From positions 160,001-224,000 of the forward strand of contig CAWAOD010000013.1 in assembly GCA_963783575.1 (NCBI GenBank): 64,000 nt of DNA, read 5' to 3'. Within the stretch, counting starts at the first letter, position 1, and each line of letters starts with the position of its first letter. Under the pieces are notes generated by a model. It did not search any database, was not told where the DNA came from, and worked only from the letters and a program-made list of their open reading frames with translations. The DNA comes from an uncultured Spirochaetota bacterium (GTDB lineage Bacteria; Spirochaetota; Brevinematia; Brevinematales; JAOACQ01). This document shows, in pieces, positions 1-64,000 of this stretch. The translations under genes were made by a program, and so were the position numbers.

Positions 1-22
1 AGATGATGCGAATAAACTGATT

Positions 23-730
23 GTGGTGATTGATGTGACGAATGAAAACAATGATATCAAACAGATGGCAGGAATGTGTGACCGAGTAGAAGAAATAAAG
101 GACGAGCTTAAGGTAGAGACTGAAACGGTCAAAGTATCGGATGCCGGTTATTACAGCGAACCGCAGATACTGGAATGTATAGATAAGGGACATAACGTAT
201 ATATGCCGAATCCGGATGACGGACATAAGGCAAGGATTCGAGGCAAAGAAGATAATAAAGGAGTACCTGCTGAAGAATACCAGGTTGATAAATTCAAATA
301 TGATCCGGGACAAAATGTTTATTATTGTCCGGAGGGAAACCCATTAGTGAGAAATGGGAAAAAAGTAGAGAAGGTCAATGGAGGAAAAGAGATAGTCAGG
401 TACAAGTGCGGCTTATGCAGCCAATGTGAAGTAAGAAATAAGTGTACTGAAAGCGTGGAAGGACGAAGTATCAAAGTACCAGTTAGAAAAGAAGAAATTG
501 AGAACTTCAAGAGGAAAATTCGTTCTGAAGCCGGGAAAAAGATCATAGAGAAAAGGAAAGAGATATGTGAACATCCATTTGGATCGATAAAAAGGAATAT
601 GGGTTACAGTTATTTTTTAATGAAGGGAAAGGATGGCGTTCTGACGGAATCCAGTTTGGCAGGATTCATTCATAATTTAATAAAAGTATTGAATATATTG
701 GGAATAAAGAGACTTATGACTCTGGTTTGA
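23..730 (+). CDS. IS1182-family transposase, C-terminal part (5' end outside window)
   Basis: DAGY motif, YYCPEG..C..C....C..S zinc-ribbon-like insert and RK..EHPFG.IK motif typical of IS1182/IS5-clan DDE transposases. Confidence 0.85.
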   Translation: MVIDVTNENNDIKQMAGMCDRVEEIKDELKVETETVKVSDAGYYSEPQILECIDKGHNVYMPNPDDGHKARIRGKEDNKGVPAEEYQVDKFKYDPGQNVYYCPEGNPLVRNGKKVEKVNGGKEIVRYKCGLCSQCEVRNKCTESVEGRSIKVPVRKEEIENFKRKIRSEAGKKIIEKRKEICEHPFGSIKRNMGYSYFLMKGKDGVLTESSLAGFIHNLIKVLNILGIKRLMTLV

Positions 731-854
731 TGCTAATAAACCATCGTTTATCGTATTCGGATAGATTTTTTAAACTAAGATTTTTTTAGCTTGAAAAATA
801 TATCAAAAAATGGAGTTTTTGTATAATTAATCGATTTTACTATAAAATTTTACT

Positions 855-872
855 GAGTTTTCACACAGCCTG
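855..872 (+). mobile_element. Right terminal inverted repeat of the IS1182-family element
   Basis: GAGTTTTCACACAGCCTG downstream of the transposase resembles IS1182-type ends; the left end is not in the window. Confidence 0.6.
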
Positions 873-1342
873 ATGGCGAAGGGTTGCACTCAAATATATT
901 TCATTTATTTTTATAAATTATCATGCTTCATTCGACTAAAGCATAAATTGTAAATAAAAAATTCACAGGAAGACAGGAAGATATAGAAGATTTTAGTCAC
1001 TAATTGCGCGAGTTAACGCTAATTAAATAAAGCATATTCATAAAAACCCGTGGTTTGGTTCGATAAGCTAACAGGCCAAGGCTTTCGTGTAATTCGTGCA
1101 ACTTGTGGTGAACAAACCGAATCCATTATTGGATACTTATTCATCCATTCGGAATTGTGGCTCAAATATAATTATTAAAAATCCTAGCATATAACTTCTC
1201 GCCTTATAACCATCCTGTGAAAATACGATTGTCCGGCTAAACTATTCGTTAAAAATTTGTATTAAGTATACAAAAATCGGAAGAGACATTATTATATGGA
1301 TCAAATATCTGTTTGCAAACATCATGTTTAAGGAGGAAGGCT

Positions 1343-2071
1343 TTGATAGTATATGGTAGAAATTCTGTTGATGAAGCCCTGATTGAGGGTTTAAAAATTC
1401 AAAATGTTATGGTGGAAAAAGGTAAAGAAGAAAAGTTTTTTAATTTAACAAGCCGGTTAAAAGAAAAAGGGATTAAAGTTCAATTCGCTCCCCGGGTAAT
1501 TCTTGATAAAACATCACAAACATTGAAACACCAGGGAATTCTGGCTGAATTGATCCTGCCCGAAAATATCATAGAGGATGATAAGGATTTTGACGGCTGG
1601 GATTCCATGAATGCTGTGATCGCACTTGATGGAATTACAGATACCGGCAACCTTGGTGCCGTCATTCGATCCGCCCTGTTGATGAAGTTTGATGCCGTTG
1701 TCCTTCCCAATGACAACAGCGCCAGGATTACTCCGCAGACAATCAAGGCGTCAGCAGGGGCGATTTACAAGGAAAAAGTTGTTTATATAAACAGCCTGAA
1801 CCGCTTTATCGATAAAATAAAAGAAACCGGGTTCTCGGTCTACGGACTTGAAGGGGAGTCCGAAACTCCAATTACGGATGTAAAATTTCCTGAAAAGGTT
1901 TGTCTGGTTGTTGGGGCGGAAAGAAAGGGGATCCGCAAATCCGTTAAGCAGAAGTGCGACATGCTTATAAAAATACCGACATCCCGCAAAATTGACAGTT
2001 TTAATGCGTCTGTCGCGGGGGCGATTGCTATGTGGGAAGTTTACAGAAACAAGCGTGACCGTGCGACATAG
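1343..2071 (+). CDS. rlmB: TrmH/SpoU-family 23S rRNA methyltransferase (RlmB-like)
   Basis: IVYGRN N-terminus, LDGITDTGNLGAVIRS, VGAERKG and SFNASVA SPOUT motifs; TTG start at 1343 after AGGAGG. Confidence 0.85.
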   Translation: MIVYGRNSVDEALIEGLKIQNVMVEKGKEEKFFNLTSRLKEKGIKVQFAPRVILDKTSQTLKHQGILAELILPENIIEDDKDFDGWDSMNAVIALDGITDTGNLGAVIRSALLMKFDAVVLPNDNSARITPQTIKASAGAIYKEKVVYINSLNRFIDKIKETGFSVYGLEGESETPITDVKFPEKVCLVVGAERKGIRKSVKQKCDMLIKIPTSRKIDSFNASVAGAIAMWEVYRNKRDRAT

Positions 2072-2144
2072 TGTCGCTTGGCGAACTTTCGTTCGCCACT
2101 ATCTTTATGTTACTTGAAGAGCTCGTCATGGAACATCCTGCTCC
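2063..2144 (+). repeat. Three-hairpin dispersed repeat, copy A
   Basis: GCGAC-atagt-GTCGC / TGGCGAAC-tttc-GTTCGCCA / spacer / tcat-GGAAC-atcct-GCTCC; similar copies elsewhere in the window. Confidence 0.75.
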
Positions 2145-2291
2145 ACTTTTGGTTTTGTGGCATCGTGCAGCTAAATATCTCATTGCGTTTCTGTGCGTGG
2201 TTTGATGAGCCAGCCTACACCGGGATCTACAGCAGGTAGACGGCAGACAGGTCGGATCACAGGACAGGCTCCTTGGCCAGTTTTTAATTGA

Positions 2292-3498
2292 CTATTTTCC
2301 ATTAATTACCCAATTGGTTTCCAGGGCGATCATAAGCTCTTCATTTGTAGGGACAAGAAGAACCTGTGTTTTAGAACCTGAAGCGCTTAAATTTGTAAGC
2401 TTACCCCGTACTTCAGAGGAAGAGTTAAGTTTTACATCTATATTTATTCCGTAAGCTTCAAGACCTTCCACACTTTTCTCCCTGACCCAGGCGTCATTTT
2501 CACCTATTCCCGCTGTAAAAATTATAGCGTCAACCCTGCCAAGCTCAACCATATAAGAGCCGATGTATTTCCTGATGCTTTTTATAAGGACTTCCCGCGC
2601 AAGCTGAGCCCACTTATTCCCATTTTTAGCCGCGACAGTAACTTCCCGCAGGTCATTGGAAATTCCGGACAGCCCGATCAAACCGCTTTTTTTATTTAAA
2701 ACATCATTCACCTGCTTTGTGTTCATGTTGAATGTTTCCATTAGGAAAAAAACGATATACGGATCGATCGAACCGCAGCGTGTTCCCATGACAACGCCTT
2801 CCAGAGGTGTAAAACCCATAGATGTGTCTATGGATTTACCGTTCTTCACGGCCGTAATGCTGGAACCGTTGCCAAGATGGCAGGTTATGCAGTTGAAATT
2901 ATCCAGTTTTATATTAAGAAATTCAGCAGCCTTCATTGTTACATAACGGTGAGATGTCCCATGAAACCCGTATCTGCGTATCCTGTATTTATCGTAGTAA
3001 TCGATTGGAAGAGCGTACAGAAAAGAACTCTCAGGGCATGGTTTGATGGAATGCCGTATCAAAAACCGCTACCTGCCTGGTATCCGGAAGTACTTCCCTG
3101 CAGGAATATATTCCCTGCAGATTCGGAGGATTATGAAGCGGCGCGAGTTCGGAAAACTTTTCAATCGAGGCTATAACTTTATCGTCAATTATAACCGATC
3201 CGGTGAATTCCTCTCCCCCGTGAACTACCCTGTGACCTATTGCTTCAATTTCATCAAGGGAATTAATGAATGCGTTTTCTTTACTTATCAATCTGGCTAT
3301 AACTTCTTTTAAAGCCGCGGTGTGACTGGAAACCTTAAGTTTTTCAACTGCTTTTTCACCATTCTTTTTATAATATGTCAATTCCGAATCTCCGCCGATT
3401 TTTTCGATAATGCCCTTTGTTATTACACCCTCATTTTCAGTTGTAATAAGCTGATACTTAAGCGATGAACTGCCGCAATTTATAACCAGCACTTTCAT
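2292..3498 (-). pseudogene. ackA: Acetate kinase split by a single-base frameshift (possibly a sequencing error)
   Basis: MKVLVINCGSSSLKYQL, GHRVVHGG and VAVFDTAFHQTMP in 3498-3031; YGFHGTSH, CHLGNGSS and PTNEE in 3062-2292; removing one base of GGG at 3034-3036 joins the frames. Confidence 0.9.
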
Positions 3499-3644
3499 AA
3501 AAACTCCTTAAACAACAGACATTATGCCTGGTATGTAAGCAATATCTTGCGTCTCTTTAAGAACTAATACTTATATTTTATAACAGATTAATTAAAAAAA
3601 CAATAATTAACCGACCAAAAGAGAAAATATGTCCAATTTGTTAT

Positions 3645-4595
3645 TTATAAAAATTTACCCTGGAATAAACCTTTTTCAGTCATAAGATTTTCAAGTGCTG
3701 CAATATTTTTCGACTTGTCAAGCGTCCATAGCGGACTTATCAAATTATCCCTTTGACATTGGCCGAATAATCTGTGGATAACGATATTTTCAGGCAGGAT
3801 CGGTATGATTTTTAATAATATATCCAGATATTCACTTAATTCAAGAGGTCTGAATTTGTTTTCCAGGTACAATCTCTCAAGCATTGTCCGGCGCTCGACG
3901 TAGAGGTGATGGAATTTGAAGGCATCTATTCCGAGCTTTATCAGTTTTTGGATGGTATTTATCATATCACCGGAAGACTCGCCCGGCAATCCGAAAATAA
4001 CATGAGCGAGAACCAGAATCTTTTTTCTTTTTTTTGTTTGAATGATCGCGTTGATCGTTTCTTCCGCGGAATGACCGCGGTTAATAAAGTTAAGAGTTTC
4101 ATTTTTCAGGCTCTGGACGCCGAATTCAATAATGACCAATTTATTCTCGGCGATTGATTCCAGGAGTGAAAGTTTTTCTTCATCTATACAGTCAGGGCGC
4201 GTGCCTATGGACATTCCGACGACATCATCGAATTTTAAGGCTTCACGGTAAATAGATTCGAGAACATTAACAGGCGCGTAAGTATTTGTGTAAGGCTGGA
4301 AATATACCAGGTATTTACTTGCCCTGTAGCGCTTGTTTATTATTTCCATACCGTTTTTCAACTGTATGGTTATGCTTGTTCCGGGAATTACATATCCCGA
4401 TCTCGATCCTTCTTCATTGCAGTAAATACATCCGCCTGTTCCTTTTGTCCCATCCCGGTTCGGGCATGTAAAACCGGCGTCTATGGATATCCTGTATACT
4501 TTTTCGCCGAATTTTTCCCTGAAAAAGGCATTAAGTGAATGATAAGGCTTGCCCAGCCATTTATCTGGATTGGTTTTATTTATGGATTGAGTCAT
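3645..4595 (-). CDS. TIGR01212/YhcC-type radical SAM protein
   Basis: GFTCPNRDG...GGCIYC cluster motif, YFQPYTNTY, IGTRPDC. Confidence 0.9.
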   Translation of the reverse strand: MTQSINKTNPDKWLGKPYHSLNAFFREKFGEKVYRISIDAGFTCPNRDGTKGTGGCIYCNEEGSRSGYVIPGTSITIQLKNGMEIINKRYRASKYLVYFQPYTNTYAPVNVLESIYREALKFDDVVGMSIGTRPDCIDEEKLSLLESIAENKLVIIEFGVQSLKNETLNFINRGHSAEETINAIIQTKKRKKILVLAHVIFGLPGESSGDMINTIQKLIKLGIDAFKFHHLYVERRTMLERLYLENKFRPLELSEYLDILLKIIPILPENIVIHRLFGQCQRDNLISPLWTLDKSKNIAALENLMTEKGLFQGKFL

Positions 4596-4602
4596 ACTGA
4601 TA

Positions 4603-5269
4603 TTATTTCCTTATTGATATAATAATCCCGTCATCGATATTAAGAAAAAGGCTTTTAAAACTTTTGTGGCGGGAAAGCTTATAGTTAAACTGTTTTAAAA
4701 GATCAACACCGCCGGAATATTTTTCCTCATTACCGTCTTCCATTTCAATAACCTTTCCGTTAAACAGAAAATTATCGGTAAAAAAAATTCCCCCGGGAAT
4801 AACCCTGTCTTCAAGAATTTTTAAAAATTCGGTATAATCCCTTTTCTGAGCGTCCAGAAACACAAAGTCAAATTGCCCGGTAGAATTTTTCAGGTAATCG
4901 AATGCGTCAAGATATAAAAGGTCAATATTCCTGTAATCATGGAAAAGCTTTTGCGCTTCAATAAACCTGTTTTTATCCCTTTCGATTGTTGTGAGCTTGG
5001 CATCACCTGAAAGCCCCTTATGAATCCATAGCGTTGAATATCCGCTTCCTGTTCCGATTTCCAGGAAGTTTTCCGGCCGTTTGAATTTGATTAAAAAATA
5101 AAGCAGTTTAGCTGTTGTCTTCCTGATTATGGGTATTTTATTCTTCACAGATTTTTCATAAAGATCATCCCATTCTGCTTCGTCCAGATCATTGTTCAGT
5201 TCATCGGTATAAGCCTGGACCGCCGCATTAAAACTATTCAAATCCAAAAAATCCTCCCGGGGCAGCATG
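4603..5269 (-). CDS. O-methyltransferase (Methyltransf_3 / TrmR-like)
   Basis: LEIGTGSGYS SAM motif, FDFVFLDAQK; native start likely ATG 5269, since the longer ORF start lies inside the MITE. Confidence 0.8.
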
Positions 5270-5271
5270 AT

Positions 5272-5420
5272 GGGTTCACTGAAAATCAGCATAAATCTTA
5301 AAATGTTTAATAAACAGTATTTTATTGGTGTCCTATCCTATTTTATAACAATGAGTTATAAATGCAATTAGAAACGGTTGATTATAGTTTTCAATTTTTA
5401 ACTCATTTTTCAGTGAACCC
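5272..5420. mobile_element. 149-bp MITE, copy 1
   Basis: Terminal inverted repeats GGGTTCACTGAAAA...TTTTCAGTGAACCC, flanking ATGAT duplication, near-identical copy at 24594. Confidence 0.9.
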
Positions 5421-5450
5421 ATGATGCCGCATCCAAATTTTTTGTAATAA

Positions 5451-6626
5451 TTATTGTATTCTTTCAAGAAGTATAGATTTTATTTCATCAATGTTCAGTT
5501 TAACCGGATTATTTTTGCAATCGGTTTCACTGGCGATCTTTTCAGCATCGGTTTTTTTAATGCCGAAATCGCTCAATAGCGGTAGACCAAACTTAACCGT
5601 CATTTCCTTCAGGATTTCTATAAACCTGGTACACGATTCTTTTTCCGAAAGACTCCAATCTCCGGTAAATAGTCTTCCAATATTAGCATATTTTTTAAGC
5701 GCGGTATTATTACTATCCGTATTCAATTTCCTGATAACAGTCCTATTAACCGAAGCCATAAGGGTGCCGCAGGCAACACCATGGGGAATTTCAAAATAGC
5801 CCCCGATAACCCCGGCAATACCATGAAGCGCGCCAAGACCGGCATTGGTTAATGTTATTCCGGACAAATAAGCCGCGTAAGACATTCCGCAACGGGCTTT
5901 TATATCCGAACCGTCGGTAAAAGCCTGCATCAAACTTTCTTTAAGGATTTCAAGGCCGTTCCAGGCAAGTGTATCGGTAATGGGCGATGCTTTTAACGAT
6001 AGGTAAGATTCGAGAAGCTGTGCAAATGCATCCATTCCGCTTGCGGCTGTTACAGGCTTCGTACATGATACAGTGAGTTCCGGATCTATTAATGCAATAT
6101 CCGGAATAAGATTATCATGCCTGAGAGATTTTTTGAAACCGTTTTTCCCTGTAACGCTTAAAACAGCGTTCTTTGTGGCTTCGCTTCCGGTTCCCGCCGT
6201 GGTAGGAACCGCTATAAAAGGCGCCTTAATACCGTTGTGATTTGATTTTCCAATTACTTCAAGATAATTGATAACCGAATCCTTTTGCGGCAGCATCGCC
6301 GAAATTGCCTTTCCGGCATCGATAACACTGCCCCCTCCGATTGAGACTACTAAGTGAATTGCTTTATTCCTGAATTCGGCAACCGCGTAATCAATAATAT
6401 CTGGGGAGGGTTCCTGCTCTACCCGGAAAATATAATAATTTATGTTGTTTTTCTTAAGTTCGGATTCAAGGTTTTTCAATCTACCTGAATTTTCAAGGGA
6501 TGACGAACCCGTAATAATAAGGACTGTATTTCCAAAATCTTCTATAATTTCCGGAAGTTCATTAAAACAGCCCGGGCCGAATAAAAGTTTAGGGTTTGCA
6601 AGAAATGTAAAATTATTTATTTCCAT
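5451..6626 (-). CDS. Iron-containing alcohol dehydrogenase
   Basis: GGGSVIDAGK, PTTAGTGSE, GMDAFAQ..E and H..A....G....PHG metal ligands. Confidence 0.9.
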   Translation of the reverse strand: MEINNFTFLANPKLLFGPGCFNELPEIIEDFGNTVLIITGSSSLENSGRLKNLESELKKNNINYYIFRVEQEPSPDIIDYAVAEFRNKAIHLVVSIGGGSVIDAGKAISAMLPQKDSVINYLEVIGKSNHNGIKAPFIAVPTTAGTGSEATKNAVLSVTGKNGFKKSLRHDNLIPDIALIDPELTVSCTKPVTAASGMDAFAQLLESYLSLKASPITDTLAWNGLEILKESLMQAFTDGSDIKARCGMSYAAYLSGITLTNAGLGALHGIAGVIGGYFEIPHGVACGTLMASVNRTVIRKLNTDSNNTALKKYANIGRLFTGDWSLSEKESCTRFIEILKEMTVKFGLPLLSDFGIKKTDAEKIASETDCKNNPVKLNIDEIKSILLERIQ

Positions 6627-6934
6627 CGCCTGATATCCTCAGGGCATATTACGCTGTGCTGTATGCCTTCCCTCGGCTTTGCCATCCAGCCCGCGACTGT
6701 ATCCCTCCATTTTGCATAATGAGAAGTATTTTTATGTGCTGCTGCGGATTCTTCGGAATCGTATACCTCGTAAAGGAAAAAACGCGAAGGATCATTCGAG
6801 CACTGGAGGAAATCAAAGCGCAGGTTGCCAGGTTCCTTTATGGATTGATTGTGATTTTCAATAGTGGCATTAATAAAATTAATGATATTTTCCTCTTTAA
6901 CAAAAATAGTAATGCAGGTTATTTTCATTTTCAA
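6617..6934 (-). CDS. Antibiotic biosynthesis monooxygenase-fold protein (LsrG-like)
   Basis: EPGNLRFD...FFLYEVY...AAAHK.T.HY..WR pattern. Confidence 0.8.
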   Translation of the reverse strand: MKMKITCITIFVKEENIINFINATIENHNQSIKEPGNLRFDFLQCSNDPSRFFLYEVYDSEESAAAHKNTSHYAKWRDTVAGWMAKPREGIQHSVICPEDIRRWK

Positions 6935-6962
6935 GGCCCCCTATTTTTATAATAAGATTCCG

Positions 6963-8661
6963 CTACCACTCATATTTCGGTGATACCCTTATCGACTTGT
7001 CCATTTCTTTCTTGCTGAGGTGCTTTTTTTCCTCTTCCTGGATAAGATTGAGCAGGTTATCTATATCTGACGGTGAAATTGGCTTTGTTTGCTGCTGCTT
7101 CTGATCCTGTTTATCTTGAGATTTTTTATTATTATTCCGGTTATCCTGATTTTTATTATTGTTTTTATTATCTTTATTTTTATCTTTTTGATCCTTGTTA
7201 TCCTTGTTATTTTGATTGTTTTGTTTCTGCTCCCTTATTTGTTCTTTAGCGAAAAGAAAATTCTGCAGGGCCTTTTTGTAAACACCGGAATTTTTTTCTT
7301 CTCCTTCAAGAATTGAGCGGTAGCTGTTTATCGCTCCGTTATAATCCTGCTTTTCCAGTAATGAGTTTCCATAATTATAAATTGTTTTATCTCTGATTAT
7401 TTTATCCTTTGAATTGCTGAGGCCCGAAAAAGAGGCTGCTGACTCATCGAATTTTTGGAGCTGGTAATAGCTGTCTCCTTCGTTAAAACGGAATTTTTCA
7501 TTCTTTGGGTCCGTTATAATAGCCTTCTGAAAATTTGACAGAGCACTGTCAAATTTACCTTTCCGGTATTCACTTGTTCCTGAAGATGCGTCGGAAGTAT
7601 ATGATCGGTTAAAAATCATTATAATCAATATAAAGATAATCATAAACTGCGGCAATCTGCCGTTAAGTCGTATATTACGATCGGGCAGAAGGATAGAAAT
7701 TAAGAGAAAGAGCATGCCCATCAGCAGGAAATACTGGAACTGCGGTTCCATGAAATTCATAGATATTGCTACCGAACCTTGATTTCTTGATTTCATCAAG
7801 CCTTTTTGCAAGTGAAATCATCGAGTTTTCATTTCCGGAGATATAAAATCCTTTTGTTTCCTCGGAAATTTTTGTAAGAAGAGCTTCATTAAGTCTTGAT
7901 GTAACCGTTTTACCGTCTTTCTTCAGATAATCTATGATATTTCCTTTATCATCGTATAAGGGAATCTGCCCTCCATTCGGTGTACCGATCCCGACAGTAA
8001 AAATGGTAATTCCCTTTTCCTTTGCCAGTTGAACCTGATTCAAGGGTGAAAACTCGTAGTCTTCACCGTCTGTAAATATTACTATTGCTTTATGCGTTAA
8101 TGTGTCTTTTTCAAAAAGCTCCATTGCCTTTTTTATTGCGTCTTCGAGATTGGTTCCCTGAACATCTATCATATCAGTTGTCAGTTCGTTTAAAAAAACC
8201 GATGAAGCATTTATATCGGTGGTTAAAGGTATAATGTTGAAAGCATATCCGGCAAAAGCCGTAATTCCGATTCTATTTCCTAAAAGCAGGCTCATAAGCT
8301 GTGATGATAATTTTTTGGATACTTCGAGTCGGTTTGGAACAACATCCGGAGTTGTCATGCTTTTTGAAATATCAAGTACAAATACTACATCAATTCCTTC
8401 GATGGTTGCCTGGACGCTTTTTGTACCCCATCTCGGGTCGAGAACCGCGAAACAAATAAAGAACAATGCAAGTATAAGCGATATAATTTTGACCGCTCTT
8501 GCAGGCTGGCTGAGGTTTGATAGCAAAAGATTCTGCTGGCTTTTCGAAAAAAGTTTATTTATCAGATTTTTCTTCCGGAAATACGAATATATGATTATTG
8601 CTGTAATTATCGAAACAAAAATCAAAATCCAGCTCCAGATGCTGCCGTTGGCAAGGTGCAT
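6963..8661 (-). pseudogene. BatB-like vWA + TPR protein split by a single-base frameshift (possibly a sequencing error)
   Basis: vWA MIDAS DISKSM and FTDGED in 8661-7675; TPRs and Q/N/K-rich tail in 7811-6963; removing one base at 7753-7755 gives YEFMEPQFQ read-through. Confidence 0.8.
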
Positions 8662-8887
8662 ATTTCCTCCTTTGAAAGATGGTTTTATTTTATAATCTGT
8701 TACTTAAATATATTTATTTCTTCTTGAGCTTATCATAAATAAGAATAAAGAAAGACAGTATGCTAATGAATGTGATAACAAAATCTTTTATCTTATCGCT
8801 TTTTTTAATATGTTATTAGTTACATTATTATTAATGTAAGTATTGCAAAGAATAAAATAAGTATTATTTGATCGATAATTCTATTCA

Positions 8888-9019
8888 TTATTTAGCTTGG
8901 GTTTTGTGGATGTATTTTTCAACTGCTTTATCTGCCGTCGATTCGATTATTTTTGAAATAATTCCATAAACACATACGGCAATTCCTATAGATGCTAATA
9001 TCATAACATATAAGGGCAT
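8888..9019 (-). CDS. Small single-TM hypothetical protein (43 aa)
   Basis: AGGAG RBS before ATG 9019; hydrophobic N-terminal segment. Confidence 0.45.
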   Translation of the reverse strand: MPLYVMILASIGIAVCVYGIISKIIESTADKAVEKYIHKTQAK

Positions 9020-9084
9020 AATTATCTCCTGATATTTAAATACAATATTAAATATAACAATATTAAAAATGATTGTCAATATAT

Positions 9085-11931
9085 TTAAAAATCGATGCCA
9101 ATAAGCCAGAAGCTCGGCCAGTCAGTGATGGGCGGCAGAGTTACACCGTCGTATGGCGCGGCGAAATCAACCATCAGCTTGATTCCCGGTACAATTACAA
9201 GCCTGAAACCGAAGCCGATCCCACTCTTCAGATCCTTAAACTGGAATCCGTTTGAAGAATCGTATAATTGATAGGGCAAACCGCTTTCCCAGGCACTTCC
9301 AAAATCCCAGAAGATTACACCCCAGATGGTTGGCATACGGATTGGAATAGGAAATCCCACAGTCCAGTCATAAATAAACGGCACCCTTAGCTCAAAATTA
9401 AATAAAAATATATTGTCTCCGCTGAAGCTCCATAGAGGGTAGCCCCTGACAGAATTGAAGCCGCCGATATAAAAAGGATAACTATCCCTGTCGGTATCGA
9501 ATATTTTTCCGGCAACGGCGCGGAAAGCGAAAGAATATCCGGGGAATAACATCCAATAGCTTCTAAAGTCCAGCACAATTTTCTCATAATTCAAAGAATC
9601 CGCAAAGAATGGGAAAGATTTGGATAAAAGTACCTCGTATCTTATGCCGTCTACAGGCCCTGTGTAGTCTTCAAGAGTCGAATCATGTACAAAAGATAGG
9701 TTGACGAGATTACGGCTCTGGTAAGAAAGATCATAAATATAGCCGGTATCGTTCGTTTGAATGTTGTTGATATAACTGAATCCGCGGTAACCGATTTCAG
9801 CATCCAGCCGGTCGAAGGTGGTAAAAGGATAACTGTATAAAATAAATGCTCCGTATGTGGAATTATATACTTTTTCCATATTAAAGAAATCCTGAAAAGT
9901 TGAAAATTCATAAAAATAATTACTGTAATGGAAAATCCTGAATCCGTAATTATGGCGGTATTTTAGAGAAAGATATGTAAAATCGATGTTTAAATAATTT
10001 AATATCGTATTATCGAAAACGAGAGACGTATCCATCAGAAGCTGGTACCTGTCATCTCCCAGCAAATCGCTTAAACTCAATACTCCTATGGCGGCTATAC
10101 CGAAAGAAGTATTTAATGTCAGCGCTCCAAAAAGGTTATCGATTGATACTTCAGGTTTATAATCCTTTTTAGTCAGCCCCGGTAACGGTGTAAAATATAC
10201 TGAAGTCTCTTTATCCTTATCATAAATCAGGAATGAATTTGTGACCCTGTTTTTGTATTGAGGAGTATATTCAAAAATATTATAGGAATTTTTATGATAA
10301 GCCGTAAATATTATACTGCCGTCATCCTCGAAAGATGGGGTTAAAATTCCTCCAGTGGGTTTTAATTCTTCATAAAGAGTTTTTTCATCGATGGAATATA
10401 TCATAAGAGCCGGATGAACATCCATTCTGACAAAAGCAATTTTTTTACCGTTCTTTGAAATTGAAGGATATTCGTCGGAAAATCCCGTATCCAGAACCTG
10501 CTCGATTTCATTGGAATCGAGATTATATATAATAATATCCATATTGGGACTCCGGTCGCCTTTTTTCCGGTTGGATGAATACACGATTCTGTTTTGTCCT
10601 AAAAATCTGGGCTGGGTATTATAGAATTTACTGTCTGTAATTTTTTTAAGCTGTTTATTTTGAAGGTTATAAATATATATATCAGTTTGCTGATCCGCTT
10701 CACCTGAAAAGGTTATATTGAGCCCATCGCTTGAAATATCCGGTGAATTGATAATCCGGAAAGGCAGTGTAAACCGTTCAATCTTTTTGCTCTTTATATT
10801 GTACAAATGGATGGCATCTTCTCCCCCGCTTCTTGAAACAAAGCAAAGAATTCCATTAGAACTCACCGATAAATTATTTCTTTTGCCGTACTGAAATTCA
10901 AGAAATTCTTCATTAAACCCCCCTTTAATAACACGTTTGAGTGATTTTTTTTCCCGTTCAAAAAGAAGTATAGACGGATAGATTTTTCTATCACTGATAA
11001 AAGCGACAAGATTTGAAGACACACAAACCGGGTTCATATTGAAAATGCTGTCTTCTTTAATCAATTTTTTAGCGGCGACTTCAACGCTTGAAAGATTGCT
11101 TATTTCGGGCAGATATTTTTTTCTTAAGTGATCAAAAAATTCCGCGTTTATTTCATCTAAAGTCATATTAAATGTATTGGTAATAATTATATTGAAGGAT
11201 CTGTTATCAGCGATTGAATTATTTAACTTTGAAAAAATACCGCTGCCGAATTTTGCGTTTATAAAATCGTAAAATATTTGTCCCTCTTTATAAATGTAAT
11301 AATAATCACTGCCGCTAAGTCCGTATGGGTCTGACAGTTTCATCAGGGACGGCAGCGAGCCGTTGATAACGCCATCCGCTATCATCATTTCGCATTCGGG
11401 ATCGACCCCGATGGAATTATATTCGGCGGCGCCTTCCACCATCCATAGAGGAATATCGATATCCCTTACTGTCAGGATTGAAAATGTCCCTTTTCCCCAG
11501 ACATGTCCCTGAAATGCATGTGTTAATTCATGTGCAAGGACATGGTTAAAATCCGGATAGAAGGTTGAAAAAGGCACTACTACCCTTCCTTTTACAAATT
11601 CCGTGAACCCCCCCGTTTCCGGTCCCAGCCAGTCGCTGATATTGTTCTGCTGAAAGTCTATTTGATTACGGTACAACAGGATCTTGATCTTTGTTTTAGG
11701 GACATAATTAAATGTATTGGTATGATGCGTGAATATTTCTTCCGCCATGCTGCTTATCTGGTTTGACAAAAAAAGATCGTCTCTGGCGATATATATTCTA
11801 AAATGAGCAGTTTCCAGAATTTCCCATTTATAGGTATAATAAGCAATCTTGTTTTTTCCGAAAGGATAAATAAACTCAGAAACTATTATAAAAATTATGA
11901 GTAAAATATAAAACTTCATGATCACACACAC
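9085..11931 (-). CDS. Peptidase MA-like (HExxH) + TolB/PD40 propeller + Omp85/BamA-type barrel outer-membrane protein
   Basis: Signal peptide, FGKNKI, HELTH and PLWMVEG.AEY, PD40-like repeats, IGG..SVRGY barrel motif, C-terminal Phe. Confidence 0.8.
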   Translation of the reverse strand: MCVIMKFYILLIIFIIVSEFIYPFGKNKIAYYTYKWEILETAHFRIYIARDDLFLSNQISSMAEEIFTHHTNTFNYVPKTKIKILLYRNQIDFQQNNISDWLGPETGGFTEFVKGRVVVPFSTFYPDFNHVLAHELTHAFQGHVWGKGTFSILTVRDIDIPLWMVEGAAEYNSIGVDPECEMMIADGVINGSLPSLMKLSDPYGLSGSDYYYIYKEGQIFYDFINAKFGSGIFSKLNNSIADNRSFNIIITNTFNMTLDEINAEFFDHLRKKYLPEISNLSSVEVAAKKLIKEDSIFNMNPVCVSSNLVAFISDRKIYPSILLFEREKKSLKRVIKGGFNEEFLEFQYGKRNNLSVSSNGILCFVSRSGGEDAIHLYNIKSKKIERFTLPFRIINSPDISSDGLNITFSGEADQQTDIYIYNLQNKQLKKITDSKFYNTQPRFLGQNRIVYSSNRKKGDRSPNMDIIIYNLDSNEIEQVLDTGFSDEYPSISKNGKKIAFVRMDVHPALMIYSIDEKTLYEELKPTGGILTPSFEDDGSIIFTAYHKNSYNIFEYTPQYKNRVTNSFLIYDKDKETSVYFTPLPGLTKKDYKPEVSIDNLFGALTLNTSFGIAAIGVLSLSDLLGDDRYQLLMDTSLVFDNTILNYLNIDFTYLSLKYRHNYGFRIFHYSNYFYEFSTFQDFFNMEKVYNSTYGAFILYSYPFTTFDRLDAEIGYRGFSYINNIQTNDTGYIYDLSYQSRNLVNLSFVHDSTLEDYTGPVDGIRYEVLLSKSFPFFADSLNYEKIVLDFRSYWMLFPGYSFAFRAVAGKIFDTDRDSYPFYIGGFNSVRGYPLWSFSGDNIFLFNFELRVPFIYDWTVGFPIPIRMPTIWGVIFWDFGSAWESGLPYQLYDSSNGFQFKDLKSGIGFGFRLVIVPGIKLMVDFAAPYDGVTLPPITDWPSFWLIGIDF

Positions 11932-12196
11932 CTAAAAACTATTCAAGAAAGAACACATTCAAGCGGCTCGGAAAGCTTTTTGAAAGCTTTTAAACTTTTA
12001 CCTTTAGCAGATTCTTAAATAATAATTTGATAAGAATATCTAAATTCGGATAATATTAAAAGTATAACAATATTGGCAAATATTTTCAAAATTAAAGGGC
12101 TTAAAAAGCAGGCTGCTTGCCGCGATTGTTTTCTTAAATATATTTATGATTGTGTTTTAAATTCATTATCATTTTAGAATGTTTTCAGAAAAGCTT

Positions 12197-13105
12197 CTAT
12201 CCATATGGTTCTTTAAAGTGGGTTTTTGCTACTTTTTTAAATAAATCCTGTTTATCCCCGGTTTTTAATTTACTGAAAAGCATTCCGGCTTCTTTTCCGC
12301 TGCCTTTGATTAGTTTAATACCAAAGTTATCTTCAGAATGTTCAATCCAGTCAATAAAATGCTTGCGCGCAATAATTGAAGCTGCAGCTACAGCAAGAAA
12401 TCTCTCTCCTCTTTCAATAATAATAATTTCTTTATTAACCGAGTTTTTAATCTTATTATTCTGTTCATTGGAGCCGGAAAATCTATCCAGAATAATTTTA
12501 TCGTAAATGTCAGGATTAAATTCCCGGATAAGATGTATATATTCTTCCAGCATTAATTTATTAAGGTTTTTATGCTGAAAATATAATTCATTATATTCTT
12601 CCGGATTGATGATTCTGGCCCTATATGATACAAGGCCGATAAACTCCTGGTAAATCCGTTGAATCGAACTGTCTGACAATTTTTTAGAATCCATTACTCC
12701 GAGATTTTTAACAACATTGAATATTCCGGGTTTGATTATTGCCCCTGCAAGAATTAACGGTCCAAAATAATCCCCCTTGCCGGATTCGTCCAGGCCAAGC
12801 AGAGTTATGGAACCGGTATCAAAGTCTTTATAAGCATCAAACATTGAATCTACTGATTCCGATTGCCCGTCCGTGAAAATCTTTGATGAAGATATCTGCA
12901 ATTCCGAAATAATTTCATCGATGCCTTTTTTATCTCCCTGGAAAAGTAAAGTTCCATTAGAGTAAAAGATAATTGTCATATTACCTTTTTTTGCACGCCA
13001 GAAAGCATATTTATGATCATAAAAGACAAATTTTAATTCTTCCAATATTTTATGAAGAGTTTCATTTTTTTTTATTTCAATATTTATTTTTTGTGAAACA
13101 TTCAT
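12197..13105 (-). CDS. rnhC: Ribonuclease HIII
   Basis: N-terminal TBP-like domain (YSNGTLLFQG), GLDESGKGDYFGPL, DSKKL, VAAASIIAR. Confidence 0.9.
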   Translation of the reverse strand: MNVSQKINIEIKKNETLHKILEELKFVFYDHKYAFWRAKKGNMTIIFYSNGTLLFQGDKKGIDEIISELQISSSKIFTDGQSESVDSMFDAYKDFDTGSITLLGLDESGKGDYFGPLILAGAIIKPGIFNVVKNLGVMDSKKLSDSSIQRIYQEFIGLVSYRARIINPEEYNELYFQHKNLNKLMLEEYIHLIREFNPDIYDKIILDRFSGSNEQNNKIKNSVNKEIIIIERGERFLAVAAASIIARKHFIDWIEHSEDNFGIKLIKGSGKEAGMLFSKLKTGDKQDLFKKVAKTHFKEPYG

Positions 13106-13415
13106 ATATTAATCCCTCAATTGTCATGTCATCGATCGACAAAATAAATTTTATTAATAATTGTTATTCAGATTATATAACATATAATATAGATTATATA
13201 ATACATAATATAAAAAATAAATATTATTAATAAATCTACCCTTATCTTATTCTATGAAATAAGGAATCATTTTTATTATTTATTTGACAAATTCAGGATT
13301 TGTATTAAAATTAAAAAGAAGTATTATTCTTTATTAGGTGATATAGAATATTATTAGGAACAATTTAAAAATTGAAAAAGATCCTTTTAAGAATTTATCT
13401 TAGGAGGTTGATTTT

Positions 13416-14135
13416 ATGGCAAGAATTTTAATTATTGATGATGAAAGGAATTTAGCTTTAGCAATTAAAGACAGCCTTGAATTTGAAGGTTATGAACCTG
13501 TGGTGTCATTGGACGGCAGAGACGGTTTAAGCCGGGCTTTAAATGAAACCTTTGATTTGATTCTTCTTGACCTTGTTCTGCCTGAAGTGGATGGTTATGA
13601 AATATTGAGGGAACTCAGGAAAGTTAATAAAGAAATTCCTGTAATAATCATATCCGGTAAGACTAATGAAGAGGATAAGGTTTTCGGCTTGAATCTCGGT
13701 GCCGATGATTTTGTTATAAAACCTTTTTCAATAATGGAGCTTGTTGCAAGAATAAGAGCGCAGCTGCGGAGAGTAAATATATTAAGGGGTTCTTATATTG
13801 TCAGCGTAGGATCATATCCGGGTTATGAGCCTGTGACAATAAAGATAGGTGACGCTTTGATTTTTCTTGATAGAATGGTTGTTAAGCTTGGAGAGGAAGA
13901 ATATCCCCTGACTCCTAAAGAAATCGGTATTATCCGTCTTCTTTATAAAAACAGGGGAAAAGTGGTTTCTAGGGAAATGATGATGAAGGAAATATGGGGT
14001 GACGATGTTTATATTACCGAGAGGGTTATTGATACAAATGTTGTTTCAATTCGTAAAAAAATCGGTGATATAGGAAGAAAGGCAAAGTATATTAAAACAG
14101 TATTCGGTGTAGGTTATAAAATGATTGAGTATTAA
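13416..14135 (+). CDS. OmpR/PhoB-family response regulator (no adjacent kinase)
   Basis: REC domain (IIDD, LLD, KPF) and winged helix (LTPKE, TVFGVGY). Confidence 0.9.
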   Translation: MARILIIDDERNLALAIKDSLEFEGYEPVVSLDGRDGLSRALNETFDLILLDLVLPEVDGYEILRELRKVNKEIPVIIISGKTNEEDKVFGLNLGADDFVIKPFSIMELVARIRAQLRRVNILRGSYIVSVGSYPGYEPVTIKIGDALIFLDRMVVKLGEEEYPLTPKEIGIIRLLYKNRGKVVSREMMMKEIWGDDVYITERVIDTNVVSIRKKIGDIGRKAKYIKTVFGVGYKMIEY

Positions 14136-14763
14136 GCTTAATATTATGAATAAAATTCTTTTTTTTTGTTTATTGACAATGTTTTGTTCAGGTTTGTTTT
14201 GCGCTCCATCTTTTCTAAGCATAACGCCCCTTGATTCGGGTAAAGTAATGCTTCAGGCAGGAGTTGATATTTTTCTCAGCACAAATGATTTATCCTCCCT
14301 GTTTGATGGCGGAATTAGAGTTGGGTTACCCATTCCGAAGGGCAGTGATTTCGGGTTTAGATTATACAGTAGCGGAGCTATATTCGATCTGAAATTACCT
14401 TTATTTTCTTTTGAGCCTCTAAGTACCGCTGTTGATATGGAATGTGATATATATCAAAGAACCTATATCCTGTCATCCATATCACCGGCCTTTATCGTTG
14501 ATGTTGCACTGTCGCCATATCTTAGCTTTTATTTCTCACTTAGATGGCGTTATCCGGCCGTTCAGGAAATAGATTCGACAAACCCTTTTCCTGATTTACA
14601 AACCAATGTTTATGTCAGCGGTGTAGTATTTTATCCCCGGGTAGGCATAGAATTATTCAGAAAATGGAATTTCTCAATTATCCTGGAGGGCGGACCTGTG
14701 ACAAGCTGGTACTCGAGAGATCTTGGAATAAACGGAGGCGGTGTTCTGGAATATAAATTTTAA
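14125..14763 (+). CDS. Hypothetical exported protein, probable outer-membrane beta-barrel
   Basis: Signal peptide, amphipathic strands, C-terminal YKF. Confidence 0.55.
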   Translation: MSIKLNIMNKILFFCLLTMFCSGLFCAPSFLSITPLDSGKVMLQAGVDIFLSTNDLSSLFDGGIRVGLPIPKGSDFGFRLYSSGAIFDLKLPLFSFEPLSTAVDMECDIYQRTYILSSISPAFIVDVALSPYLSFYFSLRWRYPAVQEIDSTNPFPDLQTNVYVSGVVFYPRVGIELFRKWNFSIILEGGPVTSWYSRDLGINGGGVLEYKF

Positions 14764-15099
14764 TAAGCATGCCCCTTTGCTATTCTCAAGGCTTTATCAA
14801 AATTTTAAACATTAAATTGATCATAAATTGAGCAAAGTTTATATTAATGGCTACTATATTATTATAAAATATTAACTCTATAACATATTTAAAAATTCTA
14901 ATTTTGGAAATAAAAATATTCCTGTCAACTAATTTTCCATTTATCACAATAAGGATTGAATAAATTTGTAATTTTAAAATAAAGAATTTTAAATTAATAA
15001 TTTAATTTGCCGATATAATTATTCTTTGAGTATTATAAATATATTATTATTTCAAAAATCTCGAAATTTTTATAATTAAAAAATTATTAAATGAATAAT

Positions 15100-15129
15100 T
15101 TGACACTTTTTATTAAGCCATGTTATACT
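15100..15129 (+). promoter_or_regulatory. rrn sigma70 promoter
   Basis: TTGACA-18bp-TATACT with TG extension and an AT-rich upstream tract. Confidence 0.7.
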
Positions 15130-15215
15130 ACTCACCGCCTGTGGAAAGACAGGGGTGAAGAAAAAGGGAAAGATAGAGTAAAGGTAATAGAACGAAGGTG
15201 AGTGTTCAGAAGAAG

Positions 15216-15283
15216 TCTACCGAGAGGTAGAAACTATCGAAAGATAGTAACCTATCGAAAGATAGTAACCTATCGAAAGATAG
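15216..15283 (+). repeat. Tandem GNRA hairpins in the rRNA leader
   Basis: TCTACC-gaga-GGTAGA followed by three CTATC-gaaa-GATAG units at an 18-bp period. Confidence 0.85.
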
Positions 15284-15373
15284 GAGAGCAACAAATAAAC
15301 GCGAAGCGAAGAGCTAAGCGTGAAGCGAAGTATCAGGTCAAACCAGTGAGGAAGAAACGAAGAGATAATATTT

Positions 15374-16905
<1,532 letters not shown>

Positions 16906-17089
16906 ATAGGGAGAAAATAATGTGGTAGTAGAGTAGTAGAGACACAAGAGATTGTGTCTCTACGAAAGCCACACAAAAAGTCTGAACACTCATCTTTTAT
17001 ATATAAGTTAATTAGTCAGTTAGTTTGCCAGTCGGATAGTCGTAGATGACTGAAAGGCTGGCTGACTAACCGACTAATCGACTGTATTG

Positions 17090-17163
17090 GGGTGTATAGC
17101 TCAGTTGGTTAGAGCGCAGCCCTGATAAGGCTGAGGTCGGTGGTTCGAAACCACCTACACCCA
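17090..17163 (+). tRNA. tRNA-Ile(GAT)
   Basis: GGGTGTA/TACACCC acceptor stem, CAGCC-ctGATaa-GGCTG anticodon arm, TTCGAA T-loop. Confidence 0.97.
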
Positions 17164-17168
17164 TGTGC

Positions 17169-17241
17169 GGGGATATAGCTCAGCTGGGAGAGCGCCTGCC
17201 TTGCAAGCAGGATGTCAGGGGTTCGATTCCCCTTATCTCCA
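17169..17241 (+). tRNA. tRNA-Ala(TGC)
   Basis: GGGGATA/TATCTCC acceptor stem, TGC anticodon, TTCGATT T-loop. Confidence 0.97.
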
Positions 17242-17320
17242 GAACATCGTGTTCTTCGGCAAATCAGAGATTTGCCATAGTTTAAGGTAAAAGGGAAGAT
17301 ATCATGGAACATCCTGTTCC
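17241..17320 (+). repeat. Three-hairpin dispersed repeat, copy B (in rRNA spacer)
   Basis: AGAAC-atcgt-GTTCT / GGCAAATC-aga-GATTTGCC / tcat-GGAAC-atcct-GTTCC. Confidence 0.75.
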
Positions 17321-17471
17321 CATTGTTTAAACGTATGGTAGAAAGGATATTTCAAATAAATGTTTTTATTTAAGATAAAAGTAGTAGAGAATTCGTTCAG
17401 AATTCTCCTAAATTCAAAAAGCTTTGCGAAGCAAAGCGCATTTGAATAAGGTTATAGGAATAAGGTAAGAA

Positions 17472-20388
<2,917 letters not shown>

Positions 20389-20460
20389 TTCTTTCCTTAT
20401 TCCAGACAAGGGAGGACAAGGGGTTTAAACCCCTTGTCGTTTACCTTGCCGTCTTTTTTT

Positions 20461-20567
20461 GCCTGATGACCATAGCGAAGGTGTTACACCCGGTCCCATT
20501 CCGAACCCGGAAGTTAAGCCCTTCGTCGCCGATGATACTCGCAAGGGGAAAGTAGGTGTCGTCAGGC
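20461..20567 (+). rRNA. rrf: 5S rRNA
   Basis: GCCTGATGAC...GTCGTCAGGC terminal stem, CCCATTCCGAAC motif. Confidence 0.95.
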
Positions 20568-20610
20568 TTTTTTATTTCATGAGTACATCCCAGAGGTTTG
20601 GTATTTTAAT

Positions 20611-21258
20611 ATGAGGATAATATCTGCAATAATTTTAAGACTATTATTACTGACCGGCATGTGCATTATTACCTTAAATCTCTTTGGAGAAGATCAGATA
20701 AAAAGTCCGGATTCACCCGATGAGCCAAAGGTTGAAGAAGTACAAATACCTGAATTGAAAGTTGAAGAAGTTTCAAATTTTGAAAATAACAAATTGTATT
20801 TATTCAGGGTAAAAGTAGACCTTTCTGACGGAACTGCAATCACCGGCACTATGAATCTAACAAATAACCCGATATTTGTAATCACAAATCAAATCATAGG
20901 ACAGATTAATATTTCAACGATATCAATATATCAGCTGGATAAAATAGAAATAATAAAATGGCAGCCGGAAAGAAAAGATAAAGATTTATTCCTTTTCAAA
21001 CCGGTTGAATTTCGTTTTTATACCAATCAAACAGATAATTATATATCATACCGAAATCCAATTAATGAGTTAAGCGATATTCAAATAAGCAATGATTCTT
21101 ACGGAAGAAAACATATTTTTTCCATATTCTACGACCGATGGATAGAAGGAAAAAAGAACGCTTTCCGCTGGGATAATTCAAAAGCCTCGGTTTTTCCCTA
21201 CAATTATGACCATCCGATTCCAGGAGTTATTCAATCGATTACTTTTATAAAAAATTGA
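20611..21258 (+). CDS. Hypothetical exported protein
   Basis: 215-aa ORF with N-terminal signal peptide. Confidence 0.6.
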   Translation: MRIISAIILRLLLLTGMCIITLNLFGEDQIKSPDSPDEPKVEEVQIPELKVEEVSNFENNKLYLFRVKVDLSDGTAITGTMNLTNNPIFVITNQIIGQINISTISIYQLDKIEIIKWQPERKDKDLFLFKPVEFRFYTNQTDNYISYRNPINELSDIQISNDSYGRKHIFSIFYDRWIEGKKNAFRWDNSKASVFPYNYDHPIPGVIQSITFIKN

Positions 21259-21278
21259 TCATTCCATGAAATAATATA

Positions 21279-22895
21279 CTAATCCAAGCTTTTTTGTTCT
21301 TCTTCCTTCAAAAGGTATTTTTTCGCCGCATCTAATAATTCTGCTATATAGCTGATACGATTGAGGTACTTTGATTGTCCCGTTGTTGATGTGCAAAGGC
21401 GTTTTAAATTGATTTTAAATTGAGTAAAAGTTCCGAATACGCGGATATCATTATACTCATTTTTTGAAGGAAGGAAAAGTGTTTTTACATCATCTATAAA
21501 AAGACGGGCTTTATCCAGTATTATGCCTTCCTTTGAGATACGGTAGTATTTTATAATAGTAGCGATTCTATCATACAGCCAGTAGGTGGATTTAATTATC
21601 ATTTGATCGGAAGTCCTGTAATTTGCTGTTTCTTTTGGGGAAATTTTTCCAGGCAGGATTACATCTTCGAAATTTGTACTTCTTGCATGGTCCGGTACAT
21701 CGAATTGATTGAACCCCAATTTATGATGAAGGATTTCCCCTTTTTCATTAACGATGGGGGCAAGATCGAATTTTAGCCTTTCTATGAACTTGGCCAATGC
21801 GGTATATAATTCAATAAAAAACCGTGAATCTATTATCCTTTCCTCCGGCACTTTTTTATCATTATCCGAAGGAGTTATTTTGGAGACGGATGGTTTATCA
21901 GAAATAATATTACTTGATGAAATGCCGCCGGTTTGAGGAGAATAATTAATGCCAGTCCTGATTTTTTTATTATTTCCGTATTCAAATAAATCCAGGAAAT
22001 AATCGAATATCCTTGAAAATATATCCCTTTCTAGCTCATCTATATCTGTTAGTCTAACCCGTCCTTCAATATATTCAATTTTACAGTTCATTGATGAAAA
22101 AAGAGGGGAGACTAGATCGATCGAGAAACAAATCAATATATCTTCCAATCTTTCTTTAAAGTTGCGGATTTTCTTTACAGGAGGGATTTCATTATTAAGG
22201 CTTACAACTGCCAGGCCATACTCCGTAAGTAAGATTTCCAGGTCTTTTATATAACCGTAAAGTCCGCCGATAAAACTTATAAGATGTCCCGATTTTAAAG
22301 GCGGTATATTTGAGCTTCTTGATAGTAAATATGAATCCTCAATAAAGTTACATATTGAATAAATATTTTCCAGATCCTGACAGTTGATTTCAATTACCTG
22401 GAGTTGTTCGGTCGACTTATTTTCAGCGGTTTTAATGCTTTCAATTATGGTTTTTAAATCATTTATGATTGATTTGAGTTCCTGGTTTATGGGTTGTATC
22501 TTCCCGCCGAAAAAATTTGTAAAAAAAACACCGTCCGGGGATTTAATTTCTTTAAAATAACCTATCAATAGATTTGCCTCGATTGAATTTCCGGGAACAG
22601 CATGGGACAGATTTTCGATTTTAATATTATCCTTATAAATCAAATCAGGGTATTTATCCGGATGAGCTTTATAATCAAGATCAAAAATAAATTTTTTGAT
22701 TGAATAAAAATATTTGCTTTTATATCTCTGTTTAAAATAATACTCGTTTTTTACGAAATCGATGATTTCCCGGCTTTCCCTGTTAAGAATTAATTCATTA
22801 TCAAAATGAAAATAATAAAAAGACATTTTTTGTATTATTTCTTTTAATAACAAATAAATTTGCTTTGGTGCGGCGGCCTGTTCCATTGATAACAT
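21279..22895 (-). CDS. Hypothetical protein
   Basis: 538-aa open frame, no recognised motif. Confidence 0.6.
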   Translation of the reverse strand: MLSMEQAAAPKQIYLLLKEIIQKMSFYYFHFDNELILNRESREIIDFVKNEYYFKQRYKSKYFYSIKKFIFDLDYKAHPDKYPDLIYKDNIKIENLSHAVPGNSIEANLLIGYFKEIKSPDGVFFTNFFGGKIQPINQELKSIINDLKTIIESIKTAENKSTEQLQVIEINCQDLENIYSICNFIEDSYLLSRSSNIPPLKSGHLISFIGGLYGYIKDLEILLTEYGLAVVSLNNEIPPVKKIRNFKERLEDILICFSIDLVSPLFSSMNCKIEYIEGRVRLTDIDELERDIFSRIFDYFLDLFEYGNNKKIRTGINYSPQTGGISSSNIISDKPSVSKITPSDNDKKVPEERIIDSRFFIELYTALAKFIERLKFDLAPIVNEKGEILHHKLGFNQFDVPDHARSTNFEDVILPGKISPKETANYRTSDQMIIKSTYWLYDRIATIIKYYRISKEGIILDKARLFIDDVKTLFLPSKNEYNDIRVFGTFTQFKINLKRLCTSTTGQSKYLNRISYIAELLDAAKKYLLKEEEQKSLD

Positions 22896-23237
22896 CCTAA
22901 AAGATTAAACGTAATTCTTGATTAATGAAAAGAATCCCTAAATTGTAACTAAATTTATTAAGTAAATCAATATTATTGAAGCCATAGTAATCAATATTCC
23001 TTGTAAAACCGAATTTTTGATTTAATAAAAAGTATATTTTATTATTATAATCGGATTAAACAGCATAATTTTTACAACAACTGTTTTTTTATATTGACAT
23101 ATTTTTAGAAATTAAGTATATTTATCCTTCAATTAATTATTTTTTCAATTGATTGAATATCTTTTATTATAACCATCGGTGATAAAGCAGATTATTAAAC
23201 CGATTTAATTTTAATATTTTATGAAAAGGAGGAAAAA

Positions 23238-23396
23238 ATGGATAAGTATGTTTGTGATGTTTGCGGATATGAATATGATCCGGCGGTCGGAGACCCGGAT
23301 TCCGGGATTAAACCCGGGACAAAGTTTGAGGATTTACCGGCGAATTGGCTATGTCCGGTTTGCGGTGCCGCTAAAGATCAGTTTTCAAAAGTTTAA
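23238..23396 (+). CDS. Rubredoxin (52 aa, absent from the ORF track)
   Basis: Translated by hand: [61 protein letters not shown]. Confidence 0.95.
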
Positions 23397-23434
23397 AATC
23401 TGGTTAAAAGAAAAATTGATCGATAGGAGGTTTT

Positions 23435-23842
23435 ATGCTGTTATTTGAATGGAATGATAATTATAGTGTTAATGTAAAAGAATTTGACAACCAACATAAA
23501 AAGCTTATTGATCTTATTAATGAACTTTTCGAAGCTATGAAAAGCGGCAGAGGAAAAATTATTCTTGAAAAAGTTTTCCTTGATTTAATTGAATATACTA
23601 AGGTGCATTTTTCAGCTGAAGAAAAACTCATGAATCAATATGATTATCCGGACAAAACTGTTCACATTAATGCACATAATGAATTAACCGGTAAAGTTAT
23701 TGAATTGCAGACGGAATTTAAAAACGGGAAAATATTTATTTCAATAGATACAATGAACTTCCTGAAAGACTGGCTGACAAAGCATATTCTTGGAATGGAC
23801 AAAAATTACAGCAGTTTTTTTAATAGTAAAGGTATAAAATAA
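23435..23842 (+). CDS. Bacteriohemerythrin
   Basis: W..Y.V....D.QH, HF..EE, H...H and WL..HI...D iron ligands. Confidence 0.92.
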   Translation: MLLFEWNDNYSVNVKEFDNQHKKLIDLINELFEAMKSGRGKIILEKVFLDLIEYTKVHFSAEEKLMNQYDYPDKTVHINAHNELTGKVIELQTEFKNGKIFISIDTMNFLKDWLTKHILGMDKNYSSFFNSKGIK

Positions 23843-23866
23843 ACTAAAATTAGAAGGGGGAATACA

Positions 23867-24457
23867 ATGGCTAATTTGAAAGGTACAAAGACAGCGGAAA
23901 ATTTATTAAAGGCATTTGCCGGTGAATCTCAGGCAAGGAACCGCTATACATTTTATGCTTCTCAGGCAAAAAAAGAAGGTTTTTTGCAGATTGAGTCAAT
24001 TTTTCTTGAAACCGCTGAAAATGAAAAAGAGCATGCCAAGCTCTACTATAAACACCTGACACAAAATCTGGATCCTGATTCTATGCAGGAAATCCAGGCG
24101 GGTTATCCTGTCGCATTGAGCGGGAACACTGTAAATAACCTATCCAGTGCGGCAGCAGGTGAGCATGAGGAATGGGTAAAACTTTATCCCGAATTTGCGA
24201 ATACTGCCGATCGCGAGGGCTTTACCGAGATTGCCACCACATTCCGGAATATAGCAAAGGTTGAAGAAAGGCATGAGGCTAGATATAAAAAGCTTGCCGA
24301 TAATATTAAAAAGAATTCGGTGTTTAAAAAAGATGTTAAAGTATTCTGGATATGCAGGAATTGCGGACATATTATCGAATCAAAGGAAGCGCCTCAAAAA
24401 TGTCCGGTTTGTCAGCACCCGCAGGCGTATTTTCAGCTCTTTGTCGAAAATTATTGA
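23867..24457 (+). CDS. rbr: Rubrerythrin
   Basis: AFAGESQARNRY, E.EHA, EERH and C-terminal CxxC...CPVC.H. Confidence 0.95.
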   Translation: MANLKGTKTAENLLKAFAGESQARNRYTFYASQAKKEGFLQIESIFLETAENEKEHAKLYYKHLTQNLDPDSMQEIQAGYPVALSGNTVNNLSSAAAGEHEEWVKLYPEFANTADREGFTEIATTFRNIAKVEERHEARYKKLADNIKKNSVFKKDVKVFWICRNCGHIIESKEAPQKCPVCQHPQAYFQLFVENY

Positions 24458-24470
24458 CCATTGTGCCCAT

Positions 24471-24543
24471 GCGGCATCGCTGCCGAACTGGCGTTCGGCT
24501 GTCTGTTGAATCTTGGGTGGCCCTCATGTAGCATCCGTGCTCC
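24471..24543 (+). repeat. Three-hairpin dispersed repeat, copy C
   Basis: GCGGC-atcgc / GCCGAAC-tggc-GTTCGGC / ctcat-GTAGC-atccgt-GCTCC; its downstream extension is interrupted by the MITE. Confidence 0.65.
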
Positions 24544-24593
24544 ACTTCTGGCTTTGTAACGTCGTGTAGCTATAGTTATTATTGCGCATCCAT

Positions 24594-24742
24594 GAGTTCA
24601 CTGAAAATCAGCATAAATCTTAAAATGTTTAATAAACAGTATTTTATTATCGTCCTATCCTATTTTATAACAATGAGTTATAAATACAATTAGAAACGGT
24701 TAGTAATAGTTTTCAAATTTTAACTCATTTTTCAGTGAACCC
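24594..24742. mobile_element. 149-bp MITE, copy 2
   Basis: GAGTTCACTGAAAA...TTTTCAGTGAACCC, flanking ATCCAT duplication, near-identical to 5272-5420. Confidence 0.9.
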
Positions 24743-24802
24743 ATCCATGCTCGGTTGGTGAGCTTGTCGAACCATCAGGGCAGGCGCAATAGGGATGCAT
24801 TA

Positions 24803-25828
24803 CTATGCATCTCTACAATGCGCAACATTTCTCATTTCTTCGGCGGCTTTTTCCGGCATTACAGGATTTACATACAAGCCACCGGCATATTCAAGGCCGC
24901 CTTTACGCTTTATTTGTGGGATTACGCTCAAATACCAGTGGAAATAATAGCTTTCTCTTTCAAAATGCGCGAGTGATTGTATAACAAAATTAAAATCCGG
25001 ATTTCGAAGAAGGAAAAACATCTTGCCAAACGCGGTTTTCATACAGTCGGCCAATGATTCGATAATTGCTCCGGAAATTAATGAGAACGAAGGGCTGTGT
25101 TTTTTCGGAACAATCCAGAAATGATATGGGGAAAGATCGGCATAGGGCATAAGGCATATAAAGCTGTCGTTTTCATAAATGATTCTTTTCATTTCTATCA
25201 ATTCATCTTTTAAAATATCGCAAAGGAGGCAATTGTCATTTAAATCATGATACCTTTCCGCCTCTCTGAGCCGGTTATTTGTCTCGAATGGTATAACCGG
25301 CAGTCCATAAATTTGTGAGTGCGGATGCTCAAGCGACCCGCCTGCTTTTATTCCCTGGTTTTTAAAAACCACGATATGCCTGATTTTTTCATTTTTCTGA
25401 AGCTGTTTATATCTTTGCTGATAAGCATCGATCAGATCCACGATTTCTTTTTGCTCCATAAGGGCGATTGTAGTATTATGCCTGGGATTGTCTATTATAA
25501 CATCATGAACCCCGAACCCGTTGATTTCTTTCCGAAGGGAATGCTTTTTTTTTGAAAGATCCGCATGCCTGTCCACGCTTGAGTATTTGTTCTCAATAAT
25601 CCTGACCTTCCAGCCTTCATTGTTATCAATTCTTAAGATTTCATTATTTTCAGTTGATTCGTTTCCACGGCAGAAAGGGCAATGTTCTTTATATTGCGGG
25701 CGCTCGGAAAGAATTTTTATATTATCGGTTTCATGTTCATGGCCCTTCAATTCAATCGGCCTCTCCGCTCTGTTTGGAGCAAAAATAACCCAGTCATTTG
25801 TAATCATATTTTTTCTGAATACAGACAT
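24803..25828 (-). CDS. galT: Galactose-1-phosphate uridylyltransferase
   Basis: WVIFAPNRAERP, CPFC, NKY, GSLEHPHSQI active-site motif. Confidence 0.9.
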   Translation of the reverse strand: MSVFRKNMITNDWVIFAPNRAERPIELKGHEHETDNIKILSERPQYKEHCPFCRGNESTENNEILRIDNNEGWKVRIIENKYSSVDRHADLSKKKHSLRKEINGFGVHDVIIDNPRHNTTIALMEQKEIVDLIDAYQQRYKQLQKNEKIRHIVVFKNQGIKAGGSLEHPHSQIYGLPVIPFETNNRLREAERYHDLNDNCLLCDILKDELIEMKRIIYENDSFICLMPYADLSPYHFWIVPKKHSPSFSLISGAIIESLADCMKTAFGKMFFLLRNPDFNFVIQSLAHFERESYYFHWYLSVIPQIKRKGGLEYAGGLYVNPVMPEKAAEEMRNVAHCRDA

Positions 25829-25944
25829 AATTCCCCCTCTGTGTCGGCCGAAAGTTATAAATAAAAAATCAATTGAGGTCTATTCTCAAATTATCTTTTA
25901 TTGTATATCATTTTTAATTTTTTTGGAATTATTTTGAAATACTC

Positions 25945-25999
25945 TTGACAGAAAATCTAAAATTAATTATACTATACTCTCAGTATAAACTAAGAGTTT
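25945..25999 (+). promoter_or_regulatory. Sigma70 promoter with probable TetR operators
   Basis: TTGACA-17bp-TATACT followed by palindromes TATACT-ctc-AGTATA and AAACT-aag-AGTTT upstream of tetR. Confidence 0.65.
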
Positions 26000-26034
26000 A
26001 ATATTTAAGTATAATAAATATTGCAGGGAAAAAT

Positions 26035-26682
26035 ATGGATGGAATAAAACCTGTTGAACTGACTAAAGAAAAAATTCTTAATGCGGCCCGGGATGAATTC
26101 ATAGAAAAGGGTTATGAAAAAGCAAAAATGGAAGATATAGCAAAAAGAGCGGGTCTGACAAAAGTCATGCTTTATTATCATTTCAACAGCAAAGAAAATA
26201 TTTTAAAAGAGATCATTATTAAAACGGTTGATTTGGCAAAATCGGGATTTAACGAGGAATTCAGCAGCCTCACCGATATGTACCATTTCAATTTTAATAT
26301 TGTTAAAACCAAGATTGAAAATATACTTAAACCCAACCTTGAGATAATTAAATTAATTATTATCGAGAATATCAAAGGGAATTTAAATGAATTGATAATC
26401 CTGGAGCCTTTGAGGAATTTCTTTGATAATATGATTAACATGTTTGAAAAGGCGGGAATTAAGATTAAAGACAGGGAAGAATTATATATAAAAATATTTT
26501 TCTTTCAAACTGCCCCGCTGCTGTTTAATTTGATATTTTCCACAAAGTTTAATCATGATTTTAACATTCCAAGCGGAAAAACAGATATGGTTTTTTCTGA
26601 AAAATTTGTGGATAGTTTTGCGGCATCAATAAAAAAGTCTTCGACCGGATTGATTTCGCGGAAAAAATTAAAGAAGAAATAA
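26035..26682 (+). CDS. TetR/AcrR-family regulator
   Basis: KILNAA...F..KGY....M.DIA..AG......YYHF.SKE helix-turn-helix. Confidence 0.92.
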   Translation: MDGIKPVELTKEKILNAARDEFIEKGYEKAKMEDIAKRAGLTKVMLYYHFNSKENILKEIIIKTVDLAKSGFNEEFSSLTDMYHFNFNIVKTKIENILKPNLEIIKLIIIENIKGNLNELIILEPLRNFFDNMINMFEKAGIKIKDREELYIKIFFFQTAPLLFNLIFSTKFNHDFNIPSGKTDMVFSEKFVDSFAASIKKSSTGLISRKKLKKK

Positions 26683-26746
26683 CTATTTTGATATTTAATA
26701 AAGTGTTTTTACTTTTTATATAATAAAGCCTGTCCGGAGGAAAACA

Positions 26747-27544
26747 ATGAAGACAATTATACCTATCGGGATTGTGGTCTTGGTGCTTATTGCCGCCACA
26801 TTTTATTTTGAGTATTTCAGGTATCAGGGTGAAAGTAAAACCAGAATAGAAGGTTCCGGTACATTTGAAGTTACTGAAATCGATATCAGTTCTAAAATCT
26901 CAGGCAGGGTGGCCGAACTACCTTTCGATGAGGGCAGTTTTGTCAGGAAAAATGATCTTCTTGTAAAATTGGAATACAATGAATTAAAAGCCCAGAAGAA
27001 TTCCGCATCGGCAAATCTTACAAATGCGGAAGAAAATTTGACCAGGATCAGAACTTTGTATGATGCTGGATCAGCTTCAAAGCAAAGCCTTGATAATGCC
27101 GATGCAAATTATAAGGTCGCTAAATCCGAACTTGATTTAATAAATGCAAATATTCAGGATGCAGTCATTACTTCACCTATTGACGGTGTTGTGCTGAATA
27201 AGAATCTCGAGATCGGAGAAACTGCTTTTCCCGGTTCTGCAATAATGACAATGGCAGACATCCGGAAACCATGGATAAAGATTTATGTGGATGAGAAAAA
27301 ACTTGGCCTTGTCAAGCTTGGGCAGGAAGCCAGAATTAAAGTTGATTCTTTCCCCGGTACAAATTTTTCCGGAGTTGTTATTAATATCGCAAACCAGGCC
27401 GAGTTTACGCCAAAAACGATTCAGACAAAGGATGAAAGGGTTAAACTAATGTTTGCCGTAAAAATTTCTGTGGACAATCCCGAACTTAAGCTTAAACCGG
27501 GAATGCCTGCCGATGTTGAAATTATAACGGAGGCCTCCAATTGA
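26747..27544 (+). CDS. HlyD-family membrane fusion protein (YbhG-like)
   Basis: N-terminal TM, lipoyl-like halves, AEFTPKTIQT, LKPGMPA. Confidence 0.9.
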   Translation: MKTIIPIGIVVLVLIAATFYFEYFRYQGESKTRIEGSGTFEVTEIDISSKISGRVAELPFDEGSFVRKNDLLVKLEYNELKAQKNSASANLTNAEENLTRIRTLYDAGSASKQSLDNADANYKVAKSELDLINANIQDAVITSPIDGVVLNKNLEIGETAFPGSAIMTMADIRKPWIKIYVDEKKLGLVKLGQEARIKVDSFPGTNFSGVVINIANQAEFTPKTIQTKDERVKLMFAVKISVDNPELKLKPGMPADVEIITEASN

Positions 27545-28458
27545 TTGAAGTCAGGGATGTTTCAAAAAAATATGGGGGAAAACAGGCGGTCCGTTCGATT
27601 AATTTTTCTGTAAATACCGGAGAGATTTTCGGTATTGTCGGTCCGGACGGTGCAGGTAAAAGCACGCTGATGAGGCTTATGTCGTCTATTCTTGAGCCGG
27701 ATTCCGGTTCAATCTTGATAGATGGAATAAATATTTTCAAAAACAGGTTTGTTATTAAAGAAAATCTTGCTTATATGCCGCAAAGATTCGGTCTTTATGA
27801 GGACCTGACGGTGGAAGAGAATATACATTTTTTCGGGAAGCTTTTCGGGGTTTCCGGGAAGGAAAGAATAAAAAGGGAAAAGAAACTTTATGAATTCAGC
27901 CATCTGGAACCTTTCAAAAAGAGGCTTGCCGGAAAACTCTCAGGCGGTATGAAGCAGAAACTGGGGCTTGCCTGTTGTCTGATCCACAGTCCCGGGGTTA
28001 TCCTTCTCGATGAACCGACAAACGGCGTTGATCCTGTTTCAAGAAGGGAATTCTGGAAGATTCTCTATGACCTTTTAGGCGAAGGAGTGTCGATTGTTGT
28101 AAGTACGGCTTACCTGGATGAGGCTGAAAGGTGCAACAGGGTTGCTTTTATGTATGAAGGCAAATTCATAAGGACCGGTACGCCGCTTGAAATAAAGCAG
28201 AGCATCAGTGAAAAATTTATTGTGTTTACAACATCGGATCCCAGACAGACCGAAATCTTACTGCATGAGGAACCGGATTACGGCGGCATAATATTAACCG
28301 GCTCCAGCCTTCGTATCTTTGTGGATGAGGCGGAACCGGTAAAAGAAAGAATTACACAAATTTTATCCGAAAAAGGAATAAAAGTTTTATCATTTATGGA
28401 AACAGTTCCAACCCTTGAGGATTGTTTTGTTGACATTGCGGCAAAAGGGGGCATTTAG
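27541..28458 (+). CDS. ABC transporter ATP-binding protein
   Basis: GPDGAGKS, LSGGMKQK, LLDEPT. Confidence 0.93.
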   Translation: MIEVRDVSKKYGGKQAVRSINFSVNTGEIFGIVGPDGAGKSTLMRLMSSILEPDSGSILIDGINIFKNRFVIKENLAYMPQRFGLYEDLTVEENIHFFGKLFGVSGKERIKREKKLYEFSHLEPFKKRLAGKLSGGMKQKLGLACCLIHSPGVILLDEPTNGVDPVSRREFWKILYDLLGEGVSIVVSTAYLDEAERCNRVAFMYEGKFIRTGTPLEIKQSISEKFIVFTTSDPRQTEILLHEEPDYGGIILTGSSLRIFVDEAEPVKERITQILSEKGIKVLSFMETVPTLEDCFVDIAAKGGI

Positions 28459-28459
28459 A

Positions 28460-29611
28460 ATGAAATTGATCCGGTCATTTATAAGAATCGGCGCTATTGC
28501 CGAAAAAGAGTGGATTCAGATACGAAGGGACGCGCGTAGTCTCATCCTATCAGTTTTCCTGCCGGCTTTTCTCCTCCTGCTTTTCGGTTATGCCCTGACA
28601 ATGGATGTCAAGCATGTCAGTACAATTATCTGGGACCAGAATAAGACCGTATTTTCCAGGGAGCTTCTTGAAAAATTTTCCCATACCGAATATATCGATA
28701 TTTTTCAATATACTGATAATTACAGGGATATCGACAAATCTATAAATAACGGGAAAGCCGTAATGGCGATAATCATCCCGGCTGATTTTGAGCAGAAGTA
28801 CAAATCGGGTAAAAACGCCGATATCCAGCTGATTGTCGACGGCTCGGATTCCACTTCCGCCACGGTTGCGATCGGTTATATCAAATTGATACTCTTTAAT
28901 TTCAATAATCAATTGAAGGTTTCCGAATTAAATAAAGACGGTATTTCGGATGTTCATTTGCCCGTTGATGTCAGGAGCAGGATCTGGTATAACTCCGAGC
29001 TAAAAAGTAAAAATTTTATAGTGCCGGGCCTGATCGTAATTATTATGGCTATAATCTCCGCCCTTATAACATCACTTACGATTTCCAGGGAATGGGAAAG
29101 AGGAACAATGGAAACTCTCATCACAACACCTGTAAGGAAGTATGAGGTTTATTTCGGAAAATTGATCCCGTATATTTTTATCGGGTTGTTTGATGTTATT
29201 CTGGCCGTTTCGGCGGGATTCTTTGTTTTCAATGTCCCGATCCGGGGAAATTTTATTGAATTGTACCTTGTAGCTCTTCTATTCTTAATCGGTACTTCAA
29301 GCCTTGGGATAATGATATCATCAGCGACAAGGTCGCAGGTTCTGTCGGTACAGGTTGCCATTATCAGCACTTTCCTTCCTTCGATAATATTGTCAGGCTA
29401 TGTTTTTCCAATTAAGAATATGCCGGTAATTGTTCAGGCAGTCACATATCTTGTCCCGGCAAAGTATCTTATAATGTATATGAAGGGGATTGTCCTGAAA
29501 GGCATTGGGTATAAAATTCTCTGGGTACAGATTATATTTTTATTTTTATATGCCTTACTGACCGGCATTATAAGTATGAGAAGGCTGTCTTTCAAATTAC
29601 CCGATAAATAG
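28460..29611 (+). CDS. ABC-2 permease (YbhS-like)
   Basis: KEWIQIRRD, REWERGTME, multiple TM segments; ATG start at 28460. Confidence 0.9.
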   Translation: MKLIRSFIRIGAIAEKEWIQIRRDARSLILSVFLPAFLLLLFGYALTMDVKHVSTIIWDQNKTVFSRELLEKFSHTEYIDIFQYTDNYRDIDKSINNGKAVMAIIIPADFEQKYKSGKNADIQLIVDGSDSTSATVAIGYIKLILFNFNNQLKVSELNKDGISDVHLPVDVRSRIWYNSELKSKNFIVPGLIVIIMAIISALITSLTISREWERGTMETLITTPVRKYEVYFGKLIPYIFIGLFDVILAVSAGFFVFNVPIRGNFIELYLVALLFLIGTSSLGIMISSATRSQVLSVQVAIISTFLPSIILSGYVFPIKNMPVIVQAVTYLVPAKYLIMYMKGIVLKGIGYKILWVQIIFLFLYALLTGIISMRRLSFKLPDK

Positions 29612-29620
29612 AGGAAAATC

Positions 29621-30772
29621 ATGATCCGATGGAATATAATTTTTTCTTTTGTTAAGAAAGAGTTCAAGCAGATGCTTCGCGATCCCAGGATGCGTCTGGT
29701 TCTCTTTGCCGCGCCTGTAATTATGCTGCTCCTCTTTGGGTATGCGGTAAGCACTGATGTGCAGAATGTGAACATGGTCATTCAGGATGATGATCAGACC
29801 CAGCAATCAAGGGCGTTAATCGAGAAATTCACATCCTCGAAATATTTTTTGCCTTACGCTTATATCAAATCCGATGCAGATGTTCAATCCTACATAGATA
29901 CCGGCAAAGCGGAAGTATTTCTTCATATTGAAAAAGATTTTTCAAAAAAGATCCGCTCCGGTAAAACAACTGCCGTCCAGCTTATTGTTGACGGAACTGA
30001 TTCGGGAAGGGCGGCGGTAATTGTGTCCTATGTCAATATTATAACCTCGGGCTTTTCAATGGATTTTCTGCAGACCAGGATCCGTTCGCTGATGCTGAGC
30101 AAACAAATCAATTCGGCTTCACTTAATAAAAATATTGAGCTGAAAGAAAGGATTCTTTTCAATCCGGAACTGACAAGCAAGAATTTTTTTCTTCCCAGCG
30201 TTCTTGCGCTTCTGGTTTCAATGGTTACGATAACGCTGACCTCCATGTCAATTGTCAAGGAAAGGGAAACCGGTACCGTGGAGCAGATAATTGTTTCGCC
30301 GATGCACCCGATGGAACTTATTGCCGGCAAGACAATACCTTTCGCCCTTGTCAGCTTTGTAATTGTTTTTTTCATTACGCTGATAACGATATTCTGGTTT
30401 AAGGTGCCATTCCGCGGAAGCTTTTTGTTTTTGATGTTATCCGGTTTTATCTATATATTTTCCACAATTTCCGTGGGACTTTACCTCTCTACAATTTCAA
30501 AAACCCAGCAGCAGGCTCTACTGTCAACCTTTCTTTTTTTCCTTCCGTCCCAGCTTTTTTCGGGCTTTGTTTTCCCGATCTATGCTATGCCCGTTGTTAT
30601 GCAGTGGATAACCCTGGTTAATCCGATGCGCTATTATATAGAAATTATCAGGGGTATATTTCTAAAAGGAATAGGAATTGATATACTGTGGAGAGACATT
30701 CTGATGCTGACTATCCTAGGGGCCGTATTGTTCTTTCTAAGCTCCAGAAGGGTCAGCAGGAGACTTGAGTAG
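29621..30772 (+). CDS. ABC-2 permease (YbhR-like)
   Basis: KEFKQMLRD, KERETGTVE, multiple TM segments. Confidence 0.9.
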   Translation: MIRWNIIFSFVKKEFKQMLRDPRMRLVLFAAPVIMLLLFGYAVSTDVQNVNMVIQDDDQTQQSRALIEKFTSSKYFLPYAYIKSDADVQSYIDTGKAEVFLHIEKDFSKKIRSGKTTAVQLIVDGTDSGRAAVIVSYVNIITSGFSMDFLQTRIRSLMLSKQINSASLNKNIELKERILFNPELTSKNFFLPSVLALLVSMVTITLTSMSIVKERETGTVEQIIVSPMHPMELIAGKTIPFALVSFVIVFFITLITIFWFKVPFRGSFLFLMLSGFIYIFSTISVGLYLSTISKTQQQALLSTFLFFLPSQLFSGFVFPIYAMPVVMQWITLVNPMRYYIEIIRGIFLKGIGIDILWRDILMLTILGAVLFFLSSRRVSRRLE

Positions 30773-30794
30773 CAAGATATAATGGAGGGATGCT

Positions 30795-31730
30795 TTGGAT
30801 AAAGCTGTTGATGTTGAGGGGCTTTTAAAAAAATTCGGTCATTTTACGGCTGTCGATCATATATCATTTTCGGTGGAAAAAGGGGAAATTTTCGGATTTC
30901 TCGGCCCGAACGGAGCCGGGAAAAGCACTACTATTAAAATGCTTTGCGGAATTCTTCTTCCGTCGTCCGGGAAGGGGCATGTAGCAGGTTTCGACATAAT
31001 TAAAGAACAGGAAAAAATTAAAACGATAATCGGCTATATGTCGCAAAAATTTTCGCTTTATGACGATTTGACGATTGAGGAAAATCTTGATTTCTTCGGC
31101 AGTATTTACGGCTTGAAGGGAAAATTCCTTAAAAACAGGATTAATGAAATCCTGGGTATAATTGGAATTAAAGAAGACAAGGATACTATGGTAAACAGTC
31201 TTCCGATAGGGATCAAACAGAGGCTCGCGCTTGGAGGCGCTATCCTTCATGACCCTCCGGTATTGTTCCTGGACGAACCGACATCCGGCGTTGATCCGAT
31301 CATGAGGAGGAATTTTTGGGACCTGATATATGAATTTTCCAGCCGGGGAAAAACAATTTTTGTCACGACTCATTATATGGATGAAGCCGAGCATTGCGAC
31401 AGGATCGCTCTTGTTATTGCCGGTAAAATAATCGCACTTGATACACCGGCGGGGTTAAAACAAACCCTGCCTTATGATGTTTATTCTTTAAAAACCGAAA
31501 AATTTATCGAAGTTTTCGATATGGTTTCCAGGTATGAGTTTGTCCATGAAGCCGCCATATTCGGAAGCGACATTCATATTTTATGTAACAAAGACTTCCC
31601 TCTGAAAAAAGAGCTGGATGCGGTTATAAATAGTTCCAGAACGGGGAATTATATTCTTGAAAAAATTCCGCCGACTCTCGAGGATGTTTTTGTAACAAAC
31701 GCGAGAGCTTATGGAAATGGGACCAAATAA
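30795..31730 (+). CDS. ABC transporter ATP-binding protein
   Basis: GPNGAGKS, FLDEPT, TTHYMDEAE. Confidence 0.93.
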   Translation: MDKAVDVEGLLKKFGHFTAVDHISFSVEKGEIFGFLGPNGAGKSTTIKMLCGILLPSSGKGHVAGFDIIKEQEKIKTIIGYMSQKFSLYDDLTIEENLDFFGSIYGLKGKFLKNRINEILGIIGIKEDKDTMVNSLPIGIKQRLALGGAILHDPPVLFLDEPTSGVDPIMRRNFWDLIYEFSSRGKTIFVTTHYMDEAEHCDRIALVIAGKIIALDTPAGLKQTLPYDVYSLKTEKFIEVFDMVSRYEFVHEAAIFGSDIHILCNKDFPLKKELDAVINSSRTGNYILEKIPPTLEDVFVTNARAYGNGTK

Positions 31731-31806
31731 GGCATTTTGAAATATTTTTTTACTTCAAACGTCATAATTACGGGTATTATTAAAATTTTATTGAGGAGAT
31801 ATTAAT

Positions 31807-32310
31807 ATGCGCTGCCATGTTAATAGAAAGCAATTTAACGCAAAGATGTGCTTTGTTTGCGGATTGGATAATAATTCAGGGTTAAAAGCATCTTTTTATG
31901 AGACGGAAAATAATCAGCTTGTAGCTATTTTTAATCCGAATGAATTCCATCAAAGTTACCCGAACCGTTTACATGGAGGCGTAATCACAGCTATTCTTGA
32001 TGAGACAATAGGGCGGGCGATAATGATCGATAATAATCAGGATGATTGGGGGGTCACTGTTGAATTTACCACCCGTTACCGTAAACCCATTCCTCTCAAT
32101 GAGGAACTACGCGCAATTGGCCGGATTACAAAAAATGGGAAAAGAATTTTCGAGGGAACCGGGGAAATATTACTGGCGGATGGCAGCATAGGCGCGGAAG
32201 GACATGGGAAATATCTTAAAATACCCCTTGATAAAATTGCCGGTTCCGCTGTTAAAGAAGACTGGAAAATTGTTCAAAATGATAATGATCCGGTTGAGAT
32301 TTCAATTTAA
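31807..32310 (+). CDS. PaaI/hotdog-fold thioesterase
   Basis: CFVCG..N..GL, HGG....LDE. Confidence 0.85.
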   Translation: MRCHVNRKQFNAKMCFVCGLDNNSGLKASFYETENNQLVAIFNPNEFHQSYPNRLHGGVITAILDETIGRAIMIDNNQDDWGVTVEFTTRYRKPIPLNEELRAIGRITKNGKRIFEGTGEILLADGSIGAEGHGKYLKIPLDKIAGSAVKEDWKIVQNDNDPVEISI

Positions 32311-32359
32311 CAAGCGTCTCGCTTGATCTATATTTATTTATATTTTCAGGAGATTATTT

Positions 32360-33760
32360 ATGAATAGGCAAAAATTATTTTTGATATTGTTTGCAGTTGT
32401 TCTATTATTATGCAGTTCGTTGATTTTTGGCGAAATAAAAACGCTTACCTTAAGCAACGCCGTCGAAATGGCTTTAAAGAATAACCTCCAGATAAAGCAG
32501 ATTGAATCGGATGTGAAAGCCGCCGAAGCCCAGTTCAGCCAGAGCTGGGCGGATTTCTGGCTTCCGGGTGTAAACCTTTCGGCGGGTTTGAATTATATCG
32601 ACCCAACCACAGCCGATAATTCAAAGATATATTTGCCGAATATAACAAACACAAATATAACAACCCCTTTCGGAAAAATACCGACATTGATACCTAATGG
32701 GGTCTTAACTGACCAATCAGTTTATTCCGACAATTATTCGGCCGGTGTGAGCATTACAAAGTCTCTTTTTGCCGGGTTCAGGCTTAAAAACGCGATGGAT
32801 ATCAAAAAGATCAATCTTGACCTGGCAAAGATGAAGCTTTCCGATAAAAAAAAGGAGATTGAAAATAATGTGAATGTCTCTTTTTACAACCTGTTCCTTA
32901 TCCGGGAAAATATCAGGATTACGATTGAGATGATGAACAATACAAAGGACAGGCTTGATTTCACGACCGAGAATTTCAAAGCCGGGTCTGTTGCCAAGTA
33001 TGATAAAATCCGGGCAGAGGTACAGTATAAAAATACCTTTCCGATCCTGACAAGGGTAACAAATGCCTATATGACTGCAAAAATCGCATTCTGTAATCTT
33101 ATCGGGGTTAATGATTCCGACAGCGTCGAGTTTATCGGGGATCTGATCGATTCGACAAATTATGTTTTTTCAGAGACGGATATGGATGTTTTATTAAAAG
33201 AGGCGATTTCAAACAGCATCGATATCCGTACAATCGATTATTCCCTGGAATCGCTTAAAATCAATAAAGAAATCGCGGCTTCAGGGAAATACCCGGTTTT
33301 AAGCGCTTATTTCAATTATCAATACGATTACAGGCTTTTTAATCCAACAAATACCGACAGGACTTTTGTGGGATCATGGAATACCGGGCTTCAATTTTCC
33401 ATGCCAATAGACCAATGGCTTCCCGTTTCAAAAACCGCGGCTTCGGTCAGCGAGGCAGACGCAAATATAGCTAAACTCGAGTTTTCAAGGAGCCAGATAA
33501 TCGACGGGCTTAAGCTGCAGCTTAAAACCTTTCTAATGCAGATGAAGGAAGCCAGGGATACTATCGCAAGCCAGAAAGAGACCGTCAGGCTTGCGAAAAT
33601 AAGCCTTGATCTTGCTAACGAAAGGTATAAGGTCGGTGTTACCTCATCCATAGAAGTTACCGATAATCTGACCTCATATAACCAGGCGGAAGTGGATTAC
33701 CTCCAGGCTATATATGATTATTATTCCAGCAGTATGAGGCTGAAGCGTCTCGTCGATTAG
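32360..33760 (+). CDS. TolC-family outer-membrane efflux protein
   Basis: Signal peptide, LTL..AV..AL.NN, two OEP repeats. Confidence 0.88.
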   Translation: MNRQKLFLILFAVVLLLCSSLIFGEIKTLTLSNAVEMALKNNLQIKQIESDVKAAEAQFSQSWADFWLPGVNLSAGLNYIDPTTADNSKIYLPNITNTNITTPFGKIPTLIPNGVLTDQSVYSDNYSAGVSITKSLFAGFRLKNAMDIKKINLDLAKMKLSDKKKEIENNVNVSFYNLFLIRENIRITIEMMNNTKDRLDFTTENFKAGSVAKYDKIRAEVQYKNTFPILTRVTNAYMTAKIAFCNLIGVNDSDSVEFIGDLIDSTNYVFSETDMDVLLKEAISNSIDIRTIDYSLESLKINKEIAASGKYPVLSAYFNYQYDYRLFNPTNTDRTFVGSWNTGLQFSMPIDQWLPVSKTAASVSEADANIAKLEFSRSQIIDGLKLQLKTFLMQMKEARDTIASQKETVRLAKISLDLANERYKVGVTSSIEVTDNLTSYNQAEVDYLQAIYDYYSSSMRLKRLVD

Positions 33761-33772
33761 CAAGTGTGCCCT

Positions 33773-33854
33773 GCGGCATCGTGCCGCTTGGCGAATGGAG
33801 TTCGCCAATGTTTGCATTGTAAAAGTAAAACTCTCATGGAACATCCGTGTTTCC
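33773..33854 (+). repeat. Three-hairpin dispersed repeat, copy D
   Basis: GCGGC-atcgt-GCCGC / TGGCGAA..GTTCGCCA / ctcat-GGAAC-atccgt-GTTTCC, between convergent tolC and folC. Confidence 0.75.
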
Positions 33855-33993
33855 CAGGTAACTTGGGCTTGGCGAACTATACCGCATAATGCGGTATGTA
33901 GTTGTTCTCAAAGTAAAGTTCACATTGCGTGTCCATGCGCAGTTGTTGAGCAGAAACTGAGCCTGACGAAGTGTCCTAAGGGTTCAGAGTAGT

Positions 33994-35316
33994 TTATTTT
34001 TTTATAATATCCAGGATTCTTTCAACCGTATAAAACGATCCGGTAAAAACATTGAATCCCTTCGACGGGTCTTTTTGCGGCTTAATAAGTGAAATATCGC
34101 TTAAATAATCTACATTTTTCAGCTTATTTAACAAGCGGAAAAGCCTTTCACCGCCGCTTTTCCTGTGAGAAATAAAATCATAAACAGTTATCTGCGTAAA
34201 GAGGGATGAATTGTCCTCTATTATTCCGGCGATTCTCTCAATCTCTTTATCTGCAAGGATTCCGATAAAAAGATGATAATTATTTTCGGGCATATAAACT
34301 GTAATGGTTTTAAACAGGCTCTTCAGTGAAGAATCGTTATGGCTTACATCTATCAGGTTATTTCCGGCGATTTCCATACGGAAAGGAATTCTTAAAGCCG
34401 CCGCCGATTTGATAAGCGTGCCCTGGTTCTTGAACATGCCTGCGGTGAGCTTGCCGGATCCGTCGAACTGTGAAATTATTAAACAGGAAAACAATGCCAG
34501 TAGAAAATTTTCGATAAAAACATCGCCGATTTGGGATAATTCTATATTCGTCAGGGTTAATACCGATGATTTCATATTAATCGAAGAATCCCAGACGCTT
34601 CCGGACGGGCTTCTGTTTAGAACATTGTAATGGATGTAATCCGGGAAATAGTAAAGTACGGACTGTTTTTCCAGAGCTTTTTCTTTGATTATTTTCAGGG
34701 CTTCATTTGCCTGCGGGGCCGAAATCACCGGTATATTATGCTTGATAATGCCGGCTTTTTCTCCCGCGATCTCCTGCAGAGTATTTCCAAGTATCGCAGT
34801 ATGGTCATAAGCTATTGAAGTGATGACCGATAAAATAGGCTTGCAGTAATTTGTTGAGTCAAGCTTTCCGCCCAACCCTGTTTCAAGCACAACATATCCG
34901 CATTCTCTTTCAATAAAATGCGCCATCGCGATAAAGGTTAAGGCATCGAAAAATGTCGCCTTAAATTCTATTATTAATCCGGAAAATCGGCTGACTAAAC
35001 CGGAGAGGCTTTGATCCGAAATATCCGCGAAATTTATTTTTATCCTCTCATTTATCCGGAAAAGATGAGGGGATGTGTAGAGTCCGACATTAACATTTGT
35101 CGAAAGCCCGATTAATTTTGCCAGGTAAAAGGAAGTGCTTCCTTTCCCTTTAGTACCCGCTATATGCACGATTTTAATATTCGAATCGATAAGATTTGCC
35201 TGGTCCAGAAGCTTCTCGACCTTTTGCGGATCATAATTACTTCCGCTATATTTCTCAAAGCCTTTTTCATTATCGATCAGTGAATTGAGGAAACAGGCAG
35301 CTTCAAAATAATCCAT
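33994..35316 (-). CDS. folC: Folylpolyglutamate synthase/dihydrofolate synthase
   Basis: HIAGTKGKGST, YTSPHL...ERI, LETGLGG.LDSTN, EKAGII. Confidence 0.9.
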   Translation of the reverse strand: MDYFEAACFLNSLIDNEKGFEKYSGSNYDPQKVEKLLDQANLIDSNIKIVHIAGTKGKGSTSFYLAKLIGLSTNVNVGLYTSPHLFRINERIKINFADISDQSLSGLVSRFSGLIIEFKATFFDALTFIAMAHFIERECGYVVLETGLGGKLDSTNYCKPILSVITSIAYDHTAILGNTLQEIAGEKAGIIKHNIPVISAPQANEALKIIKEKALEKQSVLYYFPDYIHYNVLNRSPSGSVWDSSINMKSSVLTLTNIELSQIGDVFIENFLLALFSCLIISQFDGSGKLTAGMFKNQGTLIKSAAALRIPFRMEIAGNNLIDVSHNDSSLKSLFKTITVYMPENNYHLFIGILADKEIERIAGIIEDNSSLFTQITVYDFISHRKSGGERLFRLLNKLKNVDYLSDISLIKPQKDPSKGFNVFTGSFYTVERILDIIKK

Positions 35317-35451
35317 TAAATTCTCTCTTGATGTCCTGCGACATCGCTTGCGGAGTTCTGTATAAATTAACTTGCCACTACTTACCGCGGAATATTTTAT
35401 TATTAAACAGACTGGTTTGGATGAAAGGGAATAATATTTGGTATTGAAAAG

Positions 35452-35772
35452 TTATTCCTTATAGGCTTTGCTTCTTGCAAAATCGATAGAATTGGCCTTT
35501 GCAATTTCAGGTTCTACCGTGTTTGATTTTTCATAAGCGGAGATTGCCATTTTATAGCTTTTTACAGTTTCATATGCTTTTCCCTGCTTAAAGTACCATT
35601 CGGCAAAATCCTGAATAAGTTCCCGGCTGGAACTTTTAGGTAAGTCAATACCCTGGTTTGCTCCATCTCTTACTTTGAAAGTGCTGGAAAAATCTTTATT
35701 TTGATCTTGATGACCTTCAGGCTTTTTCACGGAGTTTGTATGAGGAATAAAAGCGACTCTTTCAACTTTCAT
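35452..35772 (-). CDS. Hypothetical protein with a TPR-like C-terminus
   Basis: GGAGG RBS, 106-aa ORF directly downstream of tmRNA. Confidence 0.6.
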   Translation of the reverse strand: MKVERVAFIPHTNSVKKPEGHQDQNKDFSSTFKVRDGANQGIDLPKSSSRELIQDFAEWYFKQGKAYETVKSYKMAISAYEKSNTVEPEIAKANSIDFARSKAYKE

Positions 35773-35814
35773 AATAAAACCTCCTTGTAGAGATTTCTCC
35801 TTTTAACTTATTTT

Positions 35815-36162
35815 TGGAGGCGGTGGGAATCGAACCCACGTCCTGAAACCGAAACCGATAAACCTTATCCACAAGCTTGGCTTTATTTTATTTTCGAAAT
35901 AAAACGGAAACAAAGCAAACCGTTTTATTCCAGAGCCGGATAAATTTCGGACTCCGCCCACCGGCGAAACGGAGCCTATCCCTCATTTATGACCTATTAA
36001 CAATCCCGAAGGAGAGAACCGTTAACAGGTGGCAGCATTAAGCTGCCATTGCATAAGAATAATTATCTTCTGCACTTATATTTTTGAGCAGTTTAAAGGG
36101 TTACTCAAGCCCTGCTTGAAGCCTATTGATCCCGCTGTCTCAGTCGAAAGCCAAACGCCCCC
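35815..36162 (-). ncRNA. ssrA: tmRNA; encoded tag AEDNYSYAMAA*
   Basis: 5' GGGGGCGTTTGGCTTTCGAC, 3' GGGTTCGATTCCCACCGCCTCCA; tag frame 36073-36038 ends in Ala-Ala-stop. Confidence 0.95.
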
Positions 36163-36287
36163 CATATATTGTACTATAACTTATTTTTTACTAAAAATCA
36201 AGATTCAAACGATATATTTTAAAAACAATTCGCCTTTTCTATTATCGGAAAGATCAATGGGAATGTTTAGGGTTTTCCGGAAAAATT

Positions 36288-37166
36288 TTAATCATTTATT
36301 AATAGAGAGATGTCTAACGGCTTTACCGTATGAGTCAATGATCCCATAGATATATAATCAACACCGCTTCCTGCCAGTTCAACAAGTCTTTTTTCATCGA
36401 TATTGCCGGAAACCTCGGTATATTTCCCGGAATTGATAATTTTTAACGCTTCATTAACCATTCCATTGTTCATATTATCAAGCATTATGATATCGGCGTC
36501 AGTTCCCATCGCTTCTTTTACCTGATCGAGGGTTTCTGTTTCGACCTCAATAACTTTATCGGGAAAGTTTGCCCTGGCAGCCCTGACGGCTTCTGTAATT
36601 CCGCCTGCGGCAAAGATATGGTTTTCCTTTATCAGTATCATATCATAAAGGCCAAGCCTGTGATTGCAGCCCCCGCCTACATTGACCGCGTATTTCTGAA
36701 GTTCCCTCAAGCCGGGCATGGTTTTACGGGTATCGAGCAATTTCACCGGATAACCATGGACCAATTTTACGAGCCTGTTTACTTTTGTGGAAATTCCGGA
36801 AAGCATCCCAAGAAAATTCAAAGCTATCCGCTCACCCATAGTAATGGATAGAGCTTTTCCGGAGATTTTTGAAATTACATTGCCTTTTTTTACAATGTCG
36901 CCATCCGTTTTATAAGGTTCAACCGTAACCGAAGTATCAATCCTGGAATAGACATATTTCAAAATATCCAAACCGCATACGATTCCTTCTTCTTTCGCTA
37001 TTATTTTTGCGGAAACGATCTTTGTTTGATCCTTAAACAATGATTGCGATGTGATGTCACCGGAGCTTCCCAGGTCTTCCGAAATTGCCAGATCCACAAT
37101 CCTTTCAAGTAATCCGGGCCTGATTGAGGTAATATTCTTCGGAAAATCGATTTTTTTATTTGACAA
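36288..37166 (-). CDS. nadC: Nicotinate-nucleotide pyrophosphorylase
   Basis: ED....GDITS, ER.ALN, DTRKT.PG, HRLGL.D..LIKENH, IEVE, MLDN; likely TTG start 37166 after AGGAG. Confidence 0.93.
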   Translation of the reverse strand: MSNKKIDFPKNITSIRPGLLERIVDLAISEDLGSSGDITSQSLFKDQTKIVSAKIIAKEEGIVCGLDILKYVYSRIDTSVTVEPYKTDGDIVKKGNVISKISGKALSITMGERIALNFLGMLSGISTKVNRLVKLVHGYPVKLLDTRKTMPGLRELQKYAVNVGGGCNHRLGLYDMILIKENHIFAAGGITEAVRAARANFPDKVIEVETETLDQVKEAMGTDADIIMLDNMNNGMVNEALKIINSGKYTEVSGNIDEKRLVELAGSGVDYISMGSLTHTVKPLDISLLIND

Positions 37167-37240
37167 TTTAAGCTCCTGGCGGTTTTTTAGGATACGGCCC
37201 CTATGCTGCGGCCTTAGGATGCAATCCATAGACTGCGGTC

Positions 37241-37969
37241 TTAGGATGCTATCCTTTGGAAGATATAGTGACTGATGCTTTCCTGTACCTGGTTTGACAT
37301 ATCCGAAAACCGGAAAGCGCAGAACTTGTTTTGATAAGCGACTACAAATGCATCAACAAAAACGTCCTTGCCGTCAAGGATAAACTGCATATTTTTAACT
37401 TCAGCGCCCGGGGCCAGTGAATCCGGGGGAAATGTGCCTATCAGTTCCACGGCTATTCCTCCGAAACTGATGTCTTTTATCAAACCGATAATTAGCTGAG
37501 AATTGACCGGGGATCTGAATTTTATCCCGATTCTCTCATTAGGATTGGTTGTATCTACAGAAACCCTTACAAATTTTCTTTCTGGAGGAGTGCCTTTTAC
37601 CTTTTGATAGGTATCAATAATGTAATTTGAAACATACTCTTCACTTGCATTGCTTTTTATAAAACCGATCACGCCAATCTGAATAGCAAGGGTAATATAC
37701 TGTTTTTCAATTGAGCCTATAAGCAAAATTACGGCTGTATTTTTTATTTGTTCGGCGGCGTTGGTTTTTATTTCTTTAACCAGATTAAAAACTATGGAAT
37801 AATCTTCCTGAATTACATCAAGAACTGCAATGTCGCACTGCATAGTCTTCATTTTTTCCAGAAGTGATTCCGGCCTTTCAGCATGATAGAGCGAAATTCC
37901 TTTCGGAATCAGCGCGTTGACAAAGGTATTCCTGGCATAATATGACTGAGTATAGATAAATACATTCAT
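37241..37969 (-). CDS. Receiver-like domain + PilZ domain protein (c-di-GMP effector)
   Basis: RKFVR (RxxxR) and DISFGG (DxSxxG) PilZ motifs; degenerate REC N-terminus. Confidence 0.8.
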   Translation of the reverse strand: MNVFIYTQSYYARNTFVNALIPKGISLYHAERPESLLEKMKTMQCDIAVLDVIQEDYSIVFNLVKEIKTNAAEQIKNTAVILLIGSIEKQYITLAIQIGVIGFIKSNASEEYVSNYIIDTYQKVKGTPPERKFVRVSVDTTNPNERIGIKFRSPVNSQLIIGLIKDISFGGIAVELIGTFPPDSLAPGAEVKNMQFILDGKDVFVDAFVVAYQNKFCAFRFSDMSNQVQESISHYIFQRIAS

Positions 37970-37978
37970 AATAGATCC

Positions 37979-39838
37979 TTATTCCGAAGAAGCTCCGGTA
38001 AATCTTTTTTTGATCTCTTCAGTAATCTTTTTGGAACTGGCTTCGGGTATTCCTTCCGAGATTAAATCCTGGACTTTAAGGTTTTTTATTATATCATAGT
38101 TTAGAAATTTCTTCAGTATAATCTGTTTTCTTTTTACTCCAATTCCCGGGATTTTTTCAAATATTGATTCAAGCGTTGATAAGTCTTTTGTTTTATTATA
38201 AAAGCTGTTCGCAATCCGGTGTGATTCATCCCGAACCTGCTGTAAAATATGCAGAGCGGGAGAGTTTTTGTCCGGCACAATCGGTTTATCCTGAAATAAA
38301 TTATATATTTCTTCGTTTTTTTTAGCAAGTGAAATTACATTTAATTGTATACCGAGTTCATAAAGCGCCGACTGGGCAGCATTCAACTGTCCTTTTCCCC
38401 CGTCTATTAAAATCAAATCGGGGAAATCGCCGTTTTCTTCATTCAGCCGCTTATAACGGCGGAATACAGCTTCATGAATCATCGCGAAGTCATCCGGGGT
38501 TGATTTTGATCTTATTTTAAAATGCCGGTAATTTTTTTTATCCGGTTTGCCGGCGTAAAAGGAAACCATCGACGCGACGGCGAACTTACCCAGAATATTT
38601 GCAATATCGAAACCCTCGATTCTCATCGGCAGCGTGTCAAGTTCAAGGGTATTCTGCAGGAGTTTCAGGCTCTCGGAAGTCTCAACCTTGCTTAACATCT
38701 GAGCCATATTGAGGCTTGCGTTTTCTACCGCCATCCTGATAAGCGCCCGCTGTCTTTCACCCCTCGGGATATTTATTTTGAGATTTATATCAATTTTTTC
38801 AAAATACAGATTTAACGGTTCTACGATATCCTTATATTCTTCCGCAATTACAAAAGATTTGACTTTATCATCAATTTTCCTTGAATATTCAATAATGAAG
38901 TTTGTCATAACGTCGCTGATATCCTCATCGAGCTGCAGCGACGCCGAATAGCTCCTTTTCCCGATCATCCTGCCTTTACGGATTATTGTTATCACAAAAA
39001 TCACCTTTCCCATTTTTGTAAACAAACCTATAAAATCAGTATTCATGTTTGCATCAAAAAAGACATTCTGGGTTTCCTCAAAGAGCCTGATCGCGGAAAT
39101 TTTTTCCTTTATGAGCTGGGCCTTTTCAAACAGAAGGTTTCCCGATGCCTTTTTCATTTCGGCATCAAGATCTTCCAGAAGGCTCCCTGTTTCCCCGGAT
39201 AGGAAAAGCAGCGCAGCTTTAACCTGTTCCCGGTAATCCTCATAACTGACTTTATGAACGCATGGCGCGGTACATCTTTTTATATGGTAATTAAGGCAGG
39301 CTTTGCCGGGCATTTCAAAGCATGTCCGTATCATGAATAATCTTTGCACAACATCAATGTACTGCCTTACCGATCTTGCGCTTGTGTAAGGACCGAAATA
39401 TTTTGAACCGTCCCTTCTTTCTTCCCGGCTGAATACGATTCTCGGGAAATCATCCTTAACAGTGACCTTGATGAACGGATAAAACTTATTATCCTTGAAC
39501 ATTACATTATATTTAGGCTGGTATTCCTTGATCAGGTTGGCTTCCAGTATCAAAGCCTCAGGTTCGTTCGCCACTTTGATGTAATCGATCAGGCTTATGT
39601 TTTCTACAAGGAAGTAGGTTTTTAGCTCTTTTCCCGATTGAAAATATGATGAGACCCTTTTTTTCAGGCTCTTTGCCTTACCGACATAAATGACTTTCCC
39701 GTTTTTATCCTTCATCAGGTAAACACCGGGGCTGTCGGGCAGCGTACCGGCTTCGGAAGGCTGAACGAATCCTTCCATCTTTTGAATATTGCCGTTAATA
39801 TTTTGTATGTTTATTTCAGGTTGTTTATTATCATTCAT
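37979..39838 (-). CDS. uvrC: Excinuclease ABC subunit C
   Basis: GIY-YIG (PGVYLM..IYVGKAK), RIEGFDI, DLILIDGGKGQ, HhH IPGIG. Confidence 0.96.
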   Translation of the reverse strand: MNDNKQPEINIQNINGNIQKMEGFVQPSEAGTLPDSPGVYLMKDKNGKVIYVGKAKSLKKRVSSYFQSGKELKTYFLVENISLIDYIKVANEPEALILEANLIKEYQPKYNVMFKDNKFYPFIKVTVKDDFPRIVFSREERRDGSKYFGPYTSARSVRQYIDVVQRLFMIRTCFEMPGKACLNYHIKRCTAPCVHKVSYEDYREQVKAALLFLSGETGSLLEDLDAEMKKASGNLLFEKAQLIKEKISAIRLFEETQNVFFDANMNTDFIGLFTKMGKVIFVITIIRKGRMIGKRSYSASLQLDEDISDVMTNFIIEYSRKIDDKVKSFVIAEEYKDIVEPLNLYFEKIDINLKINIPRGERQRALIRMAVENASLNMAQMLSKVETSESLKLLQNTLELDTLPMRIEGFDIANILGKFAVASMVSFYAGKPDKKNYRHFKIRSKSTPDDFAMIHEAVFRRYKRLNEENGDFPDLILIDGGKGQLNAAQSALYELGIQLNVISLAKKNEEIYNLFQDKPIVPDKNSPALHILQQVRDESHRIANSFYNKTKDLSTLESIFEKIPGIGVKRKQIILKKFLNYDIIKNLKVQDLISEGIPEASSKKITEEIKKRFTGASSE

Positions 39839-40022
39839 AAATATTTATCCTATATTAGTTCAAAAGGGGCAGGTTCCAAAATTAATATAATTTCAACTTT
39901 AACTTGTTAATATTATTCAATTATTAATCATTGGTCAAACAAATAACAAATATTATTGATTATAAAAGGAAAGATCACAATTGAGAATAACTTTGAATAT
40001 CACTATATTTTCATAGAAAAAG

Positions 40023-40508
40023 CTATAACCGTTTGATCATTTTAATTCCGTGTTCTCCATCCGGATAATAACCAGGCAGAGAATGTTTTTCTTCAAATCC
40101 TAAATTTTTATATAACTGAACGGCTCTAAAATTGCTTTTGCGTACTTCAAGGCTCATTGTTTTGAAATCATGCCTTAATATCCCAAATTTCATCTCCAGG
40201 TAGGACCTGGCGAATCCTTTTCCCGAATATTCGGGAAGGATACATATCGAATACAGTCTTATGTTTCTGCTGTTTTTTCTGGTGAAATAAGAAGCCCACC
40301 CGACGGATTCAGGCTTGCCGCTTTTATTACCGGGTTGAATTTCAATTAAATCCACCAGGACCGAACCCATAGGGTTCCTGAGGTACCATTTGATCTGGCG
40401 GGGTTTTAAGCGGTCGTGTTTATTAAAGCATATTCCCTCAATTTCATCGATCAACCGCCAATCGGAAAATTCCGCCTTCCTCGATACTACTACCGTATCA
40501 GAGCCCAT
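40023..40508 (-). CDS. GNAT acetyltransferase (RimI-like)
   Basis: LYSI...PEYSGKG, LEVR.SN..A..LY..LGF, YY.DGE; start overlaps the upstream stop. Confidence 0.85.
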   Translation of the reverse strand: MGSDTVVVSRKAEFSDWRLIDEIEGICFNKHDRLKPRQIKWYLRNPMGSVLVDLIEIQPGNKSGKPESVGWASYFTRKNSRNIRLYSICILPEYSGKGFARSYLEMKFGILRHDFKTMSLEVRKSNFRAVQLYKNLGFEEKHSLPGYYPDGEHGIKMIKRL

Positions 40509-41391
40509 CGAACGCTTCACCGAGAAGGTATTTAATGATCCATTCATAAATATAAGGCGATTTCTGGTCCTCAAGACCCTGGTCGATGTTGGGATTGTCA
40601 TTAACTTCTATCACGTAGAACTCGTTGTCGACCTCTTTCAAATCCACCCCGTACAATCCATCGCCTATAGACGCGCCGGCCTTTTGCGCCGTATCAAGAA
40701 GCTTCGGGTTAACCTGGTCTATATCCATTCCTTCAACCGTGCATTGAAGGATTTTACCCTCGTGGTCATGGTCGACAATTTTCCACGCGTTCGGGTCCAT
40801 TATATACTTTACGATTGAGATCACTTTTTTGTCCAGCAGAACAACACGCCAGTCAAACCTGCTCGGAAGATACTGCTGAACGATAATAATATCCGATCTT
40901 CTCAGGAATTTCTTTCCCACGCGAAGGAATTCGTCAGGCGTTGAAACTTTTTCCACATAAGCAGAGAAGCTTGAATTCGGGGCCTTTAAAACGAGAGGAA
41001 TTCCGAGAGATTCGAAAAAATCCCTCGCGTTCTCGATCGTCAATTCGTCATCTTTCAAAAAAACCGTGGAAGGATGCTGTACATTGTCTTTCTGAAGGTG
41101 GGAATACATATTGACTTTATCCGAACAGATCCTTATATCGGAAGATTTGTCAAGTACTCTTATTTTATTCAGCTCCGCCATACGCGAAATCATATAACTG
41201 GTGTTAAGAGGATCGGTAAGCGCCCTTATAAATATCGCGTCATAATTTTTCATGTACTTTATATCATCCTTGAAGATAAAATCCAGGTTATGGCCCAATT
41301 CCAGAGCGGCCTGCCGGAAATTAAAGAGGGAGTTTAACTCGGCCGCCATCCGCAGAGTACTACGTTCCGTAAAAATAGCTATTTTTGCCAT
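40498..41391 (-). CDS. RimK-family ATP-grasp ligase
   Basis: DAIFIR, PLVLKAP.SSFS, FDWR, LYGVDLK, IEVNDNPN. Confidence 0.9.
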   Translation of the reverse strand: MAKIAIFTERSTLRMAAELNSLFNFRQAALELGHNLDFIFKDDIKYMKNYDAIFIRALTDPLNTSYMISRMAELNKIRVLDKSSDIRICSDKVNMYSHLQKDNVQHPSTVFLKDDELTIENARDFFESLGIPLVLKAPNSSFSAYVEKVSTPDEFLRVGKKFLRRSDIIIVQQYLPSRFDWRVVLLDKKVISIVKYIMDPNAWKIVDHDHEGKILQCTVEGMDIDQVNPKLLDTAQKAGASIGDGLYGVDLKEVDNEFYVIEVNDNPNIDQGLEDQKSPYIYEWIIKYLLGEAFDGL

Positions 41392-42011
41392 TCGCCCATT
41401 CCCTCCAGCATTTTCTTTTCGTTTATGCTTAACGTATCATAATCAAGCGGTTCGATAGCGCTTAAAAGGTAAGTCTCAAGAGTCACTATTACTTTGATTT
41501 TCATCAGCGGCACTTTGAAAGTCCGGAAAACGCTCATCGCAAAATCCTGGTACTCTTTTACCATTGTTTTCCCCAGGATACACCTTATGGTGTCAAGGCG
41601 GTAATCTTCCGGCGGTATTTTCTGAATGAGCGCGAGGTATTTACCGGAAAGAGTCAGGGATTTTATTTTATGTTCATAAAATTTCATGTTATCTATGATA
41701 TATGAATTGCTTGATATCGGGTTCATAGCATAGCCCAATACCGGGAAATAATCGATTTTTGCCTTATCGGTCAGGATCTGGTATTCGGGGATTGGAATAT
41801 TGTTGATTTTTGCCTTTTCCATTGCAATCGCGATGATATAAGCGTCAAGGCTTTCCTTTGTGGTCGGATGAACATTGATTCCGCTAAGCTGGGATTGAAG
41901 GGTTTGATAGTATCCTTCAAGCAGATATGTGTAATCGCCGTAAAGATTATAATACGAATCTTTTTCACTCAGTAAATCCTCGTGAGTCTTAAATAGCCAG
42001 ATTTCGTTCAT
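41379..42011 (-). CDS. RimK-like ATP-grasp N-terminal (RLAN-type) protein
   Basis: NL.GDY.YL.EGYY..L motif, translationally coupled to the ATP-grasp gene. Confidence 0.7.
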   Translation of the reverse strand: MNEIWLFKTHEDLLSEKDSYYNLYGDYTYLLEGYYQTLQSQLSGINVHPTTKESLDAYIIAIAMEKAKINNIPIPEYQILTDKAKIDYFPVLGYAMNPISSNSYIIDNMKFYEHKIKSLTLSGKYLALIQKIPPEDYRLDTIRCILGKTMVKEYQDFAMSVFRTFKVPLMKIKVIVTLETYLLSAIEPLDYDTLSINEKKMLEGMGEWQK

Positions 42012-42367
42012 AATTTCTTGTTTTTTTAACCTCCGAAGTTTAAACCCAATTTCACAATTTCACCGAATCTTAACAATCTTGAGGCTCGACTTGTTTTAAT
42101 TTCTTGCAGCCTTCTGCTCTTTGCTTTTAGTGACCGGGAAAAATGTAAAATTGCGCTTATTGTGTAAGGAAAGATTATAAGGAATATTGTGGAATATATC
42201 AAGAGGTTGGGGGAATAATTTATTTCCGGTTAAGCATGAAATTTATAACTGCCTCTGAATAAAGCCGGTTTCTTGCAATGGATGCAATAGCCTATAAATT
42301 TTTGCCGGGAGTTTTCCAAAAAGCGATTATCAAAACCTTCGCCTTAAAATTGCCCCAAAAAATATAT

Positions 42368-42397
42368 TTGACAGACCGTTAAAGGCCATGCTATAAT
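42368..42397 (+). promoter_or_regulatory. Consensus sigma70 promoter pointing into the cassette array (Pc-like)
   Basis: TTGACA-18bp-TATAAT with TG extension. Confidence 0.7.
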
Positions 42398-42406
42398 CTT
42401 ACCAAT

Positions 42407-42456
42407 GGGGAAATGTGCCGTATAGCGTTATGCTTGCCGCGAATTTCCCCTTTTTT
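42407..42456 (+). terminator. Hairpin + T-tract directly after the promoter
   Basis: GGGGAAAT...ATTTCCCC followed by TTTTTT. Confidence 0.55.
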
Positions 42457-42596
42457 ATTTATTTAGTTTACTATGTCTTATTAAGGGTGGATTTGGAGAT
42501 TGATTTGGATTTTTTTATTTAAAATTGGTAGTTTAAGAAGTTTGGATATATTGAGTTGGAAGAATTTTTAAAAATAAGTAAAATTAAATAATAGGG

Positions 42597-43442
42597 GTGA
42601 AAATAATGAGTGTAATGAAAGGTATAATAGCTTCTACAAATGTGGATTCAGTAGGTGATCGATTTACAAAAGAAGCTATTCTTAGTATGATTGAACAATC
42701 GAAAAATAATTATATAAGAGTAACTTATGAACATGACCCTAGAAAAATACCAATTGGAAGAATTATTGATACTCAATTAATAGAATTTGATGATGGAAAT
42801 TTTGGAATAGAAAATACTTTTGAAATTTTTGATGGAAATAATCCAGTATGTGATGATGAAAAAAAGAGTTAGTTATAGAAAATTTTGAAGATTCTGAAAA
42901 TCTAACTATCTATTATGATGATAGTTATGTAAATAATAATTATTTAAATAAAATTGAAGAATTAAATAATTCTATACAAAAGCATAGCAATTTAAAATAT
43001 TTTGGTAAAAAGTCAATAGAACCATTAAGTATATTAACAATTGCAGGTGTCTATATTGCTGGTAAAATTTTTGAAGGATTTCTAAATAAAATTGGAGAAA
43101 AAATATATTTAAGTTTATCAGATAAATTATATGAAGTTTTAAGGTTACAAAAAAATAAAGATGAAAAAGTATTAGAATTTTCTCTTAATATCAAAAAAGA
43201 TGATAATTTATATCGTATTAATATATTTTTTAACTAATCCAACAAAAGATGATATTAATATTGTTATTAAAAAAGGTTTCAAAAAACTTGATGAACAAAT
43301 AAACAATTATTTAAATCCCTCAATAAAAGAAATTGATATAAATTATAAAAATTGCAAATTTGAAATTACTTATATGCTTAATGGTAAAGCTAAAATATTA
43401 ATTCCAAAAGATGAATTTAAAATTATAGATATAATTGTATAA
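42597..43442 (+). pseudogene. Cassette gene: prohead-protease-like N-terminus + hydrophobic segment, two homopolymer frameshifts
   Basis: Frames join at A7 (42859-42865) and T6 (43226-43231); middle frame 42866-43234 is open; resembles 43621-44424. Confidence 0.7.
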
Positions 43443-43458
43443 TAATTAAAAAAACACC

Positions 43459-43592
43459 GTACAACGGCCTTGTAGAAAAAGTTAATTTTCAGACAATAAT
43501 CTCCTCTTTTCAAACAACCTTTGATGGTTTTTATCCTTAAGCAGGATGAGATGTGTGGCGGGTTGAAGGAGTTCGGGTATTTCGAGGTGTAT
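43459..43592 (+). repeat. attC-like repeat, type A
   Basis: GTACAAC...GGTGTAT with conserved core tgtagaaaaagttaatt...caaaca...ccttaagc.ggatgaga. Confidence 0.85.
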
Positions 43593-43620
43593 GAAATGAT
43601 GCTGTTCGCTAGAGGTAAAC

Positions 43621-44424
43621 ATGAAATTTATTAAAGATCAAATTATTTCTGGTACAGAAATTGATTCACAAGGTGAAAAGTTAACTATAAAAGATTTAGA
43701 TTATTTAGCTGAAATTAGTAATCCCAGAGTAAATCTAGGTCAAAGGCATGACTTATCATCAGACAATATAGGCTATATTGAAAATTTTAGAGTTGTAAAA
43801 AGTGAGAAATATTCAGATGAATATTTTTTAATTGGTGATGTATATTTTAATACAGATTCAATTGATGAAGCTCTCAATGGTTTTAGCTTTTCGTTAACAA
43901 AAGTTATTTATGGTGATGCTTCAAAAGAAGCATTATCTGTGTTTATACCATATCCTTATTATAATAAGGATGATTTATTAAAAGATATATATAATAATGA
44001 TTCAAATATAATAGTTGGGAAGTGGATTAAAAAAGAAGCCGATCCTTTATCAATAATACTAATATTAGTTAATTTCCTTTTAAAACCTGTATGGGATTCT
44101 GTCTGGAAAGATAAAATTTATCCAATTCTTATTAAAAATATTAATCAAATAAATAAACTAATGAATAGTACTAATAAATATAATATTATCCAAATTTGTT
44201 TTAATAAATATAAATTCTTAGTTTATTTTATTCCTGACAATGATAATAGTCCAGAGTGTTATCTTGGAGTTAAATTATCTGATGCTATTAACAGAGCTTT
44301 TGAATTCTCAAAAAAATATGATAATATTTCTAAAATTAAATTTTTGTTTGATACACCAACAAAACAATATATACCTTTTATGATTGAACTAAATAATGGA
44401 GAATTTATTAATATACTAAGATGA
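43621..44424 (+). CDS. Cassette gene: prohead-protease-like domain + hydrophobic segment, function unknown
   Basis: SGTEIDSQGE, HD....IG and GFSFS motifs; DPLSIILILVNFLL hydrophobic stretch. Confidence 0.7.
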   Translation: MKFIKDQIISGTEIDSQGEKLTIKDLDYLAEISNPRVNLGQRHDLSSDNIGYIENFRVVKSEKYSDEYFLIGDVYFNTDSIDEALNGFSFSLTKVIYGDASKEALSVFIPYPYYNKDDLLKDIYNNDSNIIVGKWIKKEADPLSIILILVNFLLKPVWDSVWKDKIYPILIKNINQINKLMNSTNKYNIIQICFNKYKFLVYFIPDNDNSPECYLGVKLSDAINRAFEFSKKYDNISKIKFLFDTPTKQYIPFMIELNNGEFINILR

Positions 44425-44437
44425 ACAGCATCACTTC

Positions 44438-44593
44438 GTACAACGGCTATGTAGAAAAAGCTTATTTCAGAAAATAACCTTCCCTTCTCAAACAACCTGT
44501 AATGGTTTTTGCCCTTAAGCGGGATGAGAGATGCGGGGGAGTTTGAAGGAGATGGCTGGAGGGCTTGGGTAGTTCGGATATTTCGAGTAATAC
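44438..44593 (+). repeat. attC-like repeat, type A
   Basis: GTACAAC...GTAATAC, long imperfect hairpin with CCCTTAAGCGGG apex. Confidence 0.85.
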
Positions 44594-44655
44594 GAAATGC
44601 TGAATTATTTGAAGATAAATACACACAAATCTTTACGGATTATATGGAGATAAAT

Positions 44656-45462
44656 ATGATTGAAAAAGATAAGTATGAAAATTTATTAAATAATTTTGAT
44701 TTAGGGGCATCAACTGCAGAAAATGATCCACTTTTGGAGGCTGCCAAAATTGAGACTCAAGAATTCTATGATTTATATTGGAAAGATCGTATTGATATAA
44801 TTAAGGGAATAAAAGGTTCAGGAAAGACTGCATTATATAGACTATTATTTTTTATAAAAGATTATTCCATAGAAAAGAAAAATTTATTTTGTATCTTTGG
44901 TATTGAAGCATCAGGTGATCCGGTATTTCGTTTATTTTATCAAGAATTCGAGAATTATACTGAGATTGAGTTCGAAAATTTTTGGAATATTTATTTTATC
45001 CTTTTAATAAATAATTTGATTGAAGAAGATAGTTCATTAAAAGATAAGCTAAAACTTGATAAAGATATTATAAAAAAAATAATAAATTCAATGGGAATAA
45101 AAATAACAAAAAATCAATATTCTTTGAAGGATTCAATAAGTGGAATACAAATATTATTTAATTCAAAATTAAAATTTGGGGTAAAAACAGATATAGATGA
45201 AAATCTATTACCAAAATCTGTTACTCCATTAATTGAAATTGAACCTCATATCCTTGAAACCATTAAAATAAAACCTATTTATATTACTGAATTTAAAGAA
45301 AAAATTACTAAAATATTAAGTAAACATGATATTAAGATATGGATTATGCTTGATCGTTTAGATGAAGTTTTTCCACATCGCAGTCATATTGAGAAAAGCG
45401 GTTTAAAAAGTCAATCAGATTATCACTTCATTATATCTTACTTTATCAAACATGCTTACTAA
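44656..45462 (+). pseudogene. P-loop ATPase cassette (Sll1717/FunZ-like), truncated after Walker B
   Basis: DLG...AEND, GIKGSGKT Walker A, WIMLDRLDE Walker B; runs into unrelated sequence at ~45410; GGAG RBS before ATG 44656. Confidence 0.65.
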
Positions 45463-46183
45463 TTCACAAATAATTCAAGTCTGGACAAATAGTTATACTT
45501 CAAATGTTATAACCAATGTACTTACAAATATTGCTGGAACTGGAACAGCCCCAATTTGGCAGACAGTATTTTTTGATGATTTTAATAGAGCGGATGGAAA
45601 TTTGGGTGTAAATTATATCCTATCTAATTCAAACTCAACAACATCACTTTTAAGTAATATGGTCTTTGTTGAAAATACAAATTATGTTTATGGTTCAGGT
45701 AACAATTCTTATTATATTATTTTATATTCTCAGCCAATTACAAATAATAGAATTCGCTTATCATTTAAACTTAAAACTTTATCATTCGATGGGAATGGAT
45801 TTAATATCGGTTTGGGAAATGGTAATAGAGGACAATATGATATATTAGGAATGACTATTATTGGTTCTGGATTTACACCATTTGGATTAAATCCAGGTTT
45901 ATTTTTAGGTGGAACAGGTAATTATACAAATATGGCTTTTCAAACATTGCCTAATACTTTTTATAAGCTAATATTAGAAATTAATAGAAGTTCATCTAAT
46001 CTGATTGGTGAAATAAAAGATGATTCTGATAATAGTATAGTTTTGGGTTCTGTAACATTAACTAATCAAACTTTATTAAGTATATTAACAAATAATTTAG
46101 TAACATTAAGTTTTATGTACCCTGGTAATGTTACAAATTATCAGATTTATTATGACGATTTCAAGATCGAAAAGTTTGAATAA
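45407..46183 (+). pseudogene. Probably 5'-truncated Thr/Asn-rich exported protein
   Basis: Frame open from 45407, no signal peptide or RBS; FFDDF...YYDDFKI beta-sandwich-like ends. Confidence 0.5.
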
Positions 46184-46283
46184 ATTAGTATATTTTCTTT
46201 AATTTGTTGTCTAATTTAGAATAAACTAAAGCCATTTGATGGACGTTTCAAACGGCGTCCTGCCGTTTTTATACCGACAATGC

Positions 46284-47628
46284 GGTAGTGTCAAGGATTT
46301 TGCGCACATTTTATAACCCTCAATCTGACAATGAATTATGAAACTCTTTCATTCGTTTGAATATCATTCATCAATTCCATATTCAAATACTTCTTCTCAC
46401 TCCAGACCGAACCCGCAATATGCCTGAGCCTGGCAGCTACCAACATCAATGCCGATTCTCCATCAGGAAAAGCTCCTACAACCCTTGTTCTTCTACGGAT
46501 TTCTTTCATTATCCTTTCAAGGCCATTATTGGTCCTGATCCTTTTCCAATGTTCAACCGGAAAACTATAATACGAAAGTGTTTCTTCAGTTCCGGTTTCT
46601 ACCAATTCGGCAGCTTTAGGCAATTTCATTTCCTTTAACTTTGAAACCACCATACTTTTCTTTCTCCTGGCTTCTTCAATGTCCTCCTGCGCATGGATCG
46701 CTTTTAGCATCGTCGCTACTTCTTTCACTTTGCCCTGCGGTACTAAACTAAAAACATTTCGGTAAAAGTGTACTACACATCTCTGCCATTTTGATTTCGG
46801 ATAGAAGTCAGGTATGATCTCAACCAAGCCTAATACTTTGTCCGATACAATCAGCTCTATGTTTTTCAGACCTCGCTCCTTCAGGTATTTCAGAAAATTA
46901 TTCCAGCTGTCTTTATCTTCCTTTGCTCCTTCTGCTACACCAATTATCTCCCTGAAGCCTTCTTCATTAACTGCTATTGCTACTAATACCGAGACATTTT
47001 TAACCTCACCTCCCCACGTCCGCTTGAGCCATATCCCATCCATATATACATACGCGTAATGACCTTTTATTGGTTCTTTCCGCCATTTATCTATTTCATC
47101 ATATATCTTTTTATTTAGGTTACTAATGGTGCCGGGTGATACCTTTGTTCCCCATAATGCTTCTGTGATATCTTCAACCCTCCTTACAGACACGCCCGCC
47201 AGATACATCTCAATTAATGCTTCTTCCACCGATATCTCACGCCTTTTATATCGCTCAATAATCGCTGTTTCAAATGTCACTTTCCGTAGCTTGGGAATTT
47301 TCAATTTGACTTCACCGGCTCTTGTTAATAGTTTTCTCTCGTAATGTCCGGCTCTGTTACCTTTCCGCTGATCGTTTCTCTCATATTTCTGTGCATTACA
47401 TAGACTATCTGCTTCAGCGTCCAGCATCGCGTTTAATGTTTCTTCAACTGTTTGTCGTACAAATTTTCCCAGATGATCTTTGACTTTTTCCTCGTTAATT
47501 TCGATAATATTATCAGTCATATTAAGTCCTCCTTCTGACTTTTTGGTTTTTGGTCGAACCTTAATATCGTCAGATTGAGGACTTTTTTTTATCCCTTTTT
47601 AAAATGTGCGCAAATATTATACGTTATC
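46284..47628 (-). mobile_element. IS256-family insertion sequence
   Basis: Imperfect terminal IRs sharing TTTGCGCACATTTT; encloses the transposase; no target duplication seen. Confidence 0.9.
46336..47520 (-). CDS. IS256-family (Mutator) transposase
   Basis: EMYLAGVSVRRV, YMDG, VSD..LGL, QRC.VHF.RN, RTNN.LER. Confidence 0.95.
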   Translation of the reverse strand: MTDNIIEINEEKVKDHLGKFVRQTVEETLNAMLDAEADSLCNAQKYERNDQRKGNRAGHYERKLLTRAGEVKLKIPKLRKVTFETAIIERYKRREISVEEALIEMYLAGVSVRRVEDITEALWGTKVSPGTISNLNKKIYDEIDKWRKEPIKGHYAYVYMDGIWLKRTWGGEVKNVSVLVAIAVNEEGFREIIGVAEGAKEDKDSWNNFLKYLKERGLKNIELIVSDKVLGLVEIIPDFYPKSKWQRCVVHFYRNVFSLVPQGKVKEVATMLKAIHAQEDIEEARRKKSMVVSKLKEMKLPKAAELVETGTEETLSYYSFPVEHWKRIRTNNGLERIMKEIRRRTRVVGAFPDGESALMLVAARLRHIAGSVWSEKKYLNMELMNDIQTNERVS

Positions 47629-47812
47629 AAGAGGCTACGGCTGCGGTGCTCGGGTTCGCCCGTTAAAGTATTATTTTTAGAGGTAATTTTCAGAATGACA
47701 CATTATTTGGTGTATAGAGAAAATATTATTAACGGGCTCACCAAACCCGCAAACCTAAGCGCGTGGAGCTGGCGCTAAGGTTTGCGGGCTTCGTATAGCC
47801 ACACCGTTGTAC
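47629..47812 (+). repeat. attC-like site, type B (left end lost at the IS256 junction)
   Basis: Nested hairpins CCCGTTAA..TTAACGGG and CCCGCAAACC..GGTTTGCGGG, ending in GTTGTAC. Confidence 0.7.
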
Positions 47813-47902
47813 GCAATTTTACACGATTTTATTTTTAAAGTTATAAAGATATTTTTTTATAAAAGTTTATCTTTTAATAATTATTTTGTTAGGAGAAACG
47901 AT

Positions 47903-48292
47903 ATGTGGTTATTTATCATTGTAACAATTATTTCATGGATTATTTTAACCTTATTAAGAGTTGGCCTCCATCTTACACTTGCCAATGGATTTAAAATTAA
48001 ACTTGCTAATGGTCATTGGATTTATCTTATTCCACAAATAATTTTGATAATTATTTATTCTTACATAATAGTTATTTTATTCCATAATTTTGATGCAATA
48101 TATTTTTTTATTATGGGTTTAATTTGGCTTGTGCTTGTATTGTGCTTTGAATTTATTGGAACATTAATTATCCAAAAAAAGAGTTTAGAAGAATTATTTG
48201 AAGGTTGGAAGATATGGAAAGGACATATATGGACTTTGGTATTGCTATCACATTTAATTATTCCTTTTATTATTAAAGAGTTTCTTAAATGA
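47903..48292 (+). CDS. Cassette gene: small multi-TM membrane protein
   Basis: AGGAG RBS, about four hydrophobic segments, bounded by complementary cassette ends. Confidence 0.75.
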   Translation: MWLFIIVTIISWIILTLLRVGLHLTLANGFKIKLANGHWIYLIPQIILIIIYSYIIVILFHNFDAIYFFIMGLIWLVLVLCFEFIGTLIIQKKSLEELFEGWKIWKGHIWTLVLLSHLIIPFIIKEFLK

Positions 48293-48326
48293 TGTTTTGC
48301 TCTATGCATGATTTGTGCAAAACTGC

Positions 48327-48484
48327 GTACAACGGTCTTGTAGAAAAAGTTAATTTCAGGTAATAATCTTCCCTTTCCAAACAGTATGTTTGTTTTTACC
48401 CTTAGGCGGGAGGAGAGACGGGGTTTGGCTTAAATGAGAAAGCGGGGGGCGAGATTTGCGAAGATTGTATATCCCGAGTTATAT
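48327..48484 (+). repeat. attC-like repeat, type A
   Basis: GTACAAC...GTTATAT with the conserved core. Confidence 0.85.
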
Positions 48485-48575
48485 GCAATGCCGGATCAAA
48501 GTCGTAAATTAATATAGCCCCGATATCCGTACCGGTGTATAATGTGCCCTGTTTTATTTCAGATAGGAGAAATTT

Positions 48576-49478
48576 ATGGGAAATGATATTACAAATGGTA
48601 GATTGAAAAATAAAAATATTACCATTTTTCTGCTCTCAATAATAGCCATTTTTCTTATATTAACCATTTCGATAGCTGGATTTGTTTTAGATGATGGTGG
48701 TAAATCGTATTATTTTTCTTCTTTAAGAGGGGAAAAAGTTGAAATATATGGCGGTCATGGTCTCTATCAATATGATAGTGTTCTTAAAGCAGTAGAGTTT
48801 AAAGGATACAACTGGATTAATATAATTATTGGTTTACCATTATTTGTGTTGGGATTATATTTATTCCATCAAGGCAACTTTAAAGGACAATTAATTCTTA
48901 CAGGTCTTTTTACCCATTATGCCTATAACTATTTAATTGGTGTGATGGGTAATGCTTTTAATATTATGTTTTTAATTTGGACAGCATTATTTTCATTATG
49001 CATATTTGGATTATTTTTTATTTTAAAAAACATTGATTTTAAAACATTACACAATAAATTAGAAAAGAGTTTCCCCAGAAAAAGTCTTTCTATATATATA
49101 ATAATATTTGGTTTATTATTTTATATTCTATATTTACCAAATATTTTAAATTCTTACATAAATGGTAATCCACCAACATCATTAGAGATTTATACAACTC
49201 TTGAACTGGCTTCTTTAGAAATGGGAATAATGGCGCCACTAAGCATTATTGGCGGAATACTTTTATTTAAAAAAATTGCTGCTGGTTATATAATTGTATT
49301 AACTTTAATTTTTACTTCTATTATGACCTTTTTATCTTTAAGTGTTTCTGCTTTATTTCTTTATTTCTTTTATCATAAAGGGGCTTTTAATTTTCAATTT
49401 ATTTTATTATCGATAATTTCAATTGCTTTTATCTCAATAAGTTATAAAAATATCAAGGGAGAAGATATATCCTTATAA
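48576..49478 (+). CDS. Cassette gene: polytopic membrane protein
   Basis: AGGAG RBS, multiple TM segments, S.RGEKVEIYG.GLYQYDS loop. Confidence 0.75.
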   Translation: MGNDITNGRLKNKNITIFLLSIIAIFLILTISIAGFVLDDGGKSYYFSSLRGEKVEIYGGHGLYQYDSVLKAVEFKGYNWINIIIGLPLFVLGLYLFHQGNFKGQLILTGLFTHYAYNYLIGVMGNAFNIMFLIWTALFSLCIFGLFFILKNIDFKTLHNKLEKSFPRKSLSIYIIIFGLLFYILYLPNILNSYINGNPPTSLEIYTTLELASLEMGIMAPLSIIGGILLFKKIAAGYIIVLTLIFTSIMTFLSLSVSALFLYFFYHKGAFNFQFILLSIISIAFISISYKNIKGEDISL

Positions 49479-49548
49479 AATTGTAAATAAAGGAATTAAG
49501 AATCGCCATCCGCGGCTTAGATATTATACTGAAAGTTCGATCCGGCCA

Positions 49549-49694
49549 TGACAACGGCCCTGTAGAAAAAGTCTAATTTCAGGTAATAATCCTCCATTTC
49601 CAAACAGTCTGTTTGGTTTTTGTACTTAAGCGGGATGAGAGACGCGGGAGTGGTTTTGGGGAGTTCTGATATTTTGTATTGTTTGCCATTGTAT
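49549..49694 (+). repeat. attC-like repeat, type A
   Basis: TGACAAC...ATTGTAT with the conserved core. Confidence 0.85.
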
Positions 49695-49780
49695 GGCGGC
49701 TTTTAATAATTTCAGTTTTTATGATTTAAAATTGTAAAATTATTATTGATTTAATTACAGCTCATATTTATAATTAAGCT

Positions 49781-49990
49781 ATGGAGGGATTCATGGATAC
49801 AATTACAAGAGAAAAATCAGATTTAATGGAAATAATAAAAGATTTTCCTGAAAACAAACTTATTGAGTTATTGGATTTTGCTCAATTTTTAAAATTAAAG
49901 AAACAGGTTGAAAACCAAGTAAATCTAACATCATTTAATGATAAAATTATTAAAGAAGATAAAAATCTATTAACTAGATTAGCTAAATGA
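49781..49990 (+). CDS. Probable antitoxin
   Basis: Small ORF coupled to doc (ATGA overlap), ends LLTRLAK; own promoter TTGATT-17-TATAAT at 49746-49774. Confidence 0.75.
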   Translation: MEGFMDTITREKSDLMEIIKDFPENKLIELLDFAQFLKLKKQVENQVNLTSFNDKIIKEDKNLLTRLAK

Positions 49991-50364
49991 TTAAGATTGA
50001 AGAAGTTATCGGTATACAAGAAAAACTGATCGAAAGCTTTGGTGGAATTAAAGGTTTAAGGGATTTGGGTTTACTTGATTCTGCTTTAAATCGTCCTTTC
50101 ATAACATATGAGCAAAATGATCTTTATGATTCTATTTTTGAAAAAGCCAGTATTTTGATTCTTGGAATAATACAAAATCATCCATTCATTGATGGGAATA
50201 AAAGAATTGGTTATTTTGTATTTAGGGCTTATTTATTATCGCAAGGATATGATATAAAAGCGAATGAAGATGAAAAATATGATTTTGTTATAAAAATTGC
50301 TAAAGGGGATTTATCTTATTCGGATATATTAAAATGGTTAAATAAACATAGTATTGAAGCATAA
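49987..50364 (+). CDS. doc: Doc/Fic-family toxin
   Basis: GLRD.GLL.SA..RP and HPFIDGNKRIG Fic motif. Confidence 0.92.
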   Translation: MIKIEEVIGIQEKLIESFGGIKGLRDLGLLDSALNRPFITYEQNDLYDSIFEKASILILGIIQNHPFIDGNKRIGYFVFRAYLLSQGYDIKANEDEKYDFVIKIAKGDLSYSDILKWLNKHSIEA

Positions 50365-50371
50365 ATGTGCC

Positions 50372-50468
50372 ATACAACGGCATATAACGGCGGCTATAAT
50401 GCCTCATGCTTGCTCGCTTAGTCCCAGGCATGTCAGGGCTTCACATGTTTTGGTTTTTGCCCTCAAGC
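50372..50468 (+). repeat. Left half of an attC-like repeat interrupted by IS21
   Basis: ATACAAC start, ends ttggtttttgccctcaagc; continues at 53007. Confidence 0.75.
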
Positions 50469-50585
50469 TGGAAATGTCAAGAGTTTTTCCCATATCTGCG
50501 CTCGGGTAATTTCCCACCCCTTCCACAAGAGTTTTCCCCATACCTTCCACGTGAGTATTTCCCATAGTGAGGAGGCAAAGAATGG

Positions 50586-51335
50586 TTACTCAACCTCCTT
50601 ATTCAAATTTTGTATTCTGTAAGATTCTCCGCTCAAGTTATAAATATTTGAATGATGTAAAAGCCTATCCAGAAGAGCGGTTGTCATAATCGGGTCTCCC
50701 ATCATTTCAGCCCAATCCTGAAATCCCTTATTCGATGTTATCACAATTGATGTCTTTTCATACAATTCACTTACAAGACTAAAGAATAGATTTGCCTCCT
50801 TCTTTTCGATAGGTGTGTAACCTATCTCATCAATGATTAATAAGTGTGACTTCATCATCCGGTTCAGCCTGAAAGCAGAGCTTCTCTGGATGTCCGCCGT
50901 TTTCAGAAACTTAATGAGAGTAGTCATCCTTTCAAAGCAGACAATATATCCCTTTTCAACTGCCCGGATTCCGATACTAATTGCCAGATGCGTTTTCCCC
51001 AGCCCCGGAGACCCAAAGAACAACAGGTTATGATGATTATCAATCCAGCAGAAATCCAATAGCTGTGAAACATCCATTTTAGATATTCCATTCACTTTTT
51101 CAAAATTAAAACCTTCCACATCTTTGCGGACCGGGAAGTGTGCTCCTGCCATATTCCGCTGAAAACGTTTTTCCACTCTATAATTCAATTCCAGAGAAAG
51201 CAGCCTCTGCAGAAAACTCAGATAAGACTCTTTTGCCTTTTCAGCCTCACCAATTTCCTCATCAATCCGTTTTATCATACCCTTCAACCCGAGAGTTGTA
51301 AGCGCAGTTATGATTTGTTCTCTTATCTTCAACAT
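50586..51335 (-). CDS. istB: IS21 helper ATPase IstB
   Basis: GSPGLGKTHLA, LLIIDEIGY, ITSN, LLDRLLHH. Confidence 0.95.
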   Translation of the reverse strand: MLKIREQIITALTTLGLKGMIKRIDEEIGEAEKAKESYLSFLQRLLSLELNYRVEKRFQRNMAGAHFPVRKDVEGFNFEKVNGISKMDVSQLLDFCWIDNHHNLLFFGSPGLGKTHLAISIGIRAVEKGYIVCFERMTTLIKFLKTADIQRSSAFRLNRMMKSHLLIIDEIGYTPIEKKEANLFFSLVSELYEKTSIVITSNKGFQDWAEMMGDPIMTTALLDRLLHHSNIYNLSGESYRIQNLNKEVE

Positions 51336-52882
51336 TGCCGGCCCCCGATGGAGTCACAGAAACTCTGGTATTTCCCGATGTCTGATTTAGCTACTTCAAG
51401 ATAGTGTTCAGGATTCACTGAAGGCCTGACAATCTTTTCAACATTCAAGGGTATTTCTGCCTTTTCTGTTATAAAACAGTTCAGGTAATTATCCCACAAA
51501 TCCTTCATGGAATAACTATCACTCTCCAGGCAGTTTGAGATCGCTTGTGTAAGCTTCCCGGTATCAATTATCTTGTCCCTGAAGTATTTTCTTCCGGAAA
51601 GACATTGGTCCCTTACATAACGATTGAACTTCCTGAAATTACATTCAAGAAAATCCTTCCAGCCGGGAATATCAAAGTACCCGCTTACTTCTTCTTTCAA
51701 TAACTGCACAGTCTTTCCCATTTCCCGGATCATTGACCTGTTGGTTACAATCTGCCCCGGAATCACTGAAAGCCGGTATTCGGCGATTTGCTCTCCCGTT
51801 ATCCTGTCAAAGACAAAAAGCCGACTGCCCGTCTTGTAGATGTCCACCGAACCGTTCCTGTATTTTTCGGGAATATCATACTGGCTTGCATCAACTGCGA
51901 TCCGGCATTTATCGCTTACACTGCGCTCTTCCCTTGCTCCTATCCTGTCTTTACGGAATATCGAATTCCTGACAGATTGGAGATATGGTCTTTCCGTTTC
52001 AATCTCTATCAGTGGTATTTTCATTGTAGCCTGGGATATTCTCCCGTTGGCTTTTCTTTCCAGCCATTTCATCAGGCTTTCTTCCGCTTCCATTAAACTG
52101 TTGAACTCCCGGACTGAGAAGAAACCGTGCTTGATGAATTTGACTACGTTTTCAATCTTTCCCTTACTTTCCGGGTCAGCAGGTCGGCACACATACATTT
52201 TAAGACCCATTTCCCCGATGAAATACTGAAAGTCTTTCGTGTAGATGATATCGCCTGAGTTCTCACTCGCAACCATCGTGCAGTCCTGATCGATGACAAG
52301 TTCATGCGGTATCCCGCCCATATATGCGAAACAGTCCAACAGATGATTGATAAGGTCTTCTGTCCGGAATGGCCTCTCCTGGAGGGCCGCATACTTAAAA
52401 CGACTGGCGGATAACACCGCGGCAAATATGTAATACCTTCTGCCATATCTGTCGGTATATTGACCGAAATCAAGCTGGAGCTGCTTTCCATATGGCATGT
52501 CAGGCACTTTTGTGTAATACCGTCGCTTTTCATTCAAGGTAAGCTGCCCGCTTTCAATCAGGTAATGTACGAAATTCCTCATCGTATTTTCATTCGCCGG
52601 TAGTTTGCCTTTTACCTCCAATAAATAGTCATACAAAGCAGACATATTCAGCCGGATGTAATCATTCTTTTCATATACTTTCAATATGTCTGTTTTTATT
52701 CCTTCGAATTCTTTTTCACGGAAAGAGAATTCCATCAGGCTTTTCTGGTATTCGGAATCGTTCATAGCCCAATATTTTCGGACTGTCTTAATATCTATTG
52801 ACAGTTCCCGGGATACACCATTTTTACTTTTCCCCAAAAGTTTCAGTTTTTTTATGTCCTGATACATAATATTTTTCACCAT
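51329..52882 (-). CDS. istA: IS21 transposase IstA
   Basis: N-terminal HTH, QLDFG, GGIP.ELVID, P.SKGKIE. Confidence 0.93.
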   Translation of the reverse strand: MVKNIMYQDIKKLKLLGKSKNGVSRELSIDIKTVRKYWAMNDSEYQKSLMEFSFREKEFEGIKTDILKVYEKNDYIRLNMSALYDYLLEVKGKLPANENTMRNFVHYLIESGQLTLNEKRRYYTKVPDMPYGKQLQLDFGQYTDRYGRRYYIFAAVLSASRFKYAALQERPFRTEDLINHLLDCFAYMGGIPHELVIDQDCTMVASENSGDIIYTKDFQYFIGEMGLKMYVCRPADPESKGKIENVVKFIKHGFFSVREFNSLMEAEESLMKWLERKANGRISQATMKIPLIEIETERPYLQSVRNSIFRKDRIGAREERSVSDKCRIAVDASQYDIPEKYRNGSVDIYKTGSRLFVFDRITGEQIAEYRLSVIPGQIVTNRSMIREMGKTVQLLKEEVSGYFDIPGWKDFLECNFRKFNRYVRDQCLSGRKYFRDKIIDTGKLTQAISNCLESDSYSMKDLWDNYLNCFITEKAEIPLNVEKIVRPSVNPEHYLEVAKSDIGKYQSFCDSIGGRQC

Positions 52883-53006
52883 TCCTGCCTTCCTTTAATG
52901 AATTTTCATTAAAGGTAATCTTCAAGCCTCTCTATGGGAAATCTGTTTGTGACAGGTATGGGAATTTCATTTATTGCTACCCTGGTAAATTAGTTTATCA
53001 TTTCCA

Positions 53007-53087
53007 CAAGCGGGATGAGAGACGCGGGGTGGGTTGAAGGAGATGGAGGGGAGTGGTTTTGGGGAGTTCTGATATTTTGAGGTGTAT
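53007..53087 (+). repeat. Right half of the attC-like repeat interrupted by IS21
   Basis: caagcgggatgagagacgcgggg...gaGGTGTAT matches type A right arms. Confidence 0.85.
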
Positions 53088-53112
53088 AAAATAACCTTGC
53101 AAAGGAGAATCT

Positions 53113-53724
53113 ATGAGTACAAATAAAATTCAAACAGTTGGATTGAAACCTGAAGGAATCAAAGGACGAATTGCTGGTATAATAATGAATTTTATACATA
53201 ATAAACAATATAAAAATATTATCAATAAGTACATAATTGATATAATTGACTCAAAAAATCAGGCATCAATACTTGATATTGGATGTGGAGGAGGAAAATT
53301 AATAAATATTCTTTATACAATGTTACAAAATTCAAAAATCTATGGAATTGATCATTCAATTGATATGGTTAATCTTTCAAAAAAAATAAATAAGAAAGGA
53401 ATTGTAGATGGAGCAGTTGAAATTATACAAGGTGATGTTAATAAGCTACCATTCTCTGATAAATTTTTTAACATTATAACTGCTTTTGACACTATAAATT
53501 TTTGGAAAGATTTAGATATTTCTTTAATGGAAATTAAACGAGTTTTGAAACAAAATGGTATTCTTTTTATAGTTAATGGCTACCCGAAAGCAGGAACAAA
53601 ATGGTATGATTTTGTAAAATTTAAAAGTGATGATGAATATAGAGATTTTTTGACTGAGAATGGTTTTAAAGAAATAAATATAGTTATTGAAAATAATACT
53701 ATTATAATACAGGCATTGAAGTGA
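53113..53724 (+). CDS. Cassette gene: class I SAM-dependent methyltransferase
   Basis: ILDIGCGGG, GIDHS, LPF.D..F, RVLK.NG. Confidence 0.9.
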   Translation: MSTNKIQTVGLKPEGIKGRIAGIIMNFIHNKQYKNIINKYIIDIIDSKNQASILDIGCGGGKLINILYTMLQNSKIYGIDHSIDMVNLSKKINKKGIVDGAVEIIQGDVNKLPFSDKFFNIITAFDTINFWKDLDISLMEIKRVLKQNGILFIVNGYPKAGTKWYDFVKFKSDDEYRDFLTENGFKEINIVIENNTIIIQALK

Positions 53725-53744
53725 AACATTTGCAAGGTTACTTC

Positions 53745-54033
53745 GTACAACGGCATTATATGAAAAGTTAATTTCAAGTAATAATCCTCCCTTTCCAAAC
53801 AGTCCTGTTTGGTTTTTGCCCTCAAGCGGGAGGAGAGACGCGGGGCGTGTTGAAGGAGAAGGCGGGATGGTCAGTGTCAAGTAACCCACAGGGGCCGAAG
53901 GCACCGCACGACCCCAGGCAATGTTAGGGCTTCGACAGTTTTGGTTTTTTTCCTGATTTGGCATGTTTCCCACACTTTCGCTTTCCACGACAAATTTAGA
54001 TGTTTTACGAAGGTCATATATAACGAGTTGGAC
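53745..54033 (+). repeat. attC-like repeat, type A, with an extended composite right part
   Basis: GTACAAC + type A core to ~53870, then a segment similar to 50423-50458, ending GTTGGAC. Confidence 0.7.
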
Positions 54034-54074
54034 GAAATGTCCTGCCGGCTTTTAATTTATAAATAAGAAACAGC

Positions 54075-54120
54075 TTGACATATAACATTATTAATAGTAC
54101 TATATATAATACTATTAATA
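54075..54120 (+). promoter_or_regulatory. TA promoter and operator
   Basis: TTGACA-17-TACTAT overlapped by a perfect inverted repeat TATTAATAGTA-N10-TACTATTAATA. Confidence 0.7.
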
Positions 54121-54133
54121 AGGAGATTATTTT

Positions 54134-54391
54134 ATGGTTCATACTATTACAGCGAATGATCTTAAAACAAAAGGGGTCAATGCCATCGATGAAGCAACAC
54201 ATGAAGGAAGCGAAGCATTTATATCAATCCGAGGTAAAAATAAATTTGTTGTTTTATCTCTGGATAAATACAACTACTTAAGAGAATGCGAATTGGAAGC
54301 CGCATTATTTGAGGCAAGAAAAGATATAAAAAATGACAAATTCTTTATAGAATCCGTTGATGATCATATCAAGAGAATTAAAAATGCCTAA
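54134..54391 (+). CDS. Phd/YefM-family antitoxin
   Basis: TITANDLK.KG...I..RGK.K.VV pattern; overlaps the toxin start. Confidence 0.85.
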   Translation: MVHTITANDLKTKGVNAIDEATHEGSEAFISIRGKNKFVVLSLDKYNYLRECELEAALFEARKDIKNDKFFIESVDDHIKRIKNA

Positions 54392-54656
54392 GATTTTTTA
54401 TACTGAAAGTTATAATAAAAGAGCTTCAAAATTTATAAAAAAATATCCTGAATTAATTGGACAATATGAAAAAACATTAAACCTAATGGAAATTGATCCA
54501 AATCATCCTTCATTAAGATTACATAAACTAAAAGGAAAATTGTCTGAATTATATTCAATTTCTATAAATATTTCTTATCGAATCACAATTGATTTTATAA
54601 TAGAGAACGGCATCATTATTCCGATTGATGTTGGATCTCACGACGATGTGTATTAA
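54384..54656 (+). CDS. RelE-superfamily toxin (YafQ/plasmid-stabilisation-like)
   Basis: P.HPSLRLHKLKG, SI.ISYRI, DVGSHDDVY; ATG 54384. Confidence 0.88.
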   Translation: MPKIFYTESYNKRASKFIKKYPELIGQYEKTLNLMEIDPNHPSLRLHKLKGKLSELYSISINISYRITIDFIIENGIIIPIDVGSHDDVY

Positions 54657-54850
54657 TTAAATAGGCAATCCGCAGCGCCTGGCAGGCTTCTAACGTTGCA
54701 ATACTGTGTAGCCCCAGGCGATAGTTGAAAAGCGGAAAATATTTTCGGTGTTAACAATTAACTTTTTGGTATAGTAATAAAAAGATAATTTATACAAATT
54801 TTTGCAAATATTATTCATGCGGCTTAGCTGGCATTTCTTTATTTTGTCTT

Positions 54851-55744
54851 TTATATATAATAAATCTCACGATTCTTTCTGGCCGGAACGAAATGATATT
54901 CGACCGCCGGATAACCGATGATAAGGGCATTGTAAACAGCCATTTTCTCAGGTATCCTTACTATCTTATTGATCGCCGGGTAAAGTCCTGAAAACATTGC
55001 ACTGATAGTGCCTGAGTAGCACGTGCCGAGTCCTATCGAAGGAGCCATTAAAGCAACCGTCTGAGCGGCAAGGTCAGCATCGGTCTTAGCCATAAATTCA
55101 TGCTGTGGCCCGAGGAAGAGGAGAAGACAAGGAGCATGAAATAGCACCGGATCCATTCCCTTCTCAAAGGCCTCGGCTTGTTTATCGTATACCCGCCCTA
55201 ACTCAGAGAACATGAAATAAGTTTCCTTGCCTAGGACTTTCTTCATTATTAATGAAAAAGGGAAACTATTGATCTGCTTCGACATTTTTTTCGACATTTT
55301 CATCCCTATTTCTGTGAGTTTTTTTAAAATCTCAGGTGACCATATGACAATAACGTCAATATATTGTTTATTATGACCTGTCGGCGAATACTTAACCGCC
55401 TCGACCAGTTTATAAATGTCCTCCTGTTTTACAGGCATTTCTTTATAGGATCTGACTGAACGCCGGGCCATTATCAGATTTAATGCTGCTTCTGAATCGG
55501 GGATAGAGGAAGCCCTTCCTGTTAAGGCTATGTTGCCTACCGTTATTGCTCCCTCTGGACAGGAGGCAGCGCAGTTGTTGCACTGGAAGCAAAGACGCCT
55601 AACTATCTCATTTTCTAGATTGTCAAGCCCTGCCGCCCGGGTAATAGGACAGACCAGCAGGCATTTATTACAATTAATGCACTTCCCACTGTCGATAGAT
55701 AATTTAATAACATTCCCGCGTGGCATTTTTTCATTCTTTTTCAT
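54851..55744 (-). CDS. Nitroreductase with 4Fe-4S ferredoxin domain
   Basis: Two CxxCxxCxxxCP motifs, RRSVRSY, SPTGHN, GLGTC, IGYP; AGGAGG before ATG 55744. Confidence 0.88.
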   Translation of the reverse strand: MKKNEKMPRGNVIKLSIDSGKCINCNKCLLVCPITRAAGLDNLENEIVRRLCFQCNNCAASCPEGAITVGNIALTGRASSIPDSEAALNLIMARRSVRSYKEMPVKQEDIYKLVEAVKYSPTGHNKQYIDVIVIWSPEILKKLTEIGMKMSKKMSKQINSFPFSLIMKKVLGKETYFMFSELGRVYDKQAEAFEKGMDPVLFHAPCLLLFLGPQHEFMAKTDADLAAQTVALMAPSIGLGTCYSGTISAMFSGLYPAINKIVRIPEKMAVYNALIIGYPAVEYHFVPARKNREIYYI

Positions 55745-56151
55745 TATCAAACCTCCTATCTGAATATTTAAAAATCCCAATTTTTGTTATATATACTTAA
55801 AAATATAGGTTTAAAAATTAAGCTTTTTCGTAAGTATGCGATTTATTTATCGTTTATTTTTTTCCGGCTGATATCGAATTGTTTTTATCAAAGGCTATTG
55901 ATAAGGCTGTTCTTCATTAATATCACCTTTATAACTTTTAATAAATGCAACATCTCCAACATCAACAGCCTCAAATAAAGTTTTCATATTGATTATTTCC
56001 CTTTCACTATTTTTTAATCCTGAAAAATAATAAGATATTAATTTTAGAATAAAGTATTGAAAAAATCATGAAAAGTGATTTATTATTTTATTAACCAATG
56101 GAAAATTCCAATTTATGAAAATGATAATGCTGATACATTAAGTCAAAGAGT

Positions 56152-56232
56152 CCTTAAGCGGGAGTAGAGAAGCGGGGCGGGTTTGAAGGAGAAGGCGGAG
56201 GGTGGGTTTGGGTAGCTTGTTTATTTCGAAAT
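56152..56232 (+). repeat. Right-half remnant of a type A attC-like repeat
   Basis: ccttaagcgggag...gtttgaaggagaagg...tttgggtag...tatttcga; left arm missing. Confidence 0.75.
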
Positions 56233-56247
56233 ATGCCATATTCCCCA

Positions 56248-56370
56248 TGTGTTAGGATAGTTGTCGCCTAAAATATTAGGGGATAAAAAATGAATAGTCA
56301 AATCCATTCTGAGGAATTCAGGAAAGTTATTGTCCAAAAAATTAGTATGCCTGGCGGGAAAACAGAAGCA
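56248..56370 (+). mobile_element. Possible IS3-family left-end remnant
   Basis: TGT.. end, then RBS and MNSQIHSEEFRKVIVQKISMPGGK resembling an IS3 OrfA N-terminus; breaks off. Confidence 0.45.
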
Positions 56371-56692
56371 GAATTGAACCAGAAGCCTTTTATAAAAGGA
56401 GTATTTATCATATTGTCAATTATTACCTCTAAATTAATTGCTGCGGGATGCTCGTCGAATAAACAAAAAAGCTTCTGATCCCTGCCGGGAGATTAATAAA
56501 AAGCGGAAATACTGTTAATATTTCACCGGATACAAAATCATTTACACCTGAAATATAGGAGGATCTTCGGAAAAACCATTCTTGCTTTCTTGGGAACCAA
56601 CATCAGGATTCCGGTAACAAGTTGGGTCAGAATCATCAACCCATTATAGCAACTGGTATCCAAATTACCTTTATTCCATCCATTAAACAAAA

Positions 56693-56741
56693 ACGGGCGA
56701 ACCCGAGGGCCGCAGCCCAAAGCGTATATCCGCGGTTGTAC
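56693..56741 (-). repeat. Left-arm remnant of a type B attC-like site on the minus strand
   Basis: Minus strand GTACAAC followed by ggctgcggccctcgggttcgcccgtt, nearly identical to 47639-47664 (+). Confidence 0.65.
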
Positions 56742-56802
56742 GAAAGGCTTGGCAATTGATTAATGATAACTTTATATTTACTTTTTTTATTTTTTGTGGA
56801 TT

Positions 56803-57354
56803 TTACATAAGTGAAGGAACCATTCCCTTTTTAGTATGTTTTATATAAGCTTTCTGATAATTATTTGTTATGTTATTTATTAATAACATAACCTCCAATT
56901 GTACATTTATTATTTCATTTTCCTTTTTTTCAATTATTCCTTCTTGATTATTGATATAAAATCTATATTCTAAAGATTGTTTAGTATTTGTAAAAAAATA
57001 TGGTAATAATTTATTATCATAAGAATTATTAGTTTCAGTTATATCATTCCCTTTATAAATATTTTTAATGTTGATAGATTGAATAATAAACTCATTTGTT
57101 GATTTACTTTCTATTTTAATAATATTATTAAATCCAAATCCAAGATCATCATCATCAGCAATATATATTTTGTAATAATCATTGTTAGCTATATCTCTAT
57201 CAGTATCAGATAAATCTGTTACTAAAAAATAAGCTTCAGTCATAAAAGGTTCTTTGGATGGACAAGATGATAAACATGAAATCATAAATATTGATAATAA
57301 AATGAGAAAAAAATAATATTTAAAAATAAAAATTTTAGCCATAATATACTCCAA
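56803..57354 (-). CDS. Hypothetical lipoprotein (cassette gene)
   Basis: Signal peptide with a lipobox-like FMISC; very AT-rich. Confidence 0.65.
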   Translation of the reverse strand: MEYIMAKIFIFKYYFFLILLSIFMISCLSSCPSKEPFMTEAYFLVTDLSDTDRDIANNDYYKIYIADDDDLGFGFNNIIKIESKSTNEFIIQSINIKNIYKGNDITETNNSYDNKLLPYFFTNTKQSLEYRFYINNQEGIIEKKENEIINVQLEVMLLINNITNNYQKAYIKHTKKGMVPSLM

Positions 57355-57399
57355 CTTTTTATAAATTAGAAAAATACAGCCACGAATGGCGGTGTTAAT

Positions 57400-58434
57400 T
57401 TATAAATTATTTATCCAATTTAAATATTCCCCTGATTCATTCTTGTTTAAAATATTAGTTACTTTTTTGTATGAACTTGTATCATTTATTTTTTTGAATA
57501 AAATAGGGGATAATTTAACAATATAATCAGATGAATTAATATTTTCAAAAATATATCTCTTTAAACCATCAATATGAGAAATATAGGCATCCCCTTTGTA
57601 GTCAATCGAAGCTATAATGCCTTTAATATACATTATTTTTATGCAATTGTTATTATTATCATTATCCCATAAAGTTTTATACAATTGAAGAATATCTTTT
57701 TCACCCCATAAACCTTCCTTTGAAACAATTTTATTCTGAATTAACGTTTGCATTAATAATTGACCAAGACCATCTAAATAATATGGTACAACATTATTTT
57801 GAGGTCTTTGATAAATGTTAACTAAATCAATAGTCTTGCATTTTGCTAATTTTATAAATTTTACAATTAATAAATCAGATGCAATTGCTCCTGCTTCAGG
57901 TGTACTTTTTCCTAATGTTTTATATTCAACAATTAGTTTTTCTATTTTATTTTTTGTCTCAAAAACATAGATTTTAATTACAGTTTGTAGATTTAAATAA
58001 TTCTTTTCAACTGTTCCAGTTATTATATAATCATACCTATTTTTAAGTTGATCATTTAATTCAATTCCACTCGTTCTTTTTGCGCTTACAATTGGACCAA
58101 TATTTTTTACACAAAAAACATAATTCACTGGTTCAATATCAGATTCTATAAAAAGTCGCTCAAATATATATAAAGGTATTGATCGAGAAGTCCTGCCAAT
58201 ATCGTCCTCTCTTTGTTGTGTTTCAACTTTTGGCATGTTCATTTGTTTAATACTAAAATCAAAAATAGCAACTTTACTATTTCTTTTGATATTTGGAAAT
58301 AACCAAGAAGCATCATTAAGGCCAAAAGCCCAAATAGGTTTATCAATTGGAATTGAAACGATATCATTAGAATTTAAAGCCCATAGTTGTACTGAAAACA
58401 ATAAAAATAAAGATATAAATAATTTGTGAATCAT
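57400..58434 (-). CDS. Hypothetical exported protein (cassette gene)
   Basis: Signal peptide ending LWA, AAGGA RBS, AT-rich. Confidence 0.7.
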   Translation of the reverse strand: MIHKLFISLFLLFSVQLWALNSNDIVSIPIDKPIWAFGLNDASWLFPNIKRNSKVAIFDFSIKQMNMPKVETQQREDDIGRTSRSIPLYIFERLFIESDIEPVNYVFCVKNIGPIVSAKRTSGIELNDQLKNRYDYIITGTVEKNYLNLQTVIKIYVFETKNKIEKLIVEYKTLGKSTPEAGAIASDLLIVKFIKLAKCKTIDLVNIYQRPQNNVVPYYLDGLGQLLMQTLIQNKIVSKEGLWGEKDILQLYKTLWDNDNNNNCIKIMYIKGIIASIDYKGDAYISHIDGLKRYIFENINSSDYIVKLSPILFKKINDTSSYKKVTNILNKNESGEYLNWINNL

Positions 58435-58517
58435 AAAATATCCTTTCCATTTATTTTTGTATCATCAAGCCCGCCAAGGAAGGCGGGCAAGAAAACAAAG
58501 TCCAAGCAGTTTATGGC

Positions 58518-58620
58518 GTACAACTCGATATATACGAAACAATTCGTATATTATTCTAAAAAATGTGTAATATACGAAACCTGCCGTATATTACTTTACT
58601 TTTAGTATATATTACGAAAC
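58518..58620 (-). promoter_or_regulatory. attI-like site with tandem inverted-repeat boxes
   Basis: Minus-strand GTTGTAC preceded by two ATATACG-N8-CGTATAT sites 40 bp apart and a third TACGAAAC. Confidence 0.5.
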
Positions 58621-59223
58621 TTAGTCTTGTTTTATAAAGTATCCAGTGGACATATAATATTCCTTAATACTTTATTACTGATATAAGTGTAAATCTTTGT
58701 ATTTTTAATGCTTTTAAACAATAGTTATTATTATATCATAAATCAGTTTTGTAATTTAAACATTATATTATAACATAGTTGATCCGGAATAGTATCACCC
58801 AAAAGGGGTGATATGGATAATCAAACTTTTAATGATTATAATGTTATACAATTATTAAACAGCAAAATCACTTAAAATCTGCCGGTCAACGGACATAAAT
58901 ATTTTTATTATAACATTTTAATTTATTGATTGTCAAGAATCATTTTGTAAATAGATATAACCTCTCTTCCACAAACAGTGGACTTTTGTAAATATTCAGA
59001 ACAGCCGGCCAATAACCAAAAAGAACTGTCAATTTCAGATTATTATTAATCATAAAATAATTTCCCGGCTGTTCTTCTCTACAAAATACACGAGATAGTA
59101 AAGCAGAGATGAAGTGTCCTTTTTGAGAGCGAATTGGAGGAGCGCCCAGCCGATCTGTATGGGAATAAAATTCCGTTTGAAACACGGATGTGAGTTAAAG
59201 GAGGGCAAAACCAAGTAACAACG

Positions 59224-59545
59224 GGAACAGGATGCTCCATGACATCCATCCAATAATTATGCAGCCAGCAGAGTGTCAGCTCGGCAGCGGCACGATGTCG
59301 CACAGCGGAGAAAGTCATTTCTGCAAGCACGTACGGCATCGTGTTAATTGGTAAACTAACGTTCGCCACTGCCTTATAAATAAAAATAAATCTCTCATGG
59401 TGCAGTCCGTACGCCCGTTGTTACTTGGTCTCTTAAAAAGAGGACTTTTCATAAAAGTCAGAAGGGGGACAAGGATGTCCCATGAGATTCTTTTAAATTT
59501 GAAAAATAAGCGCCGAACCCCGTTCGGCGAGTAACACGATGTTAC
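59224..59545. repeat. Cluster of three copies (E minus, F plus, G minus) of the three-hairpin repeat
   Basis: 59224-59301(-), 59333-59414(+, degenerate), 59466-59545(-: GTAAC-atcgt-GTTAC / CGCCGAAC..GTTCGGCG / ctcat-GGGAC-atcct-tGTCCC). Confidence 0.7.
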
Positions 59546-59700
59546 ATAGTGCAACGATTGCGCAAATGACCTGCCCCCTCGGTCGGAATTTCCCTTATAG
59601 TAAAAAGGAAAATTGTTTTGGTTTATTTATATATATAGAACATCCGAAAATAATTAATGTGAAATTATCATCGCTGCCATTGAAGGAAAAGGAGGTTTTC

Positions 59701-60513
59701 ATGCTTTTTCAAAAAGAAGTAATAATAGAATCGAGGAATTCATTTTTAAACTATTTTTCCGGTAAAATTGATTTTGCGGTAATTCTGGGCTCAGGCCTTT
59801 CTGAAATTATACAAAATTATGAGATAATAAAAGAAATAAAATTCGAGGATATAAAGCATTTGAAAACTTCTCATGTCGAAGGTCATAAAAACAAATTTGT
59901 GATAGTGAAATATGGAAATAAAAATATTCTGTTTATTGTTGGAAGAGTACATATGTACGAAGGCTATAGCGCTTTTGAAGTAAGCCTTGCCGCTGCATTA
60001 TCAGGAGAACTGGGAATTGAGAATATTATTCTTACAAATGCTGCCGGAGGTATAAACAAAAGTTTTTGCAGGGGAAACATAATGGCTATAACCGATCATA
60101 TTAATCTTCAAGGGGCAAGCCCGCTCGAAGGCATACCCGATTCTTCAAAATTCACGGATATGAGCAGGGCATACAATATTGACCTTGTTAAAGAGATGAA
60201 AAGTAAATTCGGGATTAAGTCAGGCATTTACATTGCTGTTCCGGGGCCGAATTATGAGACACCCTCCGAAATTAAATTCTTCCGCAGGGCAGGCGCCGAT
60301 GCCGTAGGAATGTCAACTGTAATGGAAGCGATAATGGCAAACTATTATAAGATGAAAGTTTACGGATTTTCCCTCATTACAAATATGGCGGCCGGTGTAC
60401 AGCAAAGCCTTTCGCATAGTGAAGTTGTAGAGGCCGGTAAAAAAGGCGGAAATGATTTACTGAATATTATAAATTTTATTATGGATTATGGTATATTTAA
60501 AAAAGGCGAATAA
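59701..60513 (+). CDS. punA: Purine-nucleoside phosphorylase (PNP I / xanthosine type)
   Basis: ILGSGL, VEGH, GRVHMYEG, LTNAAGG, GPNYETPSE, VGMSTV.E, ITN.AAG; AGGAGG before ATG 59701. Confidence 0.9.
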   Translation: MLFQKEVIIESRNSFLNYFSGKIDFAVILGSGLSEIIQNYEIIKEIKFEDIKHLKTSHVEGHKNKFVIVKYGNKNILFIVGRVHMYEGYSAFEVSLAAALSGELGIENIILTNAAGGINKSFCRGNIMAITDHINLQGASPLEGIPDSSKFTDMSRAYNIDLVKEMKSKFGIKSGIYIAVPGPNYETPSEIKFFRRAGADAVGMSTVMEAIMANYYKMKVYGFSLITNMAAGVQQSLSHSEVVEAGKKGGNDLLNIINFIMDYGIFKKGE

Positions 60514-60804
60514 ACTTAATTGAAGATTATTTTCGTGCTTAATTATAAGTTAATTATTAATTTACTGATAATTAATAATCAGTTCTTATAATAAGTTAAT
60601 ATATAATTGGATAGGCGAATAATCATAAGTCTTTCATTGCAATTAACTGACTTATTTATGTGTAATATCATTATAATTAACATAAAATATTGTCAATTAA
60701 TTTTATCAAATAATTTTTTTTTAATAAACTATTAAAAATATATTGCAAGATAAAAAATAATATTGTATAATTTAAATTATAAATAATGGAAGCGTACGAT
60801 AATT

Positions 60805-62520
60805 ATGAATTTTATTAAAGAATTATGGGAATCGATTGCTGGTAAAAAGATTAACAATACGCGTATTGTTCCTCTTACGACCAAGATAATTCTTATCTTT
60901 ACAATTTTCATACTTGTATCTAATCTCTCTTCAAATTACATCAATATGATGTTTAACCGCAAGGAACTGATCAATTCCATGAAACAGCTTCTTGTCAAGG
61001 ACTTAAAAGACCTTTACAATTTCTGCAATACCCAGTTCGATATTTATCAATATAATCAGGATTTGAAAACCGCTCTTCAAAATATAGAAAACAAGGCAAT
61101 CAGTGATTTTAAATATAAGAAATCGATAGGTCTTGGTATTAAGCCTGACGGAACCCTTCTTTTTGAGGCATCCGGTATAAAAAAATACGGAACTTTTACC
61201 GATACTTCCACTTTTGATTTGATTAAAAAGAATAAGCAAAATAATGTAGATAGCGGGATCATCCCGCTTGTCTTTAATAATGAATCCTATTTTGGCGTTT
61301 ATAAATATAATCCTAAGTGGGATATCTATATACTGAAAGCCGAGCAATTAAATGAGTTTTATGCTGATTCCTGGAGAGTTTTCAGGGATGTTTCCTTTAT
61401 CATAGTAGTGATGACGCTATTATTTTCTGTTGTAGGCATTTTTATTTTGCAGTATATTACCCGTTTTATTGGTGTTATAACAAGTGCTATTATCAAAATG
61501 AGCAGAAGTCAGTCTATGGATTTAATCGAACTTGGCAATGCCACAAATGATGAAATTACTTTCCTTGGGGTGGCTTTCAATTCACTGTCTAGCACTGTTA
61601 ATAATCTTCTCACTATCTTCAGAAAGTTTGTCAATAAGGATATCGCTAATAAAGCTTACCGGGAAAGGGAAGTAAGGCTTGAAGGTACCCAGAGAAATTT
61701 AACGATATTATTCTCCGATATCAAGAGTTTTACATATATGACGGAAACCTTAGGTACGGATATCATTAAGCTGCTTAATATACATTACGATAGGGCTATT
61801 CGTGAAATCATCAATCTGGACGGCGTAATAGGATCGATCATTGGGGATGCTTTACTGGCTGTTTTCGGTTCACTGGAAGAGTCAAAGGATAATAAATCGC
61901 ATCAATCCGTTTTATCCGCATATAAAATACAGGACGTTGCCGAATCCCTGCGATTTGAAATGCACAGGAGAAAAGAAGTTATTGTAAAGGAAAGGGGCGC
62001 TTTGTCCGATGAAGAGGACAAGGTTTATAAAGCAGTTTTGCTTGAAGTAGGCGTCGGTATTGACGGCGGCGATGTCTTTTACGGAAATATCGGTTCTTAT
62101 GAAAGAATGACGAATACCGTTATCGGCGATAATGTTAATTCGGCATCTCGTCTGGAAGGCCTTACAAGGATATATAAAGTTCCGGTTATCTGTTCGGATT
62201 TTGTTAAAAACGATATCGAACAAAATGTTAAAAACCATGGTTTTTATTTCCTGGAACTGGATATAGTGCAGGTTAAAGGAAAGACCGAAGGAAAAAGAAT
62301 ATTCTGGCCTATATTTGAAAAGAATATTTCCGAGAAGATGAAAATTGAGATTGACAGTTTCTCCTCGGGTTTACAGTATTATTATCAGGGCGATTGGAAG
62401 AAAGCCGCGGATATTTTAGAGGGTTGCTCGCTTCCGCTGGCAGATATTTTTAAGGAAAGAGTGAATAACAATAAATGTCCTAAGGATTGGAAAGGCATAT
62501 GGACAATGACAACAAAATAA
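60805..62520 (+). CDS. Membrane-bound class III adenylate/guanylate cyclase
   Basis: Two TM segments, HAMP-like linker, ILFSDIKSFT, IGDA, TVIGDNVN.ASRLE. Confidence 0.9.
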   Translation: MNFIKELWESIAGKKINNTRIVPLTTKIILIFTIFILVSNLSSNYINMMFNRKELINSMKQLLVKDLKDLYNFCNTQFDIYQYNQDLKTALQNIENKAISDFKYKKSIGLGIKPDGTLLFEASGIKKYGTFTDTSTFDLIKKNKQNNVDSGIIPLVFNNESYFGVYKYNPKWDIYILKAEQLNEFYADSWRVFRDVSFIIVVMTLLFSVVGIFILQYITRFIGVITSAIIKMSRSQSMDLIELGNATNDEITFLGVAFNSLSSTVNNLLTIFRKFVNKDIANKAYREREVRLEGTQRNLTILFSDIKSFTYMTETLGTDIIKLLNIHYDRAIREIINLDGVIGSIIGDALLAVFGSLEESKDNKSHQSVLSAYKIQDVAESLRFEMHRRKEVIVKERGALSDEEDKVYKAVLLEVGVGIDGGDVFYGNIGSYERMTNTVIGDNVNSASRLEGLTRIYKVPVICSDFVKNDIEQNVKNHGFYFLELDIVQVKGKTEGKRIFWPIFEKNISEKMKIEIDSFSSGLQYYYQGDWKKAADILEGCSLPLADIFKERVNNNKCPKDWKGIWTMTTK

Positions 62521-63863
62521 AACCGCCTGCAGTAAGGGGAACTTCGGATTTTCTTAAGGAAGACCCTGCTTTACAAGTGTCAAAAGTGCAGCTTTATTCT
62601 CTTGATAGTGAGTTTGCAAAAACCAAAAACAATAAGAGCTTAGCGTTTTACCTTTTATTTATCGGGTTTCTTTGTGTAGTAATCGGTGGAACGATTTTTC
62701 TGACAATATACATACAAAATTTAAACCAGAGAATGGAAATAAAGATAAGCGATTTTGATGAATTGAATCTCAAAGACCTTCTAAACGCATCAAGAAAGAA
62801 TTACGGAGACCTGCTTCAGTTAAAACAGGATGTATTAACCTTAAAACAGCAAATGAAAGGTGATCTGGCTCAGGCTCAAATTGATGTTAATAACTCCATC
62901 AAACTCATTAAGGAAAAGGGCTTATCTCCTGATGATGAAAATACCGCGATTAAACAGGCCAATGATGAAGGGTCAAAAAAAATAGCCGCGGTCAGGGATA
63001 ATTATCAATCGCAGATAGATAAAAAACAGAACGAAATAAATCTTATTCAGAAGAACCTCGGCCAGTATGATCAAAAGATGATGGATGCGGCTAAAAAAAG
63101 CGAGCAGGTTCTGGAAGATACACAAAAGTTAAGCGAACTGGAACTGAATAAACAGAAAAAGATCTATGAAGATAAGATGAAAGATATGGAAGCGAAGCAA
63201 AAGAAAGATATACAGGATATTCAGGATTATAATAAACGAATGATCGATGTTCTGGTTTTAAAATATAACCCGGTAATCACCGATAAAAAAATCACCAATC
63301 TGCTAAATTCGAAAATTGACCCATCATGGAAAAATAGTTTTTCATTAAAGAATTATTCCGGTTTATTGGGCCAGGAAAGGATTTTATCGGAAAGTGATTT
63401 TAACGGTCTCAGAGGTTTAATAGGTGATTATGATGCGTTAATCTCCAGATTATATAAAGTACCTTATACAAATTCCATTCCAACGGCTCTTGCGCATCTT
63501 GATTATATTAGCGGTTCCATCGTACAGAATTATGACGATTTATGGAATAAAATGGCTGGCGTCATACAAAAGAAGAATAATATGATTGACAGCTATAGGT
63601 TTGCACTGGACGCCTACTCGAAGATTAACAGGGAAAATGGATATGTAGTCGATCCGAGAGACACAAACAGGATTTTGGTTTATATTGATAAAATCTATAA
63701 CATCAAGAATGATGACAGTGGGATTGTCTTCAGGAATGAAGATGAAACCATAGCTACAATAAAATTTTACCAGGATTTTGAAGGTATTAAAGCAAAAATC
63801 GGAGAGTTATACGGAACAAATCAAATACAGCCTTTTGATAAGATATTGATTAAGTTAAAATAG
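62487..63863 (+). CDS. Membrane-anchored coiled-coil hypothetical protein
   Basis: Single TM then a long heptad-rich region; overlaps the cyclase stop. Confidence 0.7.
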   Translation: MERHMDNDNKIKPPAVRGTSDFLKEDPALQVSKVQLYSLDSEFAKTKNNKSLAFYLLFIGFLCVVIGGTIFLTIYIQNLNQRMEIKISDFDELNLKDLLNASRKNYGDLLQLKQDVLTLKQQMKGDLAQAQIDVNNSIKLIKEKGLSPDDENTAIKQANDEGSKKIAAVRDNYQSQIDKKQNEINLIQKNLGQYDQKMMDAAKKSEQVLEDTQKLSELELNKQKKIYEDKMKDMEAKQKKDIQDIQDYNKRMIDVLVLKYNPVITDKKITNLLNSKIDPSWKNSFSLKNYSGLLGQERILSESDFNGLRGLIGDYDALISRLYKVPYTNSIPTALAHLDYISGSIVQNYDDLWNKMAGVIQKKNNMIDSYRFALDAYSKINRENGYVVDPRDTNRILVYIDKIYNIKNDDSGIVFRNEDETIATIKFYQDFEGIKAKIGELYGTNQIQPFDKILIKLK

Positions 63864-63874
63864 GAGTTTTTATT

Positions 63875-64000
63875 ATGAAAAGGGTTGTTTTTTTATTATT
63901 AATAATTTTAATAAATATTAACCTTTATGCTTATGACTGGCAGAGTAAGTCGATTTCACTTATAGATTCAACCAATGATAACGGTAAGACTATCGATACC
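63875..64000 (+). CDS. Exported protein, partial (runs off the window)
   Basis: AGGAG RBS, MKRVVFLLLIILININLYA signal peptide. Confidence 0.6.
   Translation, partial: MKRVVFLLLIILININLYAYDWQSKSISLIDSTNDNGKTIDT

Follow-up and report, generated by a model that had tools for sequence, protein, structure and literature searches.

Which recombination system, if any, assembled the run of unrelated genes separated by related repeats in this locus, and can the run still be moved? The locus lies in a stretch of 64,000 nucleotides (the window) from an uncultured Spirochaetota bacterium, and an earlier note on the sequence had described it as a cassette array with lineage-specific hairpin sites. Our reading, to which we assign a probability of roughly three in four, is that at least eight cassettes with hairpin-type AAC...GTT sites form a recombinase-less array in the window, likely built by an Xer-like recombinase with a HARP-like domain and without the IntI insertion, and now likely immobile. 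If this is true, an integron-like system is driven by a recombinase without the segment thought to be essential for integrons.

Structure of the array in the window

The repeat positions in the earlier note (43459, 44438, 48327, 49549, 53007, 53745, and 56152) were borne out by searching the window with the two parts of the repeat. The left part was found in five copies (43454, 44433, 48322, 49545, and 53740) with 66%–88% identity to the reference copy across 64 nt, and the purine-rich right part was found at 44511, 49622, 53002, 53818, and 56150, with one internal echo at 53025. The window copies align mutually at E values of 1e-23 to 1e-18 (blastn), and their likeness is therefore not due to chance. 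The copy that had been described as split is real; its left part runs to 50468 and its right part starts at 53007, with an IS21-family element in between, and it keeps the ACAAC box and is without the tgtagaaaaag segment. As proposed, every full copy sits after a gene end when checked against the ORFs of the window, and the cassette stretches are AT-rich (GC 0.25–0.31, versus about 0.37–0.40 in the flanks).

The repeat is a chimera (B-type site). Its AAC-ended left box leads into an IS1182-like segment, and after the purine-rich arm comes a GTT-type right box that is partly degenerate; the right core reads GGT, GTA, or ATT in four of six sites. The main site of the genome is an ordinary (type A) hairpin site of about 240–255 bp with clean AAC/GTT cores. 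The conserved attC-like repeat of the earlier note is a real hairpin-type site but not one ancestral site, as an IS1182-like element contributed one of its ends as the left inner arm, and CCCTTAAGCGGG, taken at that time for the hairpin apex, is instead the start of the right arm, directly after the IS-derived segment.

The features of the array are listed in Table 1. Both toxin-antitoxin pairs that had been proposed are real; as for the promoters attributed to them, promoter-like sites are present 5' of each pair (49746–49774 and 54075–54103, 10/12 matches each), but such sites were common in the search (120 found versus 91 expected). Synteny with four same-family relatives ends at 42012–42025, and these relatives are without the array there, so that the content of this place is variable among relatives. 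With its IS insertions, mutated right cores, and orphan attI-like site, the window array looks decayed.

Table 1. Array features in their order along the window. Fractions out of 24 and 13 are matching arm positions.
Feature	Position	Strand	Description
Degenerate purine-rich right-arm remnant	42470–42525	+	Start arm of cassette 1 near 42499
Cassette 1	42499–43465	+	Fragmented ORF (42597–42872, 43200–43442), no family; arm at 42499 versus reverse complement before 43465, 15/24 (distal part 11/13); no detectable paralogy with cassette 2 (sequence comparison, E 0.34)
Site B1	43458–43593	+	Left box CGTACAAC (43458–43465), right box GGTGTATG (from 43586); between them an IS1182-like left-end segment (92% to IS over 51 nt), then purine-rich arm
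Cassette 2	43586–44444	+	ORF 43621–44424, 267 aa, no family; end arms pair 19/24, A/G at position 11
Site B2	44437–44597	+	Right box degenerate, GTA for GTT; 82% to IS over 62 nt
Cassette 3	44590–46295	+	ORFs 44644–45462 (Sll1717-like P-loop ATPase, 60 bits, below cut-off of 75) and 45452–46183; arms unpaired, 11/24
Ordinary (type A) site	46288–47812	+	Left box ending AAG; clean right box GTTGTAC at 47806; interrupted by IS256-family element, about 46296–47622 (transposase 46336–47520, minus strand, 360.5 bits versus cut-off of 150)
Cassette 4	47806–48333	+	Small membrane-like ORF ending at 48292; arms pair 19/24, A/G at position 11; also recovered by blind scans
Site B3	48326–48484	+	Right box GTTATAT at 48478; 90% to IS over 78 nt
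Cassette 5	48478–49556	+	ORF 48576–49478, 300 aa, no family; arms 14/24 ungapped, pairing by eye only with a gap allowed
Site B4	49549–49698	+	Right box ATTGTAT; 92% to IS over 72 nt
Cassette 6, toxin-antitoxin pair	49690–50378	+	49781–49990 DUF2281-like; 49987–50364 Doc family toxin (TIGR01550, 62 bits versus cut-off of 38.65); arms 17/24
Site B5, without IS1182-like segment	50371–53095	+	Split by IS21-family element, 50469–53006 (istB 50586–51335, istA 51329–52882, minus strand; 5-bp duplication CAAGC)
Cassette 7	53081–53751	+	SAM methyltransferase 53113–53724; arms pair 19/24 (distal 12/13), A/G at position 11
Site B6, extra inserted module	53744–54034	+	Right box GTTGGAC at 54027; 85% to IS over 79 nt
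Cassette 8, toxin-antitoxin pair	54027–54697	+	PhdYeFM-like 54134–54391, HigB-like 54357–54656 (weak matches, both below Pfam cut-offs); end box CTTCTAAC
Truncated site, left box only	54690–54760	+	By eye; end of plus-strand array
Orphan right arm of B-type site	56150–56229	+	79% over 78 nt
Left end of ordinary (type A) site	56686–56742	-	By-eye comparison with other type A copies
Minus-strand segment	56735–58524	-	Very AT-rich ORFs 57400–58434 and 56803–57354, no family; arms unpaired
Orphan attI-like site	58525–58625	-	Alignment with sequence just past the recombinase stop codon, both on contig C5 and in relative G011
Promoter-like site into attI-like site	58907–58936	-	12/12 consensus, TG extension; pattern match only

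Cassette signature and folding

Within a cassette, the start arm (GTT and about 20 nt) and the end arm (about 20 nt and AAC) are reverse complements of each other; the start arm is not complementary to the opposite arm of its own site. Arm matches were scored ungapped over 24 positions for site pairs of three arrays. At least 18 positions match in 16 of 27 adjacent site pairs, none of 24 own-site arm pairs reaches 16 matches, and non-adjacent arm pairs have a mean of 12.9 (n = 705). In the distal 13 nt, at least 10 matches were obtained for 14/27 adjacent, 0/24 own-site, and 12/705 other pairs. In the window, three of the eight adjacent pairs reach 19/24 and two more reach 15 and 17, while three are unpaired (11–12 of 24) and five of the eight fall below 18. 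Complementarity across the gene and not within the site places the exchange point at or just before GTT. At position 11, which is 11 nt from the core, the start arm has A and the complemented end arm has G in 26 of 26 cassettes of this genome, giving an A/C pair that is G·T on the bottom strand; transitions at other positions exhibit no bottom-strand preference (12 versus 10). The arm pairing across genes supports the cassette array with lineage-specific hairpin sites that had been put forward.

When rebuilt in circle form, the ordinary sites have mean folding energies of -62.1 kcal/mol (bottom strand) and -57.8 kcal/mol (top strand), and the bottom strand is the more stable one in 10 of 10 sites, with one junction placed 3 nt off; as arranged in the array, they fold at -47.4 kcal/mol. 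In the fold, a small internal loop separates a 21-bp outer stem from a long inner stem, and four different inner-stem sequences all keep their complementarity. B-type sites are weak folders (-14 to -41 kcal/mol) without a top or bottom strand bias. The ordinary sites are long hairpins, whereas the interiors of the window sites fold poorly.

Recombinase

No tyrosine recombinase was found in the window and none of the 29 TIGR02249 matches of the genome lies on its contig (C13), in agreement with the earlier statement that the window is without an integrase. Nor does any match in the genome exceed the TIGR02249 cut-off for a canonical IntI, although the genome is 89.85% complete and another recombinase could therefore be unassembled. 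A canonical integron is not supported, as the only candidate recombinase in the genome, like those at the head of such arrays in relatives, is without the IntI insertion and fails this cut-off. The candidate is Xer-like (C5:457129–458193), is the only copy in the genome, and has two frameshifts with all catalytic residues present. A sister array on contig C5 begins with this gene, directly after which come an attI-like site and no fewer than 12 sites, all on one strand. An intact relative (P0002) passes the XerA-named NCBIfam model NF040815 (237.7 versus 220) and fails TIGR02249 (212 versus 265). About 42 residues are missing compared with VchIntIA (2a3v), the IntI insertion being about 41 residues long, and the spacing from K..R to HxLRH is 58–61 residues in 16 of 16 array-bearing loci, versus 100 in the 10 measurable of 12 canonical IntI loci. 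The HARP-like N-terminal domain (about 80 residues) resembles 4o66 in sequence (E 1.7e-6); its HARP fold match is weak though ranked first (E 0.037, TM 0.38–0.41). By its best structural match, the recombinase is slightly closer to VchIntIA than to XerA, and its best relatives agree with the spirochaete lineage that had been thought probable.

The short recombinase immediately precedes the first site of the array in this genome, in relatives G011 (three loci), G005, and G004, and in 13–16 loci of other phyla; in several phyla, arrays of this kind start with an intact relative. Across 79 loci from many phyla, downstream signature pairs are co-oriented in 30 cases (15 loci) and anti-oriented in two, and upstream pairs are divergent in 10 cases (6 loci) versus one. 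An A/G mismatch peak is present at position 11 (45 of 240 GTT-anchored pairs, versus 4–15 at other positions) and is absent with control anchors. The probable link between recombinase and array is one of co-location and orientation. Beside canonical IntI genes of the same phylum, no signature pair was found in eight stretches, and the arrays there have sites of about 70 nt with 7-bp boxes, without long arms or the position-11 mark.

The array might also be the remnant of an ordinary integron (CALIN), with its canonical IntI lost or among the sequence that was not assembled, and the C5 recombinase as a bystander. The cores do fit the canonical RYYYAAC / GTTRRRY pattern, the genome is incomplete, canonical IntI is present in 29 of the 301 genomes sampled from the phylum, and two spacing values of 100–101 among the 79 loci suggest an IntI near the short recombinase in one or two of them. 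However, no match exceeds the TIGR02249 cut-off here or in any of 11 sampled genomes of the family, and the place of the short recombinase directly before the first site, together with the different sites beside IntI genes, renders this explanation unlikely.

We consider it distinctly improbable that Xer-type recombination between double-stranded short core sites moves the modules, as with dif or pdif modules, with the long hairpins being incidental or serving expression. It is true that the recombinase is without the I2 segment and aligns end to end with archaeal XerA (4a8e, 5hxy), and that P0002 passes the XerA-named model. Yet the arms vary between cassettes and remain complementary over about 20 nt, and the inner stems covary, which points to selection on pairing and not on a fixed protein-binding sequence. 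Moreover, the non-Watson-Crick position 11 is asymmetric between strands, and the sites within one array all point the same way, whereas those of pdif modules alternate.

IS1182-like element and distribution of sites

The left inner arm of the B-type site is the first 75–85 nt or so of an IS1182-like element of the DDE type (216 bits, short of the curated 270), always directly after AAC, and the window copies correspond to IS positions 8–86 at 82%–92% identity. Outside the window, 11 of 11 left ends of the element are preceded by AAC and GGCC(A/T), and nine right ends are each followed by a conserved G(G/T)CTCAAC. A diverged full copy in a sister species has the same starting base, and solo left ends are also present in other parts of this genome and in sister species G001. 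The purine-rich arm is not part of the element and is present in the copy without the IS segment (50371–53095) as well, and the chimeric site follows six or more unrelated genes. The shared left end and the solo left ends would be expected if the repeat were a non-autonomous IS1182-like derivative spread between genes, with no cassette system needed. This is very unlikely, as the right inverted repeat is absent from every window copy, all copies are co-oriented and directly follow an AAC box, pairing links the stretch beyond the right end of each copy to the end of the following gene block, and the purine-rich arm lies outside the element. For a decayed cassette array, the window sites may have arisen as inserted IS copies lost all but the left end, which would have removed the inner pairing; such an origin would need repeated or inherited deletions.

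Most of the 38 places with a site in the genome lie in about eight co-oriented clusters. Intergenic hairpin repeats of the BOX/REP kind, dispersed and without a part in moving genes, would suit the modular and mosaic repeats and the isolated single sites at C9:180203, C9:534392, and C16:32265, but this is scarcely credible given the clustering, the start of the largest cluster directly after the recombinase gene, a pairing across genes and absent within the site that is unexpected for such elements (705 non-adjacent controls argue against a flank artefact), and the recurrence of the layout in other phyla with unrelated site sequences.

Discussion

In the recombinase-built array that we favor, the recombinase would fold out one strand of the site, probably the bottom strand with G·T at position 11, and then exchange strands at G|TT, which would match integron integrases. 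The HARP-like domain may take the structure-reading role of the segment that is missing compared with those integrases. The lost inner pairing and the mutated right cores would have frozen the array in the window, together with the disappearance of the recombinase gene from its place next to the orphan attI-like site.

As in integrons, above all sedentary chromosomal integrons and CALINs (Cury et al. 2016, PMC4889954; Neron et al. 2022, PMC9024848), the cassettes are co-oriented, mostly promoterless, and of obscure function, with toxin-antitoxin cassettes among them. Integrons also share the imperfect hairpin site at each cassette end, AAC/GTT cores with exchange at GTT, an attI-like site by the recombinase gene, and recombinase-less arrays elsewhere in the genome. 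In contrast, the recombinase here is without the IntI insertion, fails TIGR02249, and has an added HARP-like N-terminal domain, while the sites are long and have an outer stem of 15–26 bp with a conserved A/C position and not a 7-bp box. According to Cury et al. 2016 (PMC4889954), recombinases near attC sites without the insertion are not IntI. The 'reverse' integrons of Treponema and other Spirochaetota, as described by Wu et al. 2013 (PMC3607928) and Ghaly et al. 2021 (PMC8352920), are alike in phylum and in a recombinase gene co-oriented with the cassettes. They differ in their canonical IntI (about 500 bits against TIGR02249) and sites of about 70 nt with 7-bp boxes, and the 11 genomes sampled from the family of the window yielded none.

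Archaeal XerA and NF040815 proteins align over the full length of the catalytic and core-binding domains, but the recombinase here has the extra HARP-like domain and is found with cassette arrays instead of a site for chromosome dimer resolution. The pdif modules of Acinetobacter plasmids have 28-bp double-strand sites in alternating orientation and use the host XerC/XerD. They are likewise discrete gene modules bounded by Xer-type recombinase sites, whereas the sites here are long co-oriented hairpins with a dedicated recombinase. Finally, the IS1111-attC group and group IIC-attC introns are mobile elements that home to attC sites. Like them, the IS1182-like element inserts at a fixed position and orientation in a cassette recombination site; unlike them, it lands on the left-core AAC, and its solo left end persists in later sites.

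Repeats of the window and the insertion sequence within them

A repeat search recovered the repeats of the window where the earlier note had placed them, with the left part at 43454, 44433, 48322, 49545 and 53740 (five copies, 66-88% identity over 64 nt) and a purine-rich right part at 44511, 49622, 53002, 53818 and 56150. The copies match each other at E values of 1e-23 to 1e-18, and the one at 50371 is interrupted by an IS21-family element (50469-53006) with the duplication CAAGC. The genes between them are very AT-rich, as had been observed (GC 0.25-0.31); ten have no Pfam family, and two toxin-antitoxin pairs are also present.

A full copy, here termed a B-type site, consists of a left box that ends in AAC and mostly reads CGTACAAC, a segment of ~75-85 nt corresponding to the left end of an insertion sequence of ~1.8 kb, a purine-rich arm (~80 nt), and a right box for which GTT is the expected start; four of the six B-type sites have GGT, GTA or ATT there instead. 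The outer boxes are retained and the inner boxes are not, leaving a fold that comprises the outer stem only. These folds are weak (-14 to -41 kcal/mol) and show no bias between top and bottom strand, and MFE folding of single sites did not yield clean hairpins for the window repeats. The ordinary (type A) sites described below, in contrast, form long hairpins. Against Rfam, the sites matched no family at the gathering threshold or at E ≤1, save for one spurious snoRNA match (E 0.3).

The insertion sequence of the B-type sites codes for a 405-residue DDE transposase with DUF772 and DDE_Tnp_1 domains, which scores 216 bits against the IS1182 family model NF033551 (curated cut-off 270); the element is called IS1182-like here. 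The element has inverted repeats of ~15 nt at both ends and is present in eight full or nearly full copies in the genome. Outside the window, AAC followed by GGCC(A/T) precedes every left end (11 of 11), and a conserved G(G/T)CTCAAC follows the nine right ends; the AAC of the left box is therefore the target of the element, which enters it in a single orientation. Such an insertion would duplicate the 3-bp AAC.

The copies in the window match positions 8-86 of the element (82-92%) and nothing beyond, and its right inverted repeat is absent from every one of them. A sister species (G001) carries a diverged full copy that starts at the same base, which identifies the ~75-85-nt segment as part of the element and not of the site; of the window repeat, only this part was found in the sister species, and no purine-rich arm. 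Conversely, the segment is missing from the copy at 50371-53095, where the boxes and the purine-rich arm are present, which makes this arm a native part of a second type of site. We read the other B-type copies as sites that may have kept just the left end of an inserted element.

Ordinary sites and cassette organization

Each full copy of the IS1182-like element is followed by another conserved sequence, ending in a clean CCGTTGTACG. With this sequence as the query, blastn located 38 places in the genome, mostly in about eight co-oriented clusters (see table).

Locations of ordinary sites on contigs of the host genome, and of two features of the window
Feature	Location	Remark
Ordinary-site cluster	C5:458.7-481.4 kb	13 places
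Ordinary-site cluster	C10:73-85 kb	7 places
Ordinary-site cluster	C9:121-128 kb	4 places
Ordinary-site cluster	C9:383-401 kb	3 places
Ordinary-site cluster	C16:111-119 kb	4 places
Further ordinary sites	C4, C12	
Ordinary site in window	46288-47812	interrupted by IS256-family element
Nitroreductase gene, ordinary composition	54851-55780 (window)	between plus-strand array and minus-strand segment

An ordinary site is composed of AAC, 1 nt, an inner stem of 9-11 bp, a long structured middle, the stem partner, 3 nt and GTT, the boxes being AAC-a-GCGGCTATA ... TATAGCCGC-acc-GTT. The inner stems covary, with four different inner-stem sequences that are all complementary. The layout is that of attC, comprising an AAC inverse core, a GTT core, inner L boxes and an imperfect hairpin. 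The usual attC length is ~57-141 bp, and the ordinary sites are longer at ~240-255 bp.

By eye, the middle of the ordinary sites (window 47695-47778; C5, C10, C4 and C16) contains a Shine-Dalgarno-like AAGGAG/AAAGGG followed by an ORF of ~18-27 codons. Motif and ORF are present in two unrelated site variants, and the 3' half of the ORF overlaps the covarying stem; the ORF may be incidental or may aid translation of the next cassette. One cassette is found on two contigs (C5:473048-474566 and C9:384706-386224) with identical arms and the same insertion sequence after it, which would reflect duplication of the segment or movement of the cassette.

Dispersed hairpin repeats or transposon-like units predict pairing between the two ends of one site, whereas integron-type sites predict that the arm after GTT of site n pairs with the arm before AAC of site n+1, across the gene. 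The arms were compared over 24 positions in the arrays of C5, C10 and the window. Among 27 pairs of adjacent sites, 16 matched at 18/24 or more (mean 17.4), against none of the 24 own-site pairs at 16/24 or more (mean 12.8) and a mean of 12.9/24 for 705 non-adjacent pairs. The distal 13 nt matched at 10 or more positions in 14/27 adjacent, 0/24 own-site and 12/705 non-adjacent pairs. Cassettes are thus discrete units, each of which supplies with its start the missing half of the site at its end. Treating the 255-bp repeat as a BOX-like dispersed repeat is contradicted by this same comparison of adjacent and own-site arms. Blind inverted-repeat scans (any anchor, or genome-wide at 16/22) served solely to list high-scoring pairs, since AT-rich and duplicated sequence dominated the 3004 and 1282 pairs that they returned.

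Within the window, where cassettes 1-8 are the gene units between sites, cassettes 2, 4 and 7 score 19/24, cassette 6 scores 17 and cassette 1 scores 15, and three pairs are unmatched. Bases 4-6 after GTT already track the next cassette, so that the exchange point is located at or just before GTT. All 26 cassettes in this genome have A at position 11 of the start arm and G at the same position of the complemented end arm, which gives an A·C mismatch on the top strand where the bottom strand has a G·T pair; outside this position there is no strand bias (12 vs 10). Ordinary sites rebuilt in their circle form fold at -62.1 kcal/mol as compared with -47.4 kcal/mol for the same sites in the array, and are better in 10/10 cases. 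The bottom strand of the rebuilt sites is likewise favored over the top (-62.1 vs -57.8 kcal/mol, 10/10, with one junction 3 nt off), and their fold runs from an outer stem of 21 bp through a small internal loop into a long inner stem.

The recombinase beside the C5 array

The window had been described as lacking an integrase, and its contig (C13) indeed contains zero tyrosine recombinases. The array on C5 starts ~50 bp past a tyrosine recombinase gene (C5:457129-458193), the sole copy in the genome. As assembled, the gene carries two frameshifts, which may be real or assembly errors, with its catalytic residues intact; reads of one sequencing run contained 12% of the sampled words of this region, and the 162-nt contig built from them (locus L009, 5283-5444) covers neither frameshift position. 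Its 219-residue middle piece matches NF040815 best (183.4 bits), followed by the IntI model (162 bits, in two stretches).

An intact relative of 351 residues, P0002, was found in a genome of the same bacterial family (G011). P0002 and four further family members (P0019, P0047, P0061 and P0024) pass the cut-off of 220 for NF040815, a model named for XerA tyrosine recombinases and integron integrases, at 236-254 bits. P0002 itself scores 237.7 bits against this model and falls short of the integron integrase model TIGR02249 (212 bits in two stretches, cut-off 265). It aligns with VchIntIA (2a3v) in two blocks with ~42 residues missing between them, and with archaeal XerA from end to end. A structural model of P0002 (pLDDT 85.5) has no helix where the IntI insertion would be, and in structural comparison it is closest to 2a3v (E 7.8e-18), with XerA next (~5e-16).

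The N-terminal ~65 residues of P0002 form a beta-beta-alpha-beta-beta-alpha domain. Of 30 family members, 7 match Pfam HARP (PF07443) at E ≤0.01 (best 3.3e-6), a profile of eight N-terminal domains is significant only against 4o66 (SMARCAL1 HARP, E 1.7e-6), and Foldseek ranks 4o66 first with a weak match (E 0.037, TM 0.38-0.41). HARP domains bind branched or junction DNA. HARP is described as an annealing helicase carrying repeats specific to HARP (PMC4035279).

The earlier note had also proposed a search of the genome for an IntI with the I2 insertion; this genome (89.85% complete) has no TIGR02249 match above 265 bits. The proposal of an integron-type array is supported by the cassette-wise pairing of arms, whereas a canonical integrase was not found. 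The sequence right after the recombinase stop codon is conserved between C5 and G011. This attI-like sequence recurs as an orphan on the minus strand of the window (58525-58625), and a promoter-like site at 58936-58907, recognized by consensus pattern only, reads into it.

Adjacent tyrosine recombinase genes (~450 and ~368 residues) occur in at least five other places (C5:3150-4849, 14757-16456 and 30681-32371; C15:6582-8272 and 26294-27999); they resemble recombinase-in-trio elements and bear no relation to the arrays.

Distribution beyond this genome

The short recombinase is patchily distributed, being present in 8 of 41 genomes of relatives (this one included) and 5 of 11 in the family, and co-oriented signature pairs follow it in G011 (three loci) and in two other relatives, G005 and G004. 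Scanning one genome for each species gave 79 recombinase loci in many phyla. The A/G mismatch at position 11 occurs in 45 of 240 GTT-anchored arm pairs at these loci, as compared with 4-15 at other positions, and control anchors have no position-11 peak. The total of GTT-anchored pairs is not enriched in the 79 loci (57 vs 25-97 for other anchors), and the position-11 signature alone separates GTT from the other anchors. Downstream of the recombinase, signature pairs are co-oriented in 30 cases (15 loci) and anti-oriented in 2; upstream, they are divergent in 10 cases (6 loci) and co-oriented in 1.

The spacing from K..R to HxLRH is 58-61 residues in all 16 loci counted as array-bearing, against 100 residues in the canonical IntI genes of the phylum, of which 10 of 12 were measurable. 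Canonical IntI served as a control: 29 of the 301 genomes sampled from the phylum carry it, and none of the 11 from the family does, and eight stretches beside such genes contain ~70-nt sites with 7-bp boxes and zero signature pairs. The recombinase profile matches 94 of the 301 genomes at E ≤1e-70, an upper bound that counts profile matches alone.

Two spacing values of 100-101 residues among the 79 loci suggest a canonical-length IntI near the short recombinase at one or two loci. One family of the phylum with ~4-Mb genomes (f15) has full-length HARP-Xer profile matches in 37 of 45 sampled genomes, far above other families. In an Ignavibacteriota MAG (locus L053), at least 10 sites of ~145 nt lie behind a short recombinase; three sites in a row at 12433-13176, with 321-nt spacing, are gene-free and are either empty cassettes or tandem sites.

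Relation to integrons

Canonical integrons encode an integrase with an IntI-specific domain (the I2 helix near patch III), which was not found here. They also have attI beside the integrase and a promoter into the array; the candidates for these here are a conserved sequence past the stop codon and a promoter-like pattern. Canonical integrases recombine the folded bottom strand, where extrahelical bases guide the strand choice; the indirect signs here are the greater stability of that strand in the 10 rebuilt sites and its G·T pair at position 11. CALINs are defined by the lack of a neighbouring IntI and at least two attC sites under the covariance model of IntegronFinder, and the window fits this definition in its layout.

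The accepted view (Escudero et al. 2016, PMC4792948; 2020, PMC7790495) is that gain of the I2 helix allowed integron integrases to recombine folded single-stranded sites. Recombinases near attC that lack the IntI-specific region are not counted as IntI by Cury et al. (2016, PMC4889954). Treponema is named as the only spirochaete clade with integrons by Wu et al. (2013, PMC3607928), and Ghaly et al. (2022, PMC9668308) report 539 attC sites and just six IntI in 75 archaeal genomes. In the main text of open-access papers and preprints, we found no account of cassette arrays with an insertion-less recombinase at their head.

We hypothesize that arrays headed by HARP-domain, insertion-less Xer-like recombinases represent a second lineage of hairpin-site gene capture that is widespread, independent of I2, and present in bacteria and probably archaea. 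The HARP-like domain would read the folded site, and the conserved position that pairs as G·T/A·C, 11 nt away from the core, would mark the active strand. Many of the 'integrase-less' attC clusters in surveys would belong here, and the IS1182-like element would be specialised on the exchange triplet, with its remnants now part of later sites. Taken jointly, we give these statements a probability of about 0.45, slightly short of even.

Hairpin sites with cassette-wise pairing and a recombinase without the I2 segment bear on the origin of integrons, and the insertion-less recombinases supply orthologues for testing. Such systems may account for part of the many integrase-less arrays, for example in archaea; current integron finders would miss or mislabel sites of this length and recombinases of this kind. 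The window illustrates how an array can be eroded when insertion sequences target its exchange point.

State and cargo of the array in the window

Synteny with four relatives of the same family extends from ~35.4 kb to 42012-42025 and then ends, and none of the four has an array at this break. The array lies on the plus strand (42.5-54.8 kb) and is turned towards a short segment on the minus strand (56.7-58.5 kb), which begins at the orphan attI-like site. Several features suggest that the array no longer moves: it carries two further insertion sequences, its right cores are degenerate, sites lack inner pairing and some arms are unmatched. The arms of the minus-strand segment (56735-58524) and of cassette 3 are unpaired, which may reflect rearrangement.

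A toxin-antitoxin cassette, as claimed in the earlier note, is borne out by a Doc-family toxin at 49987-50364 (TIGR01550, 62 bits vs 38.65) with an overlapping small upstream ORF (49781-49990) as its partner, an arrangement of the type II systems. Cassettes 1 and 2 are not supported as paralogues (E 0.34). In PADLOC, eight of nine cassette proteins match no defence-system model, and the methyltransferase cassette matches the mad2 model (1.6e-14).

A GC-rich region at 59080-59480, upstream of a phosphorylase gene (59539-60513), contains many short complementary runs and has no Rfam match at E ≤1. Just ahead of the array, where synteny ends, 42368-42470 is a candidate small transcript: a 12/12 promoter-like site extended by TG lies at 42368-42397, and downstream of it are a hairpin with a GC stem and a run of T.

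Follow-up and report, generated by a model that had tools for sequence, protein, structure and literature searches.

Mobile elements that target attC sites include the IS1111-attC elements, whose transposase is of the DEDD (IS110) type, and the group IIC-attC introns. The complementarity of the R'' and R' core boxes of attC is textbook knowledge, and in classical attC sites G-T pairs also favor the bottom strand, as described in PMC5027507. The insertion that distinguishes IntI has been called essential for integron function in PMC8138268, and according to PMC4792948, there was no reliable model of cassette genesis at the time of its writing. Both kinds of attC-targeting element are named in PMC12901181, and the insertion sequence IS1272 is described in PMC5678879 as preferring inverted-repeat targets, replacing the repeat, and leaving no duplication. 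Here, we describe a gene array in a 64,000-nucleotide stretch of DNA from an uncultured Spirochaetota bacterium (the window) and conclude that it belongs to a long-stemmed, integron-like variant and has decayed.

Cassettes and cargos in the window

Features are on the plus strand unless stated otherwise. Five matches between the two ends of single cassettes had been listed in the initial annotation, and all five were exact in position and score. In cassette c1, the 5' arm (43586-43607; GTT decayed to GGT) paired with the 3' arm (44423-44444, ending in the R'' triplet AAC) at 19/22 positions; in cassette c3 (47806-48333), 47806-47826 paired with 48313-48333 at 18/21, with A/G at position 11; and in cassette c6 (53081-53751), which encodes a methyltransferase according to Pfam, 53081-53103 paired with 53729-53751 at 19/23. 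The 9-mer pair 49689/50369 (9/9) corresponded to arm positions 12 to 20 of cassette c5 (49678-50388), which also had A/G at position 11. The 8-mer pair 48490/49539 (48490-48497 and 49539-49546; 8/8) belonged to cassette c4 (48478-49555), and its score in register was low because the R'' side of this unit was short by about 4 bases. The arms also differed between cassettes, as had been claimed: of the 14 positions outside the 8-base core, c1, c3, and c6 matched their own ends at 13, 10, and 13, respectively, but the ends of other cassettes at only 0 to 7. In the arm comparison, no clear arm was present in the units at 42555-43465 and from 44587 onward.

Unit c0 (42555-43465) had decayed arms and a gene in three pieces. 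The 267-aa cargo of c1 (43621-44424) had no match in Pfam, NCBIfam, PADLOC, or PHROGs and matched only hypothetical clusters in the Atlas; a relationship between the c0 and c1 cargos was tested and found to be unsupported. Unit c2 (44587-46183) was broken, with a P-loop ATPase fragment (NF047389, below cut-off) joined to a second ORF that had a homolog at C9:533388, and no 3' arm belonging to this unit could be identified. Further along were an IS256-family transposase gene (46336-47520, minus strand; NF033543, 360 bits against a cut-off of 150), the 300-aa cargo of c4, and the toxin-antitoxin pair of c5 (DUF2281 and Fic/Doc), of which a 92% homolog in the genome G001 was likewise a cassette. 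An IS21-family element (istA and istB; 50469-53006, minus strand) lay within a junction, flanked by a 5-base target duplication, CAAGC. The unit at 54027-54656 contained a Phd/RelE-like toxin-antitoxin pair, assigned from weak Pfam matches below the cut-off, and no R'' was detected in it. None of the window cargos had a PADLOC or PHROGs match, and there was no Rfam match within the array.

Complementary ends across the genome

A genome-wide control comprised 46 cassette starts, 36 of which could be matched to the nearest R'' box downstream; the remaining 10 were excluded because they lacked an identifiable end or, in one case each, were a duplicate or misregistered. Pairing within units was far better than pairing between units, a contrast on which the initial annotation had staked its reading: at arm positions 13 to 21, the 36 cassettes matched their own ends at 6.75/9 and those of other cassettes at 2.48/9 (permutation P ≤ 1e-5), and 7/9 was reached by 23/36 own pairs versus 11/1,260 cross pairs. 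The complementarity ended sharply at position 21 or 22 (35 cassettes), and positions 13 to 21 had no common consensus. Position 11 was a fixed A/G pair in 31/36 cassettes, which corresponds to a G-T wobble on the bottom strand, while mismatches at other positions (10 bottom, 12 top, and 16 other) showed no bottom-strand bias.

In the intact array on contig C5, own arm pairs averaged 7.6/9 and pairs across a site 2.0/9; hence, as had been proposed, pairing of the arms belongs to the circle rather than to the site in the array. Circularized in silico, the C5 cassettes paired 16 to 23 arm bases, and folding favored the bottom strand in 9/9. The attC sites of this array folded with z scores of -3.8 to -7.7 in 8/9 cases (60 single-base shuffles), and they had the inner hairpin and the R''/R' boxes of classical attC. 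The canonical sites of this genome folded into a single long stem with a more stable bottom strand. GTT was intact at 25/25 of these sites, a biased count, since the sites had been located by GTT. Only the length of the arms and the fixed wobble go beyond textbook core-box pairing, and a role for the wobble at position 11 is predicted from the folding.

Hybrid junctions in place of attC

The initial annotation had placed the crossover at the R box. The repeat between the units proved to be a stub of an IS1182-type element followed by an attI-like core, with no fold, and is not attC. Folding z scores at the window junctions (60 single-base shuffles; c5 left out) were -0.1 to -1.2 in 5/5, which indicates that there is no attC hairpin, in contrast to the values for the C5 array. 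An attI profile, built on seven sites, scored at 10/10 hybrid or head junctions, two of them weakly (3.4 and 4.1 bits), whereas an attC profile remained at background in all 10.

The array head (42486-42555) consisted of a G/T-rich leader, shared with C12:17214 and C12:18515, running into an attI-like core (11.3 bits; background fraction, 2.5e-5). Junction r1 (43466-43585) contained an IS1182 right-end stub, whose first 36 nt were 92% identical to the IS end, a middle module, and an attI-like core (8.8 bits; z, -1.1). Junctions of the same kind were r2 (44445-44586; IS end 82% over 45 nt; attI, 12.4 bits; z, -1.2), r3 (48334-48477; 90% over 63 nt; 10.5 bits), r4 (49556-49677; 91% over 67 nt; the weak 4.1 bits), and the long r5 (53752-54026; 84% over 67 nt; 8.6 bits at 54027). 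The junction left part at 50389-50468 had an L''-like start and the middle module but no IS1182 stub, and the right part at 53007-53080 comprised a G-rich stretch and an attI-like core (7.7 bits). The sole canonical attC right half in the array, consisting of L' and a spacer, lay at 47724-47805 (94% to a C5 attC; attC profile, 25.2 bits).

The hybrid followed five different cassettes in the window and one on C12. Its copies were 69% alike per column, GTT was lost at 6/7 hybrid junctions (the intact one being at 48478), and the attI-scoring right ends lay 105 to 260 other bases from R''. A search of 60 relatives gave no copy of the whole hybrid; one of them had the IS stub only. By BLAST, the middle module had no match among 14 canonical attCs; a likeness to the attC interior was seen by eye only. 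Two other identities for the repeat were rejected: a two-ended MITE, as only the IS right end was present, and a decayed attC right arm, on grounds of spacing and profile.

The IS1182-type element and its target

The IS1182-type ends lay directly after the R'' triplet AAC in 25/26 cases, and the two-ended copies had terminal inverted repeats with AAC on both sides in 7/7, a 3-base duplication. Of five related IS loci, four were at the AAC of attC-like hairpins, and the fifth was too short. The sole family match of the transposase was NF033551, at 215.7 bits under a cut-off of 270 for a 405-aa broken frame; all copies carried one common frame break, and an intact element was present in G001. 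Its domains (DUF772 and DDE_Tnp_1) were of the DDE IS1182 type only, not the DEDD (IS110) type of the IS1111-attC group.

An integrase without the IntI insertion

In relatives, the arrays were co-oriented with an integrase directly upstream of an attI-like site, and this array-linked recombinase lacked about 41 residues of the IntI insertion. The intact protein of G011 (L049:4725-5780, minus strand) scored 237.7 with NF040815 (cut-off, 220) and 212 with TIGR02249 (cut-off, 265), and in an alignment with PDB 2A3V, it had a gap (251-276 versus 181-248). The distance from the catalytic R to HxxR was 89 to 90 in 10/11 array-linked proteins (the motif was not read in one) versus 131 in IntI1. In a tree holding one IntI on a long branch, the array-linked integrases grouped with IntI1, apart from Xer (95/91). 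The attI-like site, assigned by position and form, was 60 to 230 bases after the integrase on C5 of this genome and in most of the relatives shown. Insertion-less integrases were also seen beside IS91-type genes without arrays.

No tyrosine recombinase was found on contig C13, and the assembly of this genome contained no intact integrase of this type but a broken copy on C5. No protein exceeded the TIGR02249 cut-off in this genome or in five array-bearing genomes; both assemblies are incomplete, and a true IntI could therefore be missing from them.

Arms and unit movement in other genomes

In 24 cassettes of other genomes, positions 13 to 20 matched at 5.17 for own ends versus 2.05 for others (P = 2e-5), with A/G at position 11 in 20/24, and this pair was present in 17/17 cassettes from three relatives, Gracilibacter, and an Atribacterota MAG. 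In a class 1 control of nine cassettes, the values were 1.89 and 1.72 (P = 0.39), with A/G in 0/9. Arms were shorter (about 12 to 15 bases) in the arrays of Chryseobacterium, Persicobacter, and G060, which have the same kind of integrase; thus, enzymes of this family do not need a stem of 21 bases. The attC right-arm pattern occurred in 4/401 genomes of the phylum, a narrow pattern that says little about range. Metagenome scans with the attC pattern gave no match, and scans with the integrase gave two short contigs. The long-stem variant was not found in the literature searched, with older papers on 59-base elements and attC-targeting IS, as well as ISfinder, outside its scope.

Four cargos unrelated to one another were preceded by arms of one family, in which position 15 had changed on both sides, so that arms resemble reusable frames rather than barcodes. 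One close cassette pair with homologous cargo had four one-sided changes and no compensatory ones. The insertion of individual units, as proposed in the initial annotation, was supported elsewhere: a 38-base empty cassette was present in four copies in one Chryseobacterium array, once at attI; one cassette of the G011 array was present at attI and again deeper; and the toxin-antitoxin cassette at 49678 had a different upstream neighbor in G001, in line with the expectation that the same units would recur in other contexts. It was not supported for the window itself, where the repeat is not attC. Homologs of c3 in G011 and of c5 in G010 lay outside any cassette frame and are neutral with respect to reshuffling. 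A 2.6-kb block common to the C5 and C9 arrays was not counted as a single insertion because it represents either two cassettes plus an IS that moved or an assembly duplicate.

Discussion

Taken together, the matching ends are probably the outer half of an extended attC hairpin that would close only in the free circle, has a predicted G-T wobble at position 11 of the bottom strand, and is probably used by an insertion-less integron-like recombinase. In the window, IS1182 stubs and attI-like cores occupy the positions of the missing hairpin cores, and the array has probably lost its mobility. The starting point is the observed own-end complementarity of about 21 bases with its sharp stop and fixed A/G pair; according to folding, canonical sites would form one long stem, more stable on the bottom strand. 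By analogy with class 1 biochemistry, the folded bottom strand would be cut at AAC and joined to attI, and the joining would split the stem at G|TT, leaving one arm at each cassette end. The integrase beside the attI-like site and the arrays would catalyze this reaction. The IS1182-type element targets the R'' AAC and leaves a copy of this triplet on each side; through later deletions, about 50 to 60 bases of its end may have become fused to a junction with an attI-like right half, which would have fixed the cassettes in place. The window array is likely a dead relic, because the hairpins are gone and stubs of an AAC-targeting element are in their place. The integron-type reading of the initial annotation thus stood with respect to cassettes split at G|TT and arms that meet only in the circle; its view of the arms as a simple passive, unique footprint did not, given the fixed mismatch at position 11 and the four unrelated cargos behind one arm family.

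A neutral scar of cassette birth, with one end copied from the other and a functionless outer stem, would fit the absence of a consensus up to a sharp end, the shorter arms of some lineages with the same integrase type, and the one-sided drift of the single close homologous pair. Copying predicts a perfect match, yet position 11 differed alike in 31/36 and 17/17 cassettes, and the two-sided change at position 15 in an arm family shared by unrelated cargos also argues against this unlikely origin. It is quite unlikely that the hybrid repeat is a working delta-attI-type site at which recombination between double-stranded attI sites continues to shuffle the units: GTT was kept at 1/7 hybrid junctions, the copies have diverged to 69%, the assembly has no intact integrase of this type, and no whole hybrid was found among the 60 relatives searched. 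Such activity would be consistent with an attI-like core at attI spacing at the end of every junction, with the recurrence of the hybrid after five cassettes here and one on C12, and with reports that delta-attI cassettes recombine in class 1 integrons (PMC12901181) and that IntI retains attI x attI activity (PMC4792948).

Pairing of the arms in RNA, between both ends of each cassette transcript, is very improbable. The arms closely flank the ORF, and the 3' arm of c1 begins at the stop codon, but position 11 is an A-C mismatch on the transcribed strand, with no wobble, the arm ends coincide exactly with the AAC/GTT triplets, and folding favored the bottom strand in 9/9. Least probable of all is that the matches arose by chance in AT-rich DNA or through faulty assembly, to which the 8- and 9-base matches (weak alone), the low-complexity appearance of the G-rich junctions, and the frame break common to all IS1182 copies might point; the permutation result, the same anatomy in independently assembled genomes, and canonical hairpins cleanly assembled elsewhere in this genome are against this.

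Beyond the extended hairpin of this genome, a wider proposal is put forward tentatively, as somewhat doubtful: a second class of integron may be spread over several phyla, with a recombinase that lacks the IntI domain and would read an outer stem of 21 bases marked by a fixed G-T wobble; both arms would form, together with attC, a reusable, even empty, mobile frame that captures new genes; and an IS1182 clade cutting at the same AAC would turn arrays into fixed gene islands. If this is true, frame capture makes cassette birth testable, with arm frames common to unrelated genes and the 38-base empty cassette as a handle. Furthermore, long wobble-marked stems beside an insertion-less integrase offer a bench test of how a folded site is read without the IntI domain, and the IS1182 element provides one way for a gene-capture array to die. 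As an example, the window is worn, and what is gained from it is mainly the rule for the IS target, the hybrid junction, and the reuse of frames.

Comparison with known systems

Like the CALIN (clusters of attC sites lacking an integrase; PMC4889954), the window array has no integrase nearby, is broken by insertion sequences, and has degenerate sites; unlike them, most of its junctions are no longer attC hairpins, and only half sites remain. The units resemble the unusual delta-attI cassettes described for class 1 and 2 integrons in PMC12901181 in that R'' survives and a segment with an attI core at its end takes the place of the remaining attC, but here the two are separated by an IS stub and a G-rich module, at least six different cassettes share one hybrid, and GTT is mostly lost. 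The IS1182-type element shares the attC target with the IS1111-attC elements and group IIC-attC introns and differs from them in that its transposase is of the DDE IS1182 type, that it has terminal inverted repeats, and that it duplicates the three bases AAC of R''. With IS1272 (PMC5678879), it shares a preference for inverted-repeat targets; it keeps attC and duplicates AAC, whereas IS1272 replaces the repeat without duplication. Finally, classical integrons (class 1 IntI1 and Vibrio cholerae IntIA, PDB 2A3V) resemble the system described here in their promoterless one-gene units split at G|TT, complementary R''/R' boxes, inner hairpin, bottom-strand folding bias, attI-like first site, and toxin-antitoxin cassettes. 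The present system differs in that complementarity extends over about 21 bases rather than 6 to 12, with a fixed A/G pair at position 11, in that attC spans 140 to 240 bases, and in that the integrase lacks about 41 insertion residues, has an extra N-terminal part, and is co-oriented with the array.

Cassette-specific complementary ends

The initial annotation had proposed that each cassette begins with the reverse complement of its own end, and all five of its end-to-end matches proved exact. A genome-wide catalogue of the source assembly G000 (4.9 Mb, 18 contigs, 89.85% complete) was compiled from 46 cassette starts, 29 lying behind an attC right arm and 17 behind an attI-like or hybrid site, window junctions included, and each start was paired with the first R'' box (the outer attC box ending in AAC) downstream. 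Ten starts were dropped (one duplicate, one in the wrong register, and the rest without an end), and the final 36 pairs included window cassettes c4 (48478-49555) and c5 (49678-50388). At positions 13 to 21, cassettes matched their own far end at 6.75 of 9 bases versus 2.48 for other ends (p ≤ 1e-5), with matches of ≥7/9 in 23 of 36 own pairs versus 11 of 1260 cross pairs; complementarity was therefore better within units than between them, and these ends, or arms, are cassette specific. The match fell to background beyond position 21-22 (35 pairs). In the array on contig C5, own pairs averaged 7.6 versus 2.0 for pairs across a site (positions 13 to 21), and 16 to 23 arm bases paired when C5 cassettes were circularized and folded, which bears out the claim that the arms pair in the circle and not across the site. 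The bottom strand of these circles folded more stably in 9/9 cases, and 8/9 C5 attC sites folded with z scores of -3.8 to -7.7.

In 31 of 36 cassettes, position 11 differed in one fixed way, reading A in the start and G once the end was reverse-complemented, so that A faces C (a mismatch) on the top strand and the bottom strand has a G-T pair; the other mismatches (35 pairs) showed no strand bias. In genomes other than G000, the inner hairpin was the only criterion for calling attC, and consecutive sites were paired (24 of 25 pairs usable); at positions 13 to 20 own ends scored 5.17 versus 2.05 for other ends (p 2e-5). The position-11 A/G was present in 20 of these 24 cassettes, and in 17/17 from three relatives, Gracilibacter, and an Atribacterota MAG; arms were shorter in six cassettes from Chryseobacterium, Persicobacter, and genome G060 (own 3.33, other 2.37, positions 13 to 20). 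Six class 1 plasmid loci were retrieved as a control, and five of them supplied nine cassettes, in which complementarity ended at 6 to 12 bases (own 1.89, other 1.72, p 0.39), and the position-11 A/G was absent.

Hybrid junctions in the window array

The window covers positions 160001-224000 of contig C13 in G000. Its array (42.5-54.7 kb) consists of short co-oriented genes separated by a repeat of 120 to 275 bases; it also carries two insertion sequences, one IS256 and one IS21, along with a methyltransferase and two toxin-antitoxin pairs. This repeat was ruled out as attC by its IS-end start, its attI-like end, and the absence of folding (z -0.1 to -1.2). Over its first 36 to 67 bases it matches, at 82 to 92% identity, the right end of an element 1.8 kb long that has terminal inverted repeats and encodes a transposase of the IS1182 type. 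The nearest relative of this element lies in a Spirochaetota record, in keeping with a probable spirochaete source for G000. A right-end profile, made from six ends with AAC excluded, matched 26 sites, 25 of them directly behind AAC; in 7/7 two-ended copies AAC flanks both sides, with attC resuming beyond. Of five related loci, one was too short; the other four, from two spirochaete records, Gracilibacter, and an Atribacterota MAG, lie at AAC of attC-like hairpins. The transposase stops near residue 405 in the G000 copies examined (L020:4162-5379 and others), the remainder lying in another frame, and is a whole 495-aa frame in genome G001 (L024). In genome G011, a 60-base hairpin resembling attC occurs three times between the same flanks (L046, L048, L089) and is perhaps an IS end.

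The last 15 bases of the repeat scored with the attI profile at 10/10 junctions tested (two weakly) and with the attC profile at none; GTT is kept at one of seven hybrid junctions, and the middle module is confined to the arrays on C12 and C13. Because the junction at 50389 has an L''-like start without an IS stub, the evidence suggests that the attI-like right half predates the IS. The window array is likely to belong to an integron-like variant and to have decayed.

At the array head (42368-42455), a sigma-70-type promoter (12/12) precedes a GC hairpin and T run, and this unit, which could be a cassette promoter with leader RNA, is duplicated before the related C12 array (about 17095-17200). 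A second, convergent unit (58524-56735, minus strand) carries a well-preserved attI-like site, two unknown genes, an R'' box, and a canonical attC reduced to its left half; its arms are offset by about 5 bases. An isolated right half of a hybrid junction that has lost GTT lies at 56150-56229, and a transposase fragment of a different IS1182-family member at 23-730.

Single-unit movement and the recombinase

The proposal that units were inserted singly at the R box was partly supported: single movement is supported by cassettes elsewhere, but the window repeat is not attC. A 38-base empty cassette consisting of two arms occurs in four copies, one at attI, in a Chryseobacterium plasmid array (L095:10104-17686) that also carries an IS110 element and a group II intron; in G011, one cassette is present at attI and recurs two positions further into the array. 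The expected recurrence of units in other neighborhoods was seen for c5, which in G001 has another upstream neighbor and lies behind an attC that is intact and carries a full IS1182. Homologs of c3 (47806-48333) in G011 and of c5 in G010 are located outside cassette frames, which bears on reshuffling neither way. Two cassettes and an IS end form a block shared at 99.8% identity by two arrays (C5:472317-474954 and C9:383975-386612), with different upstream neighbors in each.

No tyrosine recombinase was found on contig C13. The C5 array follows a tyrosine recombinase gene that carries a frameshift (C5:457129-458178); behind this gene come an attI-like site and then cassettes with canonical hairpins, which extend for about 26 kb. 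Intact copies occur in G011, one scoring above the NF040815 cutoff and below that of TIGR02249; no TIGR02249 match above cutoff was found in G000 or five array-bearing genomes. Among 151 genomes of the phylum, 14 have close homologs, in most cases with an attI-like site directly downstream; similar recombinases also adjoin IS91-type genes, a point against a role in these arrays. At least six further attI-like sites lack an intact adjoining integrase (C4:7089, C4:26890, C5:114977, C5:359000, C9:382286, and C15:196982), and several head small arrays. Repeated pairs of neighboring tyrosine recombinase genes, perhaps RIT-like elements, lie at C5:3400-32400 and C15:6500-27700.

Arms as a probable part of the recombination site

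Four unrelated cargos, in G000 and G011, share one arm family at their head. A comparison of 34 well-paired cassettes gave seven similar-arm pairs without shared cargo; these differ two-sidedly, as the self-complementarity of each predicts, and the sole shared-cargo pair with similar arms differs one-sidedly. The arms might instead be a neutral scar, one end having been copied from the other, but the fixed position-11 mismatch speaks against plain copying and makes this improbable. Given that mismatch and the arm family on unrelated cargos, we read the arms as part of the recombination site, carried with attC as a frame.

Comparison with known integrons

Usage of R'', R', L'', attI, and CALIN is that of PMC4889954, PMC5027507, PMC8138268, PMC8618304, PMC8352920, PMC4792948, PMC9137128, PMC13616975, PMC5678879, and PMC12901181. 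The literature searched yielded no description of the long arm and fixed wobble (older 59-base element, IS1111-attC, and group IIC-attC intron papers may mention longer pairing), of arrays with an insertion-less integrase (the PMC8138268 supplements may bear on the integrase), or of an attC-targeting IS1182. Compared with class 1 IntI1 and VchIntIA, the array-linked recombinase lacks part of the IntI insertion: the G011 protein is without the VchIntIA segment between residues 181 and 248, and the R-to-HxxR distance is 89 to 90 in 10 of 11 array-linked proteins versus 131 in IntI1. Complementary attC core boxes are an ordinary integron feature, as described in PMC5027507, and classical cassettes share them; the long arm and fixed wobble, on which cassettes from other genomes agree and class 1 cassettes do not, are out of the ordinary.
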